IMG/VR virus record: IMGVR_UViG_3300030616_000016 | Span: 124,001 to 188,000 of that record | Reading direction: 5' to 3' (one strand) | DNA: 64,000 nucleotides | In this document: one piece after another, positions 1 through 64,000 of the stretch | Layout: each line of letters starts with the position of its first letter | How positions within the stretch are numbered: the stretch's first letter is position 1 | Position numbers and translations under genes: made by a program | Notes under the pieces: generated by a model | Told to the model about the DNA's origin: nothing | Seen by the model: the letters and a program-made list of their open reading frames with translations, nothing else | Databases searched by the model: none

Positions 1-962
1 GGAGACCAAAGCCTTGTGCCTTTGGGTCCGCTTTCAATATAAGCACTAGCACCGTCGTATTTTATTCTTACATCACCATCTTTACCAACAATTCTTTTGA
101 ACTTATCAATATCCTGGTCATATGTTAGATGGAGCCTGTCTTTAACAGCCGGCGCGTTTGGTTTCTTAACTCCAAGACTAATAATAGGCACACTTCTATT
201 ATCATTCTTATCCATGATTTTATATAGATAGAGTTTTCTATTATTGATAATATGAGGCGCGCTTATCTCTAGTGAGTTCTCACTACCATGCATATATATT
301 GTCTTAGATGAAACTACCTGTCTGGATTCGCCTGCTCCATAGCCTGTAGGCCCATTCTCTTCTCCTATCCAGGATGTTTCTGCATCCTTAGGAGAATGAT
401 CAAGATTTTGTGCCAGCCAGGCATTACCTTCAAATTCAGACCTGACAAGCTGCATGATTCTATCTTTAGTTGCTTCAGTAATAGAACCATCAGTATTTTT
501 GCTTATCTTAAAATCTTGTGGAAGACGCTTCACAATACTAATGTTACCAATGTGTATATCTACATGGTTACCTGCCTTATTTGCTTCATGTAATATAATG
601 ACCATTTTGGTAAATTGCGCCTTAGCCTTAGTAAATTCATTTGTTCTTCCTGCAGATAGATTGTTAGCAGAAGTAGGACGGCTTGTGTTTACAATTGATG
701 TTAGCATTCTTGCACAAGACTTTGCACATGGTTTTCTTACTGCTTTATTGAACAACATATTACCAATATGCTCAGGAAGCCTGTCTTTCTTGTATGCATC
801 ATACAACTTGTAAGCACTTCTGAATCTTCTGGCTCTACTAATTACTTTTGCAAGTCTTCTGCTCTTGAAAATGAGCGGACCTACAATTAGCTCTTCTGCT
901 ACTTCTCTATATAGAAATTCAGCGTCATGAGTTTTCTTCTCAACTCTCGCTAGAATGTTCAT
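1..962 (-). CDS. ATP-dependent ligase with N-terminal LigD-type 3'-phosphoesterase (PE) domain; partial, C-terminus beyond the left edge
   Basis: Hand translation from ATG 962 is open to position 1 (absent from the ORF track because no stop). PE-like motifs: IILHEANKAGNHVDIHIG (H..HxD, nt 599-546), WLAQNLDHSP and GPTGYGAGES. Ligase motif I KYDG at nt 62-51. Confidence 0.7.
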   Translation of the reverse strand, partial: MNILARVEKKTHDAEFLYREVAEELIVGPLIFKSRRLAKVISRARRFRSAYKLYDAYKKDRLPEHIGNMLFNKAVRKPCAKSCARMLTSIVNTSRPTSANNLSAGRTNEFTKAKAQFTKMVIILHEANKAGNHVDIHIGNISIVKRLPQDFKISKNTDGSITEATKDRIMQLVRSEFEGNAWLAQNLDHSPKDAETSWIGEENGPTGYGAGESRQVVSSKTIYMHGSENSLEISAPHIINNRKLYLYKIMDKNDNRSVPIISLGVKKPNAPAVKDRLHLTYDQDIDKFKRIVGKDGDVRIKYDGASAYIESGPKGTRLWS

Positions 963-974
963 GGTCTTTCTCCG

Positions 975-1307
975 TTAGTGTTGTGAGCCACAGCTTGAAC
1001 ACACGCGTGTATCTACTGAAACATCTCCCCCACAAAATTTGCATATAAAGTTCTTTGTATCTTTTATGTTTTTGACACTGCACGACTCACATACGTTACT
1101 ATATTTCGCTATTGTTTCTATATCTATGTTCTGTGGAACAAGGAATGCGACTATTTGTTCGTATTTCCCAGCAGTGTAGTAATCTTGACAGGTTATGCAA
1201 ACGCATTCCTCGATGAACTGATATACATCATACTTATATGTATCAGGGTCTACCCATTTTTTGATTTTAATTAAGTCTCCTTGTATGAACTTTAGGTATG
1301 TCCTCAT
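975..1307 (-). CDS. Accessory protein with C-terminal zinc ribbon
   Basis: Ends CKFCGGDVSVDTRVCSSCGSQH; GGAG SD upstream. Confidence 0.75.
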   Translation of the reverse strand: MRTYLKFIQGDLIKIKKWVDPDTYKYDVYQFIEECVCITCQDYYTAGKYEQIVAFLVPQNIDIETIAKYSNVCESCSVKNIKDTKNFICKFCGGDVSVDTRVCSSCGSQH

Positions 1308-1316
1308 CTGAATCTC

Positions 1317-1661
1317 CTAAATACTTGTCTCACATCCGCAGTTCTTACAAACACCTTTTTGTATTTCATCGCTGCCACAGAATTCACAAATTGCTAATTT
1401 CGCATATCTAATCGATTCGGATATTAAAAAATATTTTGAACCATTTGATACTATAAAGCAATCGGTAGGAAATAGTGCATCAACAGACTGTATGGTACAA
1501 ATTTTATCTCTTATTAAGTCTTCCACAAGTACATCAAATAGTTCTGTGCTTCTAATTCCTTTTGCATCAGTAAGTGTTGTTTTCATAGGATATGAACGAG
1601 GTATATCGAATACGATTTTTAGCTTATGTTTTATGGCATGCATTGCTTCTTCTATGGTCAT
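1317..1661 (-). CDS. Accessory protein with C-terminal zinc ribbon (start re-assigned to MTIEEAM)
   Basis: Ends CEFCGSDEIQKGVCKNCGCETSI. ATG 1661 has an AAGGA SD and removes the overlap with 1685-1891. Confidence 0.7.
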   Translation of the reverse strand: MTIEEAMHAIKHKLKIVFDIPRSYPMKTTLTDAKGIRSTELFDVLVEDLIRDKICTIQSVDALFPTDCFIVSNGSKYFLISESIRYAKLAICEFCGSDEIQKGVCKNCGCETSI

Positions 1662-1684
1662 AATATTATCCTTTGGAAATGATA

Positions 1685-1891
1685 TTAGGCAGCAAGCTTC
1701 CATACTCCAGCTGAGGCGCCTGCTAATGCCCATGTAGAAGAAATGCCCATATATGTCAATATACTTGCTCCTCCAAGAGTGGAGAGGCATAGCAATGAGA
1801 ATCCTTTCCAGTGATTAGCTATTCCTAAAAAGAAATTTTTTGCTGATGACACGAATGAGTTTGTAGTTCTTGTAATAAAGTCTTTCATCAA
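1685..1891 (-). CDS. Small membrane protein
   Basis: Two hydrophobic Gly/Ala-rich segments; GAGG SD. Confidence 0.55.
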   Translation of the reverse strand: MMKDFITRTTNSFVSSAKNFFLGIANHWKGFSLLCLSTLGGASILTYMGISSTWALAGASAGVWKLAA

Positions 1892-1915
1892 TATACCTCT
1901 GATAAAATGTTAGTT

Positions 1916-2104
1916 TTAGTAATTTGCTATCTGACATAGTGTCACTGCAATAAGAGTTGTTACGACTATGGCGAAGCTTATTGACGCAAGTGAGCCGCAT
2001 CCCATTAGATTTGTAAAGAAATATATGGCCGCGCCGCATCCTCCTCCAATAGCTCCATTCATAAACTTCTGCATTTTTGTTAGTTTTCTTTTGTTATCGT
2101 ACAT
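1916..2104 (-). CDS. Small two-TM membrane protein (start MYDNKRK)
   Basis: AGGAG SD before ATG 2104; two hydrophobic helices. Confidence 0.6.
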   Translation of the reverse strand: MYDNKRKLTKMQKFMNGAIGGGCGAAIYFFTNLMGCGSLASISFAIVVTTLIAVTLCQIANY

Positions 2105-2114
2105 GTTGGTTCTC

Positions 2115-2426
2115 CTAAGTATTAGTTTCACATCCACAATTGCAGCATACTTCATCTTGAATCTCCTTACTGCCACAAAATTGACATTGTATTTCATAAG
2201 GAATTATATATCCTTCATCTACCCAGCGTCTGAGAGTAGTTGCTGTAATTGCGCTCCAGTTACTGCCACACCCTATTTCATTTAGATTACAATCTAGTCC
2301 AATCAGATAAAATGCAGCATCGCAAACGGAATGACGTTCTACTCTGAATATTTGTCCTGAATTGCGCTCAATTTTATCTGTCCATTGCCATAGCTCACCA
2401 ACTTGTGGCATTCTTGTTTCACTCAT
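2115..2426 (-). CDS. Accessory protein with C-terminal zinc ribbon
   Basis: N-terminal PQVGELW (SH3/KOW-like start); ends CQFCGSKEIQDEVCCNCGCETNT. Confidence 0.75.
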   Translation of the reverse strand: MSETRMPQVGELWQWTDKIERNSGQIFRVERHSVCDAAFYLIGLDCNLNEIGCGSNWSAITATTLRRWVDEGYIIPYEIQCQFCGSKEIQDEVCCNCGCETNT

Positions 2427-2598
2427 TTCTCCTCCTTAGATGACAGTGCGCAATATATGCCATATCTGCTATTACTCCTGCAAATAGTGAATTTGAGAAG
2501 TCGGCGCCAAGTGCCTTCATAAGAGAAAACATGATAAGTCCAATAACTGTTGCTATAAGAATTTCCTTACTAGCATTATATGTTTCTTTAGAGCTCAT
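2419..2598 (-). CDS. 59-aa membrane protein (below ORF-track cutoff)
   Basis: MSSKETYNASKEILIATVIGLIMFSLMKALGADFSNSLFAGVIADMAYIAHCHLRRRNE*; AGGAG SD; stop overlaps the next gene. Confidence 0.6.
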   Translation of the reverse strand: MSSKETYNASKEILIATVIGLIMFSLMKALGADFSNSLFAGVIADMAYIAHCHLRRRNE

Positions 2599-2633
2599 TA
2601 TTATATCTCCTATTATTTGCTATGCATTTCTTG

Positions 2634-2904
2634 TCAAAAGTTGCCAAAAACGTGTGCGTGCTTCTTGTTCCCATGCTATACGCCGGTCTTTTACGTCAGG
2701 GCCATCGCATTACACGTCTCAGATTTGTTCTGAGTGCGGCAAAAATGTCAAGAAATCGTTGTCCGCAAGAACCCACATATGCTCCTGCGGATTCGTTGCG
2801 AATCGAGATCACAACGCAGCGTTGAATATTTTGCGACTCGGGATGGAGTCGCTTGCAGCTTCGACTGCATAGATGCTCGGCAATTCATTGCCGAGAGCAT
2901 TCAC
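2634..2904 (+). mobile_element. tnpB: Internally deleted IS200/IS605-family element: 3' end of tnpB plus right-end hairpin
   Basis: YTSQICSECG...KSLSARTHICSCGFVANRDHNAALNILRLG* (2711-2872) matches the TnpB Zn finger/RuvC-III. Perfect hairpin CTCGGCAAT-TC-ATTGCCGAG (2876-2895), end TTCAC (2900-2904), no target duplication. Left boundary approximate. Confidence 0.8.
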
Positions 2905-3316
2905 TTTTGCGTTCTTCTATAGGCATTTCTGAATTGCAGCCGCAATTTAAACATACATCCTTAATCTCATTATGCCCGCAGAATTTGCATATGGCAATAG
3001 ACAGCTCACGTGGCTCGATAATTATATAGATATCTGATGTCCATTCTAAGATAACAAAGTCTATCTTCTCTCCATCATAACCCGTTTCTTTATAGACTCT
3101 TGCTATCTTCAATGGTTCGTGGTCTGCGCACTCAAGTGAGATACATAATAGCACGCCTTCTTCATCTACAATATAGCGTTCTTTATTATGTATTACATTT
3201 TGAGCCTTAAGCGCGGCAGGATTAAATGCATACCATGCATAATTATCATTAGGATCAACTATAACCATAACCTTTAGTCCATTCTTGTAGCACTGCCTTA
3301 CTTCTTTCAGTTTCAT
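2885..3316 (-). CDS. Accessory protein with C-terminal zinc ribbon; last codons supplied by the IS remnant
   Basis: CKFCGHNEIKDVCLNCGC; N-terminus similar to 11886-12305; stop lies inside the IS hairpin. Confidence 0.75.
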   Translation of the reverse strand: MKLKEVRQCYKNGLKVMVIVDPNDNYAWYAFNPAALKAQNVIHNKERYIVDEEGVLLCISLECADHEPLKIARVYKETGYDGEKIDFVILEWTSDIYIIIEPRELSIAICKFCGHNEIKDVCLNCGCNSEMPIEERKSECSRQ

Positions 3317-3346
3317 TATTTTTTCTCCAATATGGATTCACTTGTT

Positions 3347-3643
3347 CTAACTATCAATCGTAAAATCTATTGGATGGTGTATAGTATCGCCTCCTGGTTG
3401 TACTTTTGTGTCTTCTCTACTTTGTTGGTCTGTAAATTCGACATTGACCCATTTAAGAAAACGCATTGGCTCATATGTAAAATCACTAAATGACATTAAC
3501 TCCTGTGCCTCTTGAACTACTGTTACTCGTTCCAGCCATCGTGTTTCTTTAATGTTATTCTTACATATGGTTACTGGCAATAATGCAAACCATGATTTTA
3601 CACGTCTATTGCCTTCTTTCATTTCTTTCTTTTGGAATCTCAC
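3347..3643 (-). CDS. Hypothetical phage protein
   Basis: SWFALLPVTI...RWLERV pattern seen in small phage ORFs; GGAG SD. Confidence 0.55.
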   Translation of the reverse strand: MRFQKKEMKEGNRRVKSWFALLPVTICKNNIKETRWLERVTVVQEAQELMSFSDFTYEPMRFLKWVNVEFTDQQSREDTKVQPGGDTIHHPIDFTIDS

Positions 3644-3645
3644 GC

Positions 3646-3999
3646 TTAATCTCCTCTCATTTCCTCAAGTAGGATATTCAGTGCTTCCCTAGCACGGTCT
3701 GTAAGCCATTGTTGGTCACATGACATACGTAATAATGTGCATTTCATCGGCTTTTCTTCGCTATACATCCATTCAATAAGCTCCTCTGCTTGCTCCCTGT
3801 CTGCAACCTCGACAGTCAGGTAAACAATTTTCTTTCTTGTAAGCATATCTACTATGCCGTTAAAAGTTTTCTCTGCTTGTTCAGGGTTCATCTGTATCAC
3901 CGCCTTTCTTTGCCATAATCGATCTCCTATAGCGTTAATATAACAACTGTAGCGTATCCCCTTACATCTCCTTTCAATATACGATACCGTTAATGTCAA
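3646..3999 (-). CDS. Hypothetical protein
   Basis: Co-oriented, tightly packed ORF. Confidence 0.55.
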   Translation of the reverse strand: MTLTVSYIERRCKGIRYSCYINAIGDRLWQRKAVIQMNPEQAEKTFNGIVDMLTRKKIVYLTVEVADREQAEELIEWMYSEEKPMKCTLLRMSCDQQWLTDRAREALNILLEEMRGD

Positions 4000-4204
4000 A
4001 TTCTTCTATCTTATTTTCTACAGGCCCGATTTTATTACCTAATATGATTCCAGCTGCAAAACATTTTGCACATATAATACCTACATCCAAGTTACCTTGT
4101 GATCCATGTAGCTTGGAATAATTACTTTGATTTATTTCATGATGTGTTATTGTTAATCTTGATTTGCCTTCAGTTCTAACTAAATAAACATATGTTTTAT
4201 TCAT
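3974..4204 (-). CDS. Hypothetical protein
   Basis: Co-oriented ORF with AAGGA SD. Confidence 0.55.
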   Translation of the reverse strand: MNKTYVYLVRTEGKSRLTITHHEINQSNYSKLHGSQGNLDVGIICAKCFAAGIILGNKIGPVENKIEEFDINGIVY

Positions 4205-4229
4205 TGCTTATTCCTTTCATATTTTGGCA

Positions 4230-4607
4230 TTACAAAAGCATTGCGATTTCTTGAATAATAAATAGTTTGGGAGCAACGCATATTTTAACTAAGCATATTG
4301 TATTACAAATTATAAATGGTATAGAAACCAATCCGCAAGTAATTCCTGCTACCCAATAAAACACTTCTTTATTATCGCAAGAATCAAACTCCTTGGTAAT
4401 CAAGCAGTAAAAACAATAAATAGCTGTTGTCAATAATATAATGCCTGCTGTAACTCCAATTATAGACAACCAGAAATTATACCTTAGGAGCTGATTGACT
4501 ATATCTGGAGCCTGAGAAATAGCAAAATCCTTGGTTTTGACTATTGATTCCAGAATTTCCTTGACTAACGACATTGATTCTTTCTCCATATTAAATTTCC
4601 TTTCCAA
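4230..4607 (-). CDS. Two-TM membrane protein
   Basis: Two long hydrophobic segments. Confidence 0.65.
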   Translation of the reverse strand: MERKFNMEKESMSLVKEILESIVKTKDFAISQAPDIVNQLLRYNFWLSIIGVTAGIILLTTAIYCFYCLITKEFDSCDNKEVFYWVAGITCGLVSIPFIICNTICLVKICVAPKLFIIQEIAMLL

Positions 4608-4633
4608 TAAGGGTTAAATTGGCCTAATTCTTT

Positions 4634-4963
4634 TCACGATTGTTCACTTCCGCAGTTTGTGCATGTAGTACCACTAAGATTTGTATAGCCACAATATTTA
4701 CAACTGGCTGTTTCTACAACACTACTGTATGTCCAATAGTATCCTCCTGCAGATATGCATACCAATAAGTATTCGTCTATCTTTGATGCACTTGTTTTTA
4801 TAGTATCAATTATAAATGGAATGTTAAGCGGCGGCTGCATGGTCTCAGATAAGGAGTAATGGTCGTGCTGTGTTCCAAAACTTGGATATTCATTAGGTGT
4901 ATGCCTTCTAATAACACACTTGGTTTTATTCTCCTTGGCTATTTGAAGCTCTTGAATTGTCAT
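4634..4963 (-). CDS. Accessory protein with C-terminal zinc ribbon (HYS..QPP subfamily)
   Basis: HYSLSETMQPPLNIPF and YSSVVETASCKYCG...CTNCGSEQ; close to 12302-12622. Confidence 0.75.
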   Translation of the reverse strand: MTIQELQIAKENKTKCVIRRHTPNEYPSFGTQHDHYSLSETMQPPLNIPFIIDTIKTSASKIDEYLLVCISAGGYYWTYSSVVETASCKYCGYTNLSGTTCTNCGSEQS

Positions 4964-5036
4964 TTGATATTATCCTAACCATGGTAATATTCTTCAAGTT
5001 CTTCTACGAACTCATGCAATTCTTTAAAGACTGTTT

Positions 5037-5300
5037 CTACGCATTTGAGACTATGCCATCCGGCTTCTTTCCACTTTTGCAATTTCCTCTGTTGTAATAT
5101 CCACTGTTGTTTTTCTCATCTACAGCCACTTTAATATCCTCCTTTGACAGATTTTTAACAAGTTTTATTTTATTTGTACACGCCTTATCCGAACATACTA
5201 TACGGTCATTGTCAAATCCACATCCGTACACTGGCAACATGATTTCACCACAAATATCACACTTGATCTGCACCTCAATAGCCCTTATAAATTGGTTCAT
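5037..5300 (-). CDS. Cys-rich hypothetical protein (3' region possibly frameshifted)
   Basis: CDIC...CSDKAC; starts at an ATGA junction. Confidence 0.5.
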   Translation of the reverse strand: MNQFIRAIEVQIKCDICGEIMLPVYGCGFDNDRIVCSDKACTNKIKLVKNLSKEDIKVAVDEKNNSGYYNRGNCKSGKKPDGIVSNA

Positions 5301-5665
5301 TGTTCACCGTCCTTCAATAATTCCGGGTTCTCGTGGATGTTGCCGATAATTTTGCCACTTGTGGCACCATAAAAAATTTGCCCGTCTTCGGTTTCAATAT
5401 AAAAAGTTCCTCCCATCCATTTAACTACACCAATGAGGACGATTTCGAGATCGTATTTTATAATATCACCTTGATAAACATCTTTGTCATCCCTGTCTTT
5501 AATATCGGTGAAGAACTCAGCAATACAGCCCTTTGCCAGCCTCTGAAAATAAGTGTGTCTAAGGTCAGCAACACAAAGCTCGCCGTTTGGGTTGAGGTAA
5601 TATTCATCTTCGTCATGGTCATACTTGCCTTCGTTTTCATTCCATACCCTGAATTTACCAGTCAT
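5297..5665 (-). CDS. yopX: YopX-family protein
   Basis: KFRVWN...TDIKDRDDKDVYQGDII...IIGNIHENPELL. Confidence 0.85.
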   Translation of the reverse strand: MTGKFRVWNENEGKYDHDEDEYYLNPNGELCVADLRHTYFQRLAKGCIAEFFTDIKDRDDKDVYQGDIIKYDLEIVLIGVVKWMGGTFYIETEDGQIFYGATSGKIIGNIHENPELLKDGEQ

Positions 5666-5713
5666 TGTTCTCCGTCCTCCTGTTCTGGTTCTGGTTCCGG
5701 TCCACCGTCTGGA

Positions 5714-6175
5714 CTATTGCTCTGATCCCACCACCTCAAACCACCGACACCGATATTTATTTCCAGCTTGATGAATTTCAGATAATTTAGTTCGTACTTT
5801 AATAATCTCTACCTTATTGACACTGTATTCTTTCGCATGTCGCAAAGTGGGCCATAAATATAAGCCGGGATGACATTCTGTGGTGCATACTGAGAAAAAA
5901 TCAGCCGAGTAAAACCGACCATCTCTATATTTATCAATATGCCCAGCTTCCCGAGTTCGATAACCAATAGCATAACCTTCGTCAATTTCGGGCCAGTCCG
6001 TTGGCGTGTTTAATGTCGCGTTCGGATCTAAAACGGTGTTCGACAAATTGGCTCCGGACAGATTAGCTCCGGACAGGTTGGCTCTGTACAGATTAGCTCC
6101 GGACAAATAGGCTCCGGACAAAGATGTCCCTTCGATCTCTTTTAACAATATTCCATCTTTATTTTTGATTTTCAT
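5714..6175 (-). CDS. Pentapeptide-repeat protein
   Basis: GTSLS GAYLS GANLY RANLS GANLS GANLS, then a Cys/His domain. Confidence 0.75.
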   Translation of the reverse strand: MKIKNKDGILLKEIEGTSLSGAYLSGANLYRANLSGANLSGANLSNTVLDPNATLNTPTDWPEIDEGYAIGYRTREAGHIDKYRDGRFYSADFFSVCTTECHPGLYLWPTLRHAKEYSVNKVEIIKVRTKLSEIHQAGNKYRCRWFEVVGSEQ

Positions 6176-6395
6176 TTTTTATCTCCATCAGCCACTGCCT
6201 TTCCCGATAATAATCGTCCCATCTTTCCTTCCAATACGCATCGTTCTCTTTCCTGCAATCCGGGCAGAGTGTAACCCAATTTTTCTCTTCATCAGTAAAA
6301 AGCGTGTTCTGTCTATATCTTTCAGCGTCATTTGCACCGCACGCTTGACATTTATTCTCTTTTTTAATATCCTTTAACTGAGATTCTGTTTTCAT
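6159..6395 (-). CDS. Small zinc-binding protein
   Basis: CQAC...CPDC. Confidence 0.6.
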   Translation of the reverse strand: MKTESQLKDIKKENKCQACGANDAERYRQNTLFTDEEKNWVTLCPDCRKENDAYWKERWDDYYRERQWLMEIKNENQK

Positions 6396-6895
6396 TGTTC
6401 ACCGTCCTTCCAGACGATGCCGACGATTTTGGCACGCTTAATTTTTTTGTAATCTAAATGGTATAACGAATTGTACCAGCCGCCGCTGTTTGCCCCAAAC
6501 CAGCCATGAGTAGTGCTTATTATATAATTATCAGGACGGCCCGGTTCCACCTGTAGCAGGCCGAGGCATTGGTTGAGATCCATGAGTTTGGATTCTGTTT
6601 TTAAAAGACCGTATATTTTATATAGTCTTTTAGTTCCAAATCTTTCTTTGTGACGTTTTTTCTCCGGCTCAATTAATCTGTACCCCTCTGGCAACTGGTA
6701 AATAGGCTTCTCTGGCTCTAGCTCTTTGAGTTCCAAGCCGATTTCTTCTGGGTCGGTGTATCCCATTGGGCTGTTATAACCACAACAACATACTATATAG
6801 TTTGACATTGTACTTAGTGTAAGTTTATGGCCAAGCGAGGTTGCTGCTTTGTTTATCACATTCTCATACGGACATTTATAATCTTCAATCTTCAT
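6392..6895 (-). CDS. Hypothetical protein
   Basis: ATGA-coupled at both ends; ends KDGEQ*. Confidence 0.6.
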   Translation of the reverse strand: MKIEDYKCPYENVINKAATSLGHKLTLSTMSNYIVCCCGYNSPMGYTDPEEIGLELKELEPEKPIYQLPEGYRLIEPEKKRHKERFGTKRLYKIYGLLKTESKLMDLNQCLGLLQVEPGRPDNYIISTTHGWFGANSGGWYNSLYHLDYKKIKRAKIVGIVWKDGEQ

Positions 6896-7194
6896 TCACC
6901 ATCCTCCTGTGGTTTGATAGTTATTTTGCCATCTAAACAAAAGTGTTTGCAGTTTTTTCTTCTACCTTTTATTGATTTACATAGTATATTTTTATATGCG
7001 TAGCAAACTGCAAAATAAGAAATATTCCACGCTGAAATACCCCATGCTGAAATGTCCCATGCTGAAATATTCTCTGCTGAAATATTTCTTGCTGAAATAT
7101 CCCCTGCTGAAATACTAAAACTAATATCAATGTCACAGCATATGCACACATCATCATCAATAACAGCAGTATTAGTTTTATCAACGTATTTCAA
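6892..7194 (-). CDS. Pentapeptide-like (ISAxx) repeat protein; start either TTG 7194 or ATG 7223 via -1 shift
   Basis: ISAGD ISARN ISAEN ISAWD ISAWG ISAWN (15-bp repeat); ends PQEDGE*. Confidence 0.65.
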   Translation of the reverse strand: MKYVDKTNTAVIDDDVCICCDIDISFSISAGDISARNISAENISAWDISAWGISAWNISYFAVCYAYKNILCKSIKGRRKNCKHFCLDGKITIKPQEDGE

Positions 7195-7241
7195 TAACTC
7201 TTCCTGTTTTTTATTATAATCATTCTCCGTCCTCCTCTGGT

Positions 7242-7568
7242 TCAGTCAATAACGTTTCGTATTTCATTTTCAAATGGATCGACCTCACGTACAATTCCGA
7301 TTTTATATTTGCCGGGCGATAGTGTTACTGGTCCATGCTCCTGATGCATAACGATTGCCTCTTTATCAACATAGCAATAGTGTTCGCCAGTGGCATCTTC
7401 CATTAGCATAACTCCGTCTGCAACACACGAATGATGGTGCCCTGTGACTTTTCCTTCAGCAAAAGTAACAAGTCCTTTTCGTGTGTTTTTTACCGGCTTT
7501 AAATTCGCAGGTATGCTATCAACTTCCTTAAACAGTACATCTCCCTGCTGTATTAAACGTTTCTCCAT
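7242..7568 (-). CDS. QGDV...EGxxTGHxH phage protein, usual partner of DUF6745-like genes
   Basis: IQQGDVLF, FAEGKVTGHHH, HQEHGPVTLSPGKY. Confidence 0.7.
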   Translation of the reverse strand: MEKRLIQQGDVLFKEVDSIPANLKPVKNTRKGLVTFAEGKVTGHHHSCVADGVMLMEDATGEHYCYVDKEAIVMHQEHGPVTLSPGKYKIGIVREVDPFENEIRNVID

Positions 7569-7579
7569 TATTTAAACTC

Positions 7580-8800
7580 CTATGTCAATTGTTCTGGAAT
7601 AAGCTCGCTTTGATTTCTCCAATTTAGAGCTTGTTCCACTGTTTTGATATTTTGTGGTACGCATTCCATGTGCCATGTACCAATGCTTGGATTTAGCATT
7701 TTAAGATAAGGCCATTTGCCGGTCTCACCCTTCAGATCTACTACAACCAATTCATAATCTCCTTGCGTGTCCAGTGATTCAGCGCCCGTAGATTTGACAA
7801 TTCGTTCTATACCTACCTTTCTTATAAACTCCCTACGGACTTCTGCATTATCAAGTTCTGCGAATTTAGCAGGGTCAATGTCATGCTCATTCGTTTCTGC
7901 TAACCACTGCGGAACTCGTACATTATTCAAATGCCACAGTCCCCAACCGTCCGCAAATTTTACAGACATTCCTCCATCTTTATGCAGATGACTGGCTTTC
8001 CAGTTTATTTCGATTGGATTCCGACTTACAATAGCAACATTTTTATACAGTGCGCTTGAGGATATTTTTCTGTTGTAATTTAGAAATATATCATATTTTT
8101 CTTTCTCATATTTAACGCCTATATATTTCCCAAACTCGTAAACTCCGCACCAATCATTCCACCATATGTTTATATACTGCTCGGTTTTTAATTTGTTGGC
8201 ACTAAGCCTGTCACGAAGGCTGTCACGAAGGCTGTCACGAAGGCTGGCATCAAGACTGTTACGAAGACCGGCACTAAGACTATCATAAAAACTATTATGA
8301 AGACTGTCATAAAGACTGTTACGAATATTGTCATGAAGGCTGTTACGAAGACTTTTATGAAGACTGGCATAAAGACTGTCATAAAGACTGGCATAAAGTT
8401 TGTCATAAAGATTGTCATGGAGACTGTTACGAAGACTTTTACGAAGACTTTTACGAAGACTGGCATCAAGACTGTAATAAAGACTGTCATAAAGACTGGT
8501 ATAAAGTTTGTCATAAAGATTGTCATGGAGACTGTTACGAAGACTTTTATGAAGATTGTCATGAAGATTGTTATGAAGATTGTCACTAAGCAAATGTTCT
8601 GTTAGTGCTGTTGTTAATGGGCTATCACAGATTATAATTTTAATGGCATTATCTGCACCAGTCATTTTTACAATAGGCAATACTGCGTGTTTAATTTCTT
8701 CATCACTGTATTGCGCCGATATGAGGTTTAAACAGCGATTTATATGTCTTGGTATCATTTTTTCTTGTTCTTTTGTTAAACTCATAATTTCCTCTTTCAT
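7580..8800 (-). CDS. DUF6745-like protein with central tetrapeptide (LxxS/N) repeat
   Basis: LHKDGGMSVKFADGWGLWHLNNVRVP, EVRREF, YLKMLNPS, over 30 LxxS-type units. Confidence 0.7.
   Translation of the reverse strand: MKEEIMSLTKEQEKMIPRHINRCLNLISAQYSDEEIKHAVLPIVKMTGADNAIKIIICDSPLTTALTEHLLSDNLHNNLHDNLHKSLRNSLHDNLYDKLYTSLYDSLYYSLDASLRKSLRKSLRNSLHDNLYDKLYASLYDSLYASLHKSLRNSLHDNIRNSLYDSLHNSFYDSLSAGLRNSLDASLRDSLRDSLRDRLSANKLKTEQYINIWWNDWCGVYEFGKYIGVKYEKEKYDIFLNYNRKISSSALYKNVAIVSRNPIEINWKASHLHKDGGMSVKFADGWGLWHLNNVRVPQWLAETNEHDIDPAKFAELDNAEVRREFIRKVGIERIVKSTGAESLDTQGDYELVVVDLKGETGKWPYLKMLNPSIGTWHMECVPQNIKTVEQALNWRNQSELIPEQLT
8200..8590. repeat. Intragenic 12-bp tandem repeat with a higher-order 72-nt block duplicated at period 108
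   Basis: Units such as GAAGACTGTCAT/AAAGACTGTTAC; block at 8371 repeated at 8479. Confidence 0.95.
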
Positions 8801-9072
8801 TCTGCGTCCTCCTGTTCTGGTTCTGGTCTTGTTACTTTAAATCCCATGTTTTCAACTTCATCCAAAGTATAAGCATCCTTCCGTGGTTCTTTATATTTTC
8901 TGCTTAATTCTATCCATTTATTACAACTTGGACAACGGCTATACATGTTCCTGATTTCTGTAGGGTCAACCTTATTCAGCATGCACTCTCCATCTTTGCT
9001 TTGAAATGAATCAACAGTGGTTCCACAAAAAGGGCAATACATTTCAAAGTTTACATAGTCATACATTCCCAT
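8797..9072 (-). CDS. Small zinc-binding protein
   Basis: CPFCG...CPSC; ends RPEPEQEDAE*. Confidence 0.6.
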   Translation of the reverse strand: MGMYDYVNFEMYCPFCGTTVDSFQSKDGECMLNKVDPTEIRNMYSRCPSCNKWIELSRKYKEPRKDAYTLDEVENMGFKVTRPEPEQEDAE

Positions 9073-9197
9073 TCTACGTCCTCCTCAATTATTTTTTGAA
9101 GACTTTTGAAATCTGACTTTAAGTCAAAAATTGCTTTTATCATCCATCCTATCGATGTTAGTATAAATGTGATAAAGCAATAGAAAACTATATCCAT
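9051..9197 (-). CDS. 48-aa single-TM protein (below ORF-track cutoff)
   Basis: MDIVFYCFITFILTSIGWMIKAIFDLKSDFKSLQKIIEEDVEWECMTM*; AGGAG SD. Confidence 0.5.
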   Translation of the reverse strand: MDIVFYCFITFILTSIGWMIKAIFDLKSDFKSLQKIIEEDVEWECMTM

Positions 9198-9320
9198 TTG
9201 GTATTCTCCTGTATGTGTATCCGGCCATTTATTAGGCCAAAATGGCCTGATTGATAATTAAGTTTGTTCGATAGGCGCCGCTTAACCGCTTATCAAGGTG
9301 CATTCGTAAGACCCCTGGCT

Positions 9321-9584
9321 TTAGGCGTGGGGTAATGTCACTTCTAAATCTAGTTCATATTTAATTGTTTTTACTAGATCATTAATTAATTCTGGACGTG
9401 TAGCCATAGTTTCTACATTCCAATTTCTGTTGATGTATTGTGGTTTACATCTTAAATTAAAATTTCCTCCAATATCAGAGATAGATTCAATTATAGCTTT
9501 GATTCTTTCAGGAGTTAAACCAGCATTATGATAGTCTTCAAAACTCAAATGGATTATTGTTGTTGTATAATAATTAAGTTTCAT
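9321..9584 (-). CDS. Hypothetical protein
   Basis: Co-oriented ORF coupled to the upstream gene. Confidence 0.55.
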   Translation of the reverse strand: MKLNYYTTTIIHLSFEDYHNAGLTPERIKAIIESISDIGGNFNLRCKPQYINRNWNVETMATRPELINDLVKTIKYELDLEVTLPHA

Positions 9585-9834
9585 TGTTCAATTCCTTTAG
9601 TTTAGCTTTCCATTGTTTTTCTGAATACCATTTGCCATCGAGACACCAAGCCTTATCTCCACTAGCCCACTCAATTGAAGGTCCATCTTCTCTGTGATAT
9701 TTGTCATTAATACACCAATACTTACTTCCATTGAAACCCTCAATTGCTGGAGCACCTTTTCGATGTAAGATTTTGTTTTTATCATAATGATCAAGAATGC
9801 TACCATCTTTATAATAGAATTTACTTCTTCTCAC
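9574..9834 (-). CDS. LHRxDGPA-repeat protein
   Basis: LHRKGAPAIE...YHREDGPSIE...WCLDGK. Confidence 0.7.
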   Translation of the reverse strand: MRRSKFYYKDGSILDHYDKNKILHRKGAPAIEGFNGSKYWCINDKYHREDGPSIEWASGDKAWCLDGKWYSEKQWKAKLKELNNET

Positions 9835-9878
9835 GTTTAGCCCTTTCTCTTATTAAATAATTAATCTATTTTCAATAT

Positions 9879-10352
9879 TTAAGTGGTTTGTAACTCGGCA
9901 ATAAGTAATGTGTTTCGTAAGATACTGCGCACGCTCTCAAAACTAAGATACAAATCGCTGTAGCAATCATTACATGACTCATATGGATAGTTATTGTATA
10001 TATTATCACTCCCACAAAATGGACATGTTAATTTATATAAACTATCAGATACACATTTGTTAATATTGAATGTGAATAATTTTAATGTTAGTGCGTTGCC
10101 TTCATCGAGCGGGACTTTGAACAATAAACTATAGGTACATATATTGTCACTCCCCTTTTTTCCTATACTTTCTAGATAAAGCGGCAATTTTCTTTGTTGG
10201 CCTATGTTAAGTTCTTGAGATACAACAGTCTCCTCCTCATCTGTCATATGGAACCTATAGTTAGTCGTTTGAGTCTCGTTAAGTGTATATGGGTTAGCAA
10301 TATAAATAAGCGGCCATTTCTCTTTCATAGCCTTAAGTAAGTTCAATTCCAT
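9879..10352 (-). CDS. Accessory protein with near-terminal zinc ribbon
   Basis: CPFCGSDNIYNNYPYESCNDC; AGGAG SD. Confidence 0.7.
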   Translation of the reverse strand: MELNLLKAMKEKWPLIYIANPYTLNETQTTNYRFHMTDEEETVVSQELNIGQQRKLPLYLESIGKKGSDNICTYSLLFKVPLDEGNALTLKLFTFNINKCVSDSLYKLTCPFCGSDNIYNNYPYESCNDCYSDLYLSFESVRSILRNTLLIAELQTT

Positions 10353-10401
10353 ATTTGATTGCTCCTTCTTGCCATCAATGTTGTTTTATACATTGATTAT
10401 A

Positions 10402-10472
10402 TTAGTCACGAACCATGTTAATTTCTTTTTTGAATGGATCTACTTCTCTTACAATGTCTATCTTTTCTCCAT
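10402..10472 (-). pseudogene. Collapsed second copy of the QGDV gene (N-terminus joined out of frame to C-terminus)
   Basis: ATG GAG AAA AGA (MEKR, as in 7568) directly followed in another frame by IDIVREVDPFKKEINMVRD*, versus IGIVREVDPFENEIRNVID* of 7242-7568. Confidence 0.75.
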
Positions 10473-10482
10473 TGTTTGACTC

Positions 10483-11598
10483 CTATGTCAATTGTTCTGG
10501 AATAAGCTCGCTCCGATTTCTCCAATTTAGAGCTTGCCGCACTGTTTTGATATTTTGTGGCACGCATTCCATGTGCCATGTGCCAATGCTTGGATTTAGC
10601 ATTTTTAGGTACGGCCATTCGCCAGTTGTGCCTTTTAGATCAACAAGAAGTAGCTCATAATCGCCTTGTTTATCTAATGATTTAGCGCCCATAGATTTGA
10701 CAATTCTTTCAATACCTACCTTATAAATAAATTCTCTGCGAATCTCTGCATTCTTAAGCTTACTGAATTTAGCTGGATCAATATCATGTTCATTTTGCTC
10801 TGCTAACCACCGTGGTACATTTACGTTGTTAAGATGCCAAAGCCCCCAGTTATCTGCGAATCTTACGGACATCCCGCCATCTTTATGCAACTTATTGCCC
10901 TTTGAGTTTATTTCAATTGGATTACGACTTACTAATATGGTATCCCCCCATACATTACAAGAAAATATTTTTCTATTGTAATTCACGACTCGATCATATT
11001 CTTTCTGATCGTATTCTAATCCGAGGTGTTTAAATAGCTCATAACATCCAATCCCTTCAATGTTACTATAACTTATAGATGGTATTAGAGGTTCATCGCC
11101 ACGGACAATCTCTTGATAAAGATGAAATAGATCACCAGTAAAACAGGTATCCTCTTCATAATAAAGCTCAGCAAGAATCTGGAATTTGATGTTACTATGA
11201 ATATCTCTGTTAATACCATCGCTAAGTTTTGAAGACAGCATGTATTTAAGTTTGTTCATCAATGGTTCTTTCTCTTCAGCAGCCTTTTGTACTTCATACA
11301 TATTCTCAGTTATATGGCGGTATTTAATAACTAAAGCTTTTTCTCTTGGCAGCTTTGCTTCTTTGTTGCTGTTATTTTGAATATCAGGCATTTTATTCAC
11401 AATCGCCATTGGACTATCACATATAATGAGTTCAACGTCTTCAATGCTCGTATTTATTACTTCAAGCGCAACAGCCACGGCTTGTTTAATTTCATCATCA
11501 GGATATTGTTTCGTGAGCAAGCTTATGGATTTATTTGCCTGTTGTGATGCAAGTTCTAGCATTTGTTCTTCTGTAAGCTCAGACATTGAGAATTTCAT
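10483..11598 (-). CDS. DUF6745-like paralog with non-repetitive centre
   Basis: Shares IICDSP and the whole C-terminal domain with 7580-8800; last ~120 nt nearly identical. Confidence 0.75.
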   Translation of the reverse strand: MKFSMSELTEEQMLELASQQANKSISLLTKQYPDDEIKQAVAVALEVINTSIEDVELIICDSPMAIVNKMPDIQNNSNKEAKLPREKALVIKYRHITENMYEVQKAAEEKEPLMNKLKYMLSSKLSDGINRDIHSNIKFQILAELYYEEDTCFTGDLFHLYQEIVRGDEPLIPSISYSNIEGIGCYELFKHLGLEYDQKEYDRVVNYNRKIFSCNVWGDTILVSRNPIEINSKGNKLHKDGGMSVRFADNWGLWHLNNVNVPRWLAEQNEHDIDPAKFSKLKNAEIRREFIYKVGIERIVKSMGAKSLDKQGDYELLLVDLKGTTGEWPYLKMLNPSIGTWHMECVPQNIKTVRQALNWRNRSELIPEQLT

Positions 11599-11730
11599 GT
11601 ATTGTTTCCTTTATAAGCGTATTTGTTTTCCTATGTAGGCGGTTGGCCCCAAAGCCACAAACCGCCGCACTTATTCTTTCATATTCCCAGAGAGTGAATT
11701 ACCTTGTAGGAATAACCTTTGTGAGCCATA

Positions 11731-11905
11731 GAAACCTAGATTAGCCTGTAGGAAGCTGGATTGGCTTGTAAAAAGTATGTAATTACTAGATGAGCTTGTG
11801 GAAAGCTAGATTAATCTATAGAAAGTCAGATTAACTTATAAAAAGTCAGATTAACTTATAAAAAGTCAGATTAACTTATAAAAAGTCAGATTAACTTATA
11901 AAAAG
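11731..11905. repeat. 20-bp tandem repeat, perfect on the right and degenerate on the left
   Basis: AAAAGTCAGATTAACTTATA x3 plus one G-variant (11821-11900), preceded by degenerate units from 11731. Confidence 0.9.
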
Positions 11906-12305
11906 TATGGTCACTGGCTCTCTCGTGTTCAGGAATTGCTGTTTCACAACCACAATTATTACAAGTATTTGTCACATCATTGTATCCACAGAACTTACAC
12001 TTGGCATATGTCATATCTTTAAGCCCAGGACATATATATCTATCCTTTATCCACTCGGCAATAGCCAAGATAGTAGTTCCATCGTGTAGTGAGCTTACAG
12101 CAGTTAATGGCTCGTGTAGAACCTTTTGATGTAGCAGGCCCTGGATCTTGTCATCTATGATGATTTTATTTGATCTGTCCTGCGGTTTTTTGTATGTTAA
12201 GATTGCGGGGCCGTATACAAACCATTCAAATGATATTTCGTGCTCCCAGTCTATCATTATTCTTCTTCCACTCTTTATGCATTCATTAATCTCATCAAGA
12301 GTCAT
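11886..12305 (-). CDS. Accessory protein with C-terminal zinc ribbon
   Basis: CKFCGYNDVTNTCNNCGC; paralog of 2885-3316. Confidence 0.75.
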   Translation of the reverse strand: MTLDEINECIKSGRRIMIDWEHEISFEWFVYGPAILTYKKPQDRSNKIIIDDKIQGLLHQKVLHEPLTAVSSLHDGTTILAIAEWIKDRYICPGLKDMTYAKCKFCGYNDVTNTCNNCGCETAIPEHERASDHTFYKLI

Positions 12306-12622
12306 TGCTCACTCCCGCAGTTATTACATGTGTTATTGTTTAAGTCGGTGTAGCCGCAGTATTTACATTCAAATAACTCCACAACACTACTGTATGCATA
12401 ATATATGTTCCAAACGTTTGGTGTGTAGCATTGTATGACCAGCTCATCTAGTTTTGTCTTGCTGGGTGAAGTATGTATTATTGTGAATGGAGTATTGAGC
12501 GGCGGCTGGTCTGCTTTACCTATACTATAGTGTTGTCCAGGCATTGGCGTTAGAGGAGTATGCCTTCTAACAATGCATTTTGTTTTGTTAATCCTGGCAT
12601 TCTCAAGTTGTACATGAGTCAT
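12302..12622 (-). CDS. Accessory protein with C-terminal zinc ribbon (HYS..QPP subfamily)
   Basis: HYSIGKADQPPLNTPF; YSSVVELFECKYCG...CNNCGSEQ. Confidence 0.75.
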   Translation of the reverse strand: MTHVQLENARINKTKCIVRRHTPLTPMPGQHYSIGKADQPPLNTPFTIIHTSPSKTKLDELVIQCYTPNVWNIYYAYSSVVELFECKYCGYTDLNNNTCNNCGSEQ

Positions 12623-12627
12623 TGTTT

Positions 12628-12974
12628 CTATTCTCCTGTATATGAAGGAATCGCGGCGTTATACCATTCACAACCACAATAACTACATGCCCCATCATCA
12701 TTTATGTCACTTCCACAATACTGACAGATGGCCGGCACTACACACGAAACATATACATAATAGCCATCTCTCGTTCTAAGTACTTTTTCCCACATGTATT
12801 TGAGTTGTCTATAAGTTTTATTTGGAATCTTTTCCCTACTGGTGGTTGATGGTTTTCTCTCAAAGAGTAGTGTCCGCCTTCTTTGTGTTCAGTCTTTTTC
12901 TTGGTGTGTTGGGTGGTAATAAACCACGCATCTTTGTTCTTTCGCCAGATCTTACGTAACTGCTTCCATTTCAT
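12628..12974 (-). pseudogene. Zinc-ribbon paralog split by a -1 frameshift at G AAA AAG (programmed shift, phase variation or 1-nt deletion)
   Basis: Frame 0 gives HYSLRENHQPP and stops at 12738. The -1 frame from 12784-12789 gives EKVLRTRDGYYVYVSCVVPAICQYCGSDINDDGACSYCGCEWYNAAIPSYTGE*, ending 6 nt before the next ATG. Confidence 0.75.
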
Positions 12975-13299
12975 TGTTTATCTCCATATCTACTTTGCAT
13001 CCGCAATTGGTACATGTATCACTTCTAATATCCGCGCCACAATACGTACAATAAGCCAATTCTATTACAGACGAGTAAGCATTCTTCATGTCGTTGGTTA
13101 TTACTAGTATATCTGGATTGGATAATGAGGGGAATAGACTGGTTATTCGGAATGGCTCAAATGGTTCTGGTTGGTCGTCAGGATGGACTTCATAGGCTCC
13201 TGCGATTGGATGCTTTTCTCGTTCCTTTGTTTTTCTTGTGATTATGAATCGAGTGCTGTTGTTTTTGCTCCAAATATCACGTAAGTAGTTAAGATCCAT
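12952..13299 (-). CDS. Accessory protein with C-terminal zinc ribbon (start re-assigned to MDLNYL)
   Basis: YSSVIELAYCTYCGADIRSDTCTNCGC; GGAGA SD before ATG 13299. Confidence 0.75.
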   Translation of the reverse strand: MDLNYLRDIWSKNNSTRFIITRKTKEREKHPIAGAYEVHPDDQPEPFEPFRITSLFPSLSNPDILVITNDMKNAYSSVIELAYCTYCGADIRSDTCTNCGCKVDMEINNEMEAVT

Positions 13300-13329
13300 C
13301 AATTTATCTCCATTTATGCGCGTTTTTGC

Positions 13330-13378
13330 TAAGAAAGTGAAAGAAATAGGAGATTTGGTGCCCCCCAAACACCAAATC
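13330..13378 (-). terminator. Probable intrinsic terminator closing the middle module
   Basis: 9-bp stem 13352-13360/13370-13378 followed on the minus strand by TCCTATTTCTTTCACTTTCTT. Confidence 0.55.
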
Positions 13379-13468
13379 ACCCTAAATCAAACCACATTGG
13401 AGGAGTGTCTTCACGCCGCTCATTAATTCAATTGGCACACTCTTTGCAATTAGAGTATACTAGATAGT

Positions 13469-13604
13469 AATCTACAAGATAAGCAATCTACAAGATAACC
13501 TATCTACAAGGTAACATAGTAGTCTTCTAGTAACACACCTATATTTATATATAGGTGTGTAATCTACAAGTAACTAGTCTATCTACAAGGTTGCAACCTT
13601 GTAG
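13469..13604. repeat. ATCTACAAG direct-repeat cluster with two palindromes
   Basis: Copies at 13470, 13486, 13502, 13562, 13581; 12-bp stem 13533-13560; perfect 22-bp palindrome 13583-13604. Confidence 0.9.
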
Positions 13605-13634
13605 GTAACGTCACCTCAAATTCTTTCTCTCCTG

Positions 13635-13728
13635 GGAGCCCATCACGCTACGCGTAAATTTGGAGCCCATCACTCGGCGCGTAAATGTACGCGCCAAGGT
13701 AGAAAGACCCCGGCGCGAAGCGCCGGGG
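13635..13728. repeat. 27-bp tandem duplication and two GC-rich hairpins
   Basis: GGAGCCCATCAC at 13635/13662; CGCGTAAAT at 13651/13678; GGCGCGTA-AATG-TACGCGCC; CCCCGGCGC-GAA-GCGCCGGGG. Confidence 0.75.
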
Positions 13729-13906
13729 CTTAATTCTTCTTCTTGATGAGATAGTAGCCTAGAGCGATAAGAATGACTGGTCCTATTGGGCTTAGACACA
13801 ATAATGCGCCTATTCCACCTAGGACTAGCCATTTATAGCTATCGTCGGTTGGCTGGGACTGCTCGTCTGTAACCTCATCATCTCCAACGAGCTTCTCCCA
13901 GCGCAC

Positions 13907-14500
13907 TTATCCCTCCTGTGGGATGAAGTTTGCCACCATAGAATTCAGGAGGCTCTTCTTCCTCTCGATTTCACCCTTCTCTGTCTTATAGGCTTCTTCG
14001 AGTTCCTTCTCCTCTTCAGCAATCTCTTTAATTGCTTGAGAGTGGAGGGTTTGTGCGGTATTTGCGAAGTCGGCGGGGCCATCAAAACGGTTGACCAGGG
14101 ATTTGAACCGGTCATAGCTGATACTGTATCTCTGCTCAAATGTCTCTTTGCTGGATTTGACAGCTTTCTCCAGCGCGCTAACTTCGTCCTGAACTTCACT
14201 CAGGGGTATGTCACAAAGAGCGAGCTTCTTGCGCTTCTCTTTGTTGCTTTTGATTGTGTTGCTGATTTCCTCAGCGTCTCGATGCGCGGCGCCGACATTC
14301 TTAACATTTACCAATGAGAGTACAGCGCTCTGCTTTGCTGTCTCTTTGGTTGCGGCCTGGCCGTTCTCGATTCCTGCTTTTGCGCCTGAGTACATGGAAG
14401 AGGGTATTGTTGCGGCTACGCTAGCCGTCTCACCCAGAAAGCTTCCAAGTCTCGCCGAAATTCCACTGATTGTACTGGTCCGTTTCTTTAACAGATTCAT
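13907..14500 (-). CDS. Coiled-coil hypothetical protein
   Basis: Long charged helical ORF with GGAGG SD. Confidence 0.7.
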   Translation of the reverse strand: MNLLKKRTSTISGISARLGSFLGETASVAATIPSSMYSGAKAGIENGQAATKETAKQSAVLSLVNVKNVGAAHRDAEEISNTIKSNKEKRKKLALCDIPLSEVQDEVSALEKAVKSSKETFEQRYSISYDRFKSLVNRFDGPADFANTAQTLHSQAIKEIAEEEKELEEAYKTEKGEIERKKSLLNSMVANFIPQEG

Positions 14501-14771
14501 TTTTGTTCCTCCGAAAATGTGGTTTTGATATAATTAAACTTACACAAGGTCCTGCTATTAAACCAGCTATACCGCCTGTGACTCCGCCGCACAGACCACC
14601 GACCATAGCAAGACCGATACTTAATCCCCAGTCGACAACACATCGACTTATGGCTCTACATTTGGCTTTAAAGCCTCGCGCCTGACCTATGGCTACCACA
14701 CGGTAACCCAATATAATTAAGCCAATTGCGCCAATTATTGCCAGCATTAATTGTATCATTTCATTCGCCAT
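14430..14771 (-). CDS. Membrane protein
   Basis: N-terminal TM and Gly-rich hydrophobic hairpin; AAGGA SD. Confidence 0.6.
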   Translation of the reverse strand: MANEMIQLMLAIIGAIGLIILGYRVVAIGQARGFKAKCRAISRCVVDWGLSIGLAMVGGLCGGVTGGIAGLIAGPCVSLIISKPHFRRNKNESVKETDQYNQWNFGETWKLSG

Positions 14772-14794
14772 TCCTTTCGCAGAAGAGTAAAAGA

Positions 14795-14963
14795 GACTTG
14801 TGGACAGGATTTGAGGACGAGGTTGGGACCGGTCTTATAGAGACCGATTTATTGCCAGGTCCTTGCCTGCAACTTCCCCTGTGGCATTTCGTAGAGGGAA
14901 GTACTGTCAGCATTAAGTCCGACATGCTGTACGTTGCCACGACGCATTGAGCCACCACAAGTC
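14795..14963. other. Multi-branched structured intergenic element
   Basis: Closing stem GACTTGTGG/CCACAAGTC enclosing CAGG/CCTG, CGGTCT/AGACCG and ACTTCCC/GGGAAGT helices. Confidence 0.55.
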
Positions 14964-15165
14964 ATTAATAATGAACGACTAACGGTTATCGGGCGTCATT
15001 TCTTTCTCCTTTCATCAAAGATGTTATTGCTTTCTAAAGTAAAAATCAATCCACAATACCAATATAACTAGACCCTATGATGCCCTCGTATGCTTGCGAG
15101 AAGGGGTCTATTTGGCAAAGTTATTTAAAAAGAGTGTTGGTACAATTTATGACTTATTTTTGTTA

Positions 15166-15194
15166 TTGACAGAAAAGAGGACTAATAGTATAAT
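15166..15194 (+). promoter_or_regulatory. Perfect sigma70/sigmaA promoter
   Basis: TTGACA (15166-15171), N17, TATAAT (15189-15194), upstream of the HNH gene. Confidence 0.9.
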
Positions 15195-15257
15195 ACTATA
15201 TCATAGTTTCACATATGAACTTCATATACTATTAGCCCTTTTTACATAAGGAGTGGT

Positions 15258-15650
15258 ATGATGGCATGGCAATGTACTGTTTATTCGCGTAGGGGCGACG
15301 AGAATCCCTTGCCTGAAAACTGGCATGAAATTAAACTTAATGTTGTTTTCAGAGATAGATTCACTTGTCAAATGTGTGGCAAGAAGTTCAAGTTTGAAGA
15401 ACTTGATGCGCATCATTTGAAACCCCGTTCTGAAGGAGGTACTAATAACATCAAGAATCTAATAACATTGTGTGAAGATTGTCATGATGTTGTTGAGGTC
15501 AATGGAATTCGCTACCGGGATATTATCAGGAATAAGCATAGACTGCAGCGAGACAGGCAAGAAAAACTTTATGAACTTAAGCATGGGAGCAAGAAATGCA
15601 AGAGAATCAAGAAGAAACCAATAGCGAACAAAGAGAACTGGCAGACATAG
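15258..15650 (+). CDS. HNH endonuclease
   Basis: RDRFTCQMCG...AHHLKPRSEGGTNNIKNLITLCEDCH; AAGGAG SD. Confidence 0.9.
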   Translation: MMAWQCTVYSRRGDENPLPENWHEIKLNVVFRDRFTCQMCGKKFKFEELDAHHLKPRSEGGTNNIKNLITLCEDCHDVVEVNGIRYRDIIRNKHRLQRDRQEKLYELKHGSKKCKRIKKKPIANKENWQT

Positions 15651-15853
15651 GTATACGGCGGATACAACCCTCCGTCGTAGAGCCGCTGCATATTTTACTC
15701 AACAAAGGTGTTACTAAATGGGTTATATCCAAGCGCGTTGGTGTTACGTGGCGTACCGTAAGATACTGGGAGCAAGGGTTTTCTGAACCTAAAGAGTTCA
15801 ATATGAAAGCCTTGTGGGATCTTGTAGATGAGGTTAATGAAGCAGGTGGCTGA
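15596..15853 (+). CDS. Small HTH (XRE-like) DNA-binding protein
   Basis: VISKRVGVTWRTVRYWEQGFSEP helix-turn-helix pattern. Confidence 0.65.
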   Translation: MQENQEETNSEQRELADIGIRRIQPSVVEPLHILLNKGVTKWVISKRVGVTWRTVRYWEQGFSEPKEFNMKALWDLVDEVNEAGG

Positions 15854-15911
15854 CACATACCATCCAGCACTCTCAATTATGTCCTTGAGTGTATCAGAGT
15901 CGTAGAATACC

Positions 15912-15968
15912 CTATTTGCGTTTGCTCCGTTTGAAGCGGTTCCTGGTTCTGCTGTGCCTCTTCTTCAT
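15912..15968 (-). CDS. Candidate 18-aa Arg/Lys-rich peptide
   Basis: MKKRHSRTRNRFKRSKRK*; purine-rich GGAAAGG upstream, inside the last helix of the structured array. Confidence 0.3.
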   Translation of the reverse strand: MKKRHSRTRNRFKRSKRK

Positions 15969-16458
15969 ACCCTTTCCACTTGTAAAATGAGAGGGAAGAG
16001 GTTAGCCGCCATCCGCCTCCTACACCAATCCCCTGACATACCCTCTCAAGTTAATAAAGGGGAGAGGGCTTTCTTGCTCCACGTCAGCCTCCAATGTTAG
16101 AGTTGGCCCAGCTGTACGTACCCTCTCTGAGAGCTTGCTACCATATTGGTGACTGTTGTGGTCGTCACCTTACCGCCCCCGATTCTATTACGATCCAACG
16201 CCCAAGGGTAGCAATTGGAAAGGTGAGAGACTTTCTTCCCACCACGCAATTAGCGTATCTCTCTGGGTGTAGTCTCTGATGAGATAAATCTACGACTGTA
16301 GGTGGGGCTAATAGTCCTACCTTGAGACGTTTAACGAATCATTCCAGACGTTGTGAAATTCCCATCAGGTGAGAGGCTTTGTTCGCCACGTACAGCCACC
16401 GGCGTTTATTCCGGATGTACACCTCAGTTAGTACTGAGTACGCTGTCCGTATCCTCTC
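15968..16458. ncRNA. Candidate structured ncRNA made of tandem repeats of a two-helix motif with variable inserts (strand unresolved)
   Basis: Plus-strand junctions AGG(T/G)GAGAGR-CTTT-N5-7-CCACG at 16058, 16221, 16367 and (CG)TA-Y-CYCTC at 16039, 16117, 16254, 16448, with complementary helices around inserts of very different length. Confidence 0.6.
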
Positions 16459-16474
16459 GTAGGCTCTGAGTTAC

Positions 16475-16696
16475 CTACTCAGCCGTTTTCGAATCCAAAT
16501 CGCAAGCAGCGATCTCTTCATCGGGCTGAGTTTCGCTAAGCTGTTTCTTGAGTTCAGCGATGGTTTTGTGGCTGGTGTCCAGATTGCTCTGGAGCTCGGA
16601 GATGGTCTGGTTTCGCTCTGTCAACGCCTTCTCCTGGTCCTTGTTTGTTTTGACCAGACGCTGACACTTCTGATGCAACATTTCACGCTTTGTCAT
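16475..16696 (-). CDS. Small coiled-coil protein
   Basis: Heptad-rich; AGGAG SD. Confidence 0.65.
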   Translation of the reverse strand: MTKREMLHQKCQRLVKTNKDQEKALTERNQTISELQSNLDTSHKTIAELKKQLSETQPDEEIAACDLDSKTAE

Positions 16697-16793
16697 GCTT
16701 GTCTCCTGTTAAAATAAAGTTGGTGTGTGAACCCGTATACGAACGTAAGTACACACGGGAATATTACATATAACCTACTTATTATAAGTAATG

Positions 16794-17174
16794 TCACGAT
16801 ACTGATTCAAGCTTCTTCTGAAGCTCATCAATTGTTGCGTAGATGCCCTTGGCATCATCATCAAAGCGACTCATCAGTCGCCTGAAGATTCTGTAGTTGA
16901 TGTTGAAGTCGTCCTTGAACACCCTCACCATCTTGTTTATTGCGAAACTGAATTGGAGCCGCATTGCCTTGTCACCAGACTTCTCAGCTTCCTCCATGCG
17001 GTTTAGGGCGTTGTCTATCTGACTCATGGCCAGAGCCGCTACTTCCAGGTGGGGTACTATTGACAGACGAGCAGCGGCGTGCTCCTTCTTTCCTTTAGCT
17101 ACATCGAACAGATTCATGTTACTCTCCTTGTCAAATATTGCTGGTGTTCTCTCCAATTCCCGAGGGTATTGCAT
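16794..17174 (-). CDS. Helical hypothetical protein
   Basis: AAGGAG SD before an internal ATG (MNLFD), which may be the true start. Confidence 0.65.
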   Translation of the reverse strand: MQYPRELERTPAIFDKESNMNLFDVAKGKKEHAAARLSIVPHLEVAALAMSQIDNALNRMEEAEKSGDKAMRLQFSFAINKMVRVFKDDFNINYRIFRRLMSRFDDDAKGIYATIDELQKKLESVS

Positions 17175-17349
17175 TTTATCTTTGTCGATTATTGCTATAA
17201 AATACGTAGATGGTAACGATCACAAGTCATTACCACCTACGTACCAGGAGAGAGTATATGGGCACCCACTATGTGGATGGCTATATATTATCTCCAAATA
17301 AAGGCGTAGGGCGCCCCATTAGGAGCAACCCTACACCGAGGTAAGTGCT

Positions 17350-17826
17350 TTAGATTTCGTTAGATACGAAGTCACTGGCACCTGAAGGAACTTCACTGGT
17401 CTGACGACGGGAGCGCCGTGAGCTCACCTGAGTAGGTGTGCGGGGAGCGCGTCCCTTGTTTTCAGGGTCACCAGCAGAAGCGACGACATTGGGAGCTTCC
17501 CCGTTTGCTACCTCTTCCAGGTTATCCACCGCGAAGACCTCAACGCGTTTGATGTCGTACTGACGTTTACCGTCAACACCGACTTCATAATCGCTGTACG
17601 GAGCGACGTTATTCTTAACGAAGCCCCACAGCTCGTTGAGTTTCTTCTTGCGGGTGGCGTTACCACTGATGATTGCCAGACCCTTGATTTCATCGACTTT
17701 GTTCACATCGACGTAGATTGCGTGCCTTTCTCCTACAAGCTTAACAGGCACGGCGTCTTCCAGAACTTCATTAAATCCCTGCGTCATATCGATAATCGGG
17801 CGCATTTTAGCGTCCTTTCTGCCCAA
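17350..17826 (-). CDS. Hypothetical protein with disordered C-terminal tail (possibly nucleic-acid binding)
   Basis: Beta-rich N-terminal ~100 aa, then a Pro/Ser/Arg tail ending ASDFVSNEI. Confidence 0.6.
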   Translation of the reverse strand: MGRKDAKMRPIIDMTQGFNEVLEDAVPVKLVGERHAIYVDVNKVDEIKGLAIISGNATRKKKLNELWGFVKNNVAPYSDYEVGVDGKRQYDIKRVEVFAVDNLEEVANGEAPNVVASAGDPENKGRAPRTPTQVSSRRSRRQTSEVPSGASDFVSNEI

Positions 17827-17988
17827 TGAAGGGCGTTAAGTTAAGTTTGGGCACAGAATGGACTGTACCCGTTAAGTGTCTGTCTGTTATACTCTTAGCA
17901 CGTGTCGCTTACGTTTGGTTTTGCGCACACGGTACTGTAGGGTATAGCGTAGTAATGAAACCACGCAACAAACAAAACCCAAAACACA

Positions 17989-18174
17989 CTATCCCTGTAC
18001 TATCCGTAGCACAGCTTGGTCGTGTTCAGGGTCGTCTTTTCTGATTCCAAGGGCTGTCTTTACGTCTTCGAGCTTATCGCCCTTGTACTTGTCATCATTA
18101 CGACGGTTGGCGTTTGCTATGTTACACTCAATCGCCTCTTTGTACCTCTGGTCCCGCGACTTTCTTGTTCTCAT
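17989..18174 (-). CDS. Small basic hypothetical protein
   Basis: AAGGAG SD. Confidence 0.55.
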   Translation of the reverse strand: MRTRKSRDQRYKEAIECNIANANRRNDDKYKGDKLEDVKTALGIRKDDPEHDQAVLRIVQG

Positions 18175-18195
18175 AACATTTCTCCTTAAAATGGT

Positions 18196-18552
18196 TCATG
18201 CCATATGAGGCTGATTATCCTCAATAAATTTCACCACCTTATCAAAGTCCAATGGTATTTCAGGTCTTCTGAGAGGAATATAATATATTTCCTTTCTCTG
18301 GTTATCAGAAATAACACCATGGGCAATTTCCATGTGACATTCTTTGCACTGGTCTACAATTAAGTCATTGCAAAACCTGCACACGAACCCGAATATGCGG
18401 TCTTTGCAGTGCCTGCACCTGATGTTTAGTGTTGGTAGCCTGTCTGGTAATGTTGACCTCATAACATTCTCCTTCAAATGGGTTAAGTACAAAGACCTTC
18501 CCTGATCTATAAGGGATTGAGACAGGTAAGGTTGGAGCGAGCCCGCGCTCAC
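18196..18552 (-). CDS. Cys-rich zinc-binding protein
   Basis: CRHC, CRFC, CKECH. Confidence 0.6.
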   Translation of the reverse strand: MSAGSLQPYLSQSLIDQGRSLYLTHLKENVMRSTLPDRLPTLNIRCRHCKDRIFGFVCRFCNDLIVDQCKECHMEIAHGVISDNQRKEIYYIPLRRPEIPLDFDKVVKFIEDNQPHMA

Positions 18553-18731
18553 TCCAAACCATCAATACAATCATAGTGAACCCTGTAGTCCACTATGCAC
18601 TGCTCAGACTCTGTGAGCGAGCTCATTCCAAAGAAATCCGCCCGCTCAAACAAATCCCCATACTCCTCACGGATGACGCCTTTGTCATCATCTGAGAGTG
18701 GCTTACTACAAACCGCGCATATGTTATCCAT
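18549..18731 (-). CDS. Small zinc-binding protein
   Basis: CAVC...HYDC; coupled to its neighbours. Confidence 0.55.
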   Translation of the reverse strand: MDNICAVCSKPLSDDDKGVIREEYGDLFERADFFGMSSLTESEQCIVDYRVHYDCIDGLE

Positions 18732-19000
18732 TAGTTATCTCCTTTACAAAGGTTATCTTTGAAGAATTTGTTGAGGACTTCACACGCTTTGTCGAACTTA
18801 TGTGTGGCTTTATCCAGTTCAGCCTGTGCGTAGTCGAGAGCCAGGCTGTACTCGTGCCACACCCAGTAACCCTCAACGTAATCCCGCGCCACTTCCTCAT
18901 CAACACCACACATTGCCACTACTACCTTGGTGGCGGTTTCTGTATCTTCAACCAGCGCCCGGATTATTTCATCAATCTTCGGTTGGTCATGTTCATTCAT
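18731..19000 (-). CDS. Hypothetical protein
   Basis: AAGGAG SD. Confidence 0.65.
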   Translation of the reverse strand: MNEHDQPKIDEIIRALVEDTETATKVVVAMCGVDEEVARDYVEGYWVWHEYSLALDYAQAELDKATHKFDKACEVLNKFFKDNLCKGDN

Positions 19001-19156
19001 TAGATTACTCCTTAAAATATGGTTGTTGTGAACTGGCGCGCCATTTCTTTATTCACGCCATAGGGACTGTCAGTACAATCCCGTAAAAATTACCGTCATA
19101 TACTGTTAGCGTTAAGATTCATTATAAAAAGATATTAGAACGGAGTATACAACAAT

Positions 19157-19233
19157 GCTACGCGTAGTTTGCGTAGCGACCTTTGTCGGTGCGTAGTTTG
19201 CACCGCGAGCCGGCAGATGTAGTTACTGCCGGC
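19157..19233. promoter_or_regulatory. Three adjacent hairpins with different stems and the same GTAGTT loop
   Basis: GCTACGC-GTAGTTT-GCGTAGC; CGGTGC-GTAGTTT-GCACCG; GCCGGCAG-ATGTAGTTA-CTGCCGGC. Confidence 0.65.
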
Positions 19234-19294
19234 GCGGAGTCGGCTTGCTCATTGGTTTACTCTGCTTGGCATTGGAACCGGAGCTTGGGGTAGG

Positions 19295-19453
19295 TTACGG
19301 AGTACCTACCTTGAAATGGGTGGTCATCCCCCGGCACCTTGGGCACCGGGAGACTTCCTTTATGTATATCTTACCGCAATTACTACACAGGGATCCTATC
19401 TTCCCCGCGTTCTCCTTCATATAATCATTAAGCTCATCTCTGAAGGACTTCAT
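19295..19453 (-). CDS. 52-aa zinc-ribbon protein (below ORF-track cutoff)
   Basis: MKSFRDELNDYMKENAGKIGSLCSNCGKIYIKEVSRCPRCRGMTTHFKVGTP*; ATGA-coupled to 19450-20034. Confidence 0.6.
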   Translation of the reverse strand: MKSFRDELNDYMKENAGKIGSLCSNCGKIYIKEVSRCPRCRGMTTHFKVGTP

Positions 19454-20034
19454 TCAGCACCTCCTTCGAAAAGCTGGTGGATCTTCTCGCTTTTTACTCT
19501 CTTGCCTGTGGTACAAGAGAATACAAAGGGCGCGCCATTTATTTCTACCTTAACATAGTGATGCTTGTTAAAGTATTTGGCCACCCTCTTGGTCACTACC
19601 TTGTGCTTGCAGTATGGCAACGATACTCTGTTGCCTTCCTTATCCAGAAGTTTCATGGTATTACCCGCCATCTTATAAAGCAGGTAATACTCTCCATTTA
19701 CCAGCTGGATAACAGGTATCTGTTTATCACCAAGTCTCTCCCGGAACTTGGTGATGCCTTCCCTCTTCTTCCCTCTTGCAAACAACTCTCTAATGCATCT
19801 GCTCGGGTCGTCACCCATGTCTGTTAACTGCTTGCTGACACGCATCTTATCGTCAGCAGTAGGTGCGGCTTGTATGGATTTGATAAATCCACTGCACACC
19901 CCGTGGGGCATACTCATTGCTGAGTATACCCCGTATTCGTTGCTGTGACGGACAAATGCCTTCTGTCTTGACAGGCGACGTATTTCAATGCGAACATTAT
20001 CTATTGTAAGAATCATTTCTTTCTCTCCTTGCAT
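19450..20034 (-). CDS. Basic hypothetical protein immediately downstream of the RNAP-like gene
   Basis: Co-oriented ORF with AAGGAG SD. Confidence 0.65.
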   Translation of the reverse strand: MQGEKEMILTIDNVRIEIRRLSRQKAFVRHSNEYGVYSAMSMPHGVCSGFIKSIQAAPTADDKMRVSKQLTDMGDDPSRCIRELFARGKKREGITKFRERLGDKQIPVIQLVNGEYYLLYKMAGNTMKLLDKEGNRVSLPYCKHKVVTKRVAKYFNKHHYVKVEINGAPFVFSCTTGKRVKSEKIHQLFEGGAE

Positions 20035-20040
20035 AAATGG

Positions 20041-22332
20041 TTAGAGGACGACCTTCTGGCCGACCATATTGAGAACTGCTTCTTCTTTGCTGACATACCA
20101 GCCAGCCTGCTTGCCGTCCTTGTGCAGCTCCACACTGTACCAGTCGGACTTACGATAAATCCGTTCTGGCTTAGCATGCACTTCCAGTTCTACTCCTTGC
20201 AGGTCACTTACTTGACCCTTGAATCCCCTCACGTCAATAAATCCATCAGGCACATAGGACTCATCAACATCAACAGCAAAGCGTGACTGGATATCACCAA
20301 TATACCTACCAAGAATGGTGATAAAGAACGTATTGCGCGTTCTAACTCCTTCATCGTTCCACCATTTCACTTTACCCTTGTCAGGCTTCTCTGACCAGGC
20401 GATGCGCATCATAGACCCGATGACATCGAGAGGGTTGTCCAGCGCTTCAACATAATCCAAGATCTCATCAGTAAGTGCTCTGAACTCATTTCTGATTTCT
20501 TTATCCTTGTCATCCGAAGTTAGCTCAGGGTCTTTCTTGATCTCGATTACATTTCTGATGGTATTGGACCTGGATTCCCATATAAACGCCCAGAGATCTT
20601 CTCCTTCTGGAGTGATATCAAACGCGTTTACATCGAACGGTGGCTTGGCCTCCATGTTTGTATCAGTGTATTTGGCCAGCTCAAGCTCATCCTGAATCTT
20701 GTCGAAGCCATTCAGGAACTTTGTCAGCTTGCATTTCTCAGCCATTTCGTAGGCCAGAAGCTTTTTAGGGAAAACTTCCGGCTTGCCATACTTATCAATC
20801 AATTTGTAGCCATATGCGACCAGATCTTTCTCGTCTTTCGATACTGGTCTGTTATCAATGACCTTGTGTTTGATATAACCAAGATCCTTGATCAACTTTG
20901 GATCGTCAAACCCATTGGTCAAAGACAGGCACTGTTGCACAAGATCAACACCGCCAATTGTGAGACCAGAATGAATGTCGATAAGCTGATGTGCAAGCTC
21001 GCGCAAGGCTTCATTCTTTGGTTTCGACAAGTCGATCTCCAGCTTCATTGGATCTTCATCGTCCAATGTTCTTTCTGGAGTCTGAGAGATATCCTGAGTC
21101 CATGAGAATGGCTTATGTTTATTTCCGTTCTCGTCTATCACAGTTAGGCCCATGACTTCAGAACTAGAGCCTATTGGTACTCTGAATGCCGCAGCTCCAC
21201 ATTCGACATACTCAGGATCGATGCCCCATATTTTCTTGAGCATCTCTGCGTTACGCGCTTTCATCTCCTCTGTGATTACGTGGAGTGTAAGTGTGTCTCC
21301 ATCACAGTCCGATGAAGTCCATCGCTCTATATTATCTATGGTCTTCTTGCTTGCAAGACCAAGGGTATACTTGTGCGTTCCAACAACCAACGCCATAAAG
21401 TCTTTCTTGCATCCTGTGAACTTTATGTTGCGCTCGTCCACCACAATGGTATTTGGCGGCAGGGTCTCATCACATATCATCATACCCTTGATGCCTTTGC
21501 CTTCATGGGCCATAGCAACACCAATCGCCATGATTTCATCATCGGAAGACTCAAGCTTGAGCTCATTTTCTTCTAGAGTCTCAGCGTCTTCTCTCCAGGC
21601 AATTGGATATGATCCGAATGCTGTTGCATACTGATTCTTCTTGTACGGCGCATCCATAAGCCTGTTCATCTCCTTATTGAACTCATAGAAGGCCACTGCG
21701 TCGTCGACTGATATCTCGAATGGGAAATGAGCCAGATTCTTGGCTACCCATTCTGGCGTGAGCCGCATATTGTCTATCTTATGCGCCCACTCGCATGTTG
21801 AAAGAACGTATGCTTTATTGAACTCGTTCTTTGTCTCTGCGGAAAGGTCGCTGCCGTAAATAGCCGTTGGATACTGCATCGGCAGCATAGACTGCTTCTG
21901 CTTATTTAAGGTTGTCCTTGCCGCTTCCTTTTTTACCTTCTTCCATACGTCTTTGCTTCCATGAATCAACCCATCTACGGTTCTAGCAATGATGACGTTG
22001 ATCGTCTTGCTATCCCAGTACGCTAACCTCCTGAGACTTTCATTAAGCATCCAAAGTATCCTTCTAAGATGCTTAACTCTTATGCGACCATCAACCATCG
22101 CCTGAGATGACTCAAACCACTTAGGTTGAGTCTTAAGGCCGAGATTATTATCGGGAACAAGGTCCCATTTGACCATATTCCAGACGATATCGTTAATGAC
22201 TTTTTCTCTGAGGCCTTTTTCTCTGCCTCTACCCACTGTCTTAGTCGACAATGACACAGGGAAATCTGCAGGCATGTCTGTCCTGCCAAGATCTCCTGCA
22301 TAGACTGTTTTGCTGCTTAACTTACACTTCAT
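20041..22332 (-). CDS. Candidate single-subunit two-barrel RNA polymerase (YonO / cellular-RdRP / crAss-like superfamily)
   Basis: GIKGMMICDETLPPNTIVVDERNIKF (K282) resembles the GxKG...I...KF segment of cellular RdRP-like enzymes. SSDCDGDTLTLH (D342-D346, nt 21309-21295) matches the DxDGD Mg-binding loop. Confidence 0.55.
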   Translation of the reverse strand: MKCKLSSKTVYAGDLGRTDMPADFPVSLSTKTVGRGREKGLREKVINDIVWNMVKWDLVPDNNLGLKTQPKWFESSQAMVDGRIRVKHLRRILWMLNESLRRLAYWDSKTINVIIARTVDGLIHGSKDVWKKVKKEAARTTLNKQKQSMLPMQYPTAIYGSDLSAETKNEFNKAYVLSTCEWAHKIDNMRLTPEWVAKNLAHFPFEISVDDAVAFYEFNKEMNRLMDAPYKKNQYATAFGSYPIAWREDAETLEENELKLESSDDEIMAIGVAMAHEGKGIKGMMICDETLPPNTIVVDERNIKFTGCKKDFMALVVGTHKYTLGLASKKTIDNIERWTSSDCDGDTLTLHVITEEMKARNAEMLKKIWGIDPEYVECGAAAFRVPIGSSSEVMGLTVIDENGNKHKPFSWTQDISQTPERTLDDEDPMKLEIDLSKPKNEALRELAHQLIDIHSGLTIGGVDLVQQCLSLTNGFDDPKLIKDLGYIKHKVIDNRPVSKDEKDLVAYGYKLIDKYGKPEVFPKKLLAYEMAEKCKLTKFLNGFDKIQDELELAKYTDTNMEAKPPFDVNAFDITPEGEDLWAFIWESRSNTIRNVIEIKKDPELTSDDKDKEIRNEFRALTDEILDYVEALDNPLDVIGSMMRIAWSEKPDKGKVKWWNDEGVRTRNTFFITILGRYIGDIQSRFAVDVDESYVPDGFIDVRGFKGQVSDLQGVELEVHAKPERIYRKSDWYSVELHKDGKQAGWYVSKEEAVLNMVGQKVVL

Positions 22333-22368
22333 ACTAATTCTCCTTAAAAGGGTGGTCTTGTTATAAGA

Positions 22369-22406
22369 GACAGGCTATATAGCGACCACTAACCATATAG
22401 CCTGTC
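22369..22406. other. 12-bp hairpin upstream of the RNAP-like gene
   Basis: GACAGGCTATAT / ATATAGCCTGTC with a 14-nt loop. Confidence 0.7.
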
Positions 22407-22419
22407 ATTGAATTAAGAT

Positions 22420-22722
22420 CTAGCGTCCGAGGCGCTTCCTCAGACTATTGATCTCGTTCTTGGCCTTACCGATGTCCTTGCCGAGATCCTTAATGATCTC
22501 AACGTACTGGTCGATGAACTCCTTGGTCTCTTCGCTATAAACCTCGAAGTTTCTGACAAACTCCTGATGGTGTTTGCGCTCCCTCTGCATCTGGCGCAAG
22601 TCCTTCTCCTTTTTCTGGAGCTCTTCCTCCAACTTGAGCACGGTCTTAGCCATGCTCTGATTTTTGTTATCCATGCTGCTTATGATCGCTTCTTTGAACT
22701 GAGCCATGTCTCCCAATTTCAT
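22420..22722 (-). CDS. Coiled-coil protein (start MKLGDM)
   Basis: GGAGAG SD; heptads. Confidence 0.65.
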   Translation of the reverse strand: MKLGDMAQFKEAIISSMDNKNQSMAKTVLKLEEELQKKEKDLRQMQRERKHHQEFVRNFEVYSEETKEFIDQYVEIIKDLGKDIGKAKNEINSLRKRLGR

Positions 22723-22846
22723 ATCTAACTCTCCTTCTGCCCTATTGGGCAATAGCGTATATAGAAGGCCCTATATAGGCCCTTGCCTATATAAGGGGTA
22801 GTACATATACGCCCTATGTACTACCTGTTTACACTGCATATAAGGT

Positions 22847-23002
22847 CTACCTATTAGACCTTGTTGTATAAGTACCCACATTACCCTTAATAAGGGCTTC
22901 TACACCATACCCAATAGTGTCGGACTTACGCGCATAGTGTTTATTGAGCACGCGCATATTGTGCTCATCAACAATCCTCTTAATCTGTTCTGCTCTACTC
23001 AT
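22847..23002 (-). CDS. 51-aa protein (below ORF-track cutoff)
   Basis: MSRAEQIKRIVDEHNMRVLNKHYARKSDTIGYGVEALIKGNVGTYTTRSNR*; AAGGAG SD. Confidence 0.55.
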   Translation of the reverse strand: MSRAEQIKRIVDEHNMRVLNKHYARKSDTIGYGVEALIKGNVGTYTTRSNR

Positions 23003-23012
23003 AATACTCTCC

Positions 23013-23132
23013 TTAATTACTATGGATTAACGGATATACGTACTCCAGTAGTACGTATAGGAATATGCACGCACATATTCCAAACAGTAGTCCCTTACAT
23101 ACTTCCTTGAGCCACTCCTTTGGCTTGTTCAC
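23013..23132 (-). CDS. 39-aa single-TM protein (start GTG 23132)
   Basis: AAGGAGGTG SD; hydrophobic core. Confidence 0.55.
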   Translation of the reverse strand: MNKPKEWLKEVCKGLLFGICACIFLYVLLEYVYPLIHSN

Positions 23133-23143
23133 TATACACCTCC

Positions 23144-23341
23144 TTAGATAAATGTTCCTGCTGTGTTGCACACCCACTGCAGGGCAACAATTGCCCCAAA
23201 CAGCATAGCACCAACCCATGCTATCCTTTCTACGTATGCATGAATATCATCTATCACACTGCTGCCCCACTCACAATTCATTACGAACGTGCACAATACA
23301 CCTATGCACAGACACACCACAAACGCTATTATATACTCCAT
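23144..23341 (-). CDS. Two-TM membrane protein (start MEYIIAF)
   Basis: GGAGGTG SD; two hydrophobic segments. Confidence 0.6.
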   Translation of the reverse strand: MEYIIAFVVCLCIGVLCTFVMNCEWGSSVIDDIHAYVERIAWVGAMLFGAIVALQWVCNTAGTFI

Positions 23342-23516
23342 ATCACACCTCCATATAAGCACTATTAATATATACTAATGAGCAACACACCCATTAGTAC
23401 TGATGATACAGTGCTATATATCACCATTCACTATATAGACCGCCTTATATAAGGAAGCCTATATAGTAAAGGTATACTATTTATATATGCGCCATATACC
23501 AGGGCGCTCATACATA

Positions 23517-23846
23517 TCACATATACACTGTTGTTTCTGGTTTATTGTGCTTGGTAAATTCATTCATCCCACCAAGCACCCTCCTTATCTGTCTGTTTGT
23601 ACCATTGCTAATCACCAGGTATACATATGACTCATGGTAGAAATCACCGTCGTAATCGTCAATAATTCTTACCTTGTACTCAACTACACGCCCGTTGCAC
23701 CATATACATCTCTGATACACATGTTCCAAGGAAGGTATATCTCTTACTACATCACCAACCACCAACCCCGTGGAGCTGTCAAAAAACTTACCTTCTACTG
23801 CTACATTGTTGCTATCTTTCACTGCATTAAGATTTGTGATCAACAT
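23517..23846 (-). CDS. Hypothetical protein, first gene of the leftward unit
   Basis: AGGAG SD. Confidence 0.6.
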   Translation of the reverse strand: MLITNLNAVKDSNNVAVEGKFFDSSTGLVVGDVVRDIPSLEHVYQRCIWCNGRVVEYKVRIIDDYDGDFYHESYVYLVISNGTNRQIRRVLGGMNEFTKHNKPETTVYM

Positions 23847-23956
23847 AATGATCTCCTTTGCCCATCGGGCTAAAAGTTTTTATTTTCTTTCTCTATAAGC
23901 ACCCCGGTACCGTGCATCGACCAATGCACATCATAAGTACCGAGAAATATCAACCA

Positions 23957-24062
23957 TCATCCACCCTTGTGTCTTACAAATCTTCCACCCTTAAGACCTT
24001 ATATTTTCTTCCACTCTTGTGTTTCATGAATTATCCACCCTTGAAAATTATATATATAATAT
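23957..24062. repeat. Four 12-bp direct repeats resembling DnaA boxes/iterons, followed by an AT tract
   Basis: TCATCCACCCTT 23957, TCTTCCACCCTT 23981, TCTTCCACTCTT 24007, TTATCCACCCTT 24031, then AAAATTATATATATAATAT. Confidence 0.8.
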
Positions 24063-24329
24063 GCACATAGTGCTGCTGCAGCGTGTCAACAAGAGCTTGA
24101 CGGCAAGCCCGCCCCTCTTAAAAATAACACTCCAAGACGCCGCCGCCCCATTACATAAAAATGCAACCTAGTAGCTGAGCTACTGTTCATCATAGATAAA
24201 CTTCAAGAAAGACCCCCCGGTACCGCATATATACACTCCCGCATAACAACCTATTCATGCCCCCAAAAATATATATAATATACACTTCACACTCCCTGAG
24301 TGTTATTCTTGAATATTTTATTATTACAA

Positions 24330-24357
24330 TTGAATTCATAACCAATTATGCTATAAT
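24330..24357 (+). promoter_or_regulatory. Sigma70/sigmaA-type promoter with extended -10
   Basis: TTGAAT-N16-TATAAT with TG at -15/-14 (TGCTATAAT). Confidence 0.7.
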
Positions 24358-24391
24358 TACTACTGATTGATTTAACAGGAGGAATACAATA

Positions 24392-24949
24392 TTGGCTTGT
24401 TTATATATAGAAGCAGGAGCAAACAGAGGTAGGTCAGCAAAGCGGTTTTATAAGCAACACAAAGACATTAACTTCGAGTATCACCTTTTTGAGGCTAATC
24501 CTAATATCATTGCAGACCTTAACAGTTCAGTGGTATGTATTCAAGGCGAGCGCACTATTTATAACAAAGCCGTATGGACTGAAAATGATATTGAAATGGA
24601 AATCAAGATAGATAAGACGACCAAGGGGTCAACTATCTGTGAGAAGAGTGTTAGAGTGAATGAGACGGCGGTTACGTCCACAATAGACTTTGATGAATGG
24701 TTCAGGGCCTGTTGTAAAGAAGATGATTATATTGTCCTTGTTATTGATATAGAAGGCGCGGAATATGAAGTTCTTCCAAAGATGATTGATAACGGGTGCT
24801 TTGACATGGTAGACGAGCTTACAATCGAATTTCATGGTCATAAAATGAAGAATAAAAAATTCACATCCGATATGAATAAATTGTTTAGGGATTATTTTAA
24901 TACAATGAAGTTCAATAAGTGCGAATTGTATTTTATAGACAAAATTTGA
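24392..24949 (+). CDS. FkbM-family SAM-dependent methyltransferase
   Basis: YIEAGANRG, LFEANP, KAVW, LVIDIEGAEYEVL, ELTIEFH; AGGAGG SD, TTG start. Confidence 0.8.
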   Translation: MACLYIEAGANRGRSAKRFYKQHKDINFEYHLFEANPNIIADLNSSVVCIQGERTIYNKAVWTENDIEMEIKIDKTTKGSTICEKSVRVNETAVTSTIDFDEWFRACCKEDDYIVLVIDIEGAEYEVLPKMIDNGCFDMVDELTIEFHGHKMKNKKFTSDMNKLFRDYFNTMKFNKCELYFIDKI

Positions 24950-24961
24950 AGGAGCCTTACC

Positions 24962-25324
24962 ATGACCCGCCCTACTAATGATGATAAGTTTGTTACCCAA
25001 AAAGAATGCGGCTCGTATAATCGGGCCATTAACAGAAATCTTGTTGTTATTATTCTTTTTGTTGTTGGCGCGATAATTACTTTGTACAAGGCCAATGCCA
25101 GTACAAATGCCATTCTTAAAGATGGCTTTAATGAGAAGATGTCCGCTATAACTGATCACATTAATGACACTGAATTAACAAATGTTACTGAGATAACCAC
25201 CCTAAAGGGTGAAATAAGCCGCCTTATTGTTGTCATTGATAACACCAACAGCAATCTTAAGAGATTGGAACAGGAAATTAAGAAGCTAAAAGAAGAATTA
25301 CAGAGGTCGAGATCAGGCAAATGA
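24962..25324 (+). CDS. Single-TM plus coiled-coil protein (possible lysis/membrane protein)
   Basis: NLVVIILFVVGAIITLY followed by a long heptad region. Confidence 0.55.
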   Translation: MTRPTNDDKFVTQKECGSYNRAINRNLVVIILFVVGAIITLYKANASTNAILKDGFNEKMSAITDHINDTELTNVTEITTLKGEISRLIVVIDNTNSNLKRLEQEIKKLKEELQRSRSGK

Positions 25325-25518
25325 AAGATAAAACAGCAGACATATTCAGGCTTTTATGGTCAAACAACGATGATATAGCCAGGCTTCTTAGAGCCCACCG
25401 CCCCGATCTTCTTAACAGAGCACGTAAGAAGCCCACAAGCAGAGACTGTGAAGACTACATCACTTTATGCAAGGAAATAGCAGAGGCTGATATTCCTGGA
25501 TTGGATGAAATATTATGA
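25321..25518 (+). CDS. Hypothetical protein
   Basis: ATGA-coupled at both ends. Confidence 0.55.
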   Translation: MKDKTADIFRLLWSNNDDIARLLRAHRPDLLNRARKKPTSRDCEDYITLCKEIAEADIPGLDEIL

Positions 25519-26354
25519 AGAAATTTAATATGCAGGGCGCGCTTTATAAATCAGACAAAAATCCTGAAGAGATTAAAAAGGAGATATGTAAGAACAAACC
25601 GGCAGAAGAAGAATCCAAGCCTATAGAAATGATCGAAGTAGACAACAGCAGCGAGCTTCCCAAGGAACTCGCGCCGCTTCAATCACTCGTAGATAAAATA
25701 AGCCCTGATCGAACAGTAACTTTACCAGCTGAAACCTGGAAAACACTTGCTAAGTGGGCTGTGAAAGCACGGAAAGGAGCCTCCAGAGAAGCGCCCATGC
25801 TTTGCACAAGCGAGCAATGCCCATACGCTAAACAATGCCCTCTCATTAAATCCGGCGTTAATATTGAACCATTTACAGAATGTCCTCTTGAAAGCTACCT
25901 CATGGAAGAATGGGATGAGGATATGGCCGCCAGTATTGCAGATAAACCTGGCGATAAACTTTACGCTCCAGATCTGCGCACTATTTCTCATTCAACACTT
26001 CTTGAAATCCTTATGAGAAGAACAACCATGGAACTAGCTAATGATCCAGAGGTTGTAAAAGAAGTGGTTATTGGTATAGACGAAGAAGGTAAGCCAGTCA
26101 AAGCAGAGAAGCTTAATGATAAAATAACCGCCGTCCAAAATATGATCAAAACAGAAGAGAAACTTCACGACTCTCTTCTCGCCACAAGAAAAGCAAGAGC
26201 TGCTGCAGGTGATAAACTTTCAGGCGATTCTGAAGATTATATAGAGGGCGCCGCTTCTTTTGCTGAAACAGAGGTAGCTGATGAACAACCAGACAAGAAA
26301 CGTGATGAACATTCTGAAGCGGATGGGGATACTGAAGGATCCGCCGGGTCTTAA
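25515..26354 (+). CDS. Cys-cluster protein, candidate small terminase subunit
   Basis: CTSEQCPYAKQCP...CP cluster, helical C-terminus and acidic tail, upstream of TerL; function inferred from position. Confidence 0.45.
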   Translation: MKKFNMQGALYKSDKNPEEIKKEICKNKPAEEESKPIEMIEVDNSSELPKELAPLQSLVDKISPDRTVTLPAETWKTLAKWAVKARKGASREAPMLCTSEQCPYAKQCPLIKSGVNIEPFTECPLESYLMEEWDEDMAASIADKPGDKLYAPDLRTISHSTLLEILMRRTTMELANDPEVVKEVVIGIDEEGKPVKAEKLNDKITAVQNMIKTEEKLHDSLLATRKARAAAGDKLSGDSEDYIEGAASFAETEVADEQPDKKRDEHSEADGDTEGSAGS

Positions 26355-29300
26355 ACCAAGCAAGCTTGAGAATTACGGTATAGGCCTTGTTTCAGAGGGA
26401 ATTCACAGCACAATAAATCCGCACGATCTTAAAACCCCTTTCTCCACATTCCATGTTGGTTCAGGGTACAAAGGGATAGAGTTTGATAATGTTATCAAAG
26501 CTGTCCGTATGGGTACTTATCTTGACCTTGAAACCAGAGGCCTGGATCCAAGAAAGGATCCTCCTTGGCTGGGCGCCATAGTAAGCCCAGGCGTTTCAGA
26601 GCTCAGCGAAGAGGCATATCTTGAAACCATAGGTACTCCCCTATTCAGACAAAAGCTTGATGCCGAAGGGCGTGTAGATTATGATTATCTCTCTGAAAAG
26701 CTATTCAACATAAAACCATCCCGTCCAATATTACAACCAGGCTTATCTGAAGAGGATGCCATTAAGCAGGTTATAGACAGCATGGGTCAAAGAATCAAGC
26801 CCATGGTGTATGAAGGGCGTCCTGTAGACCTCCTGAAAAGTGAAACGTTGCGGCAATTTTTGAAAACTGCCCCTGAGGCAATTAGGAACGGGACGCCTGC
26901 GCAACAAATAGCCGCGTATTTTGATCCACAACTAAATCCTTCCAATAGAGCCCTAAATGAGTTTATGCATGGTGGGGAAGGTATTTTTACTCAGGCTTCA
27001 AAAGATGTGCTTGCTATGACTGGCCAGAAAATGAGCGCTGGTGACATTGACAGAATAAGAAAGAACCTTATGAATGAGCTTCACACCGGCAAGGGATTGA
27101 ATTGGGATGACTGGTTGAAGCAGTCTTTTGATGCAGCGGATCAATCAGGCAAGACAATAATCGTTCACAACCTTCAGTTTGAATCTAGAATGGCAGCCGG
27201 CCGAACCAGCCAAACTTTCTATAACGAACTGAAAGAACGATACTTGCATTCATACAGCCAGGCCAAATCAAAATCAGACGATATATTCACGCAAAGAATA
27301 TACACTACTTCCACCGCTCTTCACAATGCCAAGTTCGAAGCGATGAGAAATTGGTCTAATGATGCCTGGGGTAATGTTTTTGATGAGTGGGCAAGGCATG
27401 CTGATCTAAAGACAAATAAGGTGAAGGTTCTTGACAGTATGGATCTTGGTCGTTCCGTGTTTGGTATGGCGCAGGAACAGCTTGGAAGAAAAGGTTTATA
27501 TAAGTGGCGTAATACACAGAGCATGGCTGGTTTAAGCTTGTCTCACTATGCAGACGCTCTTACCAGATACCACGAATCAATAGGCGATCCTCTTCCTGAT
27601 TTCCTTCGGAAGGAGCTTCACAGATCACGCGCTGATGCTCTTCTTACAGAATCATATGTAGAAGACATGCTTCAGATAGGCAGGCTGCTTAGAGAAGGTA
27701 GAGGTGGCGAGCTTAATCTTGAAAGAAATAATAGATATAGAATGATATTGGAGAGATTGGGTGAGATTAATGCCGACCCTATGACTCGACTTAATGCTGC
27801 TAGAAAGCAAGCTCTCCAGGAATTTGGTACTATTATTGGTGGTGATGAGGTAGAGATTAGAGATTGGGATCCAGATAGACCTAGAGGTCCATATCATGAA
27901 GTTACTACCATGGAGTGGGTTCCTGACGACACCAGGGAAGGTGGCTCTTTCAAACGTATGAATAGGAAGGTAAGTGATTATAAGAGAAGAAAAACAAATA
28001 GGATGGAAGAGGTCGTAGATTACCACATCAAAGGTTTTAACAAGAATCTTCGTAAAGATCTTACAGATAAGCAGATACAAAGATTTAGAGAATCTCTACT
28101 TAGTGCCGGTAGGCAGATGAAGCAGGCTTACCACACTAGGAAGCCTGGAGCTGTACAGAAGGTAGCAGAACAGCTTGAGCAGGTAGATGCCTTTAATATG
28201 GATAAGGCATTCTCTCCGGATCAAGCGAAGAGGTTTATTGGAGATATAGAGCGCAAGACATTTGCTAAGGCTACATCTCATCAGTTGGGTATGACTGGTA
28301 AGATAGGGTGGCTTACTGCAGGTATGATGGGTGGCGCTGTGCTTATGAAGTCCATGATGGGCTCTGAGGCAGAGCACTATATGAACCAGATGTATTCGAA
28401 GTACACGAAGTATGAGCAAGATCAGGGTGTATTTGAACAGGTAGATGTTCTTGCTTCGATGGGCGCAGGAGCTTTTGGTGGAGCTGTATTAGCTTCTTCT
28501 TTTGGTCCAGGAATGGAAATGACCCTGTCCAAAAGTGCTCATGAGATGATGAAGCTTAAGAATGTTGGAAGGAATTTGCCTTATATGGCAGCTGCCGGCT
28601 TAGCCTTAACATCAACACTTTATTCTCTCAAGAGTAATGTTTCTGATGTAGTTGATGCCGAGCCTACAGAAGGACATCCCTTCCAGATGGGTAGTGCGTT
28701 TCTTGGGGCGGCTGCTATGACAGGAATGGCCTATGGTCAAAGATATGGCTTTGCTCAAGACGCATTTGCAAAAAGACTGGAAGGCGAACCAAGAGCGATA
28801 GACAAACTTGCTAATCTGACTGGCCTTAGACATGGATCCGATATGCTTAGCGGTGTATCTGATCTTGTACTTCACGGCGGACGCACAGCAAGCCCAAAGA
28901 TGGACTGGGCCAGGTCCAGTATTATAGACCCCGTCACAACCAAAATCAAATCCGTTACTTCCAGCAAAGGCTTCCAATCAGTAATGGATACAATGGGTAG
29001 ATATAAGATACCGGGAGTTATTGCAGCTGGTGTTGGTATGATGTTTGGAGCCGACTATCTTTTTGGTCAGGAAGACAACGTTATTCCAGCTCAGCATATT
29101 GACAATATGGAAATAGAGGGTATGGGCGAATATGGATATTCAGGTCCTATGCGCAAGGCCAATACTCCATTTGGATCCAGAAACAATCCAGCAAAAATTA
29201 TCAAAGATGCCTGGGGTCAATTCAATGTCAGCGCGGCCAGGGCCAAACCACAAAATTACTACGCTCCTCATATTATTGAAGAGCTATACAACGTAAGCAA

Positions 29301-29973
29301 GCATAAAGATCTTATTAAGATGGATATAGCTGCTCACATGAGCGTCAAACAAGCAGAGGTTGGTGCAGACTTTGTTGATGGTTCTTATAAGAAGTGGATG
29401 GATAATACCAGCAAGACAAATCCATTAGCTCTTGAAATGACATATTTACATGACGTCGGTCTTTCTGTTCCTCAGAAAAAGGTCGACTATGGTATTAATA
29501 GCTATATGCCTGTTGGAGATATGGGTCATAGATTTGGTCCTTTTACTGCAGAAGTACCTGAGTTCGAGATGCAACTTCCTCGCGGGAAGAAAATGATTGA
29601 CCCAGATCTTTTTGAAACAAAAGGGCCTAATGGTAATATCACAAGGGTTACTGAAGCGCATCTTGCCAATGCTTCGAATGCAAATAAAAATGCGCAAGTT
29701 ACTGCAAAATATAAAGATGCAGGCAGAAGAGCTGTCAATATGGAGAACGCAAGACCTGGAGATCATCTTGGCGCACAAAACATGATGCACACAGTTCCAA
29801 GAAGAAATCCGCCAATAAATTCTAAAAGAGGTCTTGAAAGACAAGTACTTAGCGTTATAATGGATAAGGACCATGCCATCAAATCCAATATACAGGGTTA
29901 TGGCGTAAGACACTCTCGCAGAAGACCCAGAATGAGAGCGAATAGGTCTAATGGACATTTGACTGGAGTATGA
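26281..29973 (+). CDS. 1230-aa protein: DEDDh (DnaQ-like) exonuclease domain fused to Gly/Ala/Met-rich membrane-like segments
   Basis: ExoI YLDLETRGL (26518), ExoII IIVHNLQFE (27166), VLDSMDL, ExoIII HRSRAD (27619); several hydrophobic segments after residue ~670. Confidence 0.7.
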   Translation: MNNQTRNVMNILKRMGILKDPPGLKPSKLENYGIGLVSEGIHSTINPHDLKTPFSTFHVGSGYKGIEFDNVIKAVRMGTYLDLETRGLDPRKDPPWLGAIVSPGVSELSEEAYLETIGTPLFRQKLDAEGRVDYDYLSEKLFNIKPSRPILQPGLSEEDAIKQVIDSMGQRIKPMVYEGRPVDLLKSETLRQFLKTAPEAIRNGTPAQQIAAYFDPQLNPSNRALNEFMHGGEGIFTQASKDVLAMTGQKMSAGDIDRIRKNLMNELHTGKGLNWDDWLKQSFDAADQSGKTIIVHNLQFESRMAAGRTSQTFYNELKERYLHSYSQAKSKSDDIFTQRIYTTSTALHNAKFEAMRNWSNDAWGNVFDEWARHADLKTNKVKVLDSMDLGRSVFGMAQEQLGRKGLYKWRNTQSMAGLSLSHYADALTRYHESIGDPLPDFLRKELHRSRADALLTESYVEDMLQIGRLLREGRGGELNLERNNRYRMILERLGEINADPMTRLNAARKQALQEFGTIIGGDEVEIRDWDPDRPRGPYHEVTTMEWVPDDTREGGSFKRMNRKVSDYKRRKTNRMEEVVDYHIKGFNKNLRKDLTDKQIQRFRESLLSAGRQMKQAYHTRKPGAVQKVAEQLEQVDAFNMDKAFSPDQAKRFIGDIERKTFAKATSHQLGMTGKIGWLTAGMMGGAVLMKSMMGSEAEHYMNQMYSKYTKYEQDQGVFEQVDVLASMGAGAFGGAVLASSFGPGMEMTLSKSAHEMMKLKNVGRNLPYMAAAGLALTSTLYSLKSNVSDVVDAEPTEGHPFQMGSAFLGAAAMTGMAYGQRYGFAQDAFAKRLEGEPRAIDKLANLTGLRHGSDMLSGVSDLVLHGGRTASPKMDWARSSIIDPVTTKIKSVTSSKGFQSVMDTMGRYKIPGVIAAGVGMMFGADYLFGQEDNVIPAQHIDNMEIEGMGEYGYSGPMRKANTPFGSRNNPAKIIKDAWGQFNVSAARAKPQNYYAPHIIEELYNVSKHKDLIKMDIAAHMSVKQAEVGADFVDGSYKKWMDNTSKTNPLALEMTYLHDVGLSVPQKKVDYGINSYMPVGDMGHRFGPFTAEVPEFEMQLPRGKKMIDPDLFETKGPNGNITRVTEAHLANASNANKNAQVTAKYKDAGRRAVNMENARPGDHLGAQNMMHTVPRRNPPINSKRGLERQVLSVIMDKDHAIKSNIQGYGVRHSRRRPRMRANRSNGHLTGV

Positions 29974-29974
29974 T

Positions 29975-30751
29975 ATGCCCGGTTTTGATTGGCAACAAGG
30001 CACATTTATGACTGAAGGTAGCAATCCTGTCACCGGGTTTATGCTCGATTATGTCACACAGGACGTTGTTAGAGACATCGGTGTAATTGGTGCAAGAGTT
30101 CCATTCGGCATAGGCTACAAAGGAGCTTATACTGGCCTAAGTGGGTTCTGGACAGGTAAGGGTGCTGAAGCAGCGGGCAGATTTCTTGGTCAAAACGTAG
30201 ACAGGTTTGGAGCTGAGTCTGCTGCTAGATATCTTGGACAACGTGGCGTTCTTGCTCAATTCTTCGAAAAGTCTATAGCAGGGATGGGTGGCGAAGCTTT
30301 CTGGGAGGTTGCTCCTAAGCTTGGCGAGAAAGGAGCTACGGGAGTTGCAGAATATGCGTCAGCCAGAGCAGCAGCCAAGATTGGTCGTGGTGTACTAAAT
30401 CCATGGAACCTTCTTACTGGTAGGACTCAAAAACTAGCCGCAGAGGTTGGATGGGGTAGAGTAGGTCTTCTAGCTGGTTCTACAGCTATGCGCGGACTCA
30501 TGCATATGACAATGAGTCGTGGCGCTGTTGGTTTCAATATAGGATTCAGTGCTCACCAAGGATTCATGAATTCCATGATAGAGAAGGGTCGTCAAGAAAT
30601 AACTAGTATGACAAGAGTAGACATGGCCCCGGCATTCTATGATACAAGTCAAGCAGCTACAATGAGACAAGCTGCTGTTCAGGAAATACAAAATACACAA
30701 TTAAACCTTAGAAGTGCATTTGGCCAAGAAGCCGCCGCATTTCATAGATAG
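29975..30751 (+). CDS. Gly/Ala-rich probable virion (ejection/internal) protein
   Basis: Composition and position in the late operon; ends TMRQAAVQEIQNTQLNLRSAFGQEAAAFHR. Confidence 0.55.
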   Translation: MPGFDWQQGTFMTEGSNPVTGFMLDYVTQDVVRDIGVIGARVPFGIGYKGAYTGLSGFWTGKGAEAAGRFLGQNVDRFGAESAARYLGQRGVLAQFFEKSIAGMGGEAFWEVAPKLGEKGATGVAEYASARAAAKIGRGVLNPWNLLTGRTQKLAAEVGWGRVGLLAGSTAMRGLMHMTMSRGAVGFNIGFSAHQGFMNSMIEKGRQEITSMTRVDMAPAFYDTSQAATMRQAAVQEIQNTQLNLRSAFGQEAAAFHR

Positions 30752-30763
30752 GAGGATTGTATC

Positions 30764-31333
30764 ATGCCAAGAGTTGGTAGTTTTATGAGCGGGTTAAGCG
30801 CCGCAACAGAAATGGGGCTTGGTAAAGCATTTAGCTCCAACTTGAGAACTGTTAGGAGTGGAATGCAGAGTGTTACCAATGGTGCTACGATGCGTGACTT
30901 AATGACATTTAGAAAAGGTATAGGCACTGCCGCGAAAGTTGGTGCTGGTTTCATGGGTGTTAGCGCTGCAGCTAATTTGTTTGACCAACAAAGCACTATG
31001 GTCAGTGGAGTTGCCTTACCTGCTGCAACTGCATATGCTTTATATAGAGGTAGTGGATTTAAATCACTCAGAGGAATTGGACCCAAAGGAGCTGGAAGAT
31101 TCAGTAGTGCTGGCGCTAGAGGCGGTATGGCTATGGGAGAAATGCTGGCAGAATTTGGCGCTAAGGGTGGTTCGTCTGGCTCTAGAGGCGGTATGGCTAT
31201 GGGAGAAATGCTGGCAGAAGCAGTTACACAGCTGCCGCCAGCAATCAAAAAACCACTCAGCACTGCAGCTACTAAGATTATGGAAGGTAATAGAATGAAA
31301 ATTATAAGAGCTAGAAGAAGATTTGGAGTTTGA
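30764..31333 (+). CDS. Gly/Ala-rich probable virion protein with internal 38-bp duplication
   Basis: RGGMAMGEMLAE twice (31116-31153, 31182-31219). Confidence 0.55.
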   Translation: MPRVGSFMSGLSAATEMGLGKAFSSNLRTVRSGMQSVTNGATMRDLMTFRKGIGTAAKVGAGFMGVSAAANLFDQQSTMVSGVALPAATAYALYRGSGFKSLRGIGPKGAGRFSSAGARGGMAMGEMLAEFGAKGGSSGSRGGMAMGEMLAEAVTQLPPAIKKPLSTAATKIMEGNRMKIIRARRRFGV

Positions 31334-31339
31334 TTTAAC

Positions 31340-31720
31340 ATGGCAAAATTAGCCAATGCTTTACATAACACAGTATATCCATTCGCCGTAGGCGCTGCTG
31401 GTCTTGCTGTCGGAGGCCTAGCCGGTGCTTATACTGGAATAACCACAGAAGATGCAGACATGCGCACTCGTGGCATGCTTGGAGCTGGTACAGCAGCTGC
31501 TATGGGCACTGGTGCTACTGGCGGCGCATTGATTGGCGCTGGTATAGGCTTGGCAAAGTATGGAGGGCGTGGAATAAAAGCCGGGTCTATTGCTGGTGGT
31601 CTCATTGGCGCGGCTCTTTCACATGGAATAACGAAGTCCGCCACTCAATATCATAGACCTCCCAAAAGACCAATTCCTTCCGACAATATGACTGGCCGTA
31701 TTAACGGACTTAACCGATGA
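31340..31720 (+). CDS. Gly-zipper hydrophobic protein
   Basis: GAAGLAVGGLAG and GGALIGAGIG segments. Confidence 0.55.
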   Translation: MAKLANALHNTVYPFAVGAAGLAVGGLAGAYTGITTEDADMRTRGMLGAGTAAAMGTGATGGALIGAGIGLAKYGGRGIKAGSIAGGLIGAALSHGITKSATQYHRPPKRPIPSDNMTGRINGLNR

Positions 31721-31775
31721 CAATTAAAATTAAAATAATAATACTAACATTAATACTCCTTGGAGCGTGATTTAA

Positions 31776-34700
31776 GTGCAGATTGAAAGACCCGACCCCT
31801 ATTCTTCGGATATGTGTAAAGAATGCAAAGCGATGTACAGAAAGCTGTATGATGAAGGTAAGATAAAGAACCCATTTCCTCCTTTGTGTCGTGGAGATAG
31901 AAGACTACAAGAAGGATATATATGTGATGGCATGTCTCCTCAAGAGAAAGCCTTAGCTGTTTTATCTAATCCTTCTACATGGGCTAAATATGAACTCAAC
32001 ATAGCACCCAGGTGGTATCAGGAGACCATGCTCGCATGCTCTGCCAGACAGACAGTACTGCGATGCGGTAGACGTATAGGAAAGAGTTTTATGTTGGTAT
32101 TAAGAGCTCTTCACAACATGTCTAGAAATAAACACTATCGCGTTCTTATTGTTGCTCCATACCAGAACCAAATCAATATTCTTTTTGGTTTTATAGACAA
32201 GTTTATTTCTGATTCTAAAACCATAAAGAACAAAGTTAAAAGAAGGGTTAAATCTCCTCAACTTCTTGAATTAACCAATGGCTCATTGATACAAGGCTTT
32301 CCATCAGGTATTAACTCTGGCGGTAAGAGTGATAAGGTTCGTGGTCAAGATGCCGATGAGATTCTTATTGACGAGATTGACTATCTGCCAGACGGAGATA
32401 TCGACGCTATTGTTGCTATTCTGGCTTCAAATAAAAACACCAAGATATCAGTTTCATCTACTCCTAGTGGTAGAAAAACCAAGTATTATAAATTCTGCAC
32501 TCACAAGCAAGACGGATGGAAAGAATGGCACTTCTCTTCCATGGTTTCTCCAGAGTGGACAGAGCAGACCGAGAACATGCTACGAGGTATGTATTCAACT
32601 CTGGCATGGGAACACGAAATATGTTTGAGCGGCGATACTTTAGTAAGAACTACGCTTGCAGATAAAAAAATAAAAGACATTACCTGCGAAGATTTTGTAT
32701 ATGATAGTAACTTTAATATAGTCGAAGTTGCTAAGGGCGCCACTTATACTGGTAGGAAACAAGTTGTGAAATACACTTTACCCAATGACAGACATATAGT
32801 TTCTACACCAGACCATAGCTTTCCTAATAGGAGTTTTACCAAAACACCCATTGAAAGCCTTGATGAATTACCAGTGTATAGAGATAAAAGATATAATTCG
32901 TCTGACAGAGATGTGGTTTTAGCTAGACTTGTTGGGTACAACTTGGGCGATGGATCTTGTTGTTCGACTAGATATCAGTCAAGTTTCTACTCATCATCTT
33001 ATTCTGATATGGACAAAATAGTTAAAGACTTACATACTATTTATCCTGGCTATAAAGGGAACGTTTTGGAAGATGTTATTAATAACTCAAACAAAAAAGC
33101 CTCACTAGTTCATGTCGACGGCAAAAGATGCTCTGTTAATGTTAGTAAAAAAATTACATTGGATTTAATAAGTCATGGCGTCGTAAGAGGTAAAAAGGTA
33201 GAACAAGAATTTAATATACCAGATTTTATTGCAAGTTCCAATGATTTAGAGGTTAAGAGAGAATTTATTGCTGCTTTGTTTGGAGCGGAAGGATCTATGC
33301 CAGCTAAGGCATGCGACGACGGATATATGCCGCACACTTTATCTTTATCTATGTCTAAGCGGCGTGGGGTGTCTGCAGATGTGTTTTTTGATGGGTTGGT
33401 GAGTATATTAAAAGAATTTGGCGTAAGATCTACATGGACTTCGCATCCAGCACAATTCAAATCTGCTAATAATGGTATATGTCATAACACTGTCTATGCG
33501 CTTTATGTTCATAATAGCTTTGATAATATTTATGCTTTTTTGAATAAGGTAGGCTATAGATATTGCGATGCAAAAGAACAAGCTGCGTTTAATATTAAAT
33601 GCTATCTTGAGTGCTATGATTATGCCTTAAAAGCCAAGAGGAATCGATTTGAGTATGCTCGAATATTAAAAGATAAGAAGTTGAGTCATAAAGAAATAAG
33701 CAAGAGAACGCGCTTAAGTCTTGCGCAAATCAGCAAAGCTATTGCGGGTCGCATTCCAAAGAGATTTTATAATGAATTTCCCAAATTGGATGACTGGCTG
33801 AAGTATAATGTCGTTGGCTCCGGTGTATTCATGCCAATAGTAAAACGCAGAAAATTACCTAAGCCTATTGATGTATACAATATAACAGTTGGATCACACG
33901 ACCATTCATACATATTGGGGAACGATACAAGGACTTTTAATTGCGCAGAATTTGGCCAGTTTGAAGAAGGTGCCTTTCCAACCAAAAAGCTTGTTGAAAG
34001 CATGCAGTCTTATACATATGCTCAATGTTCCAGGAAGCCAAATTGCATTTATTCAATGGGCGTTGACTGGAATGAGCATCCAATTGGCGTTCATATGGTT
34101 GTTGTTGAATATGATCCTGAATATGGCCAGTTTAAAGTTGTAGACAAAAAGATATCTAACGACAAGGAATTTACTCAAACTAAAGCAGTAGAAGACATCA
34201 TTACAACATATAGAACGTGGATGCCAGATTGGCTATGGGCTGATGCCGGCGCCGGTGGATATCAAATTGAAACTTTGAAGAGAGTTGCAAACGCTAAACC
34301 TGATCTTAGATTAAGAAAGAAGATACGTGGTGTGGTTATGCATGAGAAAGAGATAATCAAAGATCCTATAACAAAGCGTGATGTAAAGAAACAGGCGAAG
34401 GCATTGATGGTTGATTTATGTGTGCGACGAGTAGAGATTGGTCAGTGTATATTTCCAAGAATTGAAGATGATGAAAACATGTTAGTAGACCAAATCAGAA
34501 ACTTCAAGGTAGAGAGGTTTACTCCTAATGGTATTCCTGTCTACTCTCAGGGCAAAGACCATACTGCAGTTGCATGGATGGTCGCTATGTATGCCATACT
34601 TCTTAATCGCACGGATATTAAGAATGTCAAACATTGCAAGAATGTTGGTTCTGTTCCAATATACAATTCCATTACAGGAGCATCGACCACAACAAGATCC

Positions 34701-34877
34701 AGATCAATATCAAATGAGATTATAGGCTCAAGAGAAATTAAGACCAAACAGGATGTTCAGATAGAGAGTTTTCGTAAAGTATCGCAACCACAAAGAAGAA
34801 AGCACGTAGCTCATATTGAATTAAGACGCGGCGTTGTTTCATCAAAGCGTGCTATCGCAAACAGATCAAGGATATAA
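31776..34877 (+). CDS. terL: Terminase large subunit (with intein)
   Basis: Walker A CGRRIGKS, Walker B ILIDEID, SSTPSG, nuclease MGVDWN and GKDH; spliced length 593 aa. Confidence 0.95.
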   Translation: MQIERPDPYSSDMCKECKAMYRKLYDEGKIKNPFPPLCRGDRRLQEGYICDGMSPQEKALAVLSNPSTWAKYELNIAPRWYQETMLACSARQTVLRCGRRIGKSFMLVLRALHNMSRNKHYRVLIVAPYQNQINILFGFIDKFISDSKTIKNKVKRRVKSPQLLELTNGSLIQGFPSGINSGGKSDKVRGQDADEILIDEIDYLPDGDIDAIVAILASNKNTKISVSSTPSGRKTKYYKFCTHKQDGWKEWHFSSMVSPEWTEQTENMLRGMYSTLAWEHEICLSGDTLVRTTLADKKIKDITCEDFVYDSNFNIVEVAKGATYTGRKQVVKYTLPNDRHIVSTPDHSFPNRSFTKTPIESLDELPVYRDKRYNSSDRDVVLARLVGYNLGDGSCCSTRYQSSFYSSSYSDMDKIVKDLHTIYPGYKGNVLEDVINNSNKKASLVHVDGKRCSVNVSKKITLDLISHGVVRGKKVEQEFNIPDFIASSNDLEVKREFIAALFGAEGSMPAKACDDGYMPHTLSLSMSKRRGVSADVFFDGLVSILKEFGVRSTWTSHPAQFKSANNGICHNTVYALYVHNSFDNIYAFLNKVGYRYCDAKEQAAFNIKCYLECYDYALKAKRNRFEYARILKDKKLSHKEISKRTRLSLAQISKAIAGRIPKRFYNEFPKLDDWLKYNVVGSGVFMPIVKRRKLPKPIDVYNITVGSHDHSYILGNDTRTFNCAEFGQFEEGAFPTKKLVESMQSYTYAQCSRKPNCIYSMGVDWNEHPIGVHMVVVEYDPEYGQFKVVDKKISNDKEFTQTKAVEDIITTYRTWMPDWLWADAGAGGYQIETLKRVANAKPDLRLRKKIRGVVMHEKEIIKDPITKRDVKKQAKALMVDLCVRRVEIGQCIFPRIEDDENMLVDQIRNFKVERFTPNGIPVYSQGKDHTAVAWMVAMYAILLNRTDIKNVKHCKNVGSVPIYNSITGASTTTRSRSISNEIIGSREIKTKQDVQIESFRKVSQPQRRKHVAHIELRRGVVSSKRAIANRSRI
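32622..33941 (+). mobile_element. 440-aa intein with LAGLIDADG endonuclease in TerL
   Basis: HEI|CLSGDT, block B STPDH, LVGYNLGDGS and FIAALFGAEGS, ends TRTFN|C. Confidence 0.9.
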
Positions 34878-34878
34878 T

Positions 34879-37323
34879 ATGGCAGATATTAATAGGAAAC
34901 CAAAATTACAATATAAGAAAGAGCGTTCTGTTTCACCTTTTGCTGGTTATGGTGCTGATCCAGATGGCAAGGCCGAGACACCAGGTCAAAGCCAATATAA
35001 AGATGCAAGATTTGCAAAGCCGGCTGCTGGTGCAATACCTGAGGATCAAGATCCTAGACGCGCTGCCGATGAAGTGTTTCTGAATCTTGCAGGTGTCAAA
35101 GCAAAGACAGACTTTCTTATCGATGCAATAGATAATAACAATAGAGTTTTATCTATTCCTGTGTATGAAGACTCTGATGAAGTGCGTGAAGCAGTTGCAA
35201 GGAAAGATCCTCAAAACTCCCCGACTGGAGATAAAATATTTTGGGATCTATTTAAGCGTGCCATAAGAGACGCTGCTCATCAGTTTGATGGCATAACTCT
35301 TGATGTTATTGACAATCTTACAGGTGAGCCTTTTGCAGATAATAGAATCATAAATGGCAATATGCGACTATGGAATGACTCTACCATATCTCAAGTAGAT
35401 ATTGATTTCAATACTTCTAACGGAACAAGCACATCAGCCATAAGAGATAGAATCCGCAAAGAAGTTAAAGACAATGGACCAAGCATCCTTGAAAGATTAC
35501 TTGTTCAGGGAGGAACATTGGCTTTTGCTTTCTTTCTTCATAAGATAATGCATACAGAAGATGCTCCAGATAAGGCCGCTGTAGCTGCTCCTAAAATGCC
35601 TTCTGGAACTGAGCTAGGCCCTATGATAGCACAAATAGTTCTTGGTTTTGCAATGCAAATGCTTCTTAATAATCTTGCTGAACAAGATGCTAGAAGGATA
35701 ATGCGCGATTCATATGTCCTTCCAGCAGAGGCTGGAGTTGGTATAGATTCTATTGTTTCCCAGGCCGCTCAGCTGGTTAACCAAGCCAAGCAAAGCCCCA
35801 ATCCATATCAATCCCTAGCAAATCATCCAGCCATGCATGCAAGCGCCCCTTTTATTGAATTAGCATTGGACAGAATGGGCGAGGGCGACTATGAAATCAT
35901 AAGAGACTATTCTATACAGTGGCTTGCCACACATAATGAAGAAGGTTATGATGAGTGGCTAGCATACATTGACTTATATGATATATCATCAGATATCGAC
36001 AAGTCATTAGATATAGCCCCGCAATATTCTCCAGTATTTAGAGAGCATGCCAGAAAGGCTGGTAAAAGAAATATATCTGTACCTGCTATCAAGAAAGCCA
36101 AGTCTCATTATGCCAGCCGCAATGTCACAAGCCCTCCATCTTTACAAGTTGGTACATCCGCGCGCTATTCCTTTGCTGATATGACCAATGGTGATAACTA
36201 TGATGATTATGCACAAGAGATGGTAGGATTTATACAGGAAGATTTTCTAGACTCGCTTAGCTTCCAAGCATGTACATATAACAGAGCTACTAATAGACTT
36301 GCTGCTTTTATTACAGCTAATCCTTTTGTAGCAGATTTAGTTTGCTGTTTTGTTAGATTTATGGGTAGTGTGGATCCAGCAATACTACGCTCAATCCGCT
36401 CTCTCGTATCATTATTTGCCAATGGCATTAGCTTTGATCTTGGCGGCTTCCTTGCCAAGCTCCATAAAAGAGCTTGGGGTGACATGCAGCAGTCTGCGGC
36501 TTATGAGCTGCTTGGCCTTATAGATGAAATGTTTTACACAATCATCAATAGAATACTTGATTGGGCAGACAACATAGACGAAAGAATGCTTGTATGTCTA
36601 CCTATAGACGCAATGTTAAACATGACGATGAAGGGCATCGAAGATCTTCGCAATCAGTTTAAAGACCTGCTTATGACTTTGCTTGATAAGATTAAAACCA
36701 AAGGCTATACTTTTGACAAGAAGATATCCATTCTTACAGAACGTAAATGGGCAAGAAAGCTGTTAAAGATAATCGACGCAGTTATTTATGCCTTGCAGTC
36801 TGGTAAGATGTGTCATGCTGAAGAAAGGGTCTACAGCGTTGCGGTTAATAACTTTGTGAATGAGATCCTACAGGAAGATTCAACGCCTTCTAATTTGCAT
36901 CAGTATATTCGAACTGGTCTTGGTTTGGATGATCTACCTGCAGGAGACGACTCTTTATCTATTAATAGAGACGAAAAGCAAAGCCCTTCCAATCCTGAAG
37001 AGAACACTGGTTCGCCCTCATTTGAATCTGCCCAAGCTACTAGAGCAGCATCTAGACTAGACTCACTTAATGTATATGGCGAGCCTTTGGATGTTGACTC
37101 AAGTATAGTAGGAAGAAATTCTTTTAATACTTTTGATGACGATCAGCCATTAATTACAGAGAATGGTATTGACTTACCTTCTTTTATGGATATAATTAGA
37201 GACAAGAGTACCTGGGACTCAAGTCTTTCTGCTGAACAGAAACAAAGCTGTATTGATAAAATGACCGATGCAGAAATACAGAAATTTAAGCAAATCATGA
37301 ATAAATTTAGGAGCAGCAGATGA
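34879..37323 (+). CDS. Large helical protein between terminase and portal (probable virion protein)
   Basis: ATG 34879 directly follows the TerL stop; ATGA-coupled to the portal. Confidence 0.6.
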   Translation: MADINRKPKLQYKKERSVSPFAGYGADPDGKAETPGQSQYKDARFAKPAAGAIPEDQDPRRAADEVFLNLAGVKAKTDFLIDAIDNNNRVLSIPVYEDSDEVREAVARKDPQNSPTGDKIFWDLFKRAIRDAAHQFDGITLDVIDNLTGEPFADNRIINGNMRLWNDSTISQVDIDFNTSNGTSTSAIRDRIRKEVKDNGPSILERLLVQGGTLAFAFFLHKIMHTEDAPDKAAVAAPKMPSGTELGPMIAQIVLGFAMQMLLNNLAEQDARRIMRDSYVLPAEAGVGIDSIVSQAAQLVNQAKQSPNPYQSLANHPAMHASAPFIELALDRMGEGDYEIIRDYSIQWLATHNEEGYDEWLAYIDLYDISSDIDKSLDIAPQYSPVFREHARKAGKRNISVPAIKKAKSHYASRNVTSPPSLQVGTSARYSFADMTNGDNYDDYAQEMVGFIQEDFLDSLSFQACTYNRATNRLAAFITANPFVADLVCCFVRFMGSVDPAILRSIRSLVSLFANGISFDLGGFLAKLHKRAWGDMQQSAAYELLGLIDEMFYTIINRILDWADNIDERMLVCLPIDAMLNMTMKGIEDLRNQFKDLLMTLLDKIKTKGYTFDKKISILTERKWARKLLKIIDAVIYALQSGKMCHAEERVYSVAVNNFVNEILQEDSTPSNLHQYIRTGLGLDDLPAGDDSLSINRDEKQSPSNPEENTGSPSFESAQATRAASRLDSLNVYGEPLDVDSSIVGRNSFNTFDDDQPLITENGIDLPSFMDIIRDKSTWDSSLSAEQKQSCIDKMTDAEIQKFKQIMNKFRSSR

Positions 37324-40316
37324 GTGCGTTCGGTAATATGCGTAAATACATATCAAACATCATAAGCCCAGAAGTTCCTCCTTCCCAGCCTAAGCCAGAG
37401 AAAAAAGTTCCTCCAAGGATGCAACTGGTACATCTCAAGGTCAACAACAGAATCAGAAACAGCATGAAGGAGATTGGTAGCAGAAGTGTTAGTGATGGTT
37501 GGGCGGATGATCCGATATATGATTTCGAAGAAATTAGAAGGGCAGAAGATAAGGAATCTTTCCTAGCTATATCTTTTAGAAAACATATTGAAATGGTTGT
37601 CAAACGAGGCTGGACAATAAGAGGAAAGAACCAGGATTTTATTCAACACGTAAGAGAAAGGCTTTGGGAGATCTTTATTCTTACCGGCGTATCCACAAAA
37701 GGTATCATCAGAGATGTAGTCAAAGATATAGTAAGGTTCTCTAACGCATATATCATATTCAAAAGATCAGACAACTTTCCAATTAAAGGTCGTCCATACA
37801 AATGGCGTGGCCAAAGACTGAAACCAATAGTAGGCATGTTCAGAGCTGATCCAGCTAATATGAAGCCAGTTTTTAGAACTAGAAGTGGAAGAAAACAGCT
37901 TGTTGCATGGAAGCATTGCAGAGATGAAAGTAACTTTGGTGCAAAGTCACAAATATTTAAAAAAGATGATGTTATGCATATCAAGTGGACTGATAAAGGT
38001 CTTCTTATAGGCACGCCATTCGCCATTCCAGTTCTCGATGATATTAGAGCACTCAGAAGAGTAGAAGAATTCATAGAAATGCTTTGTTCGAAACACGCGT
38101 TTCCACTTATACATTATAAAGTAGGTACAGATAATGCACCAGCTGAGGTATATGAAGACGGCAGTGGTAGAACTGAAATTGATGATGTTAAGGATGATGT
38201 TGAGGCAATGCCAACAGAAGGTTGCTGGGTAACATCCGAGAGACATTCTATAGCCGCTATTGATGATACAGAAGGTGTAGATCTTGAGAAGTATTTAAAG
38301 CACTTCGAAGATAGAGTTATTTCTGGATGTGGTATGTCTGGCATTTCATTAGGTCGTGGTGGATCGGCGAACAGATCTTGCTATTCTGAAGACACACAAA
38401 CACTTACAGATTCTGGATGGAAATATTATTGGCAGGTTACTAGTTATGACAAGATAGCTACATTCAACCCAAATACTGGAAAGATAGAATATCATTATCC
38501 AGTAGGCGGATTAAAATTATACGATTACGAAGGTGATATGTATAATTTTAAAGGTAAGCATGTAGATGCTTGTGTCACACCTGATCATGATATGTGGGTT
38601 GGGTATCCTAAGTTAGACGGAACAAAATCTTGGGAGAAGGTACATGCGGACAGCATAAAAACAGACCAGTTTTACTTTCAGGCGACTGCAGATTGGTCTG
38701 GAGTAGAACCAGAAGATTTTAGATTGCCACACGTTTCGTATACAAGCAGACACGACTGTTTCGAGAACAAGGGACCATTTGACAGAATCAATGCAGCAGA
38801 CTGGTTTGAATTTCTTGGATATTGGGTATCCGAAGGTACTTTGGCCAAGGTACCTAACAAATACGCGCTATCTATATCGCAGAACTGTGTTGTCAATGAG
38901 AACAAAACACAAAAGATCAGAAAGTGTCTAGAAAGACTTCCGTTCAAGTTTAATGAATATACGGATCCAAAAGATAATACTACAAGATTTTGGATAAATT
39001 GTAAATCTCTTTTCTTATATTTGCAAGATGAATGTGGCACATATTCCTATAGCAAAAAATTCCCTGAATATGTACTGTCCGCAGATGCTACACATATTAA
39101 AATAGCATTTGAAGCTGCCATGCTAGGAGATGGTACTTCCGACAAAAGACAAGGAAGAACTTCTCGTGCTTATTATTCTACCTCAGACGTCTTGATCGAC
39201 CAAATACAAGAGATGGCCCTGAAGCTTGGTATAAGAGCCCATATTCTGCCTGGCAGTGGATGTAAAAGAGTTGTTATGTCTGAATATAAGCAAAACAAGA
39301 TCACTAAAGACAACATAGATATAGTAAAATATTCAGGTAAGGTTTATTGCTTCCACGTACCAAACCATCTTTTTGTAACCAGAAGAAATGGTAAAATTGG
39401 TATACACGGTAATACCGCAACAGTTATTGACAAAATTCTTATAGACAGAGCCTGGGACATTCAGGATGTTATTAGCGACGCGCTTGATACGTATCTATTA
39501 CTACACTTCCATTTAGATAGCGGTAAGCCTTTTGGTCCTGATGATATGGCCCACTTTAAATTCTATGCTCCTGACACAGAAGAAGAAAGAGCTAATGAAA
39601 ATCATTATCTCAACCAGTATCAAAGCGGTGCAATAACTGAAGAAGAGCTAAGAGAAGATATCAACAGACCTCCTCTAACAGAGAAGCAGCGTAGCCAGCT
39701 ATACTCAGAGAATACAGCTGTCTATACGCAGGAGCGCTATGCTCAGCTTGCTAAGAAGTATGGATATATGCATACATTTCCAGGCGTCAAGACTGCTCAG
39801 GCTGGAGCAGCTGGTGGTACAACCGCCAAAAAGGCCGCTAATAAGACAAGAAACAAAACACAGCCGACAAATCAATCAGGAACAAAAGCAACAAAAACAA
39901 GAGTTGCAGTTAACAATATTAAAGCAGAAATAAGAAATCTCAAACATACCTTTGTAAATCTTTCTGAAGAAAAATTTGATATTAATTTGCCTATGGCAAA
40001 ATCCTTTATTTTGAATAGCTTTGATAGGTTTATAAGTATCTTTAATCAAACCATTTACAACGATATGTCTATGCTCGCAGATGAGCTTAAAGACATAGGA
40101 TTAAGAGCAAGAATTTCTGACTGTTCAAATAAAGTTGAAGAAAAGTTCTTGAAATCGTTATATGATTCGATTATAATTAGACTTAGCGACGGCGAGGTAG
40201 ATCCCGTTGCCTTGTTCGATGGCCTGAGCAATGACTTAATCAGTTTATTAGATAAACTGCCTAGTATATATGACGAGTTTAAAACAGTTAGTGAAGAGGG
40301 AGACCAAAATGAGTGA
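37320..40316 (+). CDS. Portal protein (with intein)
   Basis: FSNAY, IGTPFAIPVLDDIRALRRVEE, FPLIHYKVG, FEDRVISGCGMSGISLGRGGSANR; position between TerL and protease. Confidence 0.85.
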   Translation: MSAFGNMRKYISNIISPEVPPSQPKPEKKVPPRMQLVHLKVNNRIRNSMKEIGSRSVSDGWADDPIYDFEEIRRAEDKESFLAISFRKHIEMVVKRGWTIRGKNQDFIQHVRERLWEIFILTGVSTKGIIRDVVKDIVRFSNAYIIFKRSDNFPIKGRPYKWRGQRLKPIVGMFRADPANMKPVFRTRSGRKQLVAWKHCRDESNFGAKSQIFKKDDVMHIKWTDKGLLIGTPFAIPVLDDIRALRRVEEFIEMLCSKHAFPLIHYKVGTDNAPAEVYEDGSGRTEIDDVKDDVEAMPTEGCWVTSERHSIAAIDDTEGVDLEKYLKHFEDRVISGCGMSGISLGRGGSANRSCYSEDTQTLTDSGWKYYWQVTSYDKIATFNPNTGKIEYHYPVGGLKLYDYEGDMYNFKGKHVDACVTPDHDMWVGYPKLDGTKSWEKVHADSIKTDQFYFQATADWSGVEPEDFRLPHVSYTSRHDCFENKGPFDRINAADWFEFLGYWVSEGTLAKVPNKYALSISQNCVVNENKTQKIRKCLERLPFKFNEYTDPKDNTTRFWINCKSLFLYLQDECGTYSYSKKFPEYVLSADATHIKIAFEAAMLGDGTSDKRQGRTSRAYYSTSDVLIDQIQEMALKLGIRAHILPGSGCKRVVMSEYKQNKITKDNIDIVKYSGKVYCFHVPNHLFVTRRNGKIGIHGNTATVIDKILIDRAWDIQDVISDALDTYLLLHFHLDSGKPFGPDDMAHFKFYAPDTEEERANENHYLNQYQSGAITEEELREDINRPPLTEKQRSQLYSENTAVYTQERYAQLAKKYGYMHTFPGVKTAQAGAAGGTTAKKAANKTRNKTQPTNQSGTKATKTRVAVNNIKAEIRNLKHTFVNLSEEKFDINLPMAKSFILNSFDRFISIFNQTIYNDMSMLADELKDIGLRARISDCSNKVEEKFLKSLYDSIIIRLSDGEVDPVALFDGLSNDLISLLDKLPSIYDEFKTVSEEGDQNE
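38379..39413 (+). mobile_element. 345-aa intein with LAGLIDADG-like domain in the portal
   Basis: NRS|CYSEDT, VTPDH, FLGYWVSEG and AMLGDG, VYCFHVPNHLFVTRRNGKIGIHGN|T. Confidence 0.9.
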
Positions 40317-42219
40317 TGGCAATGAAGGCTTCAGGCTTGTCGATCATGTTTCAATCAAACCGGAAATTATCGATAAGAATAAGTTCGATAAGTTTATGGA
40401 CAGCCGATCTCATGTTTTAAAGGATCAGGGTGTCAGTAAATCAAAGGCTATAATTAATCTCAAATCAAAAATCGATGCATCTAGAACTGGTTCTCTTGTA
40501 AATGGTAGAGTTTACAAAGCCAGAATGATGGATAAGTCTGTTGACAAATGGGTCACTCCTTATAAAAAGCCTGTGCTTCCTCATCATGACCAATATAGAG
40601 ACGCTATTGGAAGAGTAGATGCAGCTAGCTTTGATTCCTTTATCGAAGAAGATCAATGGGATTTTGATCATATTCTTATTGACCTTGCTAATGGCGAAAC
40701 TCAGGGTAAAGGCTCCGGAAGACTTCTTCTTGACGCTCGTATTATAGACACAGATGCTATCGACAAAGTTTTGGATGGAAGGTATTCTACTGTATCTATT
40801 GGGTTTATGACAGACTACATGAAATGTTCTATTTGTGGAGCTGACTGGAAAGGTGCTACGTTCCTCAGTCCTTGCGACCACAGAATTGGACAGTTCTATA
40901 AAATAGATGAGAATTCAATATTCTGGGATGGAAAGAAAACAAAAAGAAAATTCCCCGCATACTTACATTGCGGCGATATGGATCCAAGAGAAGTATCATT
41001 CGTAAATACTCCCGCCCAATCATATTCCAGTGTTATTGGCACTGAAATGTCTATGGACGAGAATTCACAAGTAGATGAACATGAGTTTGCTGAAATTATG
41101 AATATGTTGTGTGTTGGGAAGCCAAGAGCCGACGCCATTAACTCGCTGGTGTTGACCGATGGATATACTTCCCAGGAACTGTTGATTGATGATCTTTCTG
41201 ATAAATCGCCTACTGGTAAAATGACCGTCAGTGTGCCAGCCATTGATGCTCAGGATATCGATAAGGATGATAAACCAGAAGATCAAACAGACGACAGTAT
41301 TGGAGATTCTGATAATAAAGATTATTATACTGACGAGGAATTTGCGTGTCTAAATATCCTTAGAAGCATGCAGGATTGTGGCACCATTGAACCTACAGTA
41401 GAAGAGTCTTTGGCTATCGACAGTTTCTCCGATGCGAAGCTGAGTACGAAGCAGAGAGAGTCATTAAAGTCCAGCACTTTTTGTGGACCAGACAGGTCTT
41501 TCCCTGTGCCTGATTGCGCTCACGTTACTGCGGCTCTACGTCTTCTTGGAAGATATAAGGGCTCTGGTGATAAGAGCAAAATTAAGGCGTGTGTGATGCG
41601 TAAAGCAAAGCAGATGGACTGCAAAGTTTCGACGAAGAACGGTGACGATAGCCAAATTGTTAATCCTAACTCAGGAGATAGTGATATGGCCGACAAAGAC
41701 ACAAGTGTAAAAGATCAGACTCCAGATAAGAAAGATGGAGGCGATCAGACAAGGTCAAGCAGCGATCAAGTCACTATTCAGACTCTAACTGATAAGATCC
41801 AGGATCTCAGCGGTAGTGTTACCGTGAAAGATGCTAAGATCGAAGAGCTCGAAGGTAAACTGCAGGATGCTAATAAAGCTTCTGAAGATACCCAGAAAGA
41901 GCTTACGGATGCTCTAGTCCTTCAGTATATTTCCATGAGACGCGTTCTCAAAGGAGATATTCCTGAAGACGAAGAAGCATACAAAAAGTTCGAAGACGAA
42001 CTCAAGGTTAGATCTGTAGATTCGCTGCGCGATTCCATTAAGGATATGACCAAGGATTTCAACAACAAAGTTGAAGAAATCCAAAAGAGCAATGTTGCTG
42101 ACAGTGCTGGTTCTGTTCAAGATCCTACGAACGACGGAGATAACCCCGGAGATCAGGATCCTGACAAGAAAGACGATGCAGACAATAAAGCTCCCAAGTC
42201 TGTCAAAGACAGACTGTAA
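40309..42219 (+). CDS. Prohead protease fused to scaffold region
   Basis: PVLPHHD, YSTVSIGF, CSICG...CDH, EVSFVNTPA; C-terminal acidic coiled coil; start moved to ATG 40309. Confidence 0.85.
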   Translation: MSDGNEGFRLVDHVSIKPEIIDKNKFDKFMDSRSHVLKDQGVSKSKAIINLKSKIDASRTGSLVNGRVYKARMMDKSVDKWVTPYKKPVLPHHDQYRDAIGRVDAASFDSFIEEDQWDFDHILIDLANGETQGKGSGRLLLDARIIDTDAIDKVLDGRYSTVSIGFMTDYMKCSICGADWKGATFLSPCDHRIGQFYKIDENSIFWDGKKTKRKFPAYLHCGDMDPREVSFVNTPAQSYSSVIGTEMSMDENSQVDEHEFAEIMNMLCVGKPRADAINSLVLTDGYTSQELLIDDLSDKSPTGKMTVSVPAIDAQDIDKDDKPEDQTDDSIGDSDNKDYYTDEEFACLNILRSMQDCGTIEPTVEESLAIDSFSDAKLSTKQRESLKSSTFCGPDRSFPVPDCAHVTAALRLLGRYKGSGDKSKIKACVMRKAKQMDCKVSTKNGDDSQIVNPNSGDSDMADKDTSVKDQTPDKKDGGDQTRSSSDQVTIQTLTDKIQDLSGSVTVKDAKIEELEGKLQDANKASEDTQKELTDALVLQYISMRRVLKGDIPEDEEAYKKFEDELKVRSVDSLRDSIKDMTKDFNNKVEEIQKSNVADSAGSVQDPTNDGDNPGDQDPDKKDDADNKAPKSVKDRL

Positions 42220-42260
42220 TTGTGAGTAATTTAACAAACATCAAAGCAGGAGGCGCTTAA

Positions 42261-43085
42261 ATGGCTACTCTAAGAAACGCATATGGGTACACAGTACGCA
42301 GAAAGCAGATGCAGGAAATCTCCAAAGGAGAACGCCCTGCTCTAAGCTTGAAGCCTGCTCCGTACCTACCTATCCAGGAAACGATAGGCATCGAAGGTGA
42401 TCCTATTGTTATCAAGGCTGGAGAGCTAATCGCCCTTGACGCATGGAATAACATTGTTCCTGCTAATTGTGGCGCGACAGCTACTGTTTCTTATAGCGAA
42501 ACTGACTACACCTATGGTACACCTCAGTACGATGCAAGTGGTACAGAAGGTGCAGGTGATGCAGTTGCTACAGGACCAGATCCAGCTAATTTTACCCTTG
42601 CAGCTAACTACTGCATCGGTTATGCTGCTTTTGATATGATTCAGAATATGGAACTGAATGCTCAGTCCGGAAATCTGAACTATCAGCCGCAGACAAATCA
42701 GAAGGGCATTGTAACGGATTATCTCGTTGAGTTTCCGATTACACATGCAAATCAGCTTGACGCTACTCAGGGTGACCTTGTTGTTCCTGATAACGCAAGT
42801 CCTGGCCGTTGGATGCCGCTTAAGGCTGCTGATTGGACGGCTACAGTTGTTAGAGCAGATTGTTACAAACTGCTTAACAATGTTGTTGGTAAGATTATGC
42901 GCATCGATGAAATCGCTGCGATTGATAATCTTGATAAGGTTGAAACTGTGCCTGGCCTTAACCTAACCGGTTCCGAAACAAGTGGTATCCCGCTACATCT
43001 TAGCGATGCCATTGCGGACGGCGGTGATGTTAGAGGCGGTGGTGCTACGGCTAAATATAAGGCTATGATTCTTATCAGAGTCTAA
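42261..43085 (+). CDS. Capsid decoration / minor head protein
   Basis: Between protease and MCP, strong AGGAGG SD, beta-rich. Confidence 0.7.
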   Translation: MATLRNAYGYTVRRKQMQEISKGERPALSLKPAPYLPIQETIGIEGDPIVIKAGELIALDAWNNIVPANCGATATVSYSETDYTYGTPQYDASGTEGAGDAVATGPDPANFTLAANYCIGYAAFDMIQNMELNAQSGNLNYQPQTNQKGIVTDYLVEFPITHANQLDATQGDLVVPDNASPGRWMPLKAADWTATVVRADCYKLLNNVVGKIMRIDEIAAIDNLDKVETVPGLNLTGSETSGIPLHLSDAIADGGDVRGGGATAKYKAMILIRV

Positions 43086-43120
43086 GTCTTTTGAACTGAG
43101 CAAATTTGGAGGTAACAAAA

Positions 43121-44461
43121 ATGCCTGATACTAATATTGAATTACTTCAGGATCTTATAAGCGATCCTAAAGAGTTCGTGCTCAAAGCCGTTAAGGAAGC
43201 AGGTAATGTTGATCAGCCTGACGGACCTAGTCCTGCCGCTAAGCTTGAAGATAGAGCGAACAAGTGGAAATCGGTTTGGGACAATAACGGTTATCTGCCT
43301 GAAGAACCTACAACCCGTATCACATATGCTGATATGGTTGAGAAGGACAAGCAGGTAAGAAACGAACTGTTGAAAGATACTGCTACATCCGCAGATCAGA
43401 TGCCATTTCTCATTCAGAGAGTGGTAGACAAAACTGTCAAAGAACCCATGGAATGGAATCAGGTTCTGACCGGTCTTCTTCAGAAGGCTTCCTTCCAGAA
43501 TGGTCAGCAAGTAGTTATGCCGGCTGTTGGTGCTCTTGGCGGCTTAAATCTTGATATGGCTGAAGGTGATGAATATCCGGAAGCTACTCTTGATTTCGCT
43601 GGTAGCGTTGTGGCAAAAATCGGCAAGGTCGGTATTGCATGTCGTCTGACTGAAGAAATCATTCGTTATTCTCAGTTTGACATTATGAACCTGCACATCC
43701 GTGCTTGCGGTCGTGCTCTTGCACGTCACAAAGAAACAAAGGTTGCTAATCACATTCGTAGTCTCGGTGTGACATCCTTTGATAACTCGGACAATGCCTA
43801 TCAGAACACAAGTGGTCGTGATACGGCAGGCGCAGCCAATGGTGCTTTCACCCTTGACGACCTGCTAACAATGTACGGTCAGCTTGTAAACGCCGGCTTT
43901 GTTCCCAATACCCTTATCATGAATCCTCTCGCATGGCTGATCTTTGCTAAAGATCCTGTTATGCGTCATATGTTCATGACAGGTAATGGTGGACAGTTCT
44001 TCCAGAACTTCCAGGGTGGCGTTGGTTATGTATCTGAGTTCGAGAACAAGTCTTTTGGTGCCGGCAATGTTGGCCATAGCGCAGGTCTTGGCAAAAACGT
44101 TGCTACAACATACACCAATGTTCCGACTCTGGTTGGTGTTCCTTTTAACATCGTTGTTAGCCCTGCAATTCCGTACAACACAAGCGATAATACGACAGAT
44201 ATTATTATGTGTGATCGGAATAACCTGGGTCTCATGATTGTTGACGAAACAGTTCAGTCCGACCGTTGGAATGATCCGTCATTTGATATCATGAAGATCA
44301 AGTTCCGCGAAAGATACGCTATCGCGATTCTTAACCAGGGACAGGCAGTCCGCGTTGCTAAGAATGTTAAGGTCACGAAACATTATGACCTTGAAAACAT
44401 GCTTACATGGCAGGCTGGATCTGGCGAGCTGGCAGACCCTGGAACAACAGCTCTGTACTAA
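43121..44461 (+). CDS. Major capsid protein (HK97 fold)
   Basis: MAEGDEYPE, KVGIACRLTEEIIRYSQFDIMNLHIRACGRALARHKE, IKFRERY; followed by a terminator. Confidence 0.9.
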   Translation: MPDTNIELLQDLISDPKEFVLKAVKEAGNVDQPDGPSPAAKLEDRANKWKSVWDNNGYLPEEPTTRITYADMVEKDKQVRNELLKDTATSADQMPFLIQRVVDKTVKEPMEWNQVLTGLLQKASFQNGQQVVMPAVGALGGLNLDMAEGDEYPEATLDFAGSVVAKIGKVGIACRLTEEIIRYSQFDIMNLHIRACGRALARHKETKVANHIRSLGVTSFDNSDNAYQNTSGRDTAGAANGAFTLDDLLTMYGQLVNAGFVPNTLIMNPLAWLIFAKDPVMRHMFMTGNGGQFFQNFQGGVGYVSEFENKSFGAGNVGHSAGLGKNVATTYTNVPTLVGVPFNIVVSPAIPYNTSDNTTDIIMCDRNNLGLMIVDETVQSDRWNDPSFDIMKIKFRERYAIAILNQGQAVRVAKNVKVTKHYDLENMLTWQAGSGELADPGTTALY

Positions 44462-44482
44462 TCATTTGATTGGTGCCTCAAT

Positions 44483-44518
44483 AGCCCGCCCGCCAAACGG
44501 CGGGTGGGCTTTCTTTTT
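44483..44518 (+). terminator. Intrinsic terminator after the MCP gene
   Basis: AGCCCGCCCGCC-AAAC-GGCGGGTGGGCT then TTCTTTTT. Confidence 0.9.
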
Positions 44519-44542
44519 GTCAACAGATTGGAGCTATCTAAT

Positions 44543-44968
44543 ATGAACAGCAATGAAAATGAAATTCCGATTAGCGACATTGATCCAACGCCATATTTTC
44601 AACAAACTATGAATGTTTCAGATGTTCTCGCTTTACCTTTGGTTCATTTTATAGATGCAGTGAATGATGGGAATTGGACAGACTTTGCATTGTCGAGATT
44701 AAAAGAAGAAGAGATTTCTAATCAGAATAGAGAAAGATACATTAATATTATTAATGAAAGAATAAAAACCACTCAGTCAGATGAGGGTCCTACTGAGGCT
44801 TATGATGAAGCTTCTGATGAGCTTTTACTTAAGGATGGCAAGGCCTTTATAAAGAAAGACGGTGAATTGGTTCCGTATACTACTCCTGGTCTTCAAAAGA
44901 GAATGGAGAGCCTGGAAGAGGAACTGAACTGTGAAGAAAGAAAACGCAGAGCTATGGAGCTTCTATAA
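44543..44968 (+). CDS. Hypothetical virion-module protein
   Basis: GGAG SD before ATG 44543. Confidence 0.6.
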   Translation: MNSNENEIPISDIDPTPYFQQTMNVSDVLALPLVHFIDAVNDGNWTDFALSRLKEEEISNQNRERYINIINERIKTTQSDEGPTEAYDEASDELLLKDGKAFIKKDGELVPYTTPGLQKRMESLEEELNCEERKRRAMELL

Positions 44969-46477
44969 ATGGATATAATAAGATCTGTACCCAGCAATGG
45001 TTCTAATGATGTTTCTCCTAACATAACTCTTTATGTATCATTAAGTAAGAACCTTGATTCTTCTACGGTTAACGCTGGTACGGTTCTGCTCACTAATCTT
45101 GATACCAATGAAGTTCTTAGGTCAGAAATAACACTTAATAAAAATACTATCAGCATTCTTCCGTCCATTGTCATGGACGAATTTACATCATATCGTTTGG
45201 ATCTTATAGGAGCGGATGCAGATTCTCCAGGTGGTTGTATAGTAGCTGCAGATTCTACATACTTGGATGAAACTCTTTCTATATCCTTCCAGACATCTGA
45301 ATATGTAGCTTCAGCTCAGACTATTGTTCCAGAGACAACAACGTTTTCTGGCGGATCCACATCTGGATCTGGTTCAGAATCAAGTGGCTCTGGTTGTTCT
45401 TACGCACCAACTGCAACAACTCCTAACAACGACGCAGATGGTGATGGAGTCACAGATGGTTATCAGGTAGTAGAAGATGCCTCAAATGACATGACATACG
45501 CATATGAGAATGATCTTTATGTTGTGGATGCTACTCCTTGTGATGGTGCTTCTGATATTCTTCCTGAAGATGTTAATGCTGAATCATCTATTGTAATACA
45601 GTTTAGTAGACCAATAGATGAAGAGACTGTTGCGTCTGCTTTAACTATTAAACAACATCCCATAGGCGGATTAAGGTTTGCAGGCACATCAGAAGAAGAT
45701 ATAGCGGAAAGAGCTGCTTCCACTTCCAATGACCTATTTTGCATTACTAATAGGCGGGATTATATCAATCCATCATATGACATATCTGTTTCAAATGAGT
45801 ATCTGACAATTGATTTGACAGACGATCCTGTTAGACTCAATTCTGAAGTCAATGTCACAATATCACGTAAGCTTCAGTCTACAGCCGGCGACTCTGGTAA
45901 TCAGGTATTCTTAAAAGAAACTTCGCACATTGACTTTACGACTGTGTTATTCCCTCTGTATGTTGATGTTGAAGAAATTAGACTAGAGCTTGCCGAACTA
46001 AGCGTTACTGCAACAGATGAAATTATTAATAGGCTTGTTCTTGTTAATAGTATTGCTGCATGGAATACAGCATGCCAGGGATTCGAATTCTGCAATCCAC
46101 CTGGTGCTGCTATCGGCTATGCAAAAGCCAAAACGGCTCTTGACATATTTGATATGTCGCAGACTCGTGGTATTATGAACCCAGGTATATCTAAGTCATT
46201 AGGTGATTTTAGTATATCCTACAAAGGCAATGCTAGATATAGGACTCCTAAAGAAGATGAACTTGCACAAGATGTTAAAGATGCAGCTAGCTGGCTTAAA
46301 AGGACTTACTGCACTAAACGAGCTAGCAGCACTGCCGTTAAAGGCAGAACAGCTGCTACAACACAAGGTGATTTTAGACGTAGAACATGGCGCAAGACTG
46401 GATGGACGCCCAATAGGGCAAATACTAAATCTGAGAGGCAATATAGATTGCCAGGCTCAGGAGACTACTGGTCATAA
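44969..46477 (+). CDS. Two Ig-like (Big_5-type) domains fused to a head-tail adaptor-like domain
   Basis: IIRSVPSNGSNDVS...SKNLDSSTV and VVDATPCDGA...IQFSRPIDEETV; C-terminal YVDVEEIRLEL...SKSLGDFSISY. Confidence 0.7.
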   Translation: MDIIRSVPSNGSNDVSPNITLYVSLSKNLDSSTVNAGTVLLTNLDTNEVLRSEITLNKNTISILPSIVMDEFTSYRLDLIGADADSPGGCIVAADSTYLDETLSISFQTSEYVASAQTIVPETTTFSGGSTSGSGSESSGSGCSYAPTATTPNNDADGDGVTDGYQVVEDASNDMTYAYENDLYVVDATPCDGASDILPEDVNAESSIVIQFSRPIDEETVASALTIKQHPIGGLRFAGTSEEDIAERAASTSNDLFCITNRRDYINPSYDISVSNEYLTIDLTDDPVRLNSEVNVTISRKLQSTAGDSGNQVFLKETSHIDFTTVLFPLYVDVEEIRLELAELSVTATDEIINRLVLVNSIAAWNTACQGFEFCNPPGAAIGYAKAKTALDIFDMSQTRGIMNPGISKSLGDFSISYKGNARYRTPKEDELAQDVKDAASWLKRTYCTKRASSTAVKGRTAATTQGDFRRRTWRKTGWTPNRANTKSERQYRLPGSGDYWS

Positions 46478-46488
46478 GGAATATTAAT

Positions 46489-46845
46489 ATGAATGATGAA
46501 GTTAAGAAAATTGCAGAGCAAAAGCAGCCGGATATGGATATTTATTCTACACCTGATCTCAATCAGGCAGTTGTCTTAATGGAGAAAGGCCACGCGCTTT
46601 TTGACATAGACAAAAAGTCCATAAGACCAAGGAAGACAGCAAGAAAGGTCCAGAAGTATAAAATCGTATTCTTGTTTGAGAATACTGATAAGCTCAGAAA
46701 AGATATCTGCGCATATGTTTCTGGTAACTGTATGATAGACGCTCAGTCTTTGCTTGGAAGGTTAAGATCCACAAGAGCTATGGTCGAGTCGGCATCGTCC
46801 AGTATGATGTCCTTATCGGAGATGGATAATGCAGAAACCAATTGA
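46489..46845 (+). CDS. DUF5659-like small protein
   Basis: YSTPDLNQAVVLMEKG...IVFLFE...YVSG...AQSLLGRLR pattern. Confidence 0.55.
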   Translation: MNDEVKKIAEQKQPDMDIYSTPDLNQAVVLMEKGHALFDIDKKSIRPRKTARKVQKYKIVFLFENTDKLRKDICAYVSGNCMIDAQSLLGRLRSTRAMVESASSSMMSLSEMDNAETN

Positions 46846-47881
46846 TGGATTTGTGCCGACTAGAGTTGGTCGGAAGAACTCTATCGACAATATTCATTTT
46901 ATAGATACTCCTTTCTATCGCCCTTACTGGAGCCATATAGAAAAGACTGGGCCTGCACCAAGAGCCAGAGCTCAAAGACAGGCTACAGTTGATGATTTTC
47001 TTGATTTTATTTATATTGGACTCAAGACTTATCAGGGTTATTGGGAAAGCCATGGTACAAATCCATACATGGTCTACTTTCCTTTTGCTTTATCTCTTGA
47101 CAAAGGCGATAAAGTGTTTAATATTAAACAGAGATGCAATTATTCAAACAGTGACAATATTGTTGCGTATACAATTAAGTCTCTGGTTAGAAGCGCAGGA
47201 CAAAATGTTGTCTTACTTGATGGCAATGAAGCGCCCCATAAAGATGACACTTTGATTCTAGATGAATCCTCGAATAAGATAGCCGACTTTCATGTTGGCT
47301 ATCCTAATTCTGAGATCGGTCATCAGTATTTTACTGAAGACCAGCTAAGTGAGAATGCGGCGAATCCTTGGGTCGACACTATCACTTATAGAATCCTTAA
47401 AACAGAACCAGCTGGCGCTAGGGATCTGTTTCAAGGAAGACGCGAGTATAAACCAAGGGTGATGGAAACTCAATATGAATCATTGCAGGGCAGAAATGTT
47501 GAGTATCGTGTCCAGTCATTCGATAGCAATATTCAATTCGATTGCTGGGCCGAGACTAATGAACGTGCCGAAAACCTCGCGAGTTGGTTCAGGTACTTCA
47601 TGAATCTGTATATTCCTATCTTCCAGGAGAATGGCGTTATTCAATGCATATTCCTTGGAAAGATGGAGGATATACATGTTACAAGATGGCGCGACGACAT
47701 TATAGCAAGATCTCTTGTATATGGTGTCAGAACCCAAGAAGTAACAGCTTATGACGTTGGAGTGTTTCATTCACTAAGAGCTGGCTTTGATCTTGGTATT
47801 GATGGAAACCTCGAAACTATAAGCATTCTGAAAGACGATCTGCCTTCGCCATCTAATGAATTAAGTGGAGTAATAATATGA
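46829..47881 (+). CDS. Tail completion / neck protein
   Basis: Immediately before the sheath; KPRVME...FDSNIQFDCWAETNERAENLASWF. Confidence 0.6.
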   Translation: MQKPIDGFVPTRVGRKNSIDNIHFIDTPFYRPYWSHIEKTGPAPRARAQRQATVDDFLDFIYIGLKTYQGYWESHGTNPYMVYFPFALSLDKGDKVFNIKQRCNYSNSDNIVAYTIKSLVRSAGQNVVLLDGNEAPHKDDTLILDESSNKIADFHVGYPNSEIGHQYFTEDQLSENAANPWVDTITYRILKTEPAGARDLFQGRREYKPRVMETQYESLQGRNVEYRVQSFDSNIQFDCWAETNERAENLASWFRYFMNLYIPIFQENGVIQCIFLGKMEDIHVTRWRDDIIARSLVYGVRTQEVTAYDVGVFHSLRAGFDLGIDGNLETISILKDDLPSPSNELSGVII

Positions 47882-47945
47882 ATATAACCGTGTTCTTAGT
47901 GACGCGTGAGTAAAACAACCCTCAAACATACTGGAGGCTAATAAT

Positions 47946-49295
47946 ATGGCTTTAGAAAATCTTCCAAGGGTTGACGTCACAGTTAATGATGGTGGACTAA
48001 GACTTTCAAGACCTATTGCAGGTCCGAAAGTTACTTTACTTGGTGTAACAACATCAACCAATCTTGATCTTTTTGAACCTTACCTGGTTCCTGATATCGA
48101 GACTGGGTTTACTGCTGCGGCAGAATCTACTGGTCGTCCTTCAGAGCTTAGTAAAGCTCTTGAGGAAGCCTATGCTGGTGGAGCGCGCGCTGTAGAGCTT
48201 GTTAAGATTGCTGATACTTCTAACGAAGCATGCACTCTTGATCAACGTTATGCAGCTCTTGATAGCGCGTATGATGTTCTTGCTAATACGGAAGTTGACG
48301 TAGTTGTTCCGGTTAGTGCTTACATTGACAATCCAGCTGCAAGCGGTGATTTTGCTTATCAGCTAGCAGATTTCTGCTACAATACTACTGCTGTTAATCG
48401 TTCTGCAATTGGCGTTATCGATCATAGAAACGCTGCTCAAATTGCTAGCGATGAAGATGGTTCTGGTATTGATGTTGACCAAGGTACACCTACACTGACC
48501 CAGATTGAAACCTGGGTTTCTGCGCTCGAAAACTTTACGTATTGTTCGAGCTTTGATGGCGTTACCGACAGCAACAGTGATAACTTGCCTGACGCTTACA
48601 AGTACTGGGCTACGACAGATCATCTGCCAGCCCTTTCTGGTGCCGGCACAGTTATCACAGATAACAGAAACAACCCGATTGACATCGGTGCTTATATTAG
48701 TGTGACAGCTATGAACGCACGCTATTATAACTCTTCTGCTCAATATCTATATCCATCAACGTCTTATTACAATGGAAATGGTGCTGCGTACTATGCAGGA
48801 AAGATTACATCTCTTGTACCACACAGTGCTACAACCAATAAGACGCTTGAGAATATTCTTGAGCAGAGAACTATGTCCTTAAGTCAGGTGAATAGAATTG
48901 TGGGAGCGAGATTCGTTACCACAGCTCTGAAACCTAAGGGCATTGTGGTAGCTAGAGGCATTACTGGCGCTTATAATATCTCTTCATATGCCAGATCAGA
49001 CTTTGTTAATCTGACCACTGTACGTATAACTCATGAATCTATACGTGTAACCAGAGAGACAGCTGATCCGTTCCTTGGCGAACCAAACACAGCTACAAAC
49101 AGAGCATCGCTTGAACAGGCTCTTGATGTTGCTTATGGTAAGCTACAGGAAAATGGCGCACTGCAGAGATATCAGTTCAGTCTGACAGCGACACCAAGCC
49201 AGCAGGTACTTGGTGAGGCCAGCCTTAGCTTAACTCTTGTTCCTGCATTTGAACTGGTCAAGGTTACGACTGTAATCAGCCTTGCACCCGCATAA
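47946..49295 (+). CDS. Tail sheath protein
   Basis: N-terminal LPRVDVTVNDGG; C-terminal FLGEPN...SLTLVPAFELVKVTTVISL. Confidence 0.9.
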   Translation: MALENLPRVDVTVNDGGLRLSRPIAGPKVTLLGVTTSTNLDLFEPYLVPDIETGFTAAAESTGRPSELSKALEEAYAGGARAVELVKIADTSNEACTLDQRYAALDSAYDVLANTEVDVVVPVSAYIDNPAASGDFAYQLADFCYNTTAVNRSAIGVIDHRNAAQIASDEDGSGIDVDQGTPTLTQIETWVSALENFTYCSSFDGVTDSNSDNLPDAYKYWATTDHLPALSGAGTVITDNRNNPIDIGAYISVTAMNARYYNSSAQYLYPSTSYYNGNGAAYYAGKITSLVPHSATTNKTLENILEQRTMSLSQVNRIVGARFVTTALKPKGIVVARGITGAYNISSYARSDFVNLTTVRITHESIRVTRETADPFLGEPNTATNRASLEQALDVAYGKLQENGALQRYQFSLTATPSQQVLGEASLSLTLVPAFELVKVTTVISLAPA

Positions 49296-49314
49296 TTCAT
49301 AGGAGGTAATCAAT

Positions 49315-50007
49315 ATGCCACTTACAGAAGGCAACCTTCCTCGTGAAAACAGCATCTACACCAGAAGCTATAACAGTTTTGGTGGAGTTGATATGCTGGT
49401 AACGTTTGCGGGAAAGGTAATCGGCGAATTACAGGGTATTTCATACTCTGTAACCAGAGAAAAGGCTCCTCTTTATACTATGGGTAGTGCGGATCCTAGA
49501 AGTTTTAGTCGTGGCAAGCGTGGTATTGCTGGCTCACTGATCTTCTTAGTATTTGACCGCGATGCTCTACAGTGGGGTCTTCGTGAGTCTGGTAAGTTCT
49601 TGGCCAATAGATGGGAAGTACAGCAGGCTCAGAGCCTTGCTACTGGTGAAGGATATTCCTTCTCCAATACAGGCACAGTTGCTGCTGGTCTGAATACCAC
49701 AAATGATCTGGAATCTGGTCTGTACGACAAGGTTCCGTCAAGAGCATGGTATGCTGACCAGGTACCGCCATTTGACATTGTCATCTTGGCGGCCAACGAA
49801 TATGGTCATCTGGCAAGAATGGAAATCCGTGGTGTTGAAGTTCTTAACTCCGGTTCCGGAATGTCAATTGACGATATTACAACTGATCAGAGTTGTACTT
49901 TCGTGGCCAGGTCTATCGTTCCTTGGTTTGGTCAGAAGTATGTTAACCCAGCCACAGGACAGGTGTCTGAATCTCAGGGTGCAAACCCGAGTTCATTCTC
50001 CAATTAA
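49315..50007 (+). CDS. Tail tube protein
   Basis: ELQGISYSVTREKAPLYTMG...PRSFSRGKRGIAGSLIF; directly after the sheath. Confidence 0.85.
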   Translation: MPLTEGNLPRENSIYTRSYNSFGGVDMLVTFAGKVIGELQGISYSVTREKAPLYTMGSADPRSFSRGKRGIAGSLIFLVFDRDALQWGLRESGKFLANRWEVQQAQSLATGEGYSFSNTGTVAAGLNTTNDLESGLYDKVPSRAWYADQVPPFDIVILAANEYGHLARMEIRGVEVLNSGSGMSIDDITTDQSCTFVARSIVPWFGQKYVNPATGQVSESQGANPSSFSN

Positions 50008-50018
50008 GATGTATCCTT

Positions 50019-50053
50019 CCATCCGTGGCATATAGCCACGGATGGATCCTTTT
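50019..50053 (+). terminator. Hairpin after the tube gene (probable terminator)
   Basis: CCATCCGTGGC-ATATA-GCCACGGATGG then ATCCTTTT. Confidence 0.7.
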
Positions 50054-50063
50054 ATCATGAGTA

Positions 50064-51047
50064 TTGAATATGGCAAACATAGCTGACTGGATAGCATATA
50101 GCGGAAGACCTGGAATAACAGCAGATAGCCAAAGAGCTATAAATCAAGCTCTTGCAACAGGCAACAATACCCAGTTAAATACCGTCCAAAAGACATTCCT
50201 AAGTCCATCTGAATTCTGGGCTGGTTCCGACCACTATAAAATCAACACAGAATATAGGCCTGATTGGGCATTGCGCGCAGCAGAAATAAACAATGTTCAA
50301 AGGTCAGATACAGTGTCATTTAGTGGGTCAGATATTACCGGTGTCATATGGTTTCCTATATTTGGTCAAGGCGCCGGCTTTGAAATACAAACATTACAGA
50401 CAGTAACCGTAAATACTTTTAGAGATCTTATTCCTGGCAGAACGCTTGGGAGAGCTTCTGCTTCTGGCTACGCCAGAGGAACACGTACATGTGCAGGTTC
50501 TTTGGTTATGATTATGGCTGAACAAGAACCCTTTGTGCAGTTTGCCCCAGTTATTGAAGCCAATAGAAATAGTACTGATGCAGGCGACAACCCGATACTG
50601 ATAGATAGAATTCCTCCATTCTATCTTATCCTGAATGCTACCTCTGAAGTTCCTCAGGCTTACAACAATAACGGAACTCAAAAAGTTCAGTCAGACGGAT
50701 CCTATACTGCTCATAGCGGTATCACAGTGCTCAAGAATGTTCACTTTGTGAGTACCGGCACAACTTACAGCGTCAACGATTTATACACAGAAACAATGTA
50801 TCAGTTTGTATGTGAAGATGTGATGCCTTTTGCTACTAAAGACGTTGTTGGTGTTTTGAGAAAGCTTAAGACTAGATTAAACAGCCAGCGCGACAATAAT
50901 CCAAAAGCATCTCAGAAGGCTAGAGAGGCAATGATTAAACTGCAGGGCAAAGACAAGATTGATCCTTATTATGAAATAGAAACCTTTTTGACGAGAAATA
51001 CTGGTGGCCGTGGAGAATTTACTTCTGACGCCGCTAGAGGGTTATAA
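50064..51047 (+). CDS. Tube-fold paralog (tube initiator / hub-like)
   Basis: SFSGSDI, LQTVTVNTFR, RTLGRASASGYARGTRTCAGSLVM parallels the tube motif. Confidence 0.7.
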   Translation: MNMANIADWIAYSGRPGITADSQRAINQALATGNNTQLNTVQKTFLSPSEFWAGSDHYKINTEYRPDWALRAAEINNVQRSDTVSFSGSDITGVIWFPIFGQGAGFEIQTLQTVTVNTFRDLIPGRTLGRASASGYARGTRTCAGSLVMIMAEQEPFVQFAPVIEANRNSTDAGDNPILIDRIPPFYLILNATSEVPQAYNNNGTQKVQSDGSYTAHSGITVLKNVHFVSTGTTYSVNDLYTETMYQFVCEDVMPFATKDVVGVLRKLKTRLNSQRDNNPKASQKAREAMIKLQGKDKIDPYYEIETFLTRNTGGRGEFTSDAARGL

Positions 51048-51049
51048 AT

Positions 51050-51916
51050 ATGTCTCAATATTTTTGTGGTCCTAATTGTAAAGTTATTATGAGCGTTCCT
51101 GGTCGCAATGCCAGTTCAATTGAGCTCGACAACGCTTATTCCATAGACTACAATAATCAATCAGACAAGCATCCTTTATACGGGTTTAGAGACACAGAAT
51201 TCTCCGGCATAGCTCTCGGTCGAACCATAGTTACTGGCATGCTAGTTCTCAATAGAGAATTTAAGAACGAGCTCAGCATTGCTATTAAAGGCGATCTTGG
51301 TGCTAATGAAAGACCAGAATCAAGACCTTATGGTAATTATGTTTGGTTAACTGGGCTTTCCACCGAGCTGCAAAAGGCAAAAGATTTATTGCTCGATCTA
51401 AGTTCTACTAATGAGGAAATTAAAAATGAGATAGTGAGTCTTTCTTATGCAGCTAAAGAGTTTGGTGTCAATATCAATTTTGCAGATTTCAAATCTATCC
51501 TCGCAAGACAACAGCTGGACGAGTTGATAAAAGATATTGAATCTCGCGATTTAGATGATACAATTAATAATAATACCAATCAGACCGTTAGAGTTATTTC
51601 AGAGAAATTAAGGAAAGGATCCTATGGCTTTACTGAAGCCCTTAAGAATAAATACTGGAGAAAAGAATCCGACGTAAATAATACTCAAAGGCTAACAAGA
51701 CCTTCTTCTGAAGATGTTTTTGAATATCTTAGAAAGCATGGTTATGATGCTAATCTTGAAATACACTTTGGAGAAGATCAAGAACAATCAAATTATGCTG
51801 ATCATAAAGAAGTTATTAAAGGCGTTTACTTTACTGGAGACAGAGGCCAGGCCAACATAGACTCCAGAGAGATAAACAAAGTATATTATTCATTTATTGC
51901 TAGAAGCATTGTATAG
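51050..51916 (+). CDS. Tube-fold paralog (baseplate hub-like)
   Basis: YFCGPNCKV, KHPLYGFRDTEFSGIALGRTIVTGMLVLN. Confidence 0.65.
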   Translation: MSQYFCGPNCKVIMSVPGRNASSIELDNAYSIDYNNQSDKHPLYGFRDTEFSGIALGRTIVTGMLVLNREFKNELSIAIKGDLGANERPESRPYGNYVWLTGLSTELQKAKDLLLDLSSTNEEIKNEIVSLSYAAKEFGVNINFADFKSILARQQLDELIKDIESRDLDDTINNNTNQTVRVISEKLRKGSYGFTEALKNKYWRKESDVNNTQRLTRPSSEDVFEYLRKHGYDANLEIHFGEDQEQSNYADHKEVIKGVYFTGDRGQANIDSREINKVYYSFIARSIV

Positions 51917-51928
51917 GAGGTGATTAAC

Positions 51929-52048
51929 ATGCCAGGTGGTGATGGAAGAGGCCCAAGACAAGGCTCATACCAGAGATCTAAAACAGGCAGCAAGGGCAAA
52001 CGACAGCTTGCTGGACAGAGATGCCCTATGAAGAGCAAGAAGAAGTAA
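51929..52048 (+). CDS. 39-aa basic peptide (below ORF-track cutoff)
   Basis: MPGGDGRGPRQGSYQRSKTGSKGKRQLAGQRCPMKSKKK*; perfect AGGAGGTG SD. Confidence 0.6.
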   Translation: MPGGDGRGPRQGSYQRSKTGSKGKRQLAGQRCPMKSKKK

Positions 52049-52102
52049 CACAAATATTAATATCCAAATTAAGATGAACAATTATTATTAAGGAGCATCA
52101 AG

Positions 52103-52666
52103 ATGGCAGAAAAGCAAGTAGATAAAATTCCAGGTGAAATGCCTCCAGTCGAAATGCCTGTTCCGGAAGGAACACAGCAGCTTGCAGAAGATGAAGGCAC
52201 AGGTCTTCCCAAAGGATTTGGCACCCCAGGTGCATCTGGCGCCCCAGGGGTACATCGGCCAGAACCATCTCTAAACCCAGAAGAAAAACCAGTAGACACA
52301 CCTGATGTCAGTCGCGGAGATATTCCAGCCGAGATTCTTGGTCTTGAGCAATTTCTTCCAGCCGGGCTTACTGTAGAAATGGTTTGGCAATATAAACAGC
52401 AGTATGGAAATGTTTATATTGTTGAGGTCTGTGATCAGATCTATCTATATCGTGCAATGGCCAAGCCTGAATACAAGAGCATCATGCAGATGGAAGGCGC
52501 TACAAGAGAAATGCAGGAAGAAAAGATTGCTGAGAAATGCGTTCTCTTCCCTGCGCTTGGTATTGAAGGCCTTAGAGTTGGACTGGCTGGTTTGGCATCG
52601 ACTCTCACAGAGTATATTATGAGAGCCAGTGGATTTGGAGCGATGTCCACACCAACAAAATTATAG
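52103..52666 (+). CDS. Tail assembly chaperone
   Basis: QYKQQYGNVY...YLYRAM...CVLFP...GLASTLTEYIMRASGF; precedes the large tail genes. Confidence 0.75.
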   Translation: MAEKQVDKIPGEMPPVEMPVPEGTQQLAEDEGTGLPKGFGTPGASGAPGVHRPEPSLNPEEKPVDTPDVSRGDIPAEILGLEQFLPAGLTVEMVWQYKQQYGNVYIVEVCDQIYLYRAMAKPEYKSIMQMEGATREMQEEKIAEKCVLFPALGIEGLRVGLAGLASTLTEYIMRASGFGAMSTPTKL

Positions 52667-52675
52667 AGGATATAA

Positions 52676-53440
52676 ATGGGAGAATTATGCGAGGCCTATC
52701 TAGGTCCAGAATATCTTCCAGGTCCTCTTATATCGGGTGAATATTTAAAAGGTGAGGTGGCAGAAGATCCAATTTTGTCACCTCATCTTGCACCTTATAT
52801 CGCCGCTCTATTAAAGAAGTACGACGATATATTTCATGTTAAGTATAATGATCAGGATTTTATAATCCGGCCATTGACTTCAAATGAATATAAGATACTG
52901 TGTAAGCTTAGGTTATACTTCGATCCTCAATTAGGGTTCGAAAAGACAAGGCCTAGGTTTAGTGTTGTAAGCCTAGAAGATATATTTATAGACTGTATTC
53001 TTTATCCTGAGAATGTACTTGATATGGATTTAGATGCATATGTTGTTGATATGCTTATAGAGACTGCAATACAATATTCGGGATGGGATTCACAGGAGGA
53101 TATATTTGTAACAAAAGCTCAAATGCAAGCTCATGTAACATCAGATCTATTAGAGGGCATGTTTACATTTATTAGACGAGCACACCCAGGTCTTGGTGAT
53201 CGCGATCTTGAAAACAAGAATATTATTGATATAATGAAGTTAATAGCAAGTGCTGAATTGATATTGGATAAGCCATTCGAGATAGTCACCAAAGATGATA
53301 AATCAGATGCTTCTAAAATATCAACCGAAGTTATGATCAAAGAAGACTTGGCAGGTCTTAATAAGCTTAATATGCAAGGCTTAAATAAGCCGGAGCTAGA
53401 ATATGCCCGTAACGCCCAGAGAAGAACAGGAAAGAAGTAG
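52676..53440 (+). CDS. Second tail assembly chaperone
   Basis: KKYDDIF...FIIRPLT...CILYP...LIETAIQYSGW, a similar pattern; has its own GAGGA SD. Confidence 0.65.
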   Translation: MGELCEAYLGPEYLPGPLISGEYLKGEVAEDPILSPHLAPYIAALLKKYDDIFHVKYNDQDFIIRPLTSNEYKILCKLRLYFDPQLGFEKTRPRFSVVSLEDIFIDCILYPENVLDMDLDAYVVDMLIETAIQYSGWDSQEDIFVTKAQMQAHVTSDLLEGMFTFIRRAHPGLGDRDLENKNIIDIMKLIASAELILDKPFEIVTKDDKSDASKISTEVMIKEDLAGLNKLNMQGLNKPELEYARNAQRRTGKK

Positions 53441-56400
53441 TGGATGGCTTGGTTATGGCGCGGGATCATTAGCTGTTCTAGCTGGCGCATATATGCTTGG
53501 GAAGAATCCAAAGACGCTATACGCAATGGGCGAAACTTTGGACACCGCAGTATCAGCTATATCAGATGTAACCACCTTTGGTAAGCAACACATAGTAGAA
53601 AATCTTAGTAGAATCACTGGCAAGTTCGGTTCTTCCATAGAGACAGCTGCCAGAAGCCCTTCATCTACAAAAGCACTTAATCCAGAAATATTCAATTCCC
53701 TGCAAGGCGCTCTAAGCGCCTGGGAATCTGGCGCCGCAACTACACAGACACTTAGAGACGCTCTTGCTGCCAAGTTCTCTAACGTAACGACGGTTAGACC
53801 GGGTGTACGTAATCTTCAAGTAAAAGAGATAACACAAGCATTCAGTGATATCACTCCTGACGACCCTTTCACTTTATTTGGAAGATCTATAGATAAGAAG
53901 GGCGCTGGTCTTCTTAAACAGGCTCAAGAGATAGGAATTGTAGACAAAGACTGGGTTGCTGACAAAGGCATGTTTATTGATGGTCAGAGATTGGTTGACG
54001 CCAATATATTCAGGCCTGAGAAGTGGGGAGAATCTCTTGTAAAAACATTACGTGGTGCTACTGGCGGATTCCTTACCGACTCATTACTGCCAAGTACCCA
54101 TCTTCTTCGAGAGATTCCAGATATAGCTGAGATCTCAACAAAAGGGTTGGGCAAGCATATAAAAGAGGGAACACTAGATAAAGCCTTTAAGATTGGCGAT
54201 CAACTTGTTGGTATAACAAAAGATAATTTTGTTGTTGACTTGCCTAAGCTTCGTGTTGGCCCAGTAGGAAATGCTATTTCTAAGGCACACGCTATAAGAA
54301 AGGGGCTTGTAAGACATAGAACAGTTGATGAGATGAAGGAGCTTCTCGCTTCCAGGGGGCAAGATCTTAATCCGCGTCAAGAAAAGCTATATAGAGCATT
54401 AGAAAATAGATTCCTTAGCGAGTATGTTGGCATTGGTCCTCAATACGCAAGTGAAACGGCGCTTCCAAAGATGCTGCATGGCTGGCTGGCAAAGTTCTAC
54501 CAGACGGACCTTAAGCCAATATCGATGATTCCAGGCAAGTCATTCGATGAGGTATGGGAAAATCTAAGCATTGGTCAAAGAGTCAAGGTTATGGCCAAAG
54601 GAGATGTTGATAGCGTCGCCTGGGCCAGAACTTCGATTGCTGGCGATCAAGACATTCGATCTTTTGAACAGATACAAGAGATAAAAAGAGCTATCCATGG
54701 AGAAAGCTGGGAAGCTGCGCTGGATCCGAGTGGTGAAATATCTAAAACAACATCGGTGTTTGGAAGAAGATCAGTAACCAATGCAGAGCAGTTTATGGCA
54801 GAAATGCTTGATGAAGAATTCAAGCACACTATGTCACACAACTACTATGCCTATGATACTGCTGAACTTGCTGGTAACTGGGCACATACTGTCTTCACGA
54901 CTCCATTTAGAATAGCATCCAACATGTTTGGATTTGGACTCAAGCATGACTCGTTAGGAAAGACTGCGCTCAGAGCCACGGTTGGCATTCCTATGGCCGG
55001 ATATCTCGCATGGCAGGGAGCAAACTATTTAGATTTTCTTACTGAGCAGACAACGACATTTAGTCCAATCAAAGGTGTTGCCAGAACATATGCAGAAGCT
55101 CAGATAGCCAAACAAAGCATGGCTAATCTTATAGGCATATCATATGCATCTAAAACAGCAGAAAGTATGATTGGAATAGATATCGATTCTCCTATTTCCG
55201 TTGCGCTTAGAAGCATAGGACTGCCTATACTTGGAGCTAAGATTGGACAAAAGATAAATCCTGGAATGGGACGACCTGGTATGTATGTCGGTATTGGGCT
55301 AGCCGCGCTTACTTTATCAGACGACCTATCTAGAGATGCAGATGAATTAAGAGATATATATGAAGGAAGAAAAGAAGTTCCTGTTAGAAAGTCTCGCTGG
55401 TGGATGCTTGGATGTTTTGACCCTCACCAAAGCGTAATGCTTGAAGATGGAAGCCTTGTCCATGCAGAAGATGTAGACAGTGGAATGGTAGTCATTAACG
55501 ATATAGGAGAATATACAGAGGTGACTAATGTCTCTGTAAGAATTACCGATAAAGACGAGGAGCTAATTTCTATTCTGCCTCATGGATTTCCTTATCCAAC
55601 AAAAATAACAGGCAATCATGAAGTTCTTGTCCACAGACGTCCTTGTATCAAGCCATATACATATAAAACTGGATGTCATCCAAGACGAATCACGAATAGT
55701 TCGTGTAGATCTTGTCCGAATGCCTCGCCGGATCTTAATCTGTCATATGTCAGAGCCGATGAGCTGAGGCCGGACGACTTTCTTATTCTGCCTAGGCTAA
55801 AATGCAACACCTCTATTGGGCTTATCGACCTGTCTGATTACCATGATCTATTTGTCATCGATAAAGAAAAAATAGCAGCAGGTCAAAGATTGCATGGTGG
55901 TGTTCGGCGTGCTCCAAAAAGCAAATATACTAATAGAATTATACATCCCGATAAAGATCTCGGTATGCTTTTAGGTTGGGTTTTAGCAGAAGGAAGTAAG
56001 CATAGCGACAACTCTATTGAATGTGTGTATAATATTAGTGAAAGCGATTTTGCCTTGCAAATGGGTAAAATAGCGCATGCCAAGTTTGGAGCTAGTTATA
56101 GCCTATCTGAAAGAGATGGTAGTACTGGGAGAATTGTTATAGGTAGTAAATTTTTACTCGGTTTTTGTACCAGTGTTGGCATACTGCCAAATAAAACTCC
56201 GAACATACGCAGAATGCTAGATTATGGTGAGTGTTTTGTTAAAGGGTTTGTCATAGGTGCTGTATATGGAGATGGAAGCTATACCGACGGCCATTGGAGA
56301 TTCAAGGCGAAAAGACTACAGACATGTATTTTCTTGAGAGATATGATCCATGCAGTCGGAGGAGCTGCTTCTATATGTCGAAACTCGTCTATGCTTGAAG

Positions 56401-58841
56401 GCAAGAGGTTTGATGCGTATTCAGTCACAATAATAGAATTAGATTTTGCTCTTATTAAGCATTATTATAAAGGAATACCAAAAACCAAGCAGTTAAAATC
56501 TGCAATTGGCTGTAAAGACTATGTTTTATATACAATCAGAAGCATAGTCGCCTCCGATCCTCCTGAAATTGTTTATGACTTCCATGTTAGAGACAGGAAT
56601 AGCATCTGTTTGCCTGGGCATGTTGTTCACAACTCAGATCCCTTTGAAGGTGGAGACACTGATTATTACAGGCCTCACCTTATAGCCACAATGCTTTCTG
56701 ATACCTCTGCCATGGAAGCAAAGTATGGTTCCAAGTCCGCATATTGGTCTCATGGCACAATGTTCCCTACGCCTCATAATGTATTTGGCTTGAGTATACT
56801 GGCTGACCCATACTATGTAGAAAGAAAGCATTACTATGATAGGCCGTATCCAATAACAGGAAGATCTAATCTTGCAGAATTTCCTATCTGGGGCAACATA
56901 CTTGATGCTACTCTTGGAGAGGTTATTAAGCCTACCAAGGTAATGCATGAAAATGAACTGGCGCATTATATAACTCAAACCCCTGAGTTCTCTGGAGACA
57001 AAGGACTGCAGAGTGTAGCTCAGCAGCTGTCTCTAGCACAAATTAGGCCTGGTAAGGTGCTGCCAAGAGTAGAAGGAACGCAGGATGACATTGGTCATGC
57101 AATATATGACATGACTGAATTTGCTGGATTAAAGGGATTTCTATTTACGTCTCTCAAGAAGCAAGTCACTGGAAGCCCTGACTTCTCTGACCAAGGCGCA
57201 AGATGGGCTAGTGCAGATGATATTTATAATAAATCTGATGCATACTATGATCTACAGCTTGGTGGTATGCTAGGTGCAACCGAGTTCTTCAGAAGATTTT
57301 TACCACATAGACAAAACCAAATAGACTATGTTAATCCTCTAAGCAATGAAGCTCCGGCATGGCTCCCTGGTAAAAGGTCTGTTTTTGGCGATACAGACTT
57401 TATAGATTTCCATAGCTCAGATCCATACACTCGTATCAAGGAGGGGTCTAAGCGTCTTCCAGGTGCTCAGTATGAAGCTATACACGAACTACATTCTGGT
57501 AAAAAAGGCGAATATGATGCTTTTGATAGAATGAAGATATTGGCTGATGTCAGCCCATATTCTAATGCCTTCAAGTACTATAAGAACATAGTGGATAAGA
57601 TGGCTCAGGACGGCCAGCTAGACGGCTATTGGATGGATGAATACCTTGAAATAGACAGGAGAATTAAAGGAGAAGGACTGCCCGACTTTGAAGCAGAGAC
57701 AGCAAGTAAAGAGCTTGGTATTTCTGGTGCAGCTGCTGGGACTGCTGGCCTACTAAATAATCACCTTAGAATACCATGGGTAGGTACTAAGTTAATGAGC
57801 ATGGATCAAGATCCGCTGGTAGACTATCAAGAGAAGATTTCATTCAATAATGACTTCAATGATTGGACTAAACCAATAGACACTATGTTGATGCCATACA
57901 TGCGCGCACAAAGTGCAAGAGGAGCTATCTCTGGAGCTTTTGGTGGTGCAACACTAGGTGTTCTTAGCTCAGCTGCTGGAGGTTCATACGCCGGTACTGT
58001 AGGAGCTATCGGAGCAGGCGTTGGAACAGTGATGGGATTGGCCGGCGTTAATGCTCCTGAAAATGAAATCAGAAGAAGGTCTATGGAAGAATACTTCGAT
58101 AGCTTAGAATATCTGAAGTACAATAAACTAGCTGACAAGGCTGGCGAACAAGGCAATATTGCTCTTGCAAATAGATTAAGAAGAATGTCTAAGAGAACCA
58201 TGGTAGGACTCGACTATTCTCAAGACACAACCTCTTTCTATAAAGCAGCTTACAGCGCTCTCCCAAAACCGGACAGGCAGTATCTGCAGGCTTTTATCCA
58301 GGTTGATCCGGGTAAAAGACCTGAAGTCCTTGACAAAGTTCCAGATTATATGCAGCCTATTCTTATGCGTCTATGGAAAGATCCAAAGTCCGAAGCTGAT
58401 GCCGGCAAGCTATCAAGAGTAGACCAAAACAATAGAGCCCATCAGGCTGCTTTATCGTATGTAAACAGTCACGGCGGCGTCCCAGATGATGATTCTATGG
58501 TATGGCATCCAGATATTAGCATTGAAGATGTCAAACTAAAGACCATTAAAAATCTTGGTGCTGACATACATAACTTTGGGTTTTGGGGAACTGATGAGCG
58601 AGATCTTGAAAGAACGCGGCCTTATATCAAACCCCTTCCATTCTCATATAATACAAACACTTACCAATCTAATAGGTTGAATTTTACTAATAATATGTTA
58701 CAATATGGTTTTAGCAATGTGTATGTTGATTTGATAAGAAATCCTAGCAGGCAGCCAGAAAATGTATATTCAATTAATATTCAGAGAAATAGACTTGGTG
58801 ACATTGCAGGGTTTGACAGCAGGTCTGAGGGAAGGTTCTAA
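53403..58841 (+). CDS. 1812-aa tail tape-measure-like / ejection protein (with intein)
   Basis: Follows the chaperones; Gly/Ala-rich hydrophobic segments; VPVRKSRWWMLG/SDPFEGG...YYRP and DPYTRI..G..RLPG motifs. Confidence 0.7.
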   Translation: MPVTPREEQERSSGWLGYGAGSLAVLAGAYMLGKNPKTLYAMGETLDTAVSAISDVTTFGKQHIVENLSRITGKFGSSIETAARSPSSTKALNPEIFNSLQGALSAWESGAATTQTLRDALAAKFSNVTTVRPGVRNLQVKEITQAFSDITPDDPFTLFGRSIDKKGAGLLKQAQEIGIVDKDWVADKGMFIDGQRLVDANIFRPEKWGESLVKTLRGATGGFLTDSLLPSTHLLREIPDIAEISTKGLGKHIKEGTLDKAFKIGDQLVGITKDNFVVDLPKLRVGPVGNAISKAHAIRKGLVRHRTVDEMKELLASRGQDLNPRQEKLYRALENRFLSEYVGIGPQYASETALPKMLHGWLAKFYQTDLKPISMIPGKSFDEVWENLSIGQRVKVMAKGDVDSVAWARTSIAGDQDIRSFEQIQEIKRAIHGESWEAALDPSGEISKTTSVFGRRSVTNAEQFMAEMLDEEFKHTMSHNYYAYDTAELAGNWAHTVFTTPFRIASNMFGFGLKHDSLGKTALRATVGIPMAGYLAWQGANYLDFLTEQTTTFSPIKGVARTYAEAQIAKQSMANLIGISYASKTAESMIGIDIDSPISVALRSIGLPILGAKIGQKINPGMGRPGMYVGIGLAALTLSDDLSRDADELRDIYEGRKEVPVRKSRWWMLGCFDPHQSVMLEDGSLVHAEDVDSGMVVINDIGEYTEVTNVSVRITDKDEELISILPHGFPYPTKITGNHEVLVHRRPCIKPYTYKTGCHPRRITNSSCRSCPNASPDLNLSYVRADELRPDDFLILPRLKCNTSIGLIDLSDYHDLFVIDKEKIAAGQRLHGGVRRAPKSKYTNRIIHPDKDLGMLLGWVLAEGSKHSDNSIECVYNISESDFALQMGKIAHAKFGASYSLSERDGSTGRIVIGSKFLLGFCTSVGILPNKTPNIRRMLDYGECFVKGFVIGAVYGDGSYTDGHWRFKAKRLQTCIFLRDMIHAVGGAASICRNSSMLEGKRFDAYSVTIIELDFALIKHYYKGIPKTKQLKSAIGCKDYVLYTIRSIVASDPPEIVYDFHVRDRNSICLPGHVVHNSDPFEGGDTDYYRPHLIATMLSDTSAMEAKYGSKSAYWSHGTMFPTPHNVFGLSILADPYYVERKHYYDRPYPITGRSNLAEFPIWGNILDATLGEVIKPTKVMHENELAHYITQTPEFSGDKGLQSVAQQLSLAQIRPGKVLPRVEGTQDDIGHAIYDMTEFAGLKGFLFTSLKKQVTGSPDFSDQGARWASADDIYNKSDAYYDLQLGGMLGATEFFRRFLPHRQNQIDYVNPLSNEAPAWLPGKRSVFGDTDFIDFHSSDPYTRIKEGSKRLPGAQYEAIHELHSGKKGEYDAFDRMKILADVSPYSNAFKYYKNIVDKMAQDGQLDGYWMDEYLEIDRRIKGEGLPDFEAETASKELGISGAAAGTAGLLNNHLRIPWVGTKLMSMDQDPLVDYQEKISFNNDFNDWTKPIDTMLMPYMRAQSARGAISGAFGGATLGVLSSAAGGSYAGTVGAIGAGVGTVMGLAGVNAPENEIRRRSMEEYFDSLEYLKYNKLADKAGEQGNIALANRLRRMSKRTMVGLDYSQDTTSFYKAAYSALPKPDRQYLQAFIQVDPGKRPEVLDKVPDYMQPILMRLWKDPKSEADAGKLSRVDQNNRAHQAALSYVNSHGGVPDDDSMVWHPDISIEDVKLKTIKNLGADIHNFGFWGTDERDLERTRPYIKPLPFSYNTNTYQSNRLNFTNNMLQYGFSNVYVDLIRNPSRQPENVYSINIQRNRLGDIAGFDSRSEGRF
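55413..56633 (+). mobile_element. 407-aa intein with LAGLIDADG endonuclease in the tail protein
   Basis: MLG|CFDPHQ, ITGNH, LLGWVLAEGS and AVYGDGS, VYDFHV...VVHN|S (canonical). Confidence 0.9.
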
Positions 58842-61800
58842 TGCCTGACAAGCCAGAACAAAGAAGTGGATCAGTAGCGCCTTGGTTGGTTGGCGGAGGG
58901 CTATTAGCTTTTGGTGGGTATCAGGGATATAAGCACTTCGGCCAGAAGCACTTAGGAAATATGGCAAATAATCTAGGCGATGAGATTAAAGCTGTTGTGC
59001 CATCAGTAGAACAAACCGAACAAATAATCAAACCAAGTTCTTCCACAGAATTCTGGCATAAGTTTGACAGAGCAGGAACTCCTGCAGCTGGCATTGGAGC
59101 CACAAATTCATTTATGCATGATATAGTTGATGTCGAAGATGCACACTATAAAGGATTCGATGAGATTTTAACTCCTAAGAGAGCTGCTGCTTATAACAAA
59201 ATTGTGACAGCTCAGCTTACCGACTTTCAGTCTGTTATGAATAATACACACGGAACCAATCTTCTTAATATAGAAGCAATCAACGAGTCTATAAATAGTG
59301 CAAATACTGGTTTTATTGATGGCATCAGCGAAAGAGCAAAGAGAAATACAGAAACAGCTGGCTTAATAGGAAGGTCTGATGTAGAAGATATATTTTTTGC
59401 TCATTATGGAAGAAAGGGTAAAAGAGCTCAAGAGTTCATTGCAAGAGAGCAGGCTGCTGTATCACAACTGGAAGATATAGCAAGCCGGCTTACAGCATCA
59501 ACTGGGCATCAAGTTAAAATACAGGCCATTAACCGCAGCGGTGTAGCTCCAGAAATAGGGCTCAGAGTAGGTGGCGAGTTTATTTCTATGGGCGCCGCCA
59601 CTGGAACAAGGCTTCAGTTTGGTTCAAATGTATATCAGGGGCCTCAAGCCATTCTTGGCAGAACAGCTGAAGGCAGGCTAAAGACCATGACCTTTCATGA
59701 AGCTTCTGTAAATGTTCTTGAACAAAAAATGGGCGAGCTAAAAGGCATCAAGTCTTCAAGTCAGCTTAGATCCAAGATATCCGGTATATTATCCGAGCCT
59801 AGAGAGGCCGCAATCTTTTCTAGTCCTGAAGATAAGATGAGAGCTATAGCTGGTGTTCCTGGACAACCTATGAGCGCTGCCGATGTCGCTAGAAGTGGTA
59901 ACATTGTAACTATGCCGAGTATAGTTAAAGAATCAGGCGCACAAGCTTCAAGAGATGCTGCTGAAACTCTTAGAAGAATAACTGAATGGGCAGGCAAAGA
60001 GGATTGGGACGAGACTACTCGCGCAAGAATGTTTCATATAAAACCTGGACAAAGGATTACTCCAGAGCGCGTGCTAAGGCATTTCGTTACAGCTGTTAAA
60101 GGAGATAAGGTAGACAGACTGACTTTCTCTGCTTTTACTTCTTTGAAAGCTCTTACGGTTGGAGGGATGCTCACTCCGTTTCAAAACATAGCCAAGGAAG
60201 GCGGCGAGGAACTACGCACAGGATTGCTTAGAAAATCTCAATCCGCCAAATATAAATATAATAAGTATTATGGCTATGGAAGGGAAATGAGACGGCAGAA
60301 TCTTGCTGGGCTTCTTGCAGGTGAGGGTTCTGAGCGTTTGGCTGGAAGCGTAAGTGGCAAGGTTCATGCTATAGATAAAGTTCAGAAATTAATTGATGGT
60401 GAATGGGTAGACGTTCCAGACAAACTAGTTGGCGCGTTAGGTGGTAAATTTTCAGGTGGTTCTGGTGTTATGGCTATTAGTGAGGAATTCGGCGATTTAT
60501 CTCACGAGTCATCTGGAGATTATATGCTCAAAAAGATAAGCGGCTCTCCTAACAAGAAAATCAAAGATACAATTAATGAACTTGCAAGAAAGGGCAAGCT
60601 AGATGTAAGGAATCTAAAAGCAGCGGGTATTACAGTTCGCAAAAAAGATGCTCAGGGGCTATTGCGAACTGAAACAGGAAGCCTGGAATTTAGCCAGGCT
60701 GCTTTAAAGCAAGCAAGCGAGACAGAAAACTCTCTGGTTATACCCGGTAAAAGACTTAGAAAAATAAGTGAATCTGGCTATGCTTTTAGGCTTGGGCCTA
60801 CTAGTGTTTCAGCTACAAGAGGTACTCGATTTATAGGCAAAGGCTCAGAGGGAGTTCTTGGTGCTTTGTGGTCAACGAATATTAAACCGGAAGTAAGATC
60901 TCAAATGGCTTATGCCACAATACAGAGCCTAATGGAAGAATCAGATATCAAATATTCTCGCAATTTAGACGAGTTTGCAGCTACTATATCTGGTGAACTA
61001 GATAGAGCCGATCCTAATGCCAGATATTTTAAAGGCGTAGAAGGCAATCAAAAAAGATGGCAGCAGCTTACAGATCTAATGACTGAAAGAATGCAGAAAG
61101 AAGGAGTAGATAAACGTAGCCTGGATAAGTTTAGAGCATCTATGGAAGGATATGGTCCTGGTAAGACCATAGAATTTGCTGCTGAGGGTCAACACTACAG
61201 AGCTAGAGCTACGACACTAACTGGTACTGCGTTTCCTAGAATGTATCCTCTTGAAGAGGAGACAGCATTGCATGGTACAGTAGGCAGATATAAATCTGAG
61301 TATACAAAGAAGCTGGATGATTTTAATAAAGCATTGGCTGGACATGAGGACCTTCCTGGTGTTCAAAGATTCATGGAAGCTCAAACAAAGAAACATAGTA
61401 TTCTTGAAGATGTTTTACGCCACGAATCTGTGCCAGATACACTGATAAGAAACTTCAATGAAGCTGAAACTCAACAGCTAGAGGCCATAAGAGAAATACA
61501 AAGAATGGAAGGCGGTCCAATAAAAGGCATAGAGAAGAAGTTTATTGCACTCAAAACAAGCGAAGAACAGTTTATGTCCAAGCTTACACAGAGAGCGCAA
61601 AGTACTCCACGCAGATATAGACCACAAGACTTTATGATGATGGCTATAAAAGCTCATGCTGACCCTGAAAACAGAGACACAGGTGTGCTTGAGTATCTGC
61701 TTCGCATGCAGGAAGGTAGCCAGGCTCGCCGCAGCTTTCAAAACGTGGCTATGGCAGCTGAGCCTTTATTTGGAACAAGTACCAAACAGATTATTGAAGA

Positions 61801-64000
61801 AGTAGACAAGGGTATTCTATTTGGCAACAAGGCCTTTAGTTTATCAAATCCTGATGACGTCGAACAGCTTAAAGTTATTACCAATGTCATGGGTCAGATT
61901 AAAGATGCGGCAGATTCTGCAGACGACGAAGTTGTCAATGCCATGTCCATACAAGACATTCTTAGAAGATCTAAAGGCCAATTTGAAGCTGCTGGATTAG
62001 GAGATGTTAATCCAGAAGAGCTTCTAAGTAAAAATCTTGCTATTACAGGAATGCCAGAAGGCACGTTCATGGATCTGGAAATTGAACAGGCTCTTAAAAC
62101 AGGTACTGATAAGTTTCTTGTTTCTTCAAAGAATCAAAGAGAAATGATACTTCCATCTCTTGGAGCAACAGGAAGGCTGTTTGGCAAAGGTCCTAATGCT
62201 GAAATGATATCTTTGAATGAAATGCGCAGGTCTATACTTGGTGCACACCATGGGCTGTCTCTTATGTTAGAAGACGGAGAAAACATAGACGCTCTCAGAT
62301 CCTCATATGCTACATTTCTTAAATCGCTTGCAGAGGAAAGCCATAAAACCGGTTTGTTTGGTAGAGCAGGCGAATTGCAGTGGACTAAAAGCGCGTATCC
62401 AAACATCAGACAGTTTGATTTCTCAGATATGAGAAGAATGGATTATCTTCGTCAGGCTAAGGATTGGGCTGGATACCAGGCAGAAGCTGCTACTGTTCAT
62501 ATAAGCAGAGAAATGGCTGAAGAGTTTGGTGCGCTCGACAAGCTTACCAAAAAGGGCGCCGATGATCTTTATGCTCATATGCAGTCTTATCCCGGCCTTA
62601 CTCCTGGAATGCAGAGGACGGTTAAGCTTAGACTAGATGAAAACCTCAGAGGCAGGCAAATGAAGGTTGGATATGGAATTGCAATAGCCGGAGCCAGAGA
62701 CTTTGATGCTGACCGTGTTGCTTTGATGTATCTAGGTGATGAGCATGAAGTTGTTAGAAATCTTTTGAACAACGATCCTAATTTATCCAAAAGCGATGCC
62801 AAGGCTATGGCTCGTAAATTTGTTTCTAGCATGAAGCAAGATTTTAGAGCAGATGCAGAGTCTATAGCATATCTACAACATTCTGAGATGAAGCTTGCAC
62901 AGCGCGTTGCAGACGCAAACTTTTTATCAGCAACAAACAAGTTACATAAAGATGCTAATGTTAATGCTGTTAGAGATATCGTCAATTATATGGGAAGGAT
63001 TGATGATGTAGAAATTAAGTCTGGTGCTTACGACGATGAGATTCAGCGAATTCTATCTAAGCACGATATATCTGGTACAGCCGCAGATACGATGATCGAC
63101 GTATTTAAAAAGAAGCTTGTAGCATCTAAAGAACTTGGTGTAACTACAAACAAGCTTATGATGATGCGTAATACTCTTGCCGATAATATGATTAGAGACA
63201 AAGGAAGCAGGCAAGCTACTGATTTCGCGATACAATACTTTCATCAAATAACACAGTCTCTTATTAGCGCTAGAAAGCATGGAGAAAAAGGTGATGCTTC
63301 TAGAGAATTAATCGAACTTCTGCAAGGTAGATCTGTTGATGGTGATTTCAAGAACCTTACAAGAGCACACAAGGATAAAATAGGCGAGCTGTTAGGAGAA
63401 TCTCTTGTTGAAGGCGGTCTTGCTGGAGAGGTAAAAGACAGATGGTTGTGGAGAAGTGTTGATGAAGGCGTGTATGATTCTAACCAAGTTAAGTGGATAA
63501 TAGATGAGCAAGCACAAAAGCTAAACGTAAAATCATTCAATGAATTAAAAGAAACCTTTGTTAACTTGGCAGAAGAAAATCTTAGAAGAAGAAATGAATG
63601 GGACGAGTCTAATTTCTTGTTTGAAACAACCATGAAGAAGTCTGGGCTTGGTAGATTTGCAGAGAGAGGTCAATGGTCTGTTAGACAGTTTATTGAACAG
63701 GCTCCTAAGCATATGAAGAAGCTTGGTGCCTTTGTTAAGAAGCAAGCAGATCTTCCTGAGTTTGCTCGTCTTGTTTCTCATATAACTGGAATCAATGCTA
63801 TTGCAGCTTATGCTGACGACGCATCAAGGGCTACTATAAGAGAGGCTGAGAAGACAGCTTCAGATGCTTTAAATTATGCAAAGGCTGGCGATGCAGCTGC
63901 TGACATAGCAACTTCCAAAGGTAAATCATGGCTTACCAGACTGTTTGATAAGTCAGACGAATACTTGGCTGGATCACCAAAAGCTAAGTACGCACTTGCT
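58841..64000 (+). CDS. >1720-aa virion protein with an RNA polymerase beta-prime-like catalytic barrel (partial, no stop in window)
   Basis: Open frame from ATG 58841 to the window end (frame spot-checked). GLFGRAG...VHISREMAEEF...HMQSYPGL...GRQMKVGYGIAIAGARDFDADRVALM (62351-62730), DFDAD at 62699-62713. Confidence 0.65.
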   Translation, partial: MPDKPEQRSGSVAPWLVGGGLLAFGGYQGYKHFGQKHLGNMANNLGDEIKAVVPSVEQTEQIIKPSSSTEFWHKFDRAGTPAAGIGATNSFMHDIVDVEDAHYKGFDEILTPKRAAAYNKIVTAQLTDFQSVMNNTHGTNLLNIEAINESINSANTGFIDGISERAKRNTETAGLIGRSDVEDIFFAHYGRKGKRAQEFIAREQAAVSQLEDIASRLTASTGHQVKIQAINRSGVAPEIGLRVGGEFISMGAATGTRLQFGSNVYQGPQAILGRTAEGRLKTMTFHEASVNVLEQKMGELKGIKSSSQLRSKISGILSEPREAAIFSSPEDKMRAIAGVPGQPMSAADVARSGNIVTMPSIVKESGAQASRDAAETLRRITEWAGKEDWDETTRARMFHIKPGQRITPERVLRHFVTAVKGDKVDRLTFSAFTSLKALTVGGMLTPFQNIAKEGGEELRTGLLRKSQSAKYKYNKYYGYGREMRRQNLAGLLAGEGSERLAGSVSGKVHAIDKVQKLIDGEWVDVPDKLVGALGGKFSGGSGVMAISEEFGDLSHESSGDYMLKKISGSPNKKIKDTINELARKGKLDVRNLKAAGITVRKKDAQGLLRTETGSLEFSQAALKQASETENSLVIPGKRLRKISESGYAFRLGPTSVSATRGTRFIGKGSEGVLGALWSTNIKPEVRSQMAYATIQSLMEESDIKYSRNLDEFAATISGELDRADPNARYFKGVEGNQKRWQQLTDLMTERMQKEGVDKRSLDKFRASMEGYGPGKTIEFAAEGQHYRARATTLTGTAFPRMYPLEEETALHGTVGRYKSEYTKKLDDFNKALAGHEDLPGVQRFMEAQTKKHSILEDVLRHESVPDTLIRNFNEAETQQLEAIREIQRMEGGPIKGIEKKFIALKTSEEQFMSKLTQRAQSTPRRYRPQDFMMMAIKAHADPENRDTGVLEYLLRMQEGSQARRSFQNVAMAAEPLFGTSTKQIIEEVDKGILFGNKAFSLSNPDDVEQLKVITNVMGQIKDAADSADDEVVNAMSIQDILRRSKGQFEAAGLGDVNPEELLSKNLAITGMPEGTFMDLEIEQALKTGTDKFLVSSKNQREMILPSLGATGRLFGKGPNAEMISLNEMRRSILGAHHGLSLMLEDGENIDALRSSYATFLKSLAEESHKTGLFGRAGELQWTKSAYPNIRQFDFSDMRRMDYLRQAKDWAGYQAEAATVHISREMAEEFGALDKLTKKGADDLYAHMQSYPGLTPGMQRTVKLRLDENLRGRQMKVGYGIAIAGARDFDADRVALMYLGDEHEVVRNLLNNDPNLSKSDAKAMARKFVSSMKQDFRADAESIAYLQHSEMKLAQRVADANFLSATNKLHKDANVNAVRDIVNYMGRIDDVEIKSGAYDDEIQRILSKHDISGTAADTMIDVFKKKLVASKELGVTTNKLMMMRNTLADNMIRDKGSRQATDFAIQYFHQITQSLISARKHGEKGDASRELIELLQGRSVDGDFKNLTRAHKDKIGELLGESLVEGGLAGEVKDRWLWRSVDEGVYDSNQVKWIIDEQAQKLNVKSFNELKETFVNLAEENLRRRNEWDESNFLFETTMKKSGLGRFAERGQWSVRQFIEQAPKHMKKLGAFVKKQADLPEFARLVSHITGINAIAAYADDASRATIREAEKTASDALNYAKAGDAAADIATSKGKSWLTRLFDKSDEYLAGSPKAKYALA

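What the first reader, a model, noticed from the sequence alone, without database searches (positions are those of the whole stretch)
1..962. Phage ligase with an N-terminal LigD-type phosphoesterase domain (end-healing plus sealing)
Seen: H-x7-H-x-D (HEANKAGNHVD), LAQNLDHSP and GYGAG appear in the order of the LigD PE motifs (HxA..HYDFRLE, LAVxxEDHP, YGAG), followed by KYDG. Known: the PE domain converts 3'-phosphate/ribo ends to ligatable 3'-OH in bacterial NHEJ. Inference: a stand-alone phage repair enzyme for nuclease-damaged DNA (or RNA), potentially countering restriction/CRISPR breaks. The ~110-aa basic N-terminal extension is unexplained.
Basis: partly seen in the sequence, partly recalled or inferred. 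Interest (0 to 1): 0.65.

Follow-up and report, generated by a model that had tools for sequence, protein, structure and literature searches.

The report
Divergent phage phosphoesterase–DNA ligase fusion

Summary
**Observation: confirmed.** The motifs lie on the minus strand (window 962→3). The ORF runs off the window; the full gene encodes 546 aa.

**Architecture (AlphaFold2, pLDDT 91)**
- Basic four-helix extension (residues 1–94, then a linker)
- Eight-stranded β-barrel (115–270)
- ATP-dependent DNA ligase core (285–546), all nucleotidyltransferase motifs invariant

**Is the barrel a LigD phosphoesterase (PE)?**
- Pfam LigD_N does not detect it, and direct profile-profile comparison is not significant.
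- Two structure searches single out LigD PE (Z 10.3 and 9.2; next hit 4.0).
- A phage PE–ligase that Pfam recognises links the two by sequence: hhalign 91% to this family and 98% to canonical PE.

**Active site**
- The three metal ligands, the phosphate-binding His and the YGxG loop are conserved in all 57 aligned members.
- The essential Arg is always His or Tyr; the Tyr is always Asn, Glu or Asp.
- A family-specific Arg (R214) is nearly invariant.

**Context**
- No Ku or LigD polymerase was found in this genome, and no Ku in five related genomes, so NHEJ is not supported.
- It is the only ligase detected here, but two of five related genomes also carry an ordinary ligase.

**Verdict:** a new variant of a known kind, most likely a "clean-and-seal" nick-repair ligase. 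Phosphoesterase activity is inferred, not shown.

The parts
1..962 (-). 5' part (residues 1-320) of a 546-aa gene. The rest lies left of the window, at G000:C1:123322-124000 (= L001:822-1500).
   Evidence: ORF listing and translation. 64 full-length homologs found.
970..973 (-). GGAG Shine-Dalgarno, 7 nt upstream of the ATG at 962. The upstream gene's TAA stop is at 975-977.
   Evidence: Read directly from the sequence. Supports translation of the N-terminal extension.
621..962 (-). Residues 1-114: basic extension. Four long helices (2-13, 15-33, 35-58, 62-94), then a disordered linker (92-103).
   Evidence: AF2 model. pI 10.4; the family median is also 10.4, with net charge +9 and no hydrophobic segment. 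No informative structural look-alike, TM <= 0.35. A role in DNA binding is inferred only.
153..620 (-). Residues 115-270: LigD-type phosphoesterase-fold module. Eight beta-strands plus a short helix after H189, with a family-specific helical insert at about residues 147-180.
   Evidence: AF2 pLDDT 92.6. VIA Z 10.3 to 3p4h (110 aa, rmsd 2.7) and 9.2 to 3n9b, next hit 4.0. Foldseek's top six hits are all LigD PE entries. Nearest Atlas clusters are all PF13298. hhalign 91% to a Pfam-positive phage PE.
552..590 (-). Metal-binding motif, residues 125-137 (H125, H133, D135, with H137 in the place of the canonical Arg).
   Evidence: H125 57/57; H133 57/57; position 135 D43/E14; position 137 H42/Y15, never Arg. 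Register against canonical PE.
384..410 (-). Residues 185-193, Q-N-L-D-H-S-P-K-D. H189 is equivalent to the phosphate-binding His. Position 193 is where the canonical Tyr would be.
   Evidence: H189 57/57, D188 56/57, position 193 N27/E24/D6 and never Tyr. Alignment to DH-x-x-x-Y of L044.
321..341 (-). Residues 208-214: the Y-G-x-G active-site loop plus the family-specific Arg R214.
   Evidence: Y208, G209, G211 and R214 are each 57/57. R214 is Arg in 101 of 104 wider members. Canonical PEs have a hydrophobic residue there; the L044 bridge has Lys.
1..110 (-). Start of the ligase nucleotidyltransferase domain (residues 285-320). Includes motif I, K301-Y-D-G, at window 51-62. The domain continues outside the window.
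   Evidence: K301 and D303 57/57. Profile match to archaeal ATP-dependent DNA ligases, E 3.5e-5, with motif I aligned. Foldseek gives 160 PDB hits at E <= 1e-3, the top ones all DNA ligases.

Best explanation
The gene encodes a single-polypeptide 'clean-and-seal' DNA ligase of a contractile-tailed jumbo phage from marine sediment. It has three parts.

1. **Residues 1-114:** a basic, poorly conserved helical arm. It probably supplies non-specific DNA binding in place of the helical DNA-binding domain that larger ligases have (inferred).
2. **Residues 115-270:** a strongly diverged member of the LigD 3'-phosphoesterase (PE) beta-barrel superfamily.
   - It keeps the His-His-Asp/Glu metal site (H125, H133, D135), the phosphate-contacting His (H189) and the YGxG loop.
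   - It has replaced the canonical phosphate-binding Arg with His or Tyr, and the canonical Tyr with Asn, Glu or Asp.
   - It has gained a nearly invariant Arg (R214) just after the YGxG loop, which may take over phosphate binding (inferred).
3. **Residues 285-546:** a complete ATP-dependent DNA ligase core (nucleotidyltransferase + OB fold, motifs I-VI).

**Proposed mechanism**
- The PE module uses a soft divalent metal such as Mn2+ to remove a 3'-phosphate, or to trim another 3' block or a ribonucleotide, leaving a 3'-OH.
- The ligase, adenylated at K301, then seals the nick.

**What is shown:** the fold, the homology through an intermediate, residue conservation and ligase motif completeness.

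**What is inferred:** phosphoesterase activity and its substrate, the compensating role of R214, and DNA binding by the N-terminal arm.

In this genome it is the only detectable ligase beside a phage-encoded replisome, so it probably also seals Okazaki fragments. In some relatives it coexists with an ordinary ligase, which points to a specialised repair role.
For: **Architecture and fold**
- Full-length AF2 model pLDDT 91.1; PE module alone pLDDT 92.6.
- PE fold: VIA Z 10.3 and 9.2 against LigD PE structures, next unrelated hit 4.0. Foldseek ranks 1-6 are all LigD PE, probability 0.98-1.00. The five nearest ESM Atlas clusters are all PF13298, TM 0.56-0.60. Language-model neighbours are also PF13298 (leads only).

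**Sequence bridge**
- The L044 phage protein is LigD_N (39.8 bits against a 31.1 cut-off) plus DNA_ligase_A_M.
- hhalign gives 98.1% to canonical PE and 91.2%, E 1e-6, to this family, with all motifs in register.

**Active-site conservation**
- H125, H133, H189, Y208, G209, G211 and R214 are 57/57; position 135 is D or E in 57/57. The same pattern holds in 109 proteins.
- There are two coupled variants of the site: D/H with QNLDH, and E/Y with Q(T/S)TDH.
- The defining residues and their essentiality come from PMC3082917.

**Ligase**
- K301, D303, S320-P-R322, E354, Y389, E440-G441, K456, K458, R535 and K546 are invariant or nearly so.
- PDB profile E 3.5e-5 to archaeal DNA ligases. Foldseek 1e-11, with 160 hits. 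phrog_114 matches the OB region.

**Context**
- No other ATP- or NAD-dependent ligase and no RNA ligase in the genome.
- The phage has its own replisome: DnaE, DnaG-DnaB and UvrD.
- A relative (L045) adds a P-loop kinase-like domain to the PE-LIG fusion, which fits an end-healing logic.
Against: - Two of the six residues that define the PE active site are missing in every member. CkoPE R19A retains about 1.6% product formation (PMC3082917), so activity depends on an untested compensation.
- The bacterial N-peptide that boosts 3'-phosphomonoesterase activity is not evident.
- Pfam LigD_N does not hit, and direct profile-profile comparison has probability 0.3%.
- I could not inspect model coordinates, so whether R214 lies near the metal site is unverified.
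- No kinase, Ku or polymerase partner was found, and no conserved repair neighbour.
- 'Sole ligase' does not generalise: two of five related genomes carry a second, canonical ATP-dependent ligase.
- There is no expression evidence; no RNA runs hold the stretch.
Confidence: 0.6

Rival explanations
1. The PE-like barrel is a catalytically dead relic, kept as a DNA-end or nick-binding (or purely structural) module. It stands in for the DNA-binding domain this ligase lacks, and the protein is simply the phage's replicative ligase.
For: - The essential Arg and the Tyr are lost in all members; CkoPE R19A is nearly inactive.
- No LigD_N profile hit.
- It is the only ligase in this genome, beside a full replisome.
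- The ligase core has no Lig1-type DBD.
Against: - Surface-exposed metal ligands (H125, H133, D/E135), H189 and the YGxG loop are invariant across sequences only 32-68% identical to this protein. That is hard to explain without a metal or catalytic site.
- A new invariant Arg appears next to the site.
- The site changes in a coupled way between two subfamilies.
- Two relatives also carry an ordinary ligase, so this one is not needed there just for replication.
Confidence: 0.25
2. It is an RNA (for example tRNA) repair enzyme. The PE module heals 2',3'-cyclic or 3'-phosphate RNA ends made by host anticodon nucleases, and the ligase seals RNA.
For: - LigD PE acts on 3'-ribonucleotide ends.
- The relative L045 has a weak RNA_ligase hit (E 0.0088) and a kinase-like domain.
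- Jumbo phages often carry RNA repair modules (PMC7824862).
Against: - The catalytic core has an OB domain with motif VI. All of the top-listed structural matches (160 at E <= 1e-3) and all significant profile matches are DNA ligases.
- No RNA_ligase family signal in this genome.
- No polynucleotide kinase domain in this protein.
Confidence: 0.07
3. It is a phage NHEJ-type double-strand-break repair ligase: a LigD equivalent that rejoins breaks made by restriction or CRISPR nucleases.
For: - The PE-then-LIG domain order matches some bacterial LigDs, such as the pSymA protein.
- From general knowledge, some mycobacteriophages are known to exploit NHEJ.
Against: - No Ku in this genome or in five relatives, and no LigD Prim-Pol.
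- The ligase half matches archaeal-type ligases and no LigD LIG structure.
- Restriction and Cas nucleases leave ligatable 3'-OH ends, so a PE is not needed (general knowledge).
Confidence: 0.06

Closest known systems
LigD 3'-phosphoesterase (PE) domain / stand-alone archaeal PEs (Pfam LigD_N PF13298; PDB 3n9b, 3p4h, 3p43)
   Same: [quoted passage not shown]
- His-His-Asp metal triad
- Phosphate-contacting His
- YGxG loop beside the site
- Colinear motif order

   Different: - H-x7-H spacing instead of H-x5-H
- The canonical Arg is replaced by His or Tyr, and the canonical Tyr by Asn, Glu or Asp
- A new invariant Arg (R214)
- A helical insert of about 35 residues
- No Pfam hit, and no significant direct profile-profile match

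Pfam-recognisable phage PE-ligase fusions from metagenomes (L044, 456 aa; L045, 640 aa; ESM Atlas viral cluster of ~438 aa with 514 members)
   Same: - Same PE-then-ligase order
- Same H-x7-H spacing with the (K/R)-A-G insert
- Shared ligase signatures (K-x-D-G-A, G-G-I-L-N, terminal H-x-D-K)
- 24-28% identity over residues 120-546

   Different: - They keep all six canonical PE residues and are detected by LigD_N.
- They lack the ~110-aa basic N-terminal extension.
- L045 adds a C-terminal P-loop kinase-like domain.
Bacterial LigD (for example the Sinorhizobium meliloti pSymA PE-LIG protein, or Pseudomonas PE-LIG-POL)
   Same: A 3'-end-healing module and an ATP-dependent ligase in one polypeptide, in the order PE then LIG.
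   Different: - No POL domain and no Ku partner
- The ligase half shows no specific affinity to LigD LIG
- So there is no evidence of recent capture of a bacterial ligD
T4 polynucleotide kinase-phosphatase plus ligase (phage end-healing and sealing)
   Same: The same functional logic: a phage cleans damaged termini and then ligates them (general knowledge; PMC7824862).
   Different: - T4 uses a HAD/DxDxT phosphatase and a separate kinase and ligase, acting mainly on RNA.
- Here the phosphoesterase has an unrelated beta-barrel fold, is fused to a DNA ligase, and no kinase is present.

Membership tests
LigD 3'-phosphoesterase superfamily (Pfam LigD_N, PF13298) | Eight-stranded antiparallel beta-barrel with a short (3-10) helix (PMC3082917) | tested here: met
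   The AF2 model (pLDDT 92.6) has eight strands plus a short helix after H189. VIA Z 10.3 and 9.2 to 3p4h and 3n9b, next hit 4.0. Foldseek's top six are all LigD PE. Atlas TM 0.56-0.60 to PF13298 clusters.
LigD 3'-phosphoesterase superfamily (Pfam LigD_N, PF13298) | Match to the LigD_N profile above the gathering score | tested here: not met
   No hit at E <= 10 for the protein. None of the 57 members hits at E <= 1. No hit in a six-frame search of the genome.
LigD 3'-phosphoesterase superfamily (Pfam LigD_N, PF13298) | Statistically supported sequence homology to recognised members | tested here: met
   Met only through an intermediate. Family profile to L044 PE: hhalign 91.2%, E 1e-6. L044 to canonical PE: 98.1%, E 1.3e-13. 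L044 is LigD_N-positive. The direct comparison gives probability 0.3%.
LigD 3'-phosphoesterase superfamily (Pfam LigD_N, PF13298) | Metal ligands His, His, Asp (CkoPE H9, H15, D17) | tested here: met
   H125 57/57, H133 57/57, position 135 D43/E14. Register.
LigD 3'-phosphoesterase superfamily (Pfam LigD_N, PF13298) | Phosphate-binding Arg (CkoPE R19 / MbaPE R46), essential for activity | tested here: not met
   Position 137 is H42/Y15 in the alignment. In 109 proteins it is H85/Y22/F1/T1, never Arg.
LigD 3'-phosphoesterase superfamily (Pfam LigD_N, PF13298) | Phosphate-binding His (CkoPE H51) | tested here: met
   H189 57/57, preceded by D188 56/57. Aligned to the DH of L044 and of canonical PE.
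LigD 3'-phosphoesterase superfamily (Pfam LigD_N, PF13298) | Tyr four residues after that His (CkoPE Y55), needed mainly for the monoesterase step | tested here: not met
   Position 193 is N27/E24/D6. No Tyr in the wider family set either, 97 proteins scored at this position.
LigD 3'-phosphoesterase superfamily (Pfam LigD_N, PF13298) | [quoted passage not shown] | not testable with these tools
   Needs a biochemical assay.
ATP-dependent DNA ligase (nucleotidyltransferase + OB fold) | Motif I lysine (K-x-D-G) and motifs Ia, III, IIIa, IV, V | tested here: met
   K301, D303, S320-P321-R322, E354, Y389, E440-G441 and K458 are 57/57; K456 is 56/57.
ATP-dependent DNA ligase (nucleotidyltransferase + OB fold) | C-terminal OB domain with motif VI | tested here: met
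   phrog_114 matches residues 454-530. R535, H543 and K546 are invariant. Foldseek alignments of ~290-370 columns to DNA ligases, E down to 1e-11.
ATP-dependent DNA ligase (nucleotidyltransferase + OB fold) | Match to Pfam DNA_ligase_A_M above the gathering score | tested here: not met
   12.4-13.8 bits against a 26.2 cut-off. However, the family profile hits archaeal DNA ligases in PDB at E 3.5e-5.
Bacterial LigD / Ku NHEJ system | Ku partner encoded with it | tested here: not met
   No Ku in this genome or in five related genomes.
Bacterial LigD / Ku NHEJ system | LigD primase-polymerase (POL) domain | tested here: not met
   No PF21686 match in the genome, and no such domain in the protein.
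Bacterial LigD / Ku NHEJ system | Ligase domain specifically related to LigD LIG | tested here: inconclusive
   The family ligase profile finds archaeal ligases but no LigD LIG chain at E <= 10. hhalign to the pSymA LIG domain gives probability 1.5%. Foldseek lists LigD LIG (6nhx, 1vs0) among many ligases without preference.

The most novel reading that the evidence does not exclude
The rewired site (His-His-Asp/Glu plus His or Tyr in place of Arg, plus the new Arg R214) is not a weakened PE. Instead it is a phosphoesterase with a different chemistry or substrate, for example a His-rich or binuclear metal centre acting on other 3' blocks such as 2',3'-cyclic phosphate, phosphoglycolate or unsaturated aldehyde ends. 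Together with the fused ligase and the basic arm it would form a self-contained repair machine. That machine would let jumbo phages survive host nucleases or lesion-processing enzymes that leave non-ligatable 3' ends.
Probability: 0.2. Interest if true: 0.7.

Novelty: new variant of a known kind. Interest (0 to 1): 0.5.

Why it matters
LigD PE has so far been treated as a bacterial NHEJ and archaeal end-healing enzyme with a strictly conserved six-residue active site.

- **A natural test case.** This family has 77 representative clusters in 1.84 billion proteins and sits mostly on 150-255 kb phage contigs. It is a phage-borne offshoot in which two supposedly essential residues are replaced while the metal site stays invariant. 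That makes it a natural experiment on which parts of the PE mechanism can be dispensed with or re-supplied.
- **An uncatalogued phage function.** 3'-end cleaning fused to ligation recurs in uncultured phages, in one case with a kinase-like domain as well. The jumbo-phage survey I read does not list it, and I found no relative in 50,697 deposited phage genomes.
- **Practical interest.** A compact enzyme that seals 'dirty' nicks could be a useful reagent.

Tried and rejected
- **Pfam and PHROG scans.** Scans of the window fragment and the full protein gave only sub-threshold ligase signals and no LigD_N. A Pfam scan of all 57 PE modules gave no LigD_N.
- **PDB sequence searches.** phmmer and profile searches with the PE module found nothing relevant.
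- **Stand-alone relatives.** A word-indexed search with the PE-module profile found no relatives of 94-300 aa.
- **Exhaustive search.** The profile search of 1.84 billion representatives found only the family itself and no canonical LigD.
- **Direct hhalign against canonical PE profiles.** I built two profiles, one from rhizobial sequences and one that added PEs from viral contigs. Probability was 0.3% both times. Global mode gave nonsense. The permissive local mode was used only for residue register.
- **Deposited phages.** tblastn of this protein and of three canonical PEs against 50,697 phage records gave no match. No PHROG contains the canonical PE.
- **IMG/VR scan with the rhizobial PE alignment.** It returned only high-GC, full-length LigD-like genes (L028, L029), which were not informative.
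- **N-terminal extension.** No language-model or structural look-alike.
- **L045's C-terminal P-loop domain.** The PDB sequence search gave only generic P-loop or kinase hits, so polynucleotide-kinase identity is not established.
- **'Sole ligase in all carriers'.** Rejected: two of five related genomes have a second canonical ATP-dependent ligase.
- **'Always travels with a DnaE replisome'.** Rejected: DnaE is present in only two of five.
- **Conserved repair neighbours.** None found. SRAP and SSB each appear once.
- **Not used.** Complex prediction and read laying, because no binding claim or read-level question arose.
Full report
**1. What is at the coordinates**

The finding lies on the minus strand. 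An ORF starts at the ATG at window 962 and runs off the window's left edge. A GGAG Shine-Dalgarno sits seven nt upstream, directly after the upstream gene's TAA.

The window is G000:C1:124001-188000 of a 231,647-bp virus record that CheckV rates 95% complete. In that record the full gene is C1:123322-124962 on the minus strand. It encodes 546 aa, stored as P0001.

- H125-x7-H133-x-D135
- LAQNLDHSP, with H189
- GYGAG at 207-211
- KYDG at 301-304

**2. Standard annotation fails, but the family is real**

- Pfam gives no LigD_N hit, and DNA_ligase_A_M reaches only 12.4 bits (E 0.13). PHROGs gives a weak match to an ATP-dependent ligase family over the OB region.
- A word-indexed search found 64 homologs. 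All are unannotated, and many sit on 150-255 kb contigs.
- In an alignment of 57 of them (32-68% identical to P0001), residues about 120-546 are conserved. H125, H133, H189, Y208, G209, G211, R214, K301 and D303 are invariant, and so are the key residues of ligase motifs Ia, III, IIIa, IV, V and VI.

**3. Structure**

AlphaFold2 on the family alignment gives a confident full-length model with pLDDT 91.1 and pTM 0.75:

| Residues | Feature |
|---|---|
| 2-94 | Four long helices |
| 92-103 | Disordered linker |
| 116-265 | Beta-barrel |
| ~285-450 | Nucleotidyltransferase domain |
| ~455-546 | OB domain |

The barrel folded alone has pLDDT 92.6.

Evidence on the barrel:
- Foldseek against PDB ranks six LigD 3'-phosphoesterase entries first (3p4h, 3p43, 3n9d, 2lj6 and two chains of 3n9b) at probability 0.98-1.00. 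E-values are modest, 2.5e-3 to 7e-2.
- An independent all-against-all aligner gives Z 10.3 to the Korarchaeum PE (110 of 118 residues, rmsd 2.7 A) and Z 9.2 to the Pseudomonas LigD PE. The next hit is at Z 4.0.
- The five nearest ESM Atlas clusters are all PF13298 families, TM 0.56-0.60.

The C-terminal half matches ATP-dependent DNA ligases of every kind: 160 PDB hits at E <= 1e-3, the best at 1e-11.

**4. Sequence-level link to LigD_N**

The direct evidence is negative:
- None of the 57 modules hits LigD_N.
- An exhaustive profile search of 1.84 billion representatives returns only 77 proteins. All are this family or fragments of it.
- hhalign against canonical PE profiles gives probability 0.3%. 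I built those profiles from a genuine pSymA LigD and from PEs on viral contigs. The single best local alignment, however, was the metal motif in the correct register.

The gap closed when an IMG/VR scan with the family alignment returned two distant relatives.
- **L044 (456 aa):** Pfam recognises it as LigD_N (39.8 bits, cut-off 31.1) plus DNA_ligase_A_M plus OB.
- **L045 (640 aa):** the same domains, plus a P-loop AAA_33-like domain just under threshold.
- L044's PE aligns to canonical PE at 98.1% probability, E 1.3e-13. It aligns to this family's module at 91.2%, E 1e-6.
- L044 and L045 share this family's unusual H-x7-H spacing with the (K/R)-A-G insert, and its ligase signatures. They keep the canonical Arg and Tyr.

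Homology to the PE superfamily is therefore supported both by structure and, through an intermediate, by sequence.

**5. Active-site audit**

PMC3082917 defines the PE site as:
- two His and an Asp binding Mn2+ (CkoPE H9, H15, D17);
- an Arg and a His binding the scissile phosphate (R19, H51);
- a Tyr (Y55).

The alanine mutant of each of the first five reduces activity to under about 2%.

Using the registers, and the ranges of the structural superposition, the mapping is:

| Canonical role | Position here | Composition in 57 members |
|---|---|---|
| Metal His | H125 | H 57/57 |
| Metal His | H133 | H 57/57 |
| Metal Asp | 135 | D 43 / E 14 |
| Phosphate Arg | 137 | H 42 / Y 15, never Arg |
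| Phosphate His | H189 | H 57/57 |
| Tyr | 193 | N 27 / E 24 / D 6, never Tyr |

Across 109 family proteins there is still no Arg at 137 and no Tyr at 193, while R214 is Arg in 101 of 104.

R214 lies three residues after the YGxG loop. Canonical PEs have a hydrophobic residue there, and L044 has Lys.

The site occurs in two coupled versions: D135/H137 with QNLDH, and E135/Y137 with Q(T/S)TDH.

I read this as a rewired but still functional metal-dependent site, with R214 as the candidate replacement for the lost Arg. This is inference, because I could not inspect model coordinates.

**6. The ligase half**

- All nucleotidyltransferase motifs and motif VI are intact.
- The ligase-only profile hits Thermococcales DNA ligases at E 3.5e-5, but no LigD LIG chain even at E <= 10.
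- hhalign to the pSymA LIG domain is not significant.

There is therefore no sign that the gene is a recently captured bacterial ligD.

**7. The N-terminal extension**

- It is translated, given the Shine-Dalgarno and start codon.
- It is helical.
- It is basic throughout the family, is not hydrophobic, and is poorly conserved in sequence.
- It has no informative look-alike.

The closest canonical relatives, L044 and L045, lack it. My working hypothesis is a non-specific DNA-binding arm. This remains the least explained part.

**8. Genome and family context**

*The phage*
- It is a contractile-tailed jumbo phage with terminase, portal, protease, major head protein and sheath.
- It comes from marine sediment.
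- It has its own replisome: DnaE, DnaG-DnaB and UvrD.

*What is absent*
- No Ku, no LigD Prim-Pol, no NAD-dependent ligase, no RNA ligase and no second ATP-dependent ligase were detected.

*Neighbours*
- They are small ORFans, a LuxR-type HTH protein, NAPRTase, an IS110 transposase and DUF6745 proteins.
- Homolog contexts are similar, with no conserved repair partner.

*Five related IMG/VR genomes (two of them complete, with terminal repeats)*
- None has Ku or an NAD-dependent ligase.
- Only two have DnaE.
- Two have a second, ordinary ATP-dependent ligase elsewhere in the genome.

So in this genome the protein probably also serves replication. Across the family it looks like a specialised repair ligase, not the obligatory replicative one.

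**9. Novelty**

- The PE-plus-ligase idea is known from bacterial LigD.
- The Atlas shows that PF13298 modules, both stand-alone and fused to ligases, already form sizeable, mostly viral clusters. One has 514 members, 96% of them viral.
- I found no relative in 50,697 deposited phage genomes.
- No PHROG holds the canonical PE.
- The 224-genome jumbo-phage survey does not mention it, and no paper combines LigD, phosphoesterase and phage-encoded.

This family differs from the Pfam-visible phage fusions in three ways: the lost Arg and Tyr, the gained R214, and the basic N-terminal arm. I rate it a new variant of a known kind.

**10. Verdict**

The functional call (end-healing plus sealing) is the best explanation but unproven, because two defining catalytic residues are missing. 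The NHEJ and anti-restriction/CRISPR framing is not supported.

My confidence is about 0.9 that this is a PE-superfamily module fused to a functional DNA ligase. It is about 0.55-0.6 that the module is an active phosphoesterase.

Noticed in passing
window 975-13380 (minus strand), plus G000:C1:116888-119472 and 36055-36480: Twelve small ORFs (103-157 aa) end in the same zinc-ribbon tail, C-x-[FY]-C-G-x(n)-C-x-x-C-G. Eleven of them cluster within about 20 kb around the ligase gene, four immediately upstream (975-1307, 1317-1790, 2115-2426, 2885-3316). This is an expanded paralogous family of unknown function.
   Followed up: partly
window 2531-2872 (+): A 113-aa plus-strand ORF lies inside the minus-strand gene block. 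Its text looks like the C-terminal zinc-finger/RuvC end of TnpB (…CSECG…CSCG…NRDHNAALN…), so it is probably an IS605/TnpB remnant. A full TnpB gene sits at G000:C1:92463-93677.
   Followed up: no
G000:C1:17220-21250 (outside the window): The phage carries type I CRISPR-Cas genes: Cse1/Cas8e (E 1.8e-41) next to Cas3 (HD nuclease plus helicase). I did not look for an array or the other Cascade subunits.
   Followed up: no
G000:C1:43593-45644 and 8384-10546 (outside the window): A volactin (actin-like) gene is interrupted by an intein with a LAGLIDADG endonuclease. A radical-SAM-like gene also carries a LAGLIDADG insert.
   Followed up: no
G000:C1:57853-67049, 81996-83861, 104451-106118 (outside the window): The phage has its own replisome and transcription genes: DnaE-type Pol III alpha with its HHH_6 tail on a separate adjacent ORF, a DnaG-DnaB primase-helicase fusion, UvrD, and an RNA polymerase beta-like (Rpb2_6) protein.
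   Followed up: partly
L045:1374-3296 (+), IMGVR_UViG_3300027896_000011: A 640-aa phage protein with canonical LigD_N + DNA ligase + OB, plus a C-terminal P-loop domain (GPSGAGKTT; AAA_33 at 26.1 bits, just under the cut-off). It may be a three-in-one 3'-phosphoesterase / ligase / 5'-kinase. Kinase identity is not established.
   Followed up: partly
G004:C1:29517-30101 and G005:C1:28540-29100 (genomes of L040 and L041): Two related jumbo-phage genomes carry a second, Pfam-recognisable ATP-dependent DNA ligase (378-405 aa) far from their PE-like ligase gene. The PE-like ligase is therefore not always the sole ligase.
   Followed up: partly
window 7580-8800 and 10483-11598 (minus strand): Two paralogous DUF6745-containing proteins (406 and 371 aa) lie in the same early-looking gene block.
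   Followed up: no
window about 22,000-26,000: Gene orientation switches from a long minus-strand block of small genes to the plus-strand structural module. GC skew changes sign at the same place, and cumulative skew is at its minimum near 24 kb.
   Followed up: no
window 53403-64000 (+), continuing to G000:C1:195196: Three consecutive giant ORFs (1812, 1834 and 2283 aa) lie downstream of the tail sheath region. They were not annotated here.
   Followed up: no
L006:13017-13556 (+): In one relative's 255-kb contig, labelled a Nitrososphaera MAG by its source, an SRAP (abasic-site processing) gene lies 1.3 kb downstream of the PE-like ligase. This is a single occurrence and is not conserved.
   Followed up: no

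What the first reader, a model, noticed from the sequence alone, without database searches (positions are those of the whole stretch)
975..13299. Expanded family of about 10 small proteins: variable N-terminal domain plus a common C-terminal zinc-ribbon tag
Seen: CxF/YCG-x(6-9)-CxxCG at the very end of 975, 1317, 2115, 2885, 4634, 11886, 12302, 12628 (frameshifted) and 12952, and a longer-spaced sub-terminal variant in 9879. N-terminal parts fall into at least three groups (HYS..QPP: 4634/12302/12628/12952; L.E...C.K.G..VM: 2885/11886; G-D/E-L: 975/2115). They form two clusters either side of the 5.0-9.2 kb block and are interleaved with tiny two-TM genes. Inference: a modular effector library in which the ribbon is a shared docking/addressing module (to an RNAP, host complex or each other) and the N-termini are diversified specificity domains, e.g. 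anti-defence. I do not recognise a named family with this organisation.
Basis: partly seen in the sequence, partly recalled or inferred. Interest (0 to 1): 0.7.

Follow-up and report, generated by a model that had tools for sequence, protein, structure and literature searches.

The report
Expanded zinc-ribbon small-protein family, jumbo phage

Summary
All ten listed genes end in C-x-[FY]-C-G-x(6-12)-C-x-x-C. Four more members lie outside the window, and 12 of the 14 sit within 20.4 kb of a 231.6-kb marine-sediment jumbo phage. Shuffled sequence gives no such motif.

The "variable N-domain plus shared tag" reading is only partly right.
- The first 18 residues (helix plus strand) are also shared by groups A, B, C and one singleton. 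They outscore all 292 other gene starts in the genome.
- AlphaFold gives both A and B the same layout: helix, small SH3-like barrel with a long variable loop, then the ribbon.
- No copy lacks a ribbon.
- Most members therefore look like one diverged paralog family built on a fixed frame. Three members share only the ribbon.

The ribbon itself is generic; its best matches are bL32, eL37 and RadA. No Pfam, PHROG or NCBIfam family fits. Relatives exist only in close strains and in one phage whose flanking gene is 68% identical.

Turnover is fast:
- one strain-specific frameshift;
- one extra paralog in a sister strain;
- dN/dS of 0.4-1.8 against 0-0.13 in flanking genes.

Most members are acidic. 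The best reading is a lineage-specific set of zinc-stapled binder proteins for host takeover or counter-defence. Function is inferred, not shown.

The parts
975..1307 (-). Family member, 110 aa. It shares only the ribbon (CKFCGGDVSVDTRVCSSCG) and lacks the shared N-terminal element. It has five further Cys upstream of the ribbon.
1317..1661 (-). Family member, group C, 114 aa from MTIEEA. It has the shared N-terminal helix-strand element plus the ribbon CEFCGSDEIQKGVCKNCG.
2115..2426 (-). Family member, 103 aa. Its ribbon is 73% identical to that of 1317 over 22 aa. It has no shared N-terminal element.
2885..3316 (-). Family member, group B, 143 aa. AF2 gives a helix, a strand, a roughly 50-aa low-confidence loop, four strands, the ribbon and an extra C-terminal helix.
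4634..4963 (-). Family member, group A, 109 aa. It is 50% identical to 12302.
9879..10352 (-). Outlying member, 157 aa. Its ribbon is longer and sub-terminal (CPFCG-x12-CNDCYS) and is followed by a 27-aa tail. It shares this ribbon variant with genome 47370-47858.
11886..12305 (-). Family member, group B, 139 aa. Its start overlaps the stop of the upstream member by 4 nt. It is 94% identical to its counterpart in strain L011.
12302..12622 (-). Family member, group A, 106 aa. The AF2 model has pLDDT 86. It holds the only two SNPs in 11.2 kb against strain L017. dN/dS against L011 is 1.8, with the changes clustered in the N-terminal helix and one hairpin.
12628..12974 (-). Frameshifted group A member, read as two ORFs (12738-12974 and 12628-12795). 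The intact 115-aa allele is in strain L011 and in run X2, which has one extra G after 12791.
12952..13299 (-). Family member, group A, 115 aa from MDLNYL. It is 63% identical to its L011 counterpart, with dN/dS 0.54.

Best explanation
This is a lineage-specific, tandemly expanded family of small (103-157 aa), soluble, mostly acidic proteins. It lies in the non-structural, leftward-transcribed accessory arm of an uncultivated marine-sediment jumbo phage distantly related to Bacillus phage 0305phi8-36.

Each protein is one compact unit. An N-terminal helix and first strand, together with a C-terminal four-cysteine zinc ribbon, form a fixed frame. Between them lies a small SH3-like beta-barrel whose long first loop and hairpins differ from copy to copy. 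The ribbon most likely acts as a zinc staple that keeps a very small domain folded, not as a common address tag.

The variable surface of each copy is inferred to bind a different host or phage macromolecule, probably a protein. The set would then work as an arsenal for host takeover or counter-defence that is gained, lost and altered quickly.

Shown: the family, its clustering, its three-part conservation pattern, its restriction to a narrow lineage and its rapid turnover. Inferred: the fold of groups other than A, zinc binding, the timing of expression and the binding function.
For: Family and clustering:
- 14 members, 12 of them within 20.4 kb; the motif never arises in shuffles.

Three-part conservation:
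- The ribbon is invariant in C, C, G, C, C.
- Leave-group-out, position-anchored test of the first 18 residues: 8 of the 10 members tested in groups A, B, C and g116888 outrank all 292 other gene starts of the genome.
- In-register hhalign top hits cover residues 1-18 or 1-25 between groups.
- The middle parts are not recognised across groups by leave-group-out HMMs.

Fold:
- AF2 of a group A member: pLDDT 86, pTM 0.74, with helix 3-11, strand 16-18, loop 19-45, four strands, then the ribbon.
- Group B has the same order of elements, with the loop expanded to about 50 residues.
- Both models hit the same generic SH3-like barrels (PetP, KOW, Mib repeat, PsaE, NdhS, YfhH, WYL); 23 of 50 PDB entries are common to both lists.
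- No ribbon-less paralog exists.
- The ribbon resembles generic ribbons of bL32, eL37, RadA and NrdD only.

Protein properties:
- pI is 4.4-5.8 in 11 of the 13 members of this genome that were tested.

Turnover:
- A sister strain has an intact copy of the pseudogene plus an extra paralog.
- The frameshift is strain-specific.
- dN/dS is 0.40, 0.54 and 1.83 for three members, against 0.13 and 0 for two flanking genes.
- The only 2 SNPs in 11.2 kb against strain L017 fall in one member.
- A relative at 68% identity in the flanking gene has one member next to an orthologous 2-TM gene, and has a cREC_REC gene where the window has two members.
- Relatives at 44-46% identity have none within 10 kb.
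- An exhaustive HMMER search of 1.84 billion representatives finds full-length relatives only in these genomes.

Precedent: small zinc-ribbon phage proteins that block defences exist, namely Lar and the 52-aa Enki (10.1101/2024.06.14.598830).
Against: - No functional evidence of any kind was obtained. No RNA run was listed. No target is known, and no similarity to a known anti-defence protein reached a threshold.
- The group B model is of middling confidence (pLDDT 68). It was made with an alignment that included groups A and C, which may pull it towards their fold. The ESM Atlas single-sequence model of the same protein is poor (pLDDT 0.40).
- Three members (975, 2115 and genome 36055) share only the ribbon and could have a separate origin.
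- The dN/dS of 1.8 rests on about 24 changes clustered in two patches. A recombination patch could explain it as well as selection.
- Sigma-70-like promoters are not enriched in the region, so nothing places these genes in the early class.
Confidence: 0.5

Rival explanations
1. One reading: the ribbon is a shared docking or addressing module that takes every member to one common partner (a phage or host RNA polymerase, a host complex, or each other). The rest of each protein supplies the specificity.
For: The ribbon is the best-conserved part, including non-ligand positions ([FY] after the first Cys, G after the second, N before the fourth, G-[CS]-E after it). Three members share nothing else detectable. 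The genome encodes at least one RNA polymerase beta-like protein, at genome 104709-105134.
Against: The conserved non-ligand residues are those of ordinary zinc knuckles. The same profile picks up bL32, eL37, RadA, NrdD and hundreds of unrelated multi-ribbon proteins. The N-terminal 18 residues are conserved as well, and no N-part occurs without a ribbon or with another tail. That pattern is what descent by duplication predicts, and domain shuffling does not predict it. No partner was tested.
Confidence: 0.15
2. The members are nucleic-acid-binding regulators: specific transcription factors, RNA binders or structural DNA-binding proteins. This was proposed for the roughly 35-copy zinc-ribbon expansion of Bacillus phage G.
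For: Zinc ribbons and SH3-like, Sm, KOW and WYL barrels often bind nucleic acids. Hfq, NusG-KOW and WYL regulators are among the structural neighbours. Iyer et al. 2021 made this proposal for phage G (PMC7824862). Short repeat arrays flank cluster II. Of the 13 members of this genome that were tested, one is strongly basic (genome 116888, pI 9.5) and one is near neutral (12302, pI 7.6); the intact allele of the pseudogene in strain L011 has pI 8.1.
Against: 11 of the 13 tested members of this genome are acidic, with net charge -1.5 to -17. This is unusual for DNA or RNA binders. The structural matches are generic. The phage G family has a different architecture and is not detectably related.
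Confidence: 0.15
3. The array is largely dispensable: duplicated small ORFs drifting in a recombination-prone, mobile-element-ridden region, with no specific role for most copies.
For: There is one frameshifted copy and presence/absence differences between close strains. A TnpB remnant lies inside the cluster and an HNH endonuclease gene lies about 2 kb away. dN/dS is raised.
Against: Thirteen copies keep open frames, all four cysteines, tight or overlapping gene junctions and, in most, the N-terminal element, despite 20-50% identity between copies. Two of three strain pairs have dN/dS well below 1. Drift alone would have destroyed the ribbons.
Confidence: 0.1

Closest known systems
Lineage-specific zinc-ribbon expansion of Bacillus phage G (about 35 copies, e.g. 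gp32 YP_009015343.1 and the tandem set gp469-474), described by Iyer et al. 2021 (PMC7824862)
   Same: A jumbo phage carries tens of small paralogous zinc-ribbon proteins, partly in tandem arrays, with variable parts next to a conserved ribbon. Function is unknown.
   Different: In phage G the ribbon (CPICN...C.N.CY) is internal or N-terminal and is followed by a conserved helical tail (WKENDKYL). Here the ribbon is C-terminal and follows an SH3-like barrel. The family profile gives only one 18.8-bit match in the whole phage G genome, so the two are analogous, not homologous.
Generic zinc-ribbon domains (Pfam Zn_Ribbon_1 PF13240, DZR PF12773; ribbons of bL32, eL37, RadA, NrdD)
   Same: Two CxxC knuckles 6-12 residues apart, with a CxxCG consensus. 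These are the best sequence matches of the ribbon part.
   Different: Scores stay below every curated cut-off (9-21 bits against 25-29). These families say nothing about the barrel or the N-terminal element.
Small SH3-like beta-barrels preceded by a helix (Sm/Hfq, KOW, Tudor, WYL, PetP, PsaE, NdhS)
Small zinc-ribbon anti-defence proteins of phages: Lar (PF14354 / TIGR03655) and Enki (52 aa, blocks AbiH and a retron; bioRxiv 10.1101/2024.06.14.598830)
   Same: Small phage-encoded proteins built around a zinc ribbon that act by binding host defence components. They show that such a function is plausible for this kind of protein.
   Different: They are much shorter and have no barrel. Only member 9879 touches the Lar models, below cut-off (E 0.012 and 0.005).

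Membership tests
Pfam zinc-ribbon families (Zn_Ribbon_1 PF13240, DZR PF12773, Zn_ribbon_15 PF17032) | Four Cys in two knuckles, CxxC-x(n)-CxxC | tested here: met
   These columns are invariant in 14 and in 17 aligned sequences.
Pfam zinc-ribbon families (Zn_Ribbon_1 PF13240, DZR PF12773, Zn_ribbon_15 PF17032) | HMM score at or above the gathering threshold | tested here: not met
   The best scores are 20.8 bits against 27.3 (DZR), 17.3 against 28.9 (Zn_ribbon_15) and 12.8 against 25 (Zn_Ribbon_1).
Pfam zinc-ribbon families (Zn_Ribbon_1 PF13240, DZR PF12773, Zn_ribbon_15 PF17032) | Zinc actually bound | not testable with these tools
   This needs metal analysis of purified protein.
Lar restriction-alleviation family (PF14354, TIGR03655) | HMM score above the curated cut-off | tested here: not met
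   Only 9879 matches: 16.3 bits against 28.6 and E 0.005 in NCBIfam. The match covers the ribbon alone.
DUF2829 / Tad2 (considered because of the MTFxEAxxAxxxGxxV-like start, recalled from memory) | Match to the Pfam DUF2829 model, or a structural match to solved Tad2 | tested here: not met
   No DUF2829 hit at E up to 1 for any of ten members. No Tad2 entry is among the Foldseek or VIA-align hits.
Phage G zinc-ribbon expansion (Iyer et al. 2021) | Internal CPICN...C.N.CY ribbon followed by a conserved helical WKENDKYL tail | tested here: not met
   The gp32 translation and the gp469-474 alignment show that architecture. Here the ribbon is terminal and no such tail exists. The family profile gives 18.8 bits at best in phage G.
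SH3-like small beta-barrel fold (Sm, KOW, Tudor, WYL) | Five-stranded bent barrel, with or without an N-terminal helix, by structure comparison | tested here: inconclusive
PHROGs phage protein families | HMM match to any PHROG | tested here: not met
   No family at E below 0.004. The weak hits cover the ribbon only.

The most novel reading that the evidence does not exclude
The family is a phage-encoded binder repertoire built on one frame. The conserved N-terminal helix-strand and the C-terminal zinc ribbon clamp a minimal SH3-like barrel, and its loops are diversified copy by copy to neutralise different host defence or housekeeping proteins. The conserved 5' and 3' gene ends would also serve as recombination handles that let strains swap, gain and lose cassettes. 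This would be a natural analogue of engineered small-scaffold binders, and a new class of counter-defence proteins.
Probability: 0.15. Interest if true: 0.7.

Novelty: new variant of a known kind. Interest (0 to 1): 0.4.

Why it matters
Jumbo phages hold hundreds of small genes of unknown function, and lineage-specific expansions among them are thought to mark conflict with the host. It has a clear three-part design, one confident structural model for group A, and strain-level evidence of rapid gain, loss and change. Fourteen natural variants on one frame in one genome make a ready-made panel for binding and counter-defence screens. If they prove to be binders, they would add a compact zinc-stapled scaffold to the known anti-defence repertoire. 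If they do not, the family remains an ordinary example of paralog expansion in an accessory region.

Tried and rejected
Searches for relatives that found little or nothing:
- Megablast of the first 14 kb and tblastn of member 4634 against GenBank phages gave no match.
- The search for related loci with the family alignment had no usable conserved stretch. With the group A alignment on IMG/VR, 24 pattern hits were found and none was confirmed.
- The metagenome scan with the flanking 546-aa protein returned only the window's own contig.
- The word-indexed protein search found only the genome's own proteins and one close-strain protein.
- The only IMG/VR relative by capsid protein (38% identity, 69-kb fragment) has no member.

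Other negative results:
- The DUF2829/Tad2 idea, prompted by the N-terminal sequence pattern, was rejected: no HMM or structural support.
- ESM Atlas feature searches scored 0.79-0.81, which is noise level. The T4 Y07B lead was not pursued.
- Sigma-70 promoter-like sites are not enriched (52 against 48.9 expected).
- The CTTGTAGAT-type repeat is local and is not a genome-wide promoter motif.
- Rfam has no match in the window.
- No RNA sequencing run was listed.
- The transmembrane minigenes are not a paralog family.

The complex-prediction job was not used, because I claim no specific partner.


Full report
**Where the window lies.** The window is bases 124001-188000 of a 231,647-bp virus record, CheckV 95% complete. 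The same contig appears as Ga0272442_10000021. Near-identical sequence is found in marine-sediment metagenome runs. Terminase, portal, protease, major head and tail-sheath genes lie on the plus strand from about 31 kb. The head protein is 31% identical to that of Bacillus phage 0305phi8-36, the nearest cultured relative. The first 24 kb of the window, and most of the genome upstream of it, are transcribed leftward and are full of small genes. A gene matching RNA_pol_Rpb2_6 lies at genome 104709-105134.

**The observation.**
- A genome-wide scan finds four more members: genome 116888-117229, 117978-118319 and 119077-119472, just upstream of the window, and 36055-36480.
- The motif occurs 13 times in the genome and never in 30 triplet-shuffled genomes or 200 residue-shuffles of the called proteins.
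- Twelve of the fourteen members lie within 20.4 kb (binomial 1.7e-11).
- About 30 of roughly 309 called genes have some CxxC...CxxC pair, so zinc-binding minigenes are common in this phage. The tight C.[FY]CG...C..CG type is confined to this family.

**How the members relate.**
- BLAST confirms group A (4634, 12302, 12952 and the frameshifted copy) and group B (2885, 11886). It adds group C: 1317 with the two members at genome 117978 and 119077.
- The proposed third group, 975 with 2115, has no support (hhalign E 0.15).
- With the ribbon cut off, profile-profile comparison gives only weak matches between groups: A-C E 0.011 over 68 columns, B-C 0.003 over 25, and A-B 0.03 over 18. These matches start in register at residue 1.
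- Leave-group-out HMMs of the ribbon-less parts do not pick out the omitted group above the background of other ORFs. The middle parts are therefore not detectably alike.
- The first 18 residues are alike. In a position-anchored, leave-group-out BLOSUM test against the starts of all 292 other called genes, both B members, all three C members, g116888 and two of four A members outscore every background gene. The other two A members rank 3 and 15 of 292.
- Members 975, 2115 and genome 36055 lack this element, and 9879 is borderline.
- Neither BLAST nor an HMM of the N-parts finds any copy without a ribbon in the genome.
- The conservation pattern therefore has three parts: a shared start, a variable middle and a shared ribbon. 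That fits a diverged paralog family better than a tag grafted onto unrelated domains. For three members, only the ribbon links them to the rest.

**Structure.**
- AlphaFold2 of 12302 with the 17-sequence family alignment gives pLDDT 86 and pTM 0.74. The elements are helix 3-11, strand 16-18, a long loop 19-45, strands 46-53, 61-67, 70-77 and 81-83, then the ribbon.
- Member 2885 gives pLDDT 68 with the same order of elements. Its loop is about 50 residues of low confidence, and there is an extra C-terminal helix.
- Foldseek finds nothing at E below 0.001 in PDB, BFVD or AlphaFold DB clusters.
- ESM Atlas structure neighbours include WYL clusters at TM about 0.5.
- These values are typical for a common small fold and carry no functional meaning.
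- Caveat: the B model used an alignment that contains A and C sequences, and the Atlas single-sequence model of 2885 is poor (pLDDT 0.40). The shared fold is well supported for A and only moderately for the rest.

**The ribbon is generic.**
- No member reaches a curated cut-off in Pfam, PHROGs or NCBIfam.
- Against PDB sequences, the family profile matches only through positions 84-106, to ribbons of bL32 (E 1e-4), eL37, RadA and similar proteins.
- In the exhaustive HMMER search of 1.84 billion representatives, 149 proteins pass E 0.001. Most of these match through the ribbon positions alone, many of them in several stretches. The short full-length matches that I read were unrelated upstream of the ribbon.
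- The conserved non-ligand residues of the ribbon are ordinary zinc-knuckle residues. They do not call for a shared partner.

**Distribution and turnover.** Full-length relatives exist only in the genome itself, in close strains and in one further phage.
- Strain contig L011 (ENA) carries the cluster II array. It has an intact 115-aa version of the gene that is frameshifted in the window, plus an extra 111-aa paralog absent from the window.
- Strain contig L017, an independent assembly, has the same frameshift as the window. So does run X1. Run X2 carries the intact allele, with one extra G after 12791.
- Between the window and L011, three members show dN/dS of 0.40, 0.54 and 1.83, against 0.13 and 0 for two flanking genes. 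Amino-acid identity is 94, 63 and 84% against 85 and 100%.
- The changes in 12302 cluster in the N-terminal helix and one hairpin, so a recombination patch is as likely as point selection.
- Between the window and L017, 11.2 kb differ by two SNPs, both inside 12302-12622. They also differ by the loss of two units of a 20-nt tandem repeat.
- Contig L013 has a flanking 542-aa protein 68% identical to the window's. It holds one group A-like member (P0034, about 30% identical), followed by an ortholog of the window's two-TM gene 1685-1891. A cREC_REC gene sits where the window has members 1317 and 975.
- Two relatives at 44-46% identity in that flanking protein have no member within 10 kb on either side.
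- The family is thus young, narrow in range and unstable in copy number.

**Surroundings.**
- Genes are tightly packed or overlapping; for example, 12302 and 11886 share four bases.
- Small transmembrane genes are interspersed but unrelated to each other.
- The 5.0-9.2 kb block between the two window clusters holds YopX, pentapeptide-repeat and DUF6745 genes and several other zinc-binding minigenes.
- A TnpB C-terminal remnant lies on the opposite strand inside cluster I. An HNH endonuclease gene lies about 2 kb beyond cluster II.
- Cluster II is bracketed by short repeat arrays and preceded by a strong GC hairpin.
- Promoter-like sites are not enriched. No RNA data were listed.

**Mechanism.** Of the 13 members of this genome that were tested, 11 have pI 4.4-5.8. 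This argues against general nucleic-acid binding and fits protein binding. I commit, at about 0.5, to a set of zinc-stapled small-barrel binders for host takeover or counter-defence. The helix-strand and ribbon form the frame, and the loop and hairpins form the specificity surface. The family, its design and its turnover are shown. Zinc binding, the fold outside group A, the timing of expression and any target are inferred. The rivals are the shared docking-tag reading (0.15), nucleic-acid-binding regulators as proposed for phage G (0.15) and largely dispensable drifting duplicates (0.1).

**Comparison with what is known.** The nearest described case is the roughly 35-copy zinc-ribbon expansion of Bacillus phage G (PMC7824862). 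I checked it directly. gp32 and the tandem set gp469-474 have an internal ribbon followed by a conserved helical tail, and they are not detectably related to this family. Small zinc-ribbon anti-defence proteins (Lar, Enki) show that the inferred role is plausible. Interest is moderate.

Noticed in passing
window 2531-2872 (+), TnpB-like part about 2663-2872: An ORF on the opposite strand, in the gap between members 2885 and the 2419-2598 TM gene, matches the Cas12f1-like/TnpB TNB domain (PF07282, E 8e-13). Only the C-terminal 60-70 residues remain, so it is a remnant of an IS605/IS607-type element inside the cluster. Rfam finds no RNA there.
   Followed up: partly
window 11718-11906: A 20-nt tandem repeat (AGATTAACTTATAAAAAGTC, 4.9 clean copies plus degenerate ones) sits directly downstream of member 11886 and overlaps its stop. 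Strain L017 has two units fewer, and run X2 shows indels and no coverage there.
   Followed up: partly
window 13458-13728: Upstream of cluster II there are five copies of ATCTACAAG within a 16-nt repeat array (13458-13515, plus 13562 and 13581), a 27-nt direct repeat (13635-13686) and a perfect 9-bp GC hairpin (13708-13728) just after the 58-aa gene. The nonamer is local and is not a genome-wide motif.
   Followed up: partly
window 7580-8800 and 10483-11598 (-): Two paralogous DUF6745 proteins (300 nt at their 3' ends are 82% identical). The first holds a 12-nt repeat array of about 32 units (8200-8590) that encodes a degenerate four-residue repeat (roughly L-x-x-S/N).
   Followed up: no
window 5297-5665, 5714-6175, 6892-7194 (-): A YopX-family protein, a pentapeptide-repeat protein and a second protein with 15-nt (five-residue) repeats lie in the block between the two clusters. 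Several genes there end in ...DGE(Q), with the next gene's ribosome-binding site inside the shared 17-nt 3' end.
   Followed up: no
window 3-962 (-) continuing to genome 123322 (L014:3322-4962): A 546-aa protein with a KYDGAS motif that recalls the ligase adenylation motif (my reading only; no Pfam hit). It has 64 homologs on long metagenomic contigs (up to 255 kb), which makes it a useful marker for this clade of jumbo phages.
   Followed up: partly
L009:6345-6668 (-) = genome 118345-118668: A 107-aa protein starts MKILKCNKGFAFIELVVLLAII. This resembles a type IV pilin / pseudopilin prepilin leader and hydrophobic N-terminus. It lies directly upstream of member 117978.
   Followed up: no
window 15261-15650 (+): A free-standing HNH endonuclease gene lies on the opposite strand (Pfam HNH and HNH_5 on the identical gene of strain contig L017).
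   Followed up: no
genome 104709-105134 (-), outside the window: A 561-aa open frame matches RNA_pol_Rpb2_6 (51.6 bits, above cut-off). The Rpb1_2 model found nothing. The relative L020 also has an Rpb2_6 gene about 10 kb from the shared marker gene.
   Followed up: partly
window 8797-9072, 5037-5300, 6159-6395 (-): Further small proteins with other arrangements of CxxC pairs (for example, an N-terminal CPFCG ... CPSCN in 8797-9072). They are not part of the family. About 30 of roughly 309 called genes in the genome have a four-Cys pair.
   Followed up: no

What the first reader, a model, noticed from the sequence alone, without database searches (positions are those of the whole stretch)
2634..2924. 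Miniature IS200/IS605 derivative keeping just the part that encodes the TnpB guide-RNA scaffold
Seen: ~270 bp, antisense to the operon, holding only the last ~55 tnpB codons, the right-end hairpin and TTCAC, inserted in the last codons of a zinc-ribbon gene (a plausible empty site restores EERKTRNA*). Known: TnpB omega/reRNA derives from the tnpB 3' end and right end, with the guide taken from the adjacent flank; non-autonomous IS200/IS605 derivatives exist. Inference: a protein-less omegaRNA locus whose guide would be TTTTGCGTTCTTCTATAGGC (2905-2924), usable in trans by a host or phage TnpB to cut empty-site competitor genomes.
Basis: partly seen in the sequence, partly recalled or inferred. 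Interest (0 to 1): 0.6.

Follow-up and report, generated by a model that had tools for sequence, protein, structure and literature searches.

The report
Truncated TnpB transposon remnant in phage
A 231-kb marine-sediment phage carries the last ~200-270 bp of an IS605-family transposon, meaning the tail of its tnpB gene plus the right end that together encode the TnpB guide-RNA scaffold; the piece has lost its left end, so it is most likely an immobile relic, and use as a guide RNA is possible but unproven.

Summary
Window 2699-2869 (+) encodes the last 57 codons of a TnpB (Pfam PF07282, E 8e-13). It is followed by the stop codon, a perfect 8-bp right-end hairpin (2876-2895) and the terminal motif TTCAC (2900-2904).

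The piece is a 49% GC island in a 38% GC phage. It supplies the last six codons and the stop of a phage zinc-ribbon gene.

About 40 relatives share the same right end, and three helices covary across them. A covariance model of that scaffold matches window 2781-2904 end to end (119.8 bits; the window was one of its 22 training rows). The guide-RNA scaffold therefore looks complete.

- The element is not a mobilisable miniature IS. A left-end model finds nothing here, and 2634-2698 matches neither a left end nor tnpB.
- The family's target motif (TTTAT, or TTAA in the closest subclade) is absent from the left flank, so the proposed empty site is unsupported.
- The phage's own intact TnpB, outside the window, is a different lineage. 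No tnpA, clear promoter, RNA data or second copy was found.

Protein-less elements that encode guide RNAs are already described.

Verdict: an ordinary transposon remnant. An orphan-guide function stays possible but is untested.

The parts
2634..2698 (+). GC-rich stretch of unassigned origin between the phage flank and the recognisable tnpB tail. It is not a left end and is not significantly tnpB-like.
   Evidence: GC rises at about 2625-2634. No significant DNA similarity to the homologous tnpB region of the closest subclade or to left ends. The protein alignment breaks down upstream of PSHYTSQ.
2699..2869 (+). Last 57 codons of a tnpB gene: the zinc-finger/TNB domain and the third RuvC motif region (RDHNAALNI). 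The frame is open. The N-terminal ~320 codons are missing.
   Evidence: PF07282 E 8.1e-13. 70-80% amino-acid identity to the L011/L100/L110/L108/L140 subclade. tblastn coordinates.
2870..2872 (+). tnpB stop codon TAG, inside the family's conserved TAGA(A/T)GC motif.
   Evidence: Alignments.
2787..2790 (+). GCGG, the 5' strand of a conserved long-range helix that pairs with TCAC at 2901-2904. Three of four pairs form here, with one C-A mismatch.
   Evidence: RNAalifold on 22 family members. The helix is invariant across the family and so carries no covariation.
2833..2852 (+). Scaffold stem-loop: GCGACTC, loop GGGATG, GAGTCGC (7 perfect pairs).
   Evidence: Five of its seven pairs show compensatory changes across the family; 98.7% of cells are paired.
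2854..2869 (+). Scaffold stem-loop: TGCAG, loop CTTCGA, CTGCA.
   Evidence: All three modelled pairs covary.
2876..2895 (+). Right-end subterminal hairpin: CTCGGCAA, loop TTCA, TTGCCGAG. It would serve as the TnpA recognition hairpin on DNA and as the last scaffold stem in the RNA.
   Evidence: Relatives have a hairpin at the same place with different but complementary arms.
2900..2904 (+). TTCAC, the transposon-encoded motif at the right-end cleavage site and the last bases of the element.
   Evidence: GAGCA(T/G)TCAC ends every family member, and the flanks diverge immediately after it. The same TEM, TTCAC, is reported for ISGst2 (bioRxiv 10.1101/2023.03.14.532601).
2781..2904 (+). Full-length match to the covariance model of the family's omegaRNA-type scaffold.
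   Evidence: 119.8 bits, model positions 1-124 of 124, not truncated. Caveat: the window was one of the 22 training rows.
2905..2924 (+). Flank that would form the guide if a plus-strand omegaRNA is made. It is phage coding sequence, antisense to the zinc-ribbon gene.
   Evidence: Position follows the family rule. The 12-20-mers are unique in the 231-kb genome. No function shown.
2885..3316 (-). Phage zinc-ribbon gene (143 aa). Its last six codons (SECSRQ) and its stop codon come from the transposon's right end.
   Evidence: ORF list and paralogues ending in C..CG...C.NCG(C/S). Only itself found in the 5.8-billion-protein search.
2419..2598 (-). Next phage gene downstream on the minus strand (59 aa). 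Its ribosome-binding site lies at about 2606-2611, which limits how far left the foreign DNA can extend.

Best explanation
An IS605-family element inserted on the plus strand into the 3' end of a phage zinc-ribbon gene. It belongs to a TnpB clade whose right end finishes ...GGGGAGCATTCAC, the same TEM as ISGst2, and which is abundant in marine-sediment Desulfobacteraceae genomes. A later deletion removed the left end, any tnpA and about 320 codons of tnpB. About 206 bp of recognisable element remain (2699-2904), with 65 bp of unidentifiable GC-rich DNA to the left.

Shown: the remnant cannot be excised or moved by a TnpA because it has no left-end hairpin. It encodes no nuclease. It still contains the complete conserved scaffold of the family's guide RNA.

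Inferred: it is most likely a decaying relic. Its only demonstrable present effect is to give the phage gene a new six-residue tail and stop codon. It could make a working guide RNA only if the plus strand is transcribed and a cognate TnpB from the same subclade is supplied by the host.
For: - Identity as a tnpB tail plus right end.
- Foreign composition.
- No left end: the left-end model R2 finds its positive control at 57.9 bits and even the phage's distant full-length element at 18.2 bits. In the window it finds nothing with default filters. With filters off it finds nothing above 2.4 bits on the plus strand at 2300-3000.
- Single copy and no tnpA in the phage.
- Similar remnants are common. 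Truncated 3' copies occur in metagenomes, other phage contigs and Desulfobacteraceae genomes (L184, L181, L193, L199, L202), and the closest relative L011 is itself internally deleted. The same phage holds a second, unrelated TnpB tail remnant.
- The family is expanded in Desulfobacteraceae genomes from sediments: 47 and 5 scaffold matches in two genomes. The phage sample is a marine sediment metagenome.
Against: - The 57 codons are still in frame without stops, and every scaffold helix is intact. This could reflect constraint rather than youth.
- Two independent TnpB tails of about 270-295 bp in one phage, both starting near TnpB residue ~300 of ~375, is more order than random deletion predicts. 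With only two cases, and a broad spread of break points elsewhere (-88 to -366 nt), this is weak.
- Absence of expression was not shown. No RNA data exist for this phage.
Confidence: 0.6

Rival explanations
1. Functional orphan guide-RNA gene used with a host TnpB. The plus strand is transcribed. A host-encoded TnpB of the same subclade binds and processes the scaffold and uses 2905-2920 as guide. It then cuts phage genomes that carry the uninterrupted allele next to the family's target motif, and repair from this phage copies the module. The result would be homing or competition during co-infection.
For: The scaffold is complete and all covarying helices form. The family is abundant in plausible host lineages, which could supply TnpB. 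The literature notes that protein-less PATE elements often encode omegaRNAs that must be served in trans. Another large-phage contig carries a full TnpB of this right-end family together with mini elements.
Against: No promoter above chance on the plus strand: 4 sites found against 2.6 expected. The family promoter that follows the left end in full and mini elements is missing. No RNA evidence. The target motif is not at the proposed empty site. No uninterrupted allele was found anywhere. Nearest known copies are only about 72-73% identical in DNA.
Confidence: 0.2
2. The phage's own intact TnpB (outside the window, genome 92.4-93.7 kb) uses this scaffold, and that of the second remnant, as extra guides. 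This would make one nuclease with several dispersed guide genes.
For: The phage TnpB ORF is uninterrupted (405 codons; PF01385 and PF07282). It shares the general right-end layout: stop codon, GAAGCCCC hairpin...TCAC.
Against: It is only 32-39% identical to this family, and 35% to the fragment. Its own scaffold region scores 22 bits on the family model and has a 75-nt replacement of the covarying stem-loop. The second remnant scores 23.5 bits. These are three different lineages.
Confidence: 0.04
3. The remnant has been co-opted by the phage in a way unrelated to TnpB. Options are the new C-terminal tail and stop for the zinc-ribbon gene, a spacer or structured element in the minus-strand operon mRNA, or a small zinc-finger peptide from the 113-codon plus-strand ORF 2531-2872.
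For: The zinc-ribbon ORF does end inside the right-end hairpin loop. The plus-strand ORF is open for 113 codons.
Against: A six-residue tail needs about 20 bp, not 270. No terminator-like site on the minus strand inside the element. The plus-strand ORF starts in antisense phage sequence, and no start signal was examined in support.
Confidence: 0.1
4. A complete, mobilisable miniature element (PATE) with both ends that a TnpA could excise and move.
For: Such LE+RE mini elements of this very family exist elsewhere (L094, L142, L144, L139, L148/L177, L187).
Against: No left-end match. The 9-nt identity to the left junction of L100 is at chance level, 306 of 1000 shuffles. Single copy. No tnpA in the phage.
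Confidence: 0.03

Closest known systems
ISGst2-type IS605-family tnpB elements of Geobacillus stearothermophilus (Meers et al., bioRxiv 10.1101/2023.03.14.532601)
   Same: The right end finishes with the same transposon-encoded motif, TTCAC. The omegaRNA is encoded by the tnpB 3' end plus the right end, with the guide taken from the flank. Most family members here have TTTAT/TTTAC a few bases before the left-end stem, like the ISGst2 TAM TTTAT.
   Different: The window copy has no left end, no TAM and no nuclease gene. The subclade closest to it seems to use (C/A)TTAA instead of TTTAT. Sequence relatedness to ISGst2 itself was not tested because no ISGst2 sequence was on hand.
PATE-like protein-less IS200/IS605 derivatives that encode omegaRNAs served in trans
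   Same: It has no protein and retains the right end and the scaffold-encoding region. Any use would need a TnpB encoded elsewhere.
   Different: PATEs keep both palindromic ends and are multi-copy and mobilisable. This one lacks the left end and is single copy. Many PATEs of this family keep only model positions 51-124, whereas this copy keeps the whole core.
ISDra2 TnpB-omegaRNA (reRNA) system
   Same: The general architecture: scaffold overlapping the tnpB 3' end, a helix joining the scaffold's last bases to an upstream segment, and a guide immediately 3' of the right end. This comparison is from my own knowledge of the published structures and was not tested here.
   Different: Different clade, TAM and scaffold sequence. 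No structural or biochemical data exist for this family.
Ordinary truncated IS remnants in phage and bacterial genomes
   Same: One-sided deletion, loss of the transposase or nuclease, foreign GC content, a single copy, and a neighbouring gene that reads into the remnant.
   Different: What remains happens to be a complete non-coding RNA module, which leaves a residual chance of function.

Membership tests
IS200/IS605 family (IS605-group tnpB element) | TnpB coding sequence with the C-terminal zinc-finger/TNB domain | tested here: met
   PF07282 E 8.1e-13. Only the last 57 codons are present.
IS200/IS605 family (IS605-group tnpB element) | Right-end subterminal hairpin followed by a conserved cleavage motif | tested here: met
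   Hairpin 2876-2895 and GAGCATTCAC 2895-2904, aligned with about 40 relatives.
IS200/IS605 family (IS605-group tnpB element) | Left-end hairpin preceded by the target-adjacent motif | tested here: not met
   Left-end model R2: no hit in 64 kb, and at most 2.4 bits on the plus strand at 2300-3000 with filters off. No TTTAT or TTAA in the left flank.
IS200/IS605 family (IS605-group tnpB element) | A Y1 transposase TnpA available in cis or in the same genome | tested here: not met
   PF01797 has no match in the 231-kb phage record. Host genome unknown.
PATE / miniature non-autonomous IS200/IS605 element | Both ends retained around a short, protein-less core | tested here: not met
   Only the right end is present. 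Compare true mini elements of the family.
PATE / miniature non-autonomous IS200/IS605 element | Several copies at different sites | tested here: not met
   One copy in the genome. No other copy of this hairpin in IMG/VR apart from a chance hit.
TnpB omegaRNA gene | Scaffold sequence and secondary structure conserved with covariation, ending at the right-end boundary | tested here: met
   94.3% of cells paired against 75.2% in shuffles; 13 of 20 pairs with compensatory changes; slid controls 38-55%. The window matches the full model at 119.8 bits (it was a training member).
TnpB omegaRNA gene | Transcribed on the element's strand and ending about 16-20 nt into the flank | not testable with these tools
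   No RNA run holds the locus. Only a 9-of-12 promoter-like site at 2587-2616, at chance level.
TnpB omegaRNA gene | A cognate TnpB present to bind it | tested here: not met
   In the phage genome the only intact TnpB is 32-39% identical to the family and has a different scaffold. A host source is possible, but the host is unknown.
TnpB omegaRNA gene | The guide's target exists next to the family TAM (an uninterrupted allele) | tested here: inconclusive
   No other match in the phage, in IMG/VR or among proteins. Laid contigs did not resolve the site.

The most novel reading that the evidence does not exclude
The jumbo phage keeps orphan guide-RNA modules as weapons or homing loci. There are two: this one and a second TnpB tail at genome 112.6 kb, both about 270-295 bp and both starting near the same TnpB residue. 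Each would be transcribed and loaded onto a TnpB, either host-encoded or the phage's own. Each would direct cleavage of co-infecting relatives that carry the uninterrupted allele. That would be a dispersed, CRISPR-array-like use of transposon remnants by a virus.
Probability: 0.08. Interest if true: 0.7.

Novelty: new member of a known kind. Interest (0 to 1): 0.3.

Why it matters
If it is only a relic, its value is for annotation. It shows that IS605-family elements of sediment bacteria invade jumbo phages and decay there, it hints at a Desulfobacteraceae-type host, and it explains the odd C-terminus of one phage gene. If the retained scaffold is used, it would be a natural case of a virus exploiting a guide RNA without its nuclease. 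That bears on how dispersed TnpB guides could have evolved into guide arrays. Separately, the family alignment and models built here define a TnpB clade with a compact covarying scaffold and probable TAMs.

Tried and rejected
- GenBank phages: no DNA match to the element, and only a pentapeptide-repeat match for the first 8 kb.
- Exact search for the right-end hairpin in IMG/VR: one hit, a chance match inside a GC-rich repeat protein gene.
- Rfam: only a sub-threshold hit to Ysr276 (12.6 bits against a gathering score of 100, E 0.81) over 2777-2904. Not taken as evidence.
- Relatives of the interrupted zinc-ribbon gene, to find an empty site: one weak zinc-ribbon match in IMG/VR, only the protein itself in the large protein collection, and no exact match to the flank in IMG/VR.
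- Laid contigs of two marine-sediment runs. The source-like run covers the left junction (2507-2815) without differences. Coverage of the right junction is fragmentary. No joint skipping the element was listed. One X1 contig appears to share only 2595-2634 and diverge on both sides, with its right break exactly at 2634. The diverging letters match nothing in the phage and are not clearly homologous to 2905 onward. I count this as inconclusive.
- A 29-nt tandem duplication as an explanation for 2634-2698: alignment score equal to the shuffle mean.
- tnpB homology of 2612-2698 to the closest subclade: not significant.
- A 9-nt identity (TATTATTTG) to the target/left-end junction of L100: chance level.
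- Whole-element RNA fold: z-score -1.2, uninformative.
- A regex-based census of left ends mislocated several of them. I used the alignment instead.

Full report
**Context.** The window is bases 124001-188000 of a 231,647-bp IMG/VR virus record (CheckV completeness 95%). It is the same contig as Ga0272442_10000021 (L159). The only public runs that hold the stretch are marine sediment metagenomes. The genome is 38% GC. Around the finding, all plausible genes lie on the minus strand. Several are small paralogues ending in a CxxCG...CxNCG(C/S) zinc ribbon.

**The observation.** The plus-strand frame that ends at TAG 2870-2872 carries the C-terminal zinc-finger/TNB domain of TnpB (PF07282, E 8.1e-13).
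- An exhaustive phmmer search found 2520 relatives. The best share 60-75% identity over about 55 residues, and many are full-length TnpBs of 350-410 aa.
- tblastn with those proteins places solid homology at 2702-2866.
- After the stop come a perfect 8-bp hairpin (2876-2895) and GAGCATTCAC (2895-2904).
- The stretch is a GC island, 49% against 38%.
- The minus-strand gene 2885-3316 reads across the junction at 2904/2905. It takes its last six codons and its stop, which lies in the hairpin loop, from the element.

**The family.** Relatives fetched from GTDB genomes, IMG/VR and JGI metagenomes define a clade. Its right end reads stop codon, GAAGCC, a hairpin of variable sequence, then GGGGAGCATTCAC, and the flanks diverge immediately after.
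- Full-length members encode TnpB of 375-405 aa.
- Some also carry a Y1 transposase gene upstream (L110, L140, L145).
- The fragment belongs to the L100/L110/L108/L140/L011 subclade, at 70-80% amino-acid identity.
- Its best genomic relatives are Desulfobacteraceae genomes. A scaffold model finds 47 and 5 copies in two of them, though they are only about 72-73% identical to the window copy in DNA. Cyanobacterial TnpBs are the next group.

**The scaffold.** An alignment of the last ~225 nt of 22 members gives a consensus with four helices: a 7-bp stem with loop GGGATG, a short second stem, the right-end hairpin, and a long-range 4-bp helix.
- The long-range helix joins the terminal TCAC to GUGG about 115 nt upstream in the window copy.
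- The three local helices covary strongly. Cells paired are 94.3%, against 75.2% in shuffles and 38-55% when partners are slid. Thirteen of 20 pairs show compensatory changes.
- The long-range helix is invariant, so it is neither supported nor contradicted.
- In the window all three local helices are perfect (2833-2852, 2854-2869, 2876-2895). The long-range helix forms three of four pairs (2787-2790 with 2901-2904).
- A covariance model of the last 124 positions matches 2781-2904 end to end at 119.8 bits. The window was a training row, but Desulfobacteraceae copies (three of four not in the training set) score about the same, 122-123 bits.

Whether the parental RNA starts further upstream than 2699 is unknown.

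**The left side.** In full-length and mini elements of this family the left end is easy to recognise. It has an extended stem around a hairpin that resembles the right-end hairpin, then GGGATGAAT, then a TTGAC...TATAAT promoter.
- The left-end alignment shows TTTAT or TTTAC 6-9 nt before the stem in most members. In the subclade closest to the window copy it shows CTTAA or ATTAA.
- Meers et al. report TAM TTTAT and TEM TTCAC for ISGst2, so this family behaves like that group.
- A covariance model of the left end recovers its control at 57.9 bits. It even picks up the distant left end of the phage's own full-length element at 18.2 bits. It finds nothing in the window, and nothing with filters off at 2300-3000.
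- Stretch 2634-2698 is GC-rich but not significantly similar to tnpB, to left ends or to itself.
- The left flank holds neither TTTAT nor TTAA.

The element is therefore a one-sided remnant, not a transposable miniature. The boundary at 2634 and the 'EERKTRNA*' empty site remain conjecture. A short extension to a stop after an arbitrary junction is unremarkable in AT-rich DNA.

**Partners.**
- The phage has no tnpA.
- Outside the window it has one intact tnpB element (genome about 92.4-93.7 kb) and a second TnpB tail remnant (112.6 kb).
- The three belong to different lineages. The intact TnpB is 32-39% identical to this family. Its scaffold region scores 22 bits with a 75-nt replacement of the covarying stem. 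The second remnant scores 23.5 bits.
- A cognate nuclease would therefore have to come from the host.
- No RNA run holds the locus.
- The only plus-strand promoter-like site upstream (2587-2616, 9 of 12) is at chance level.

**Population data.** Contigs of the probable source run cover 2507-2815 without differences. A second study holds a relative at about 85-95% identity over scattered pieces. No joint that removes the element was listed. One contig appears to share only 2595-2634, with its right break at 2634. This fits a junction there but is a single low-depth observation.

**Interpretation.** The best-supported reading is a relic of an IS605-family insertion, probably acquired from a sediment host. 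It lost its left part and is now immobile and protein-less. The intact frame and scaffold can be explained by youth.

The alternative is that the module is kept as an orphan guide RNA for a host TnpB. This is mechanistically reasonable and matches the published remark that PATE elements often encode omegaRNAs served in trans. Another large-phage contig carries a full TnpB of this family plus mini elements. Here, however, there is no promoter, no expression data, no target and no conservation evidence.

Two remnants of similar length in one phage is suggestive. But break points of other truncated copies range from about -88 to -366 nt, so I do not lean on it.

**Novelty.** Truncated IS605 copies and protein-less omegaRNA-bearing derivatives are both described. 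This is a new member of a known kind, in an uncommon setting (a jumbo phage of marine sediment).

Noticed in passing
outside the window: G000:C1 about 92.4-93.7 kb (L002 1368-2677, minus strand): An apparently intact tnpB-only element in the same phage. It has a 405-codon ORF with PF01385 and PF07282, a right end that finishes GGGGTAATGTCAC just where the next gene's ATG starts, and a weak left-end match just upstream of the ORF.
   Followed up: partly
outside the window: G000:C1 about 112.6 kb (L003 1501-1768, plus strand): A second TnpB C-terminal remnant of a different lineage. It is also antisense to its neighbours, also at most ~296 bp, and starts at about the same TnpB residue as the window copy.
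   Followed up: partly
outside the window: L003 1770-2000: Six or seven copies of GATTCAT(T), spaced 30-55 nt apart, in a non-coding stretch right after the second remnant. They could be iterons or regulatory repeats; unexplained.
   Followed up: no
window 975-5300, minus strand: A run of small paralogous genes (975-1307, 1317-1790, 2115-2426, 2885-3316, 4634-4963). All end in a CxxCG...CxNCG(C/S) zinc ribbon, and none tested has a Pfam family.
   Followed up: partly
window 5714-6175, minus strand: A pentapeptide-repeat protein. It is the only part of the first 8 kb with DNA similarity to GenBank phages (about 79%).
   Followed up: no
window 2595-2634: One contig of the probable source run appears to share only these 40 bases (start codon, ribosome-binding site and spacer of the 59-aa gene). 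It diverges on both sides, with the right break exactly at the proposed left boundary.
   Followed up: partly
L094/L201, L196, L199 (IMGVR_UViG_3300025162_000041) and L093/L095 (..._000043): Other large-phage contigs carry a full TnpB of the same right-end family, a short tail fragment and LE+RE mini elements. One contig has the mini element's right end at both termini, flagged as inverted terminal repeats.
   Followed up: partly
L010 (ENA k141_641749), bases 1-250: A TnpB tail of this family sits directly after what reads as a tRNA 3' end (...CCACCA). It is preceded by GAGCATTCG, which resembles a right-end terminus. This may be nested or tandem remnants.
   Followed up: no
L011 (Desulfobacteraceae genome, contig JAAEMK010000581.1): The closest relative of the window fragment is itself an internal-deletion derivative. 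TnpB residues 42-144 are joined to 316-394.
   Followed up: partly
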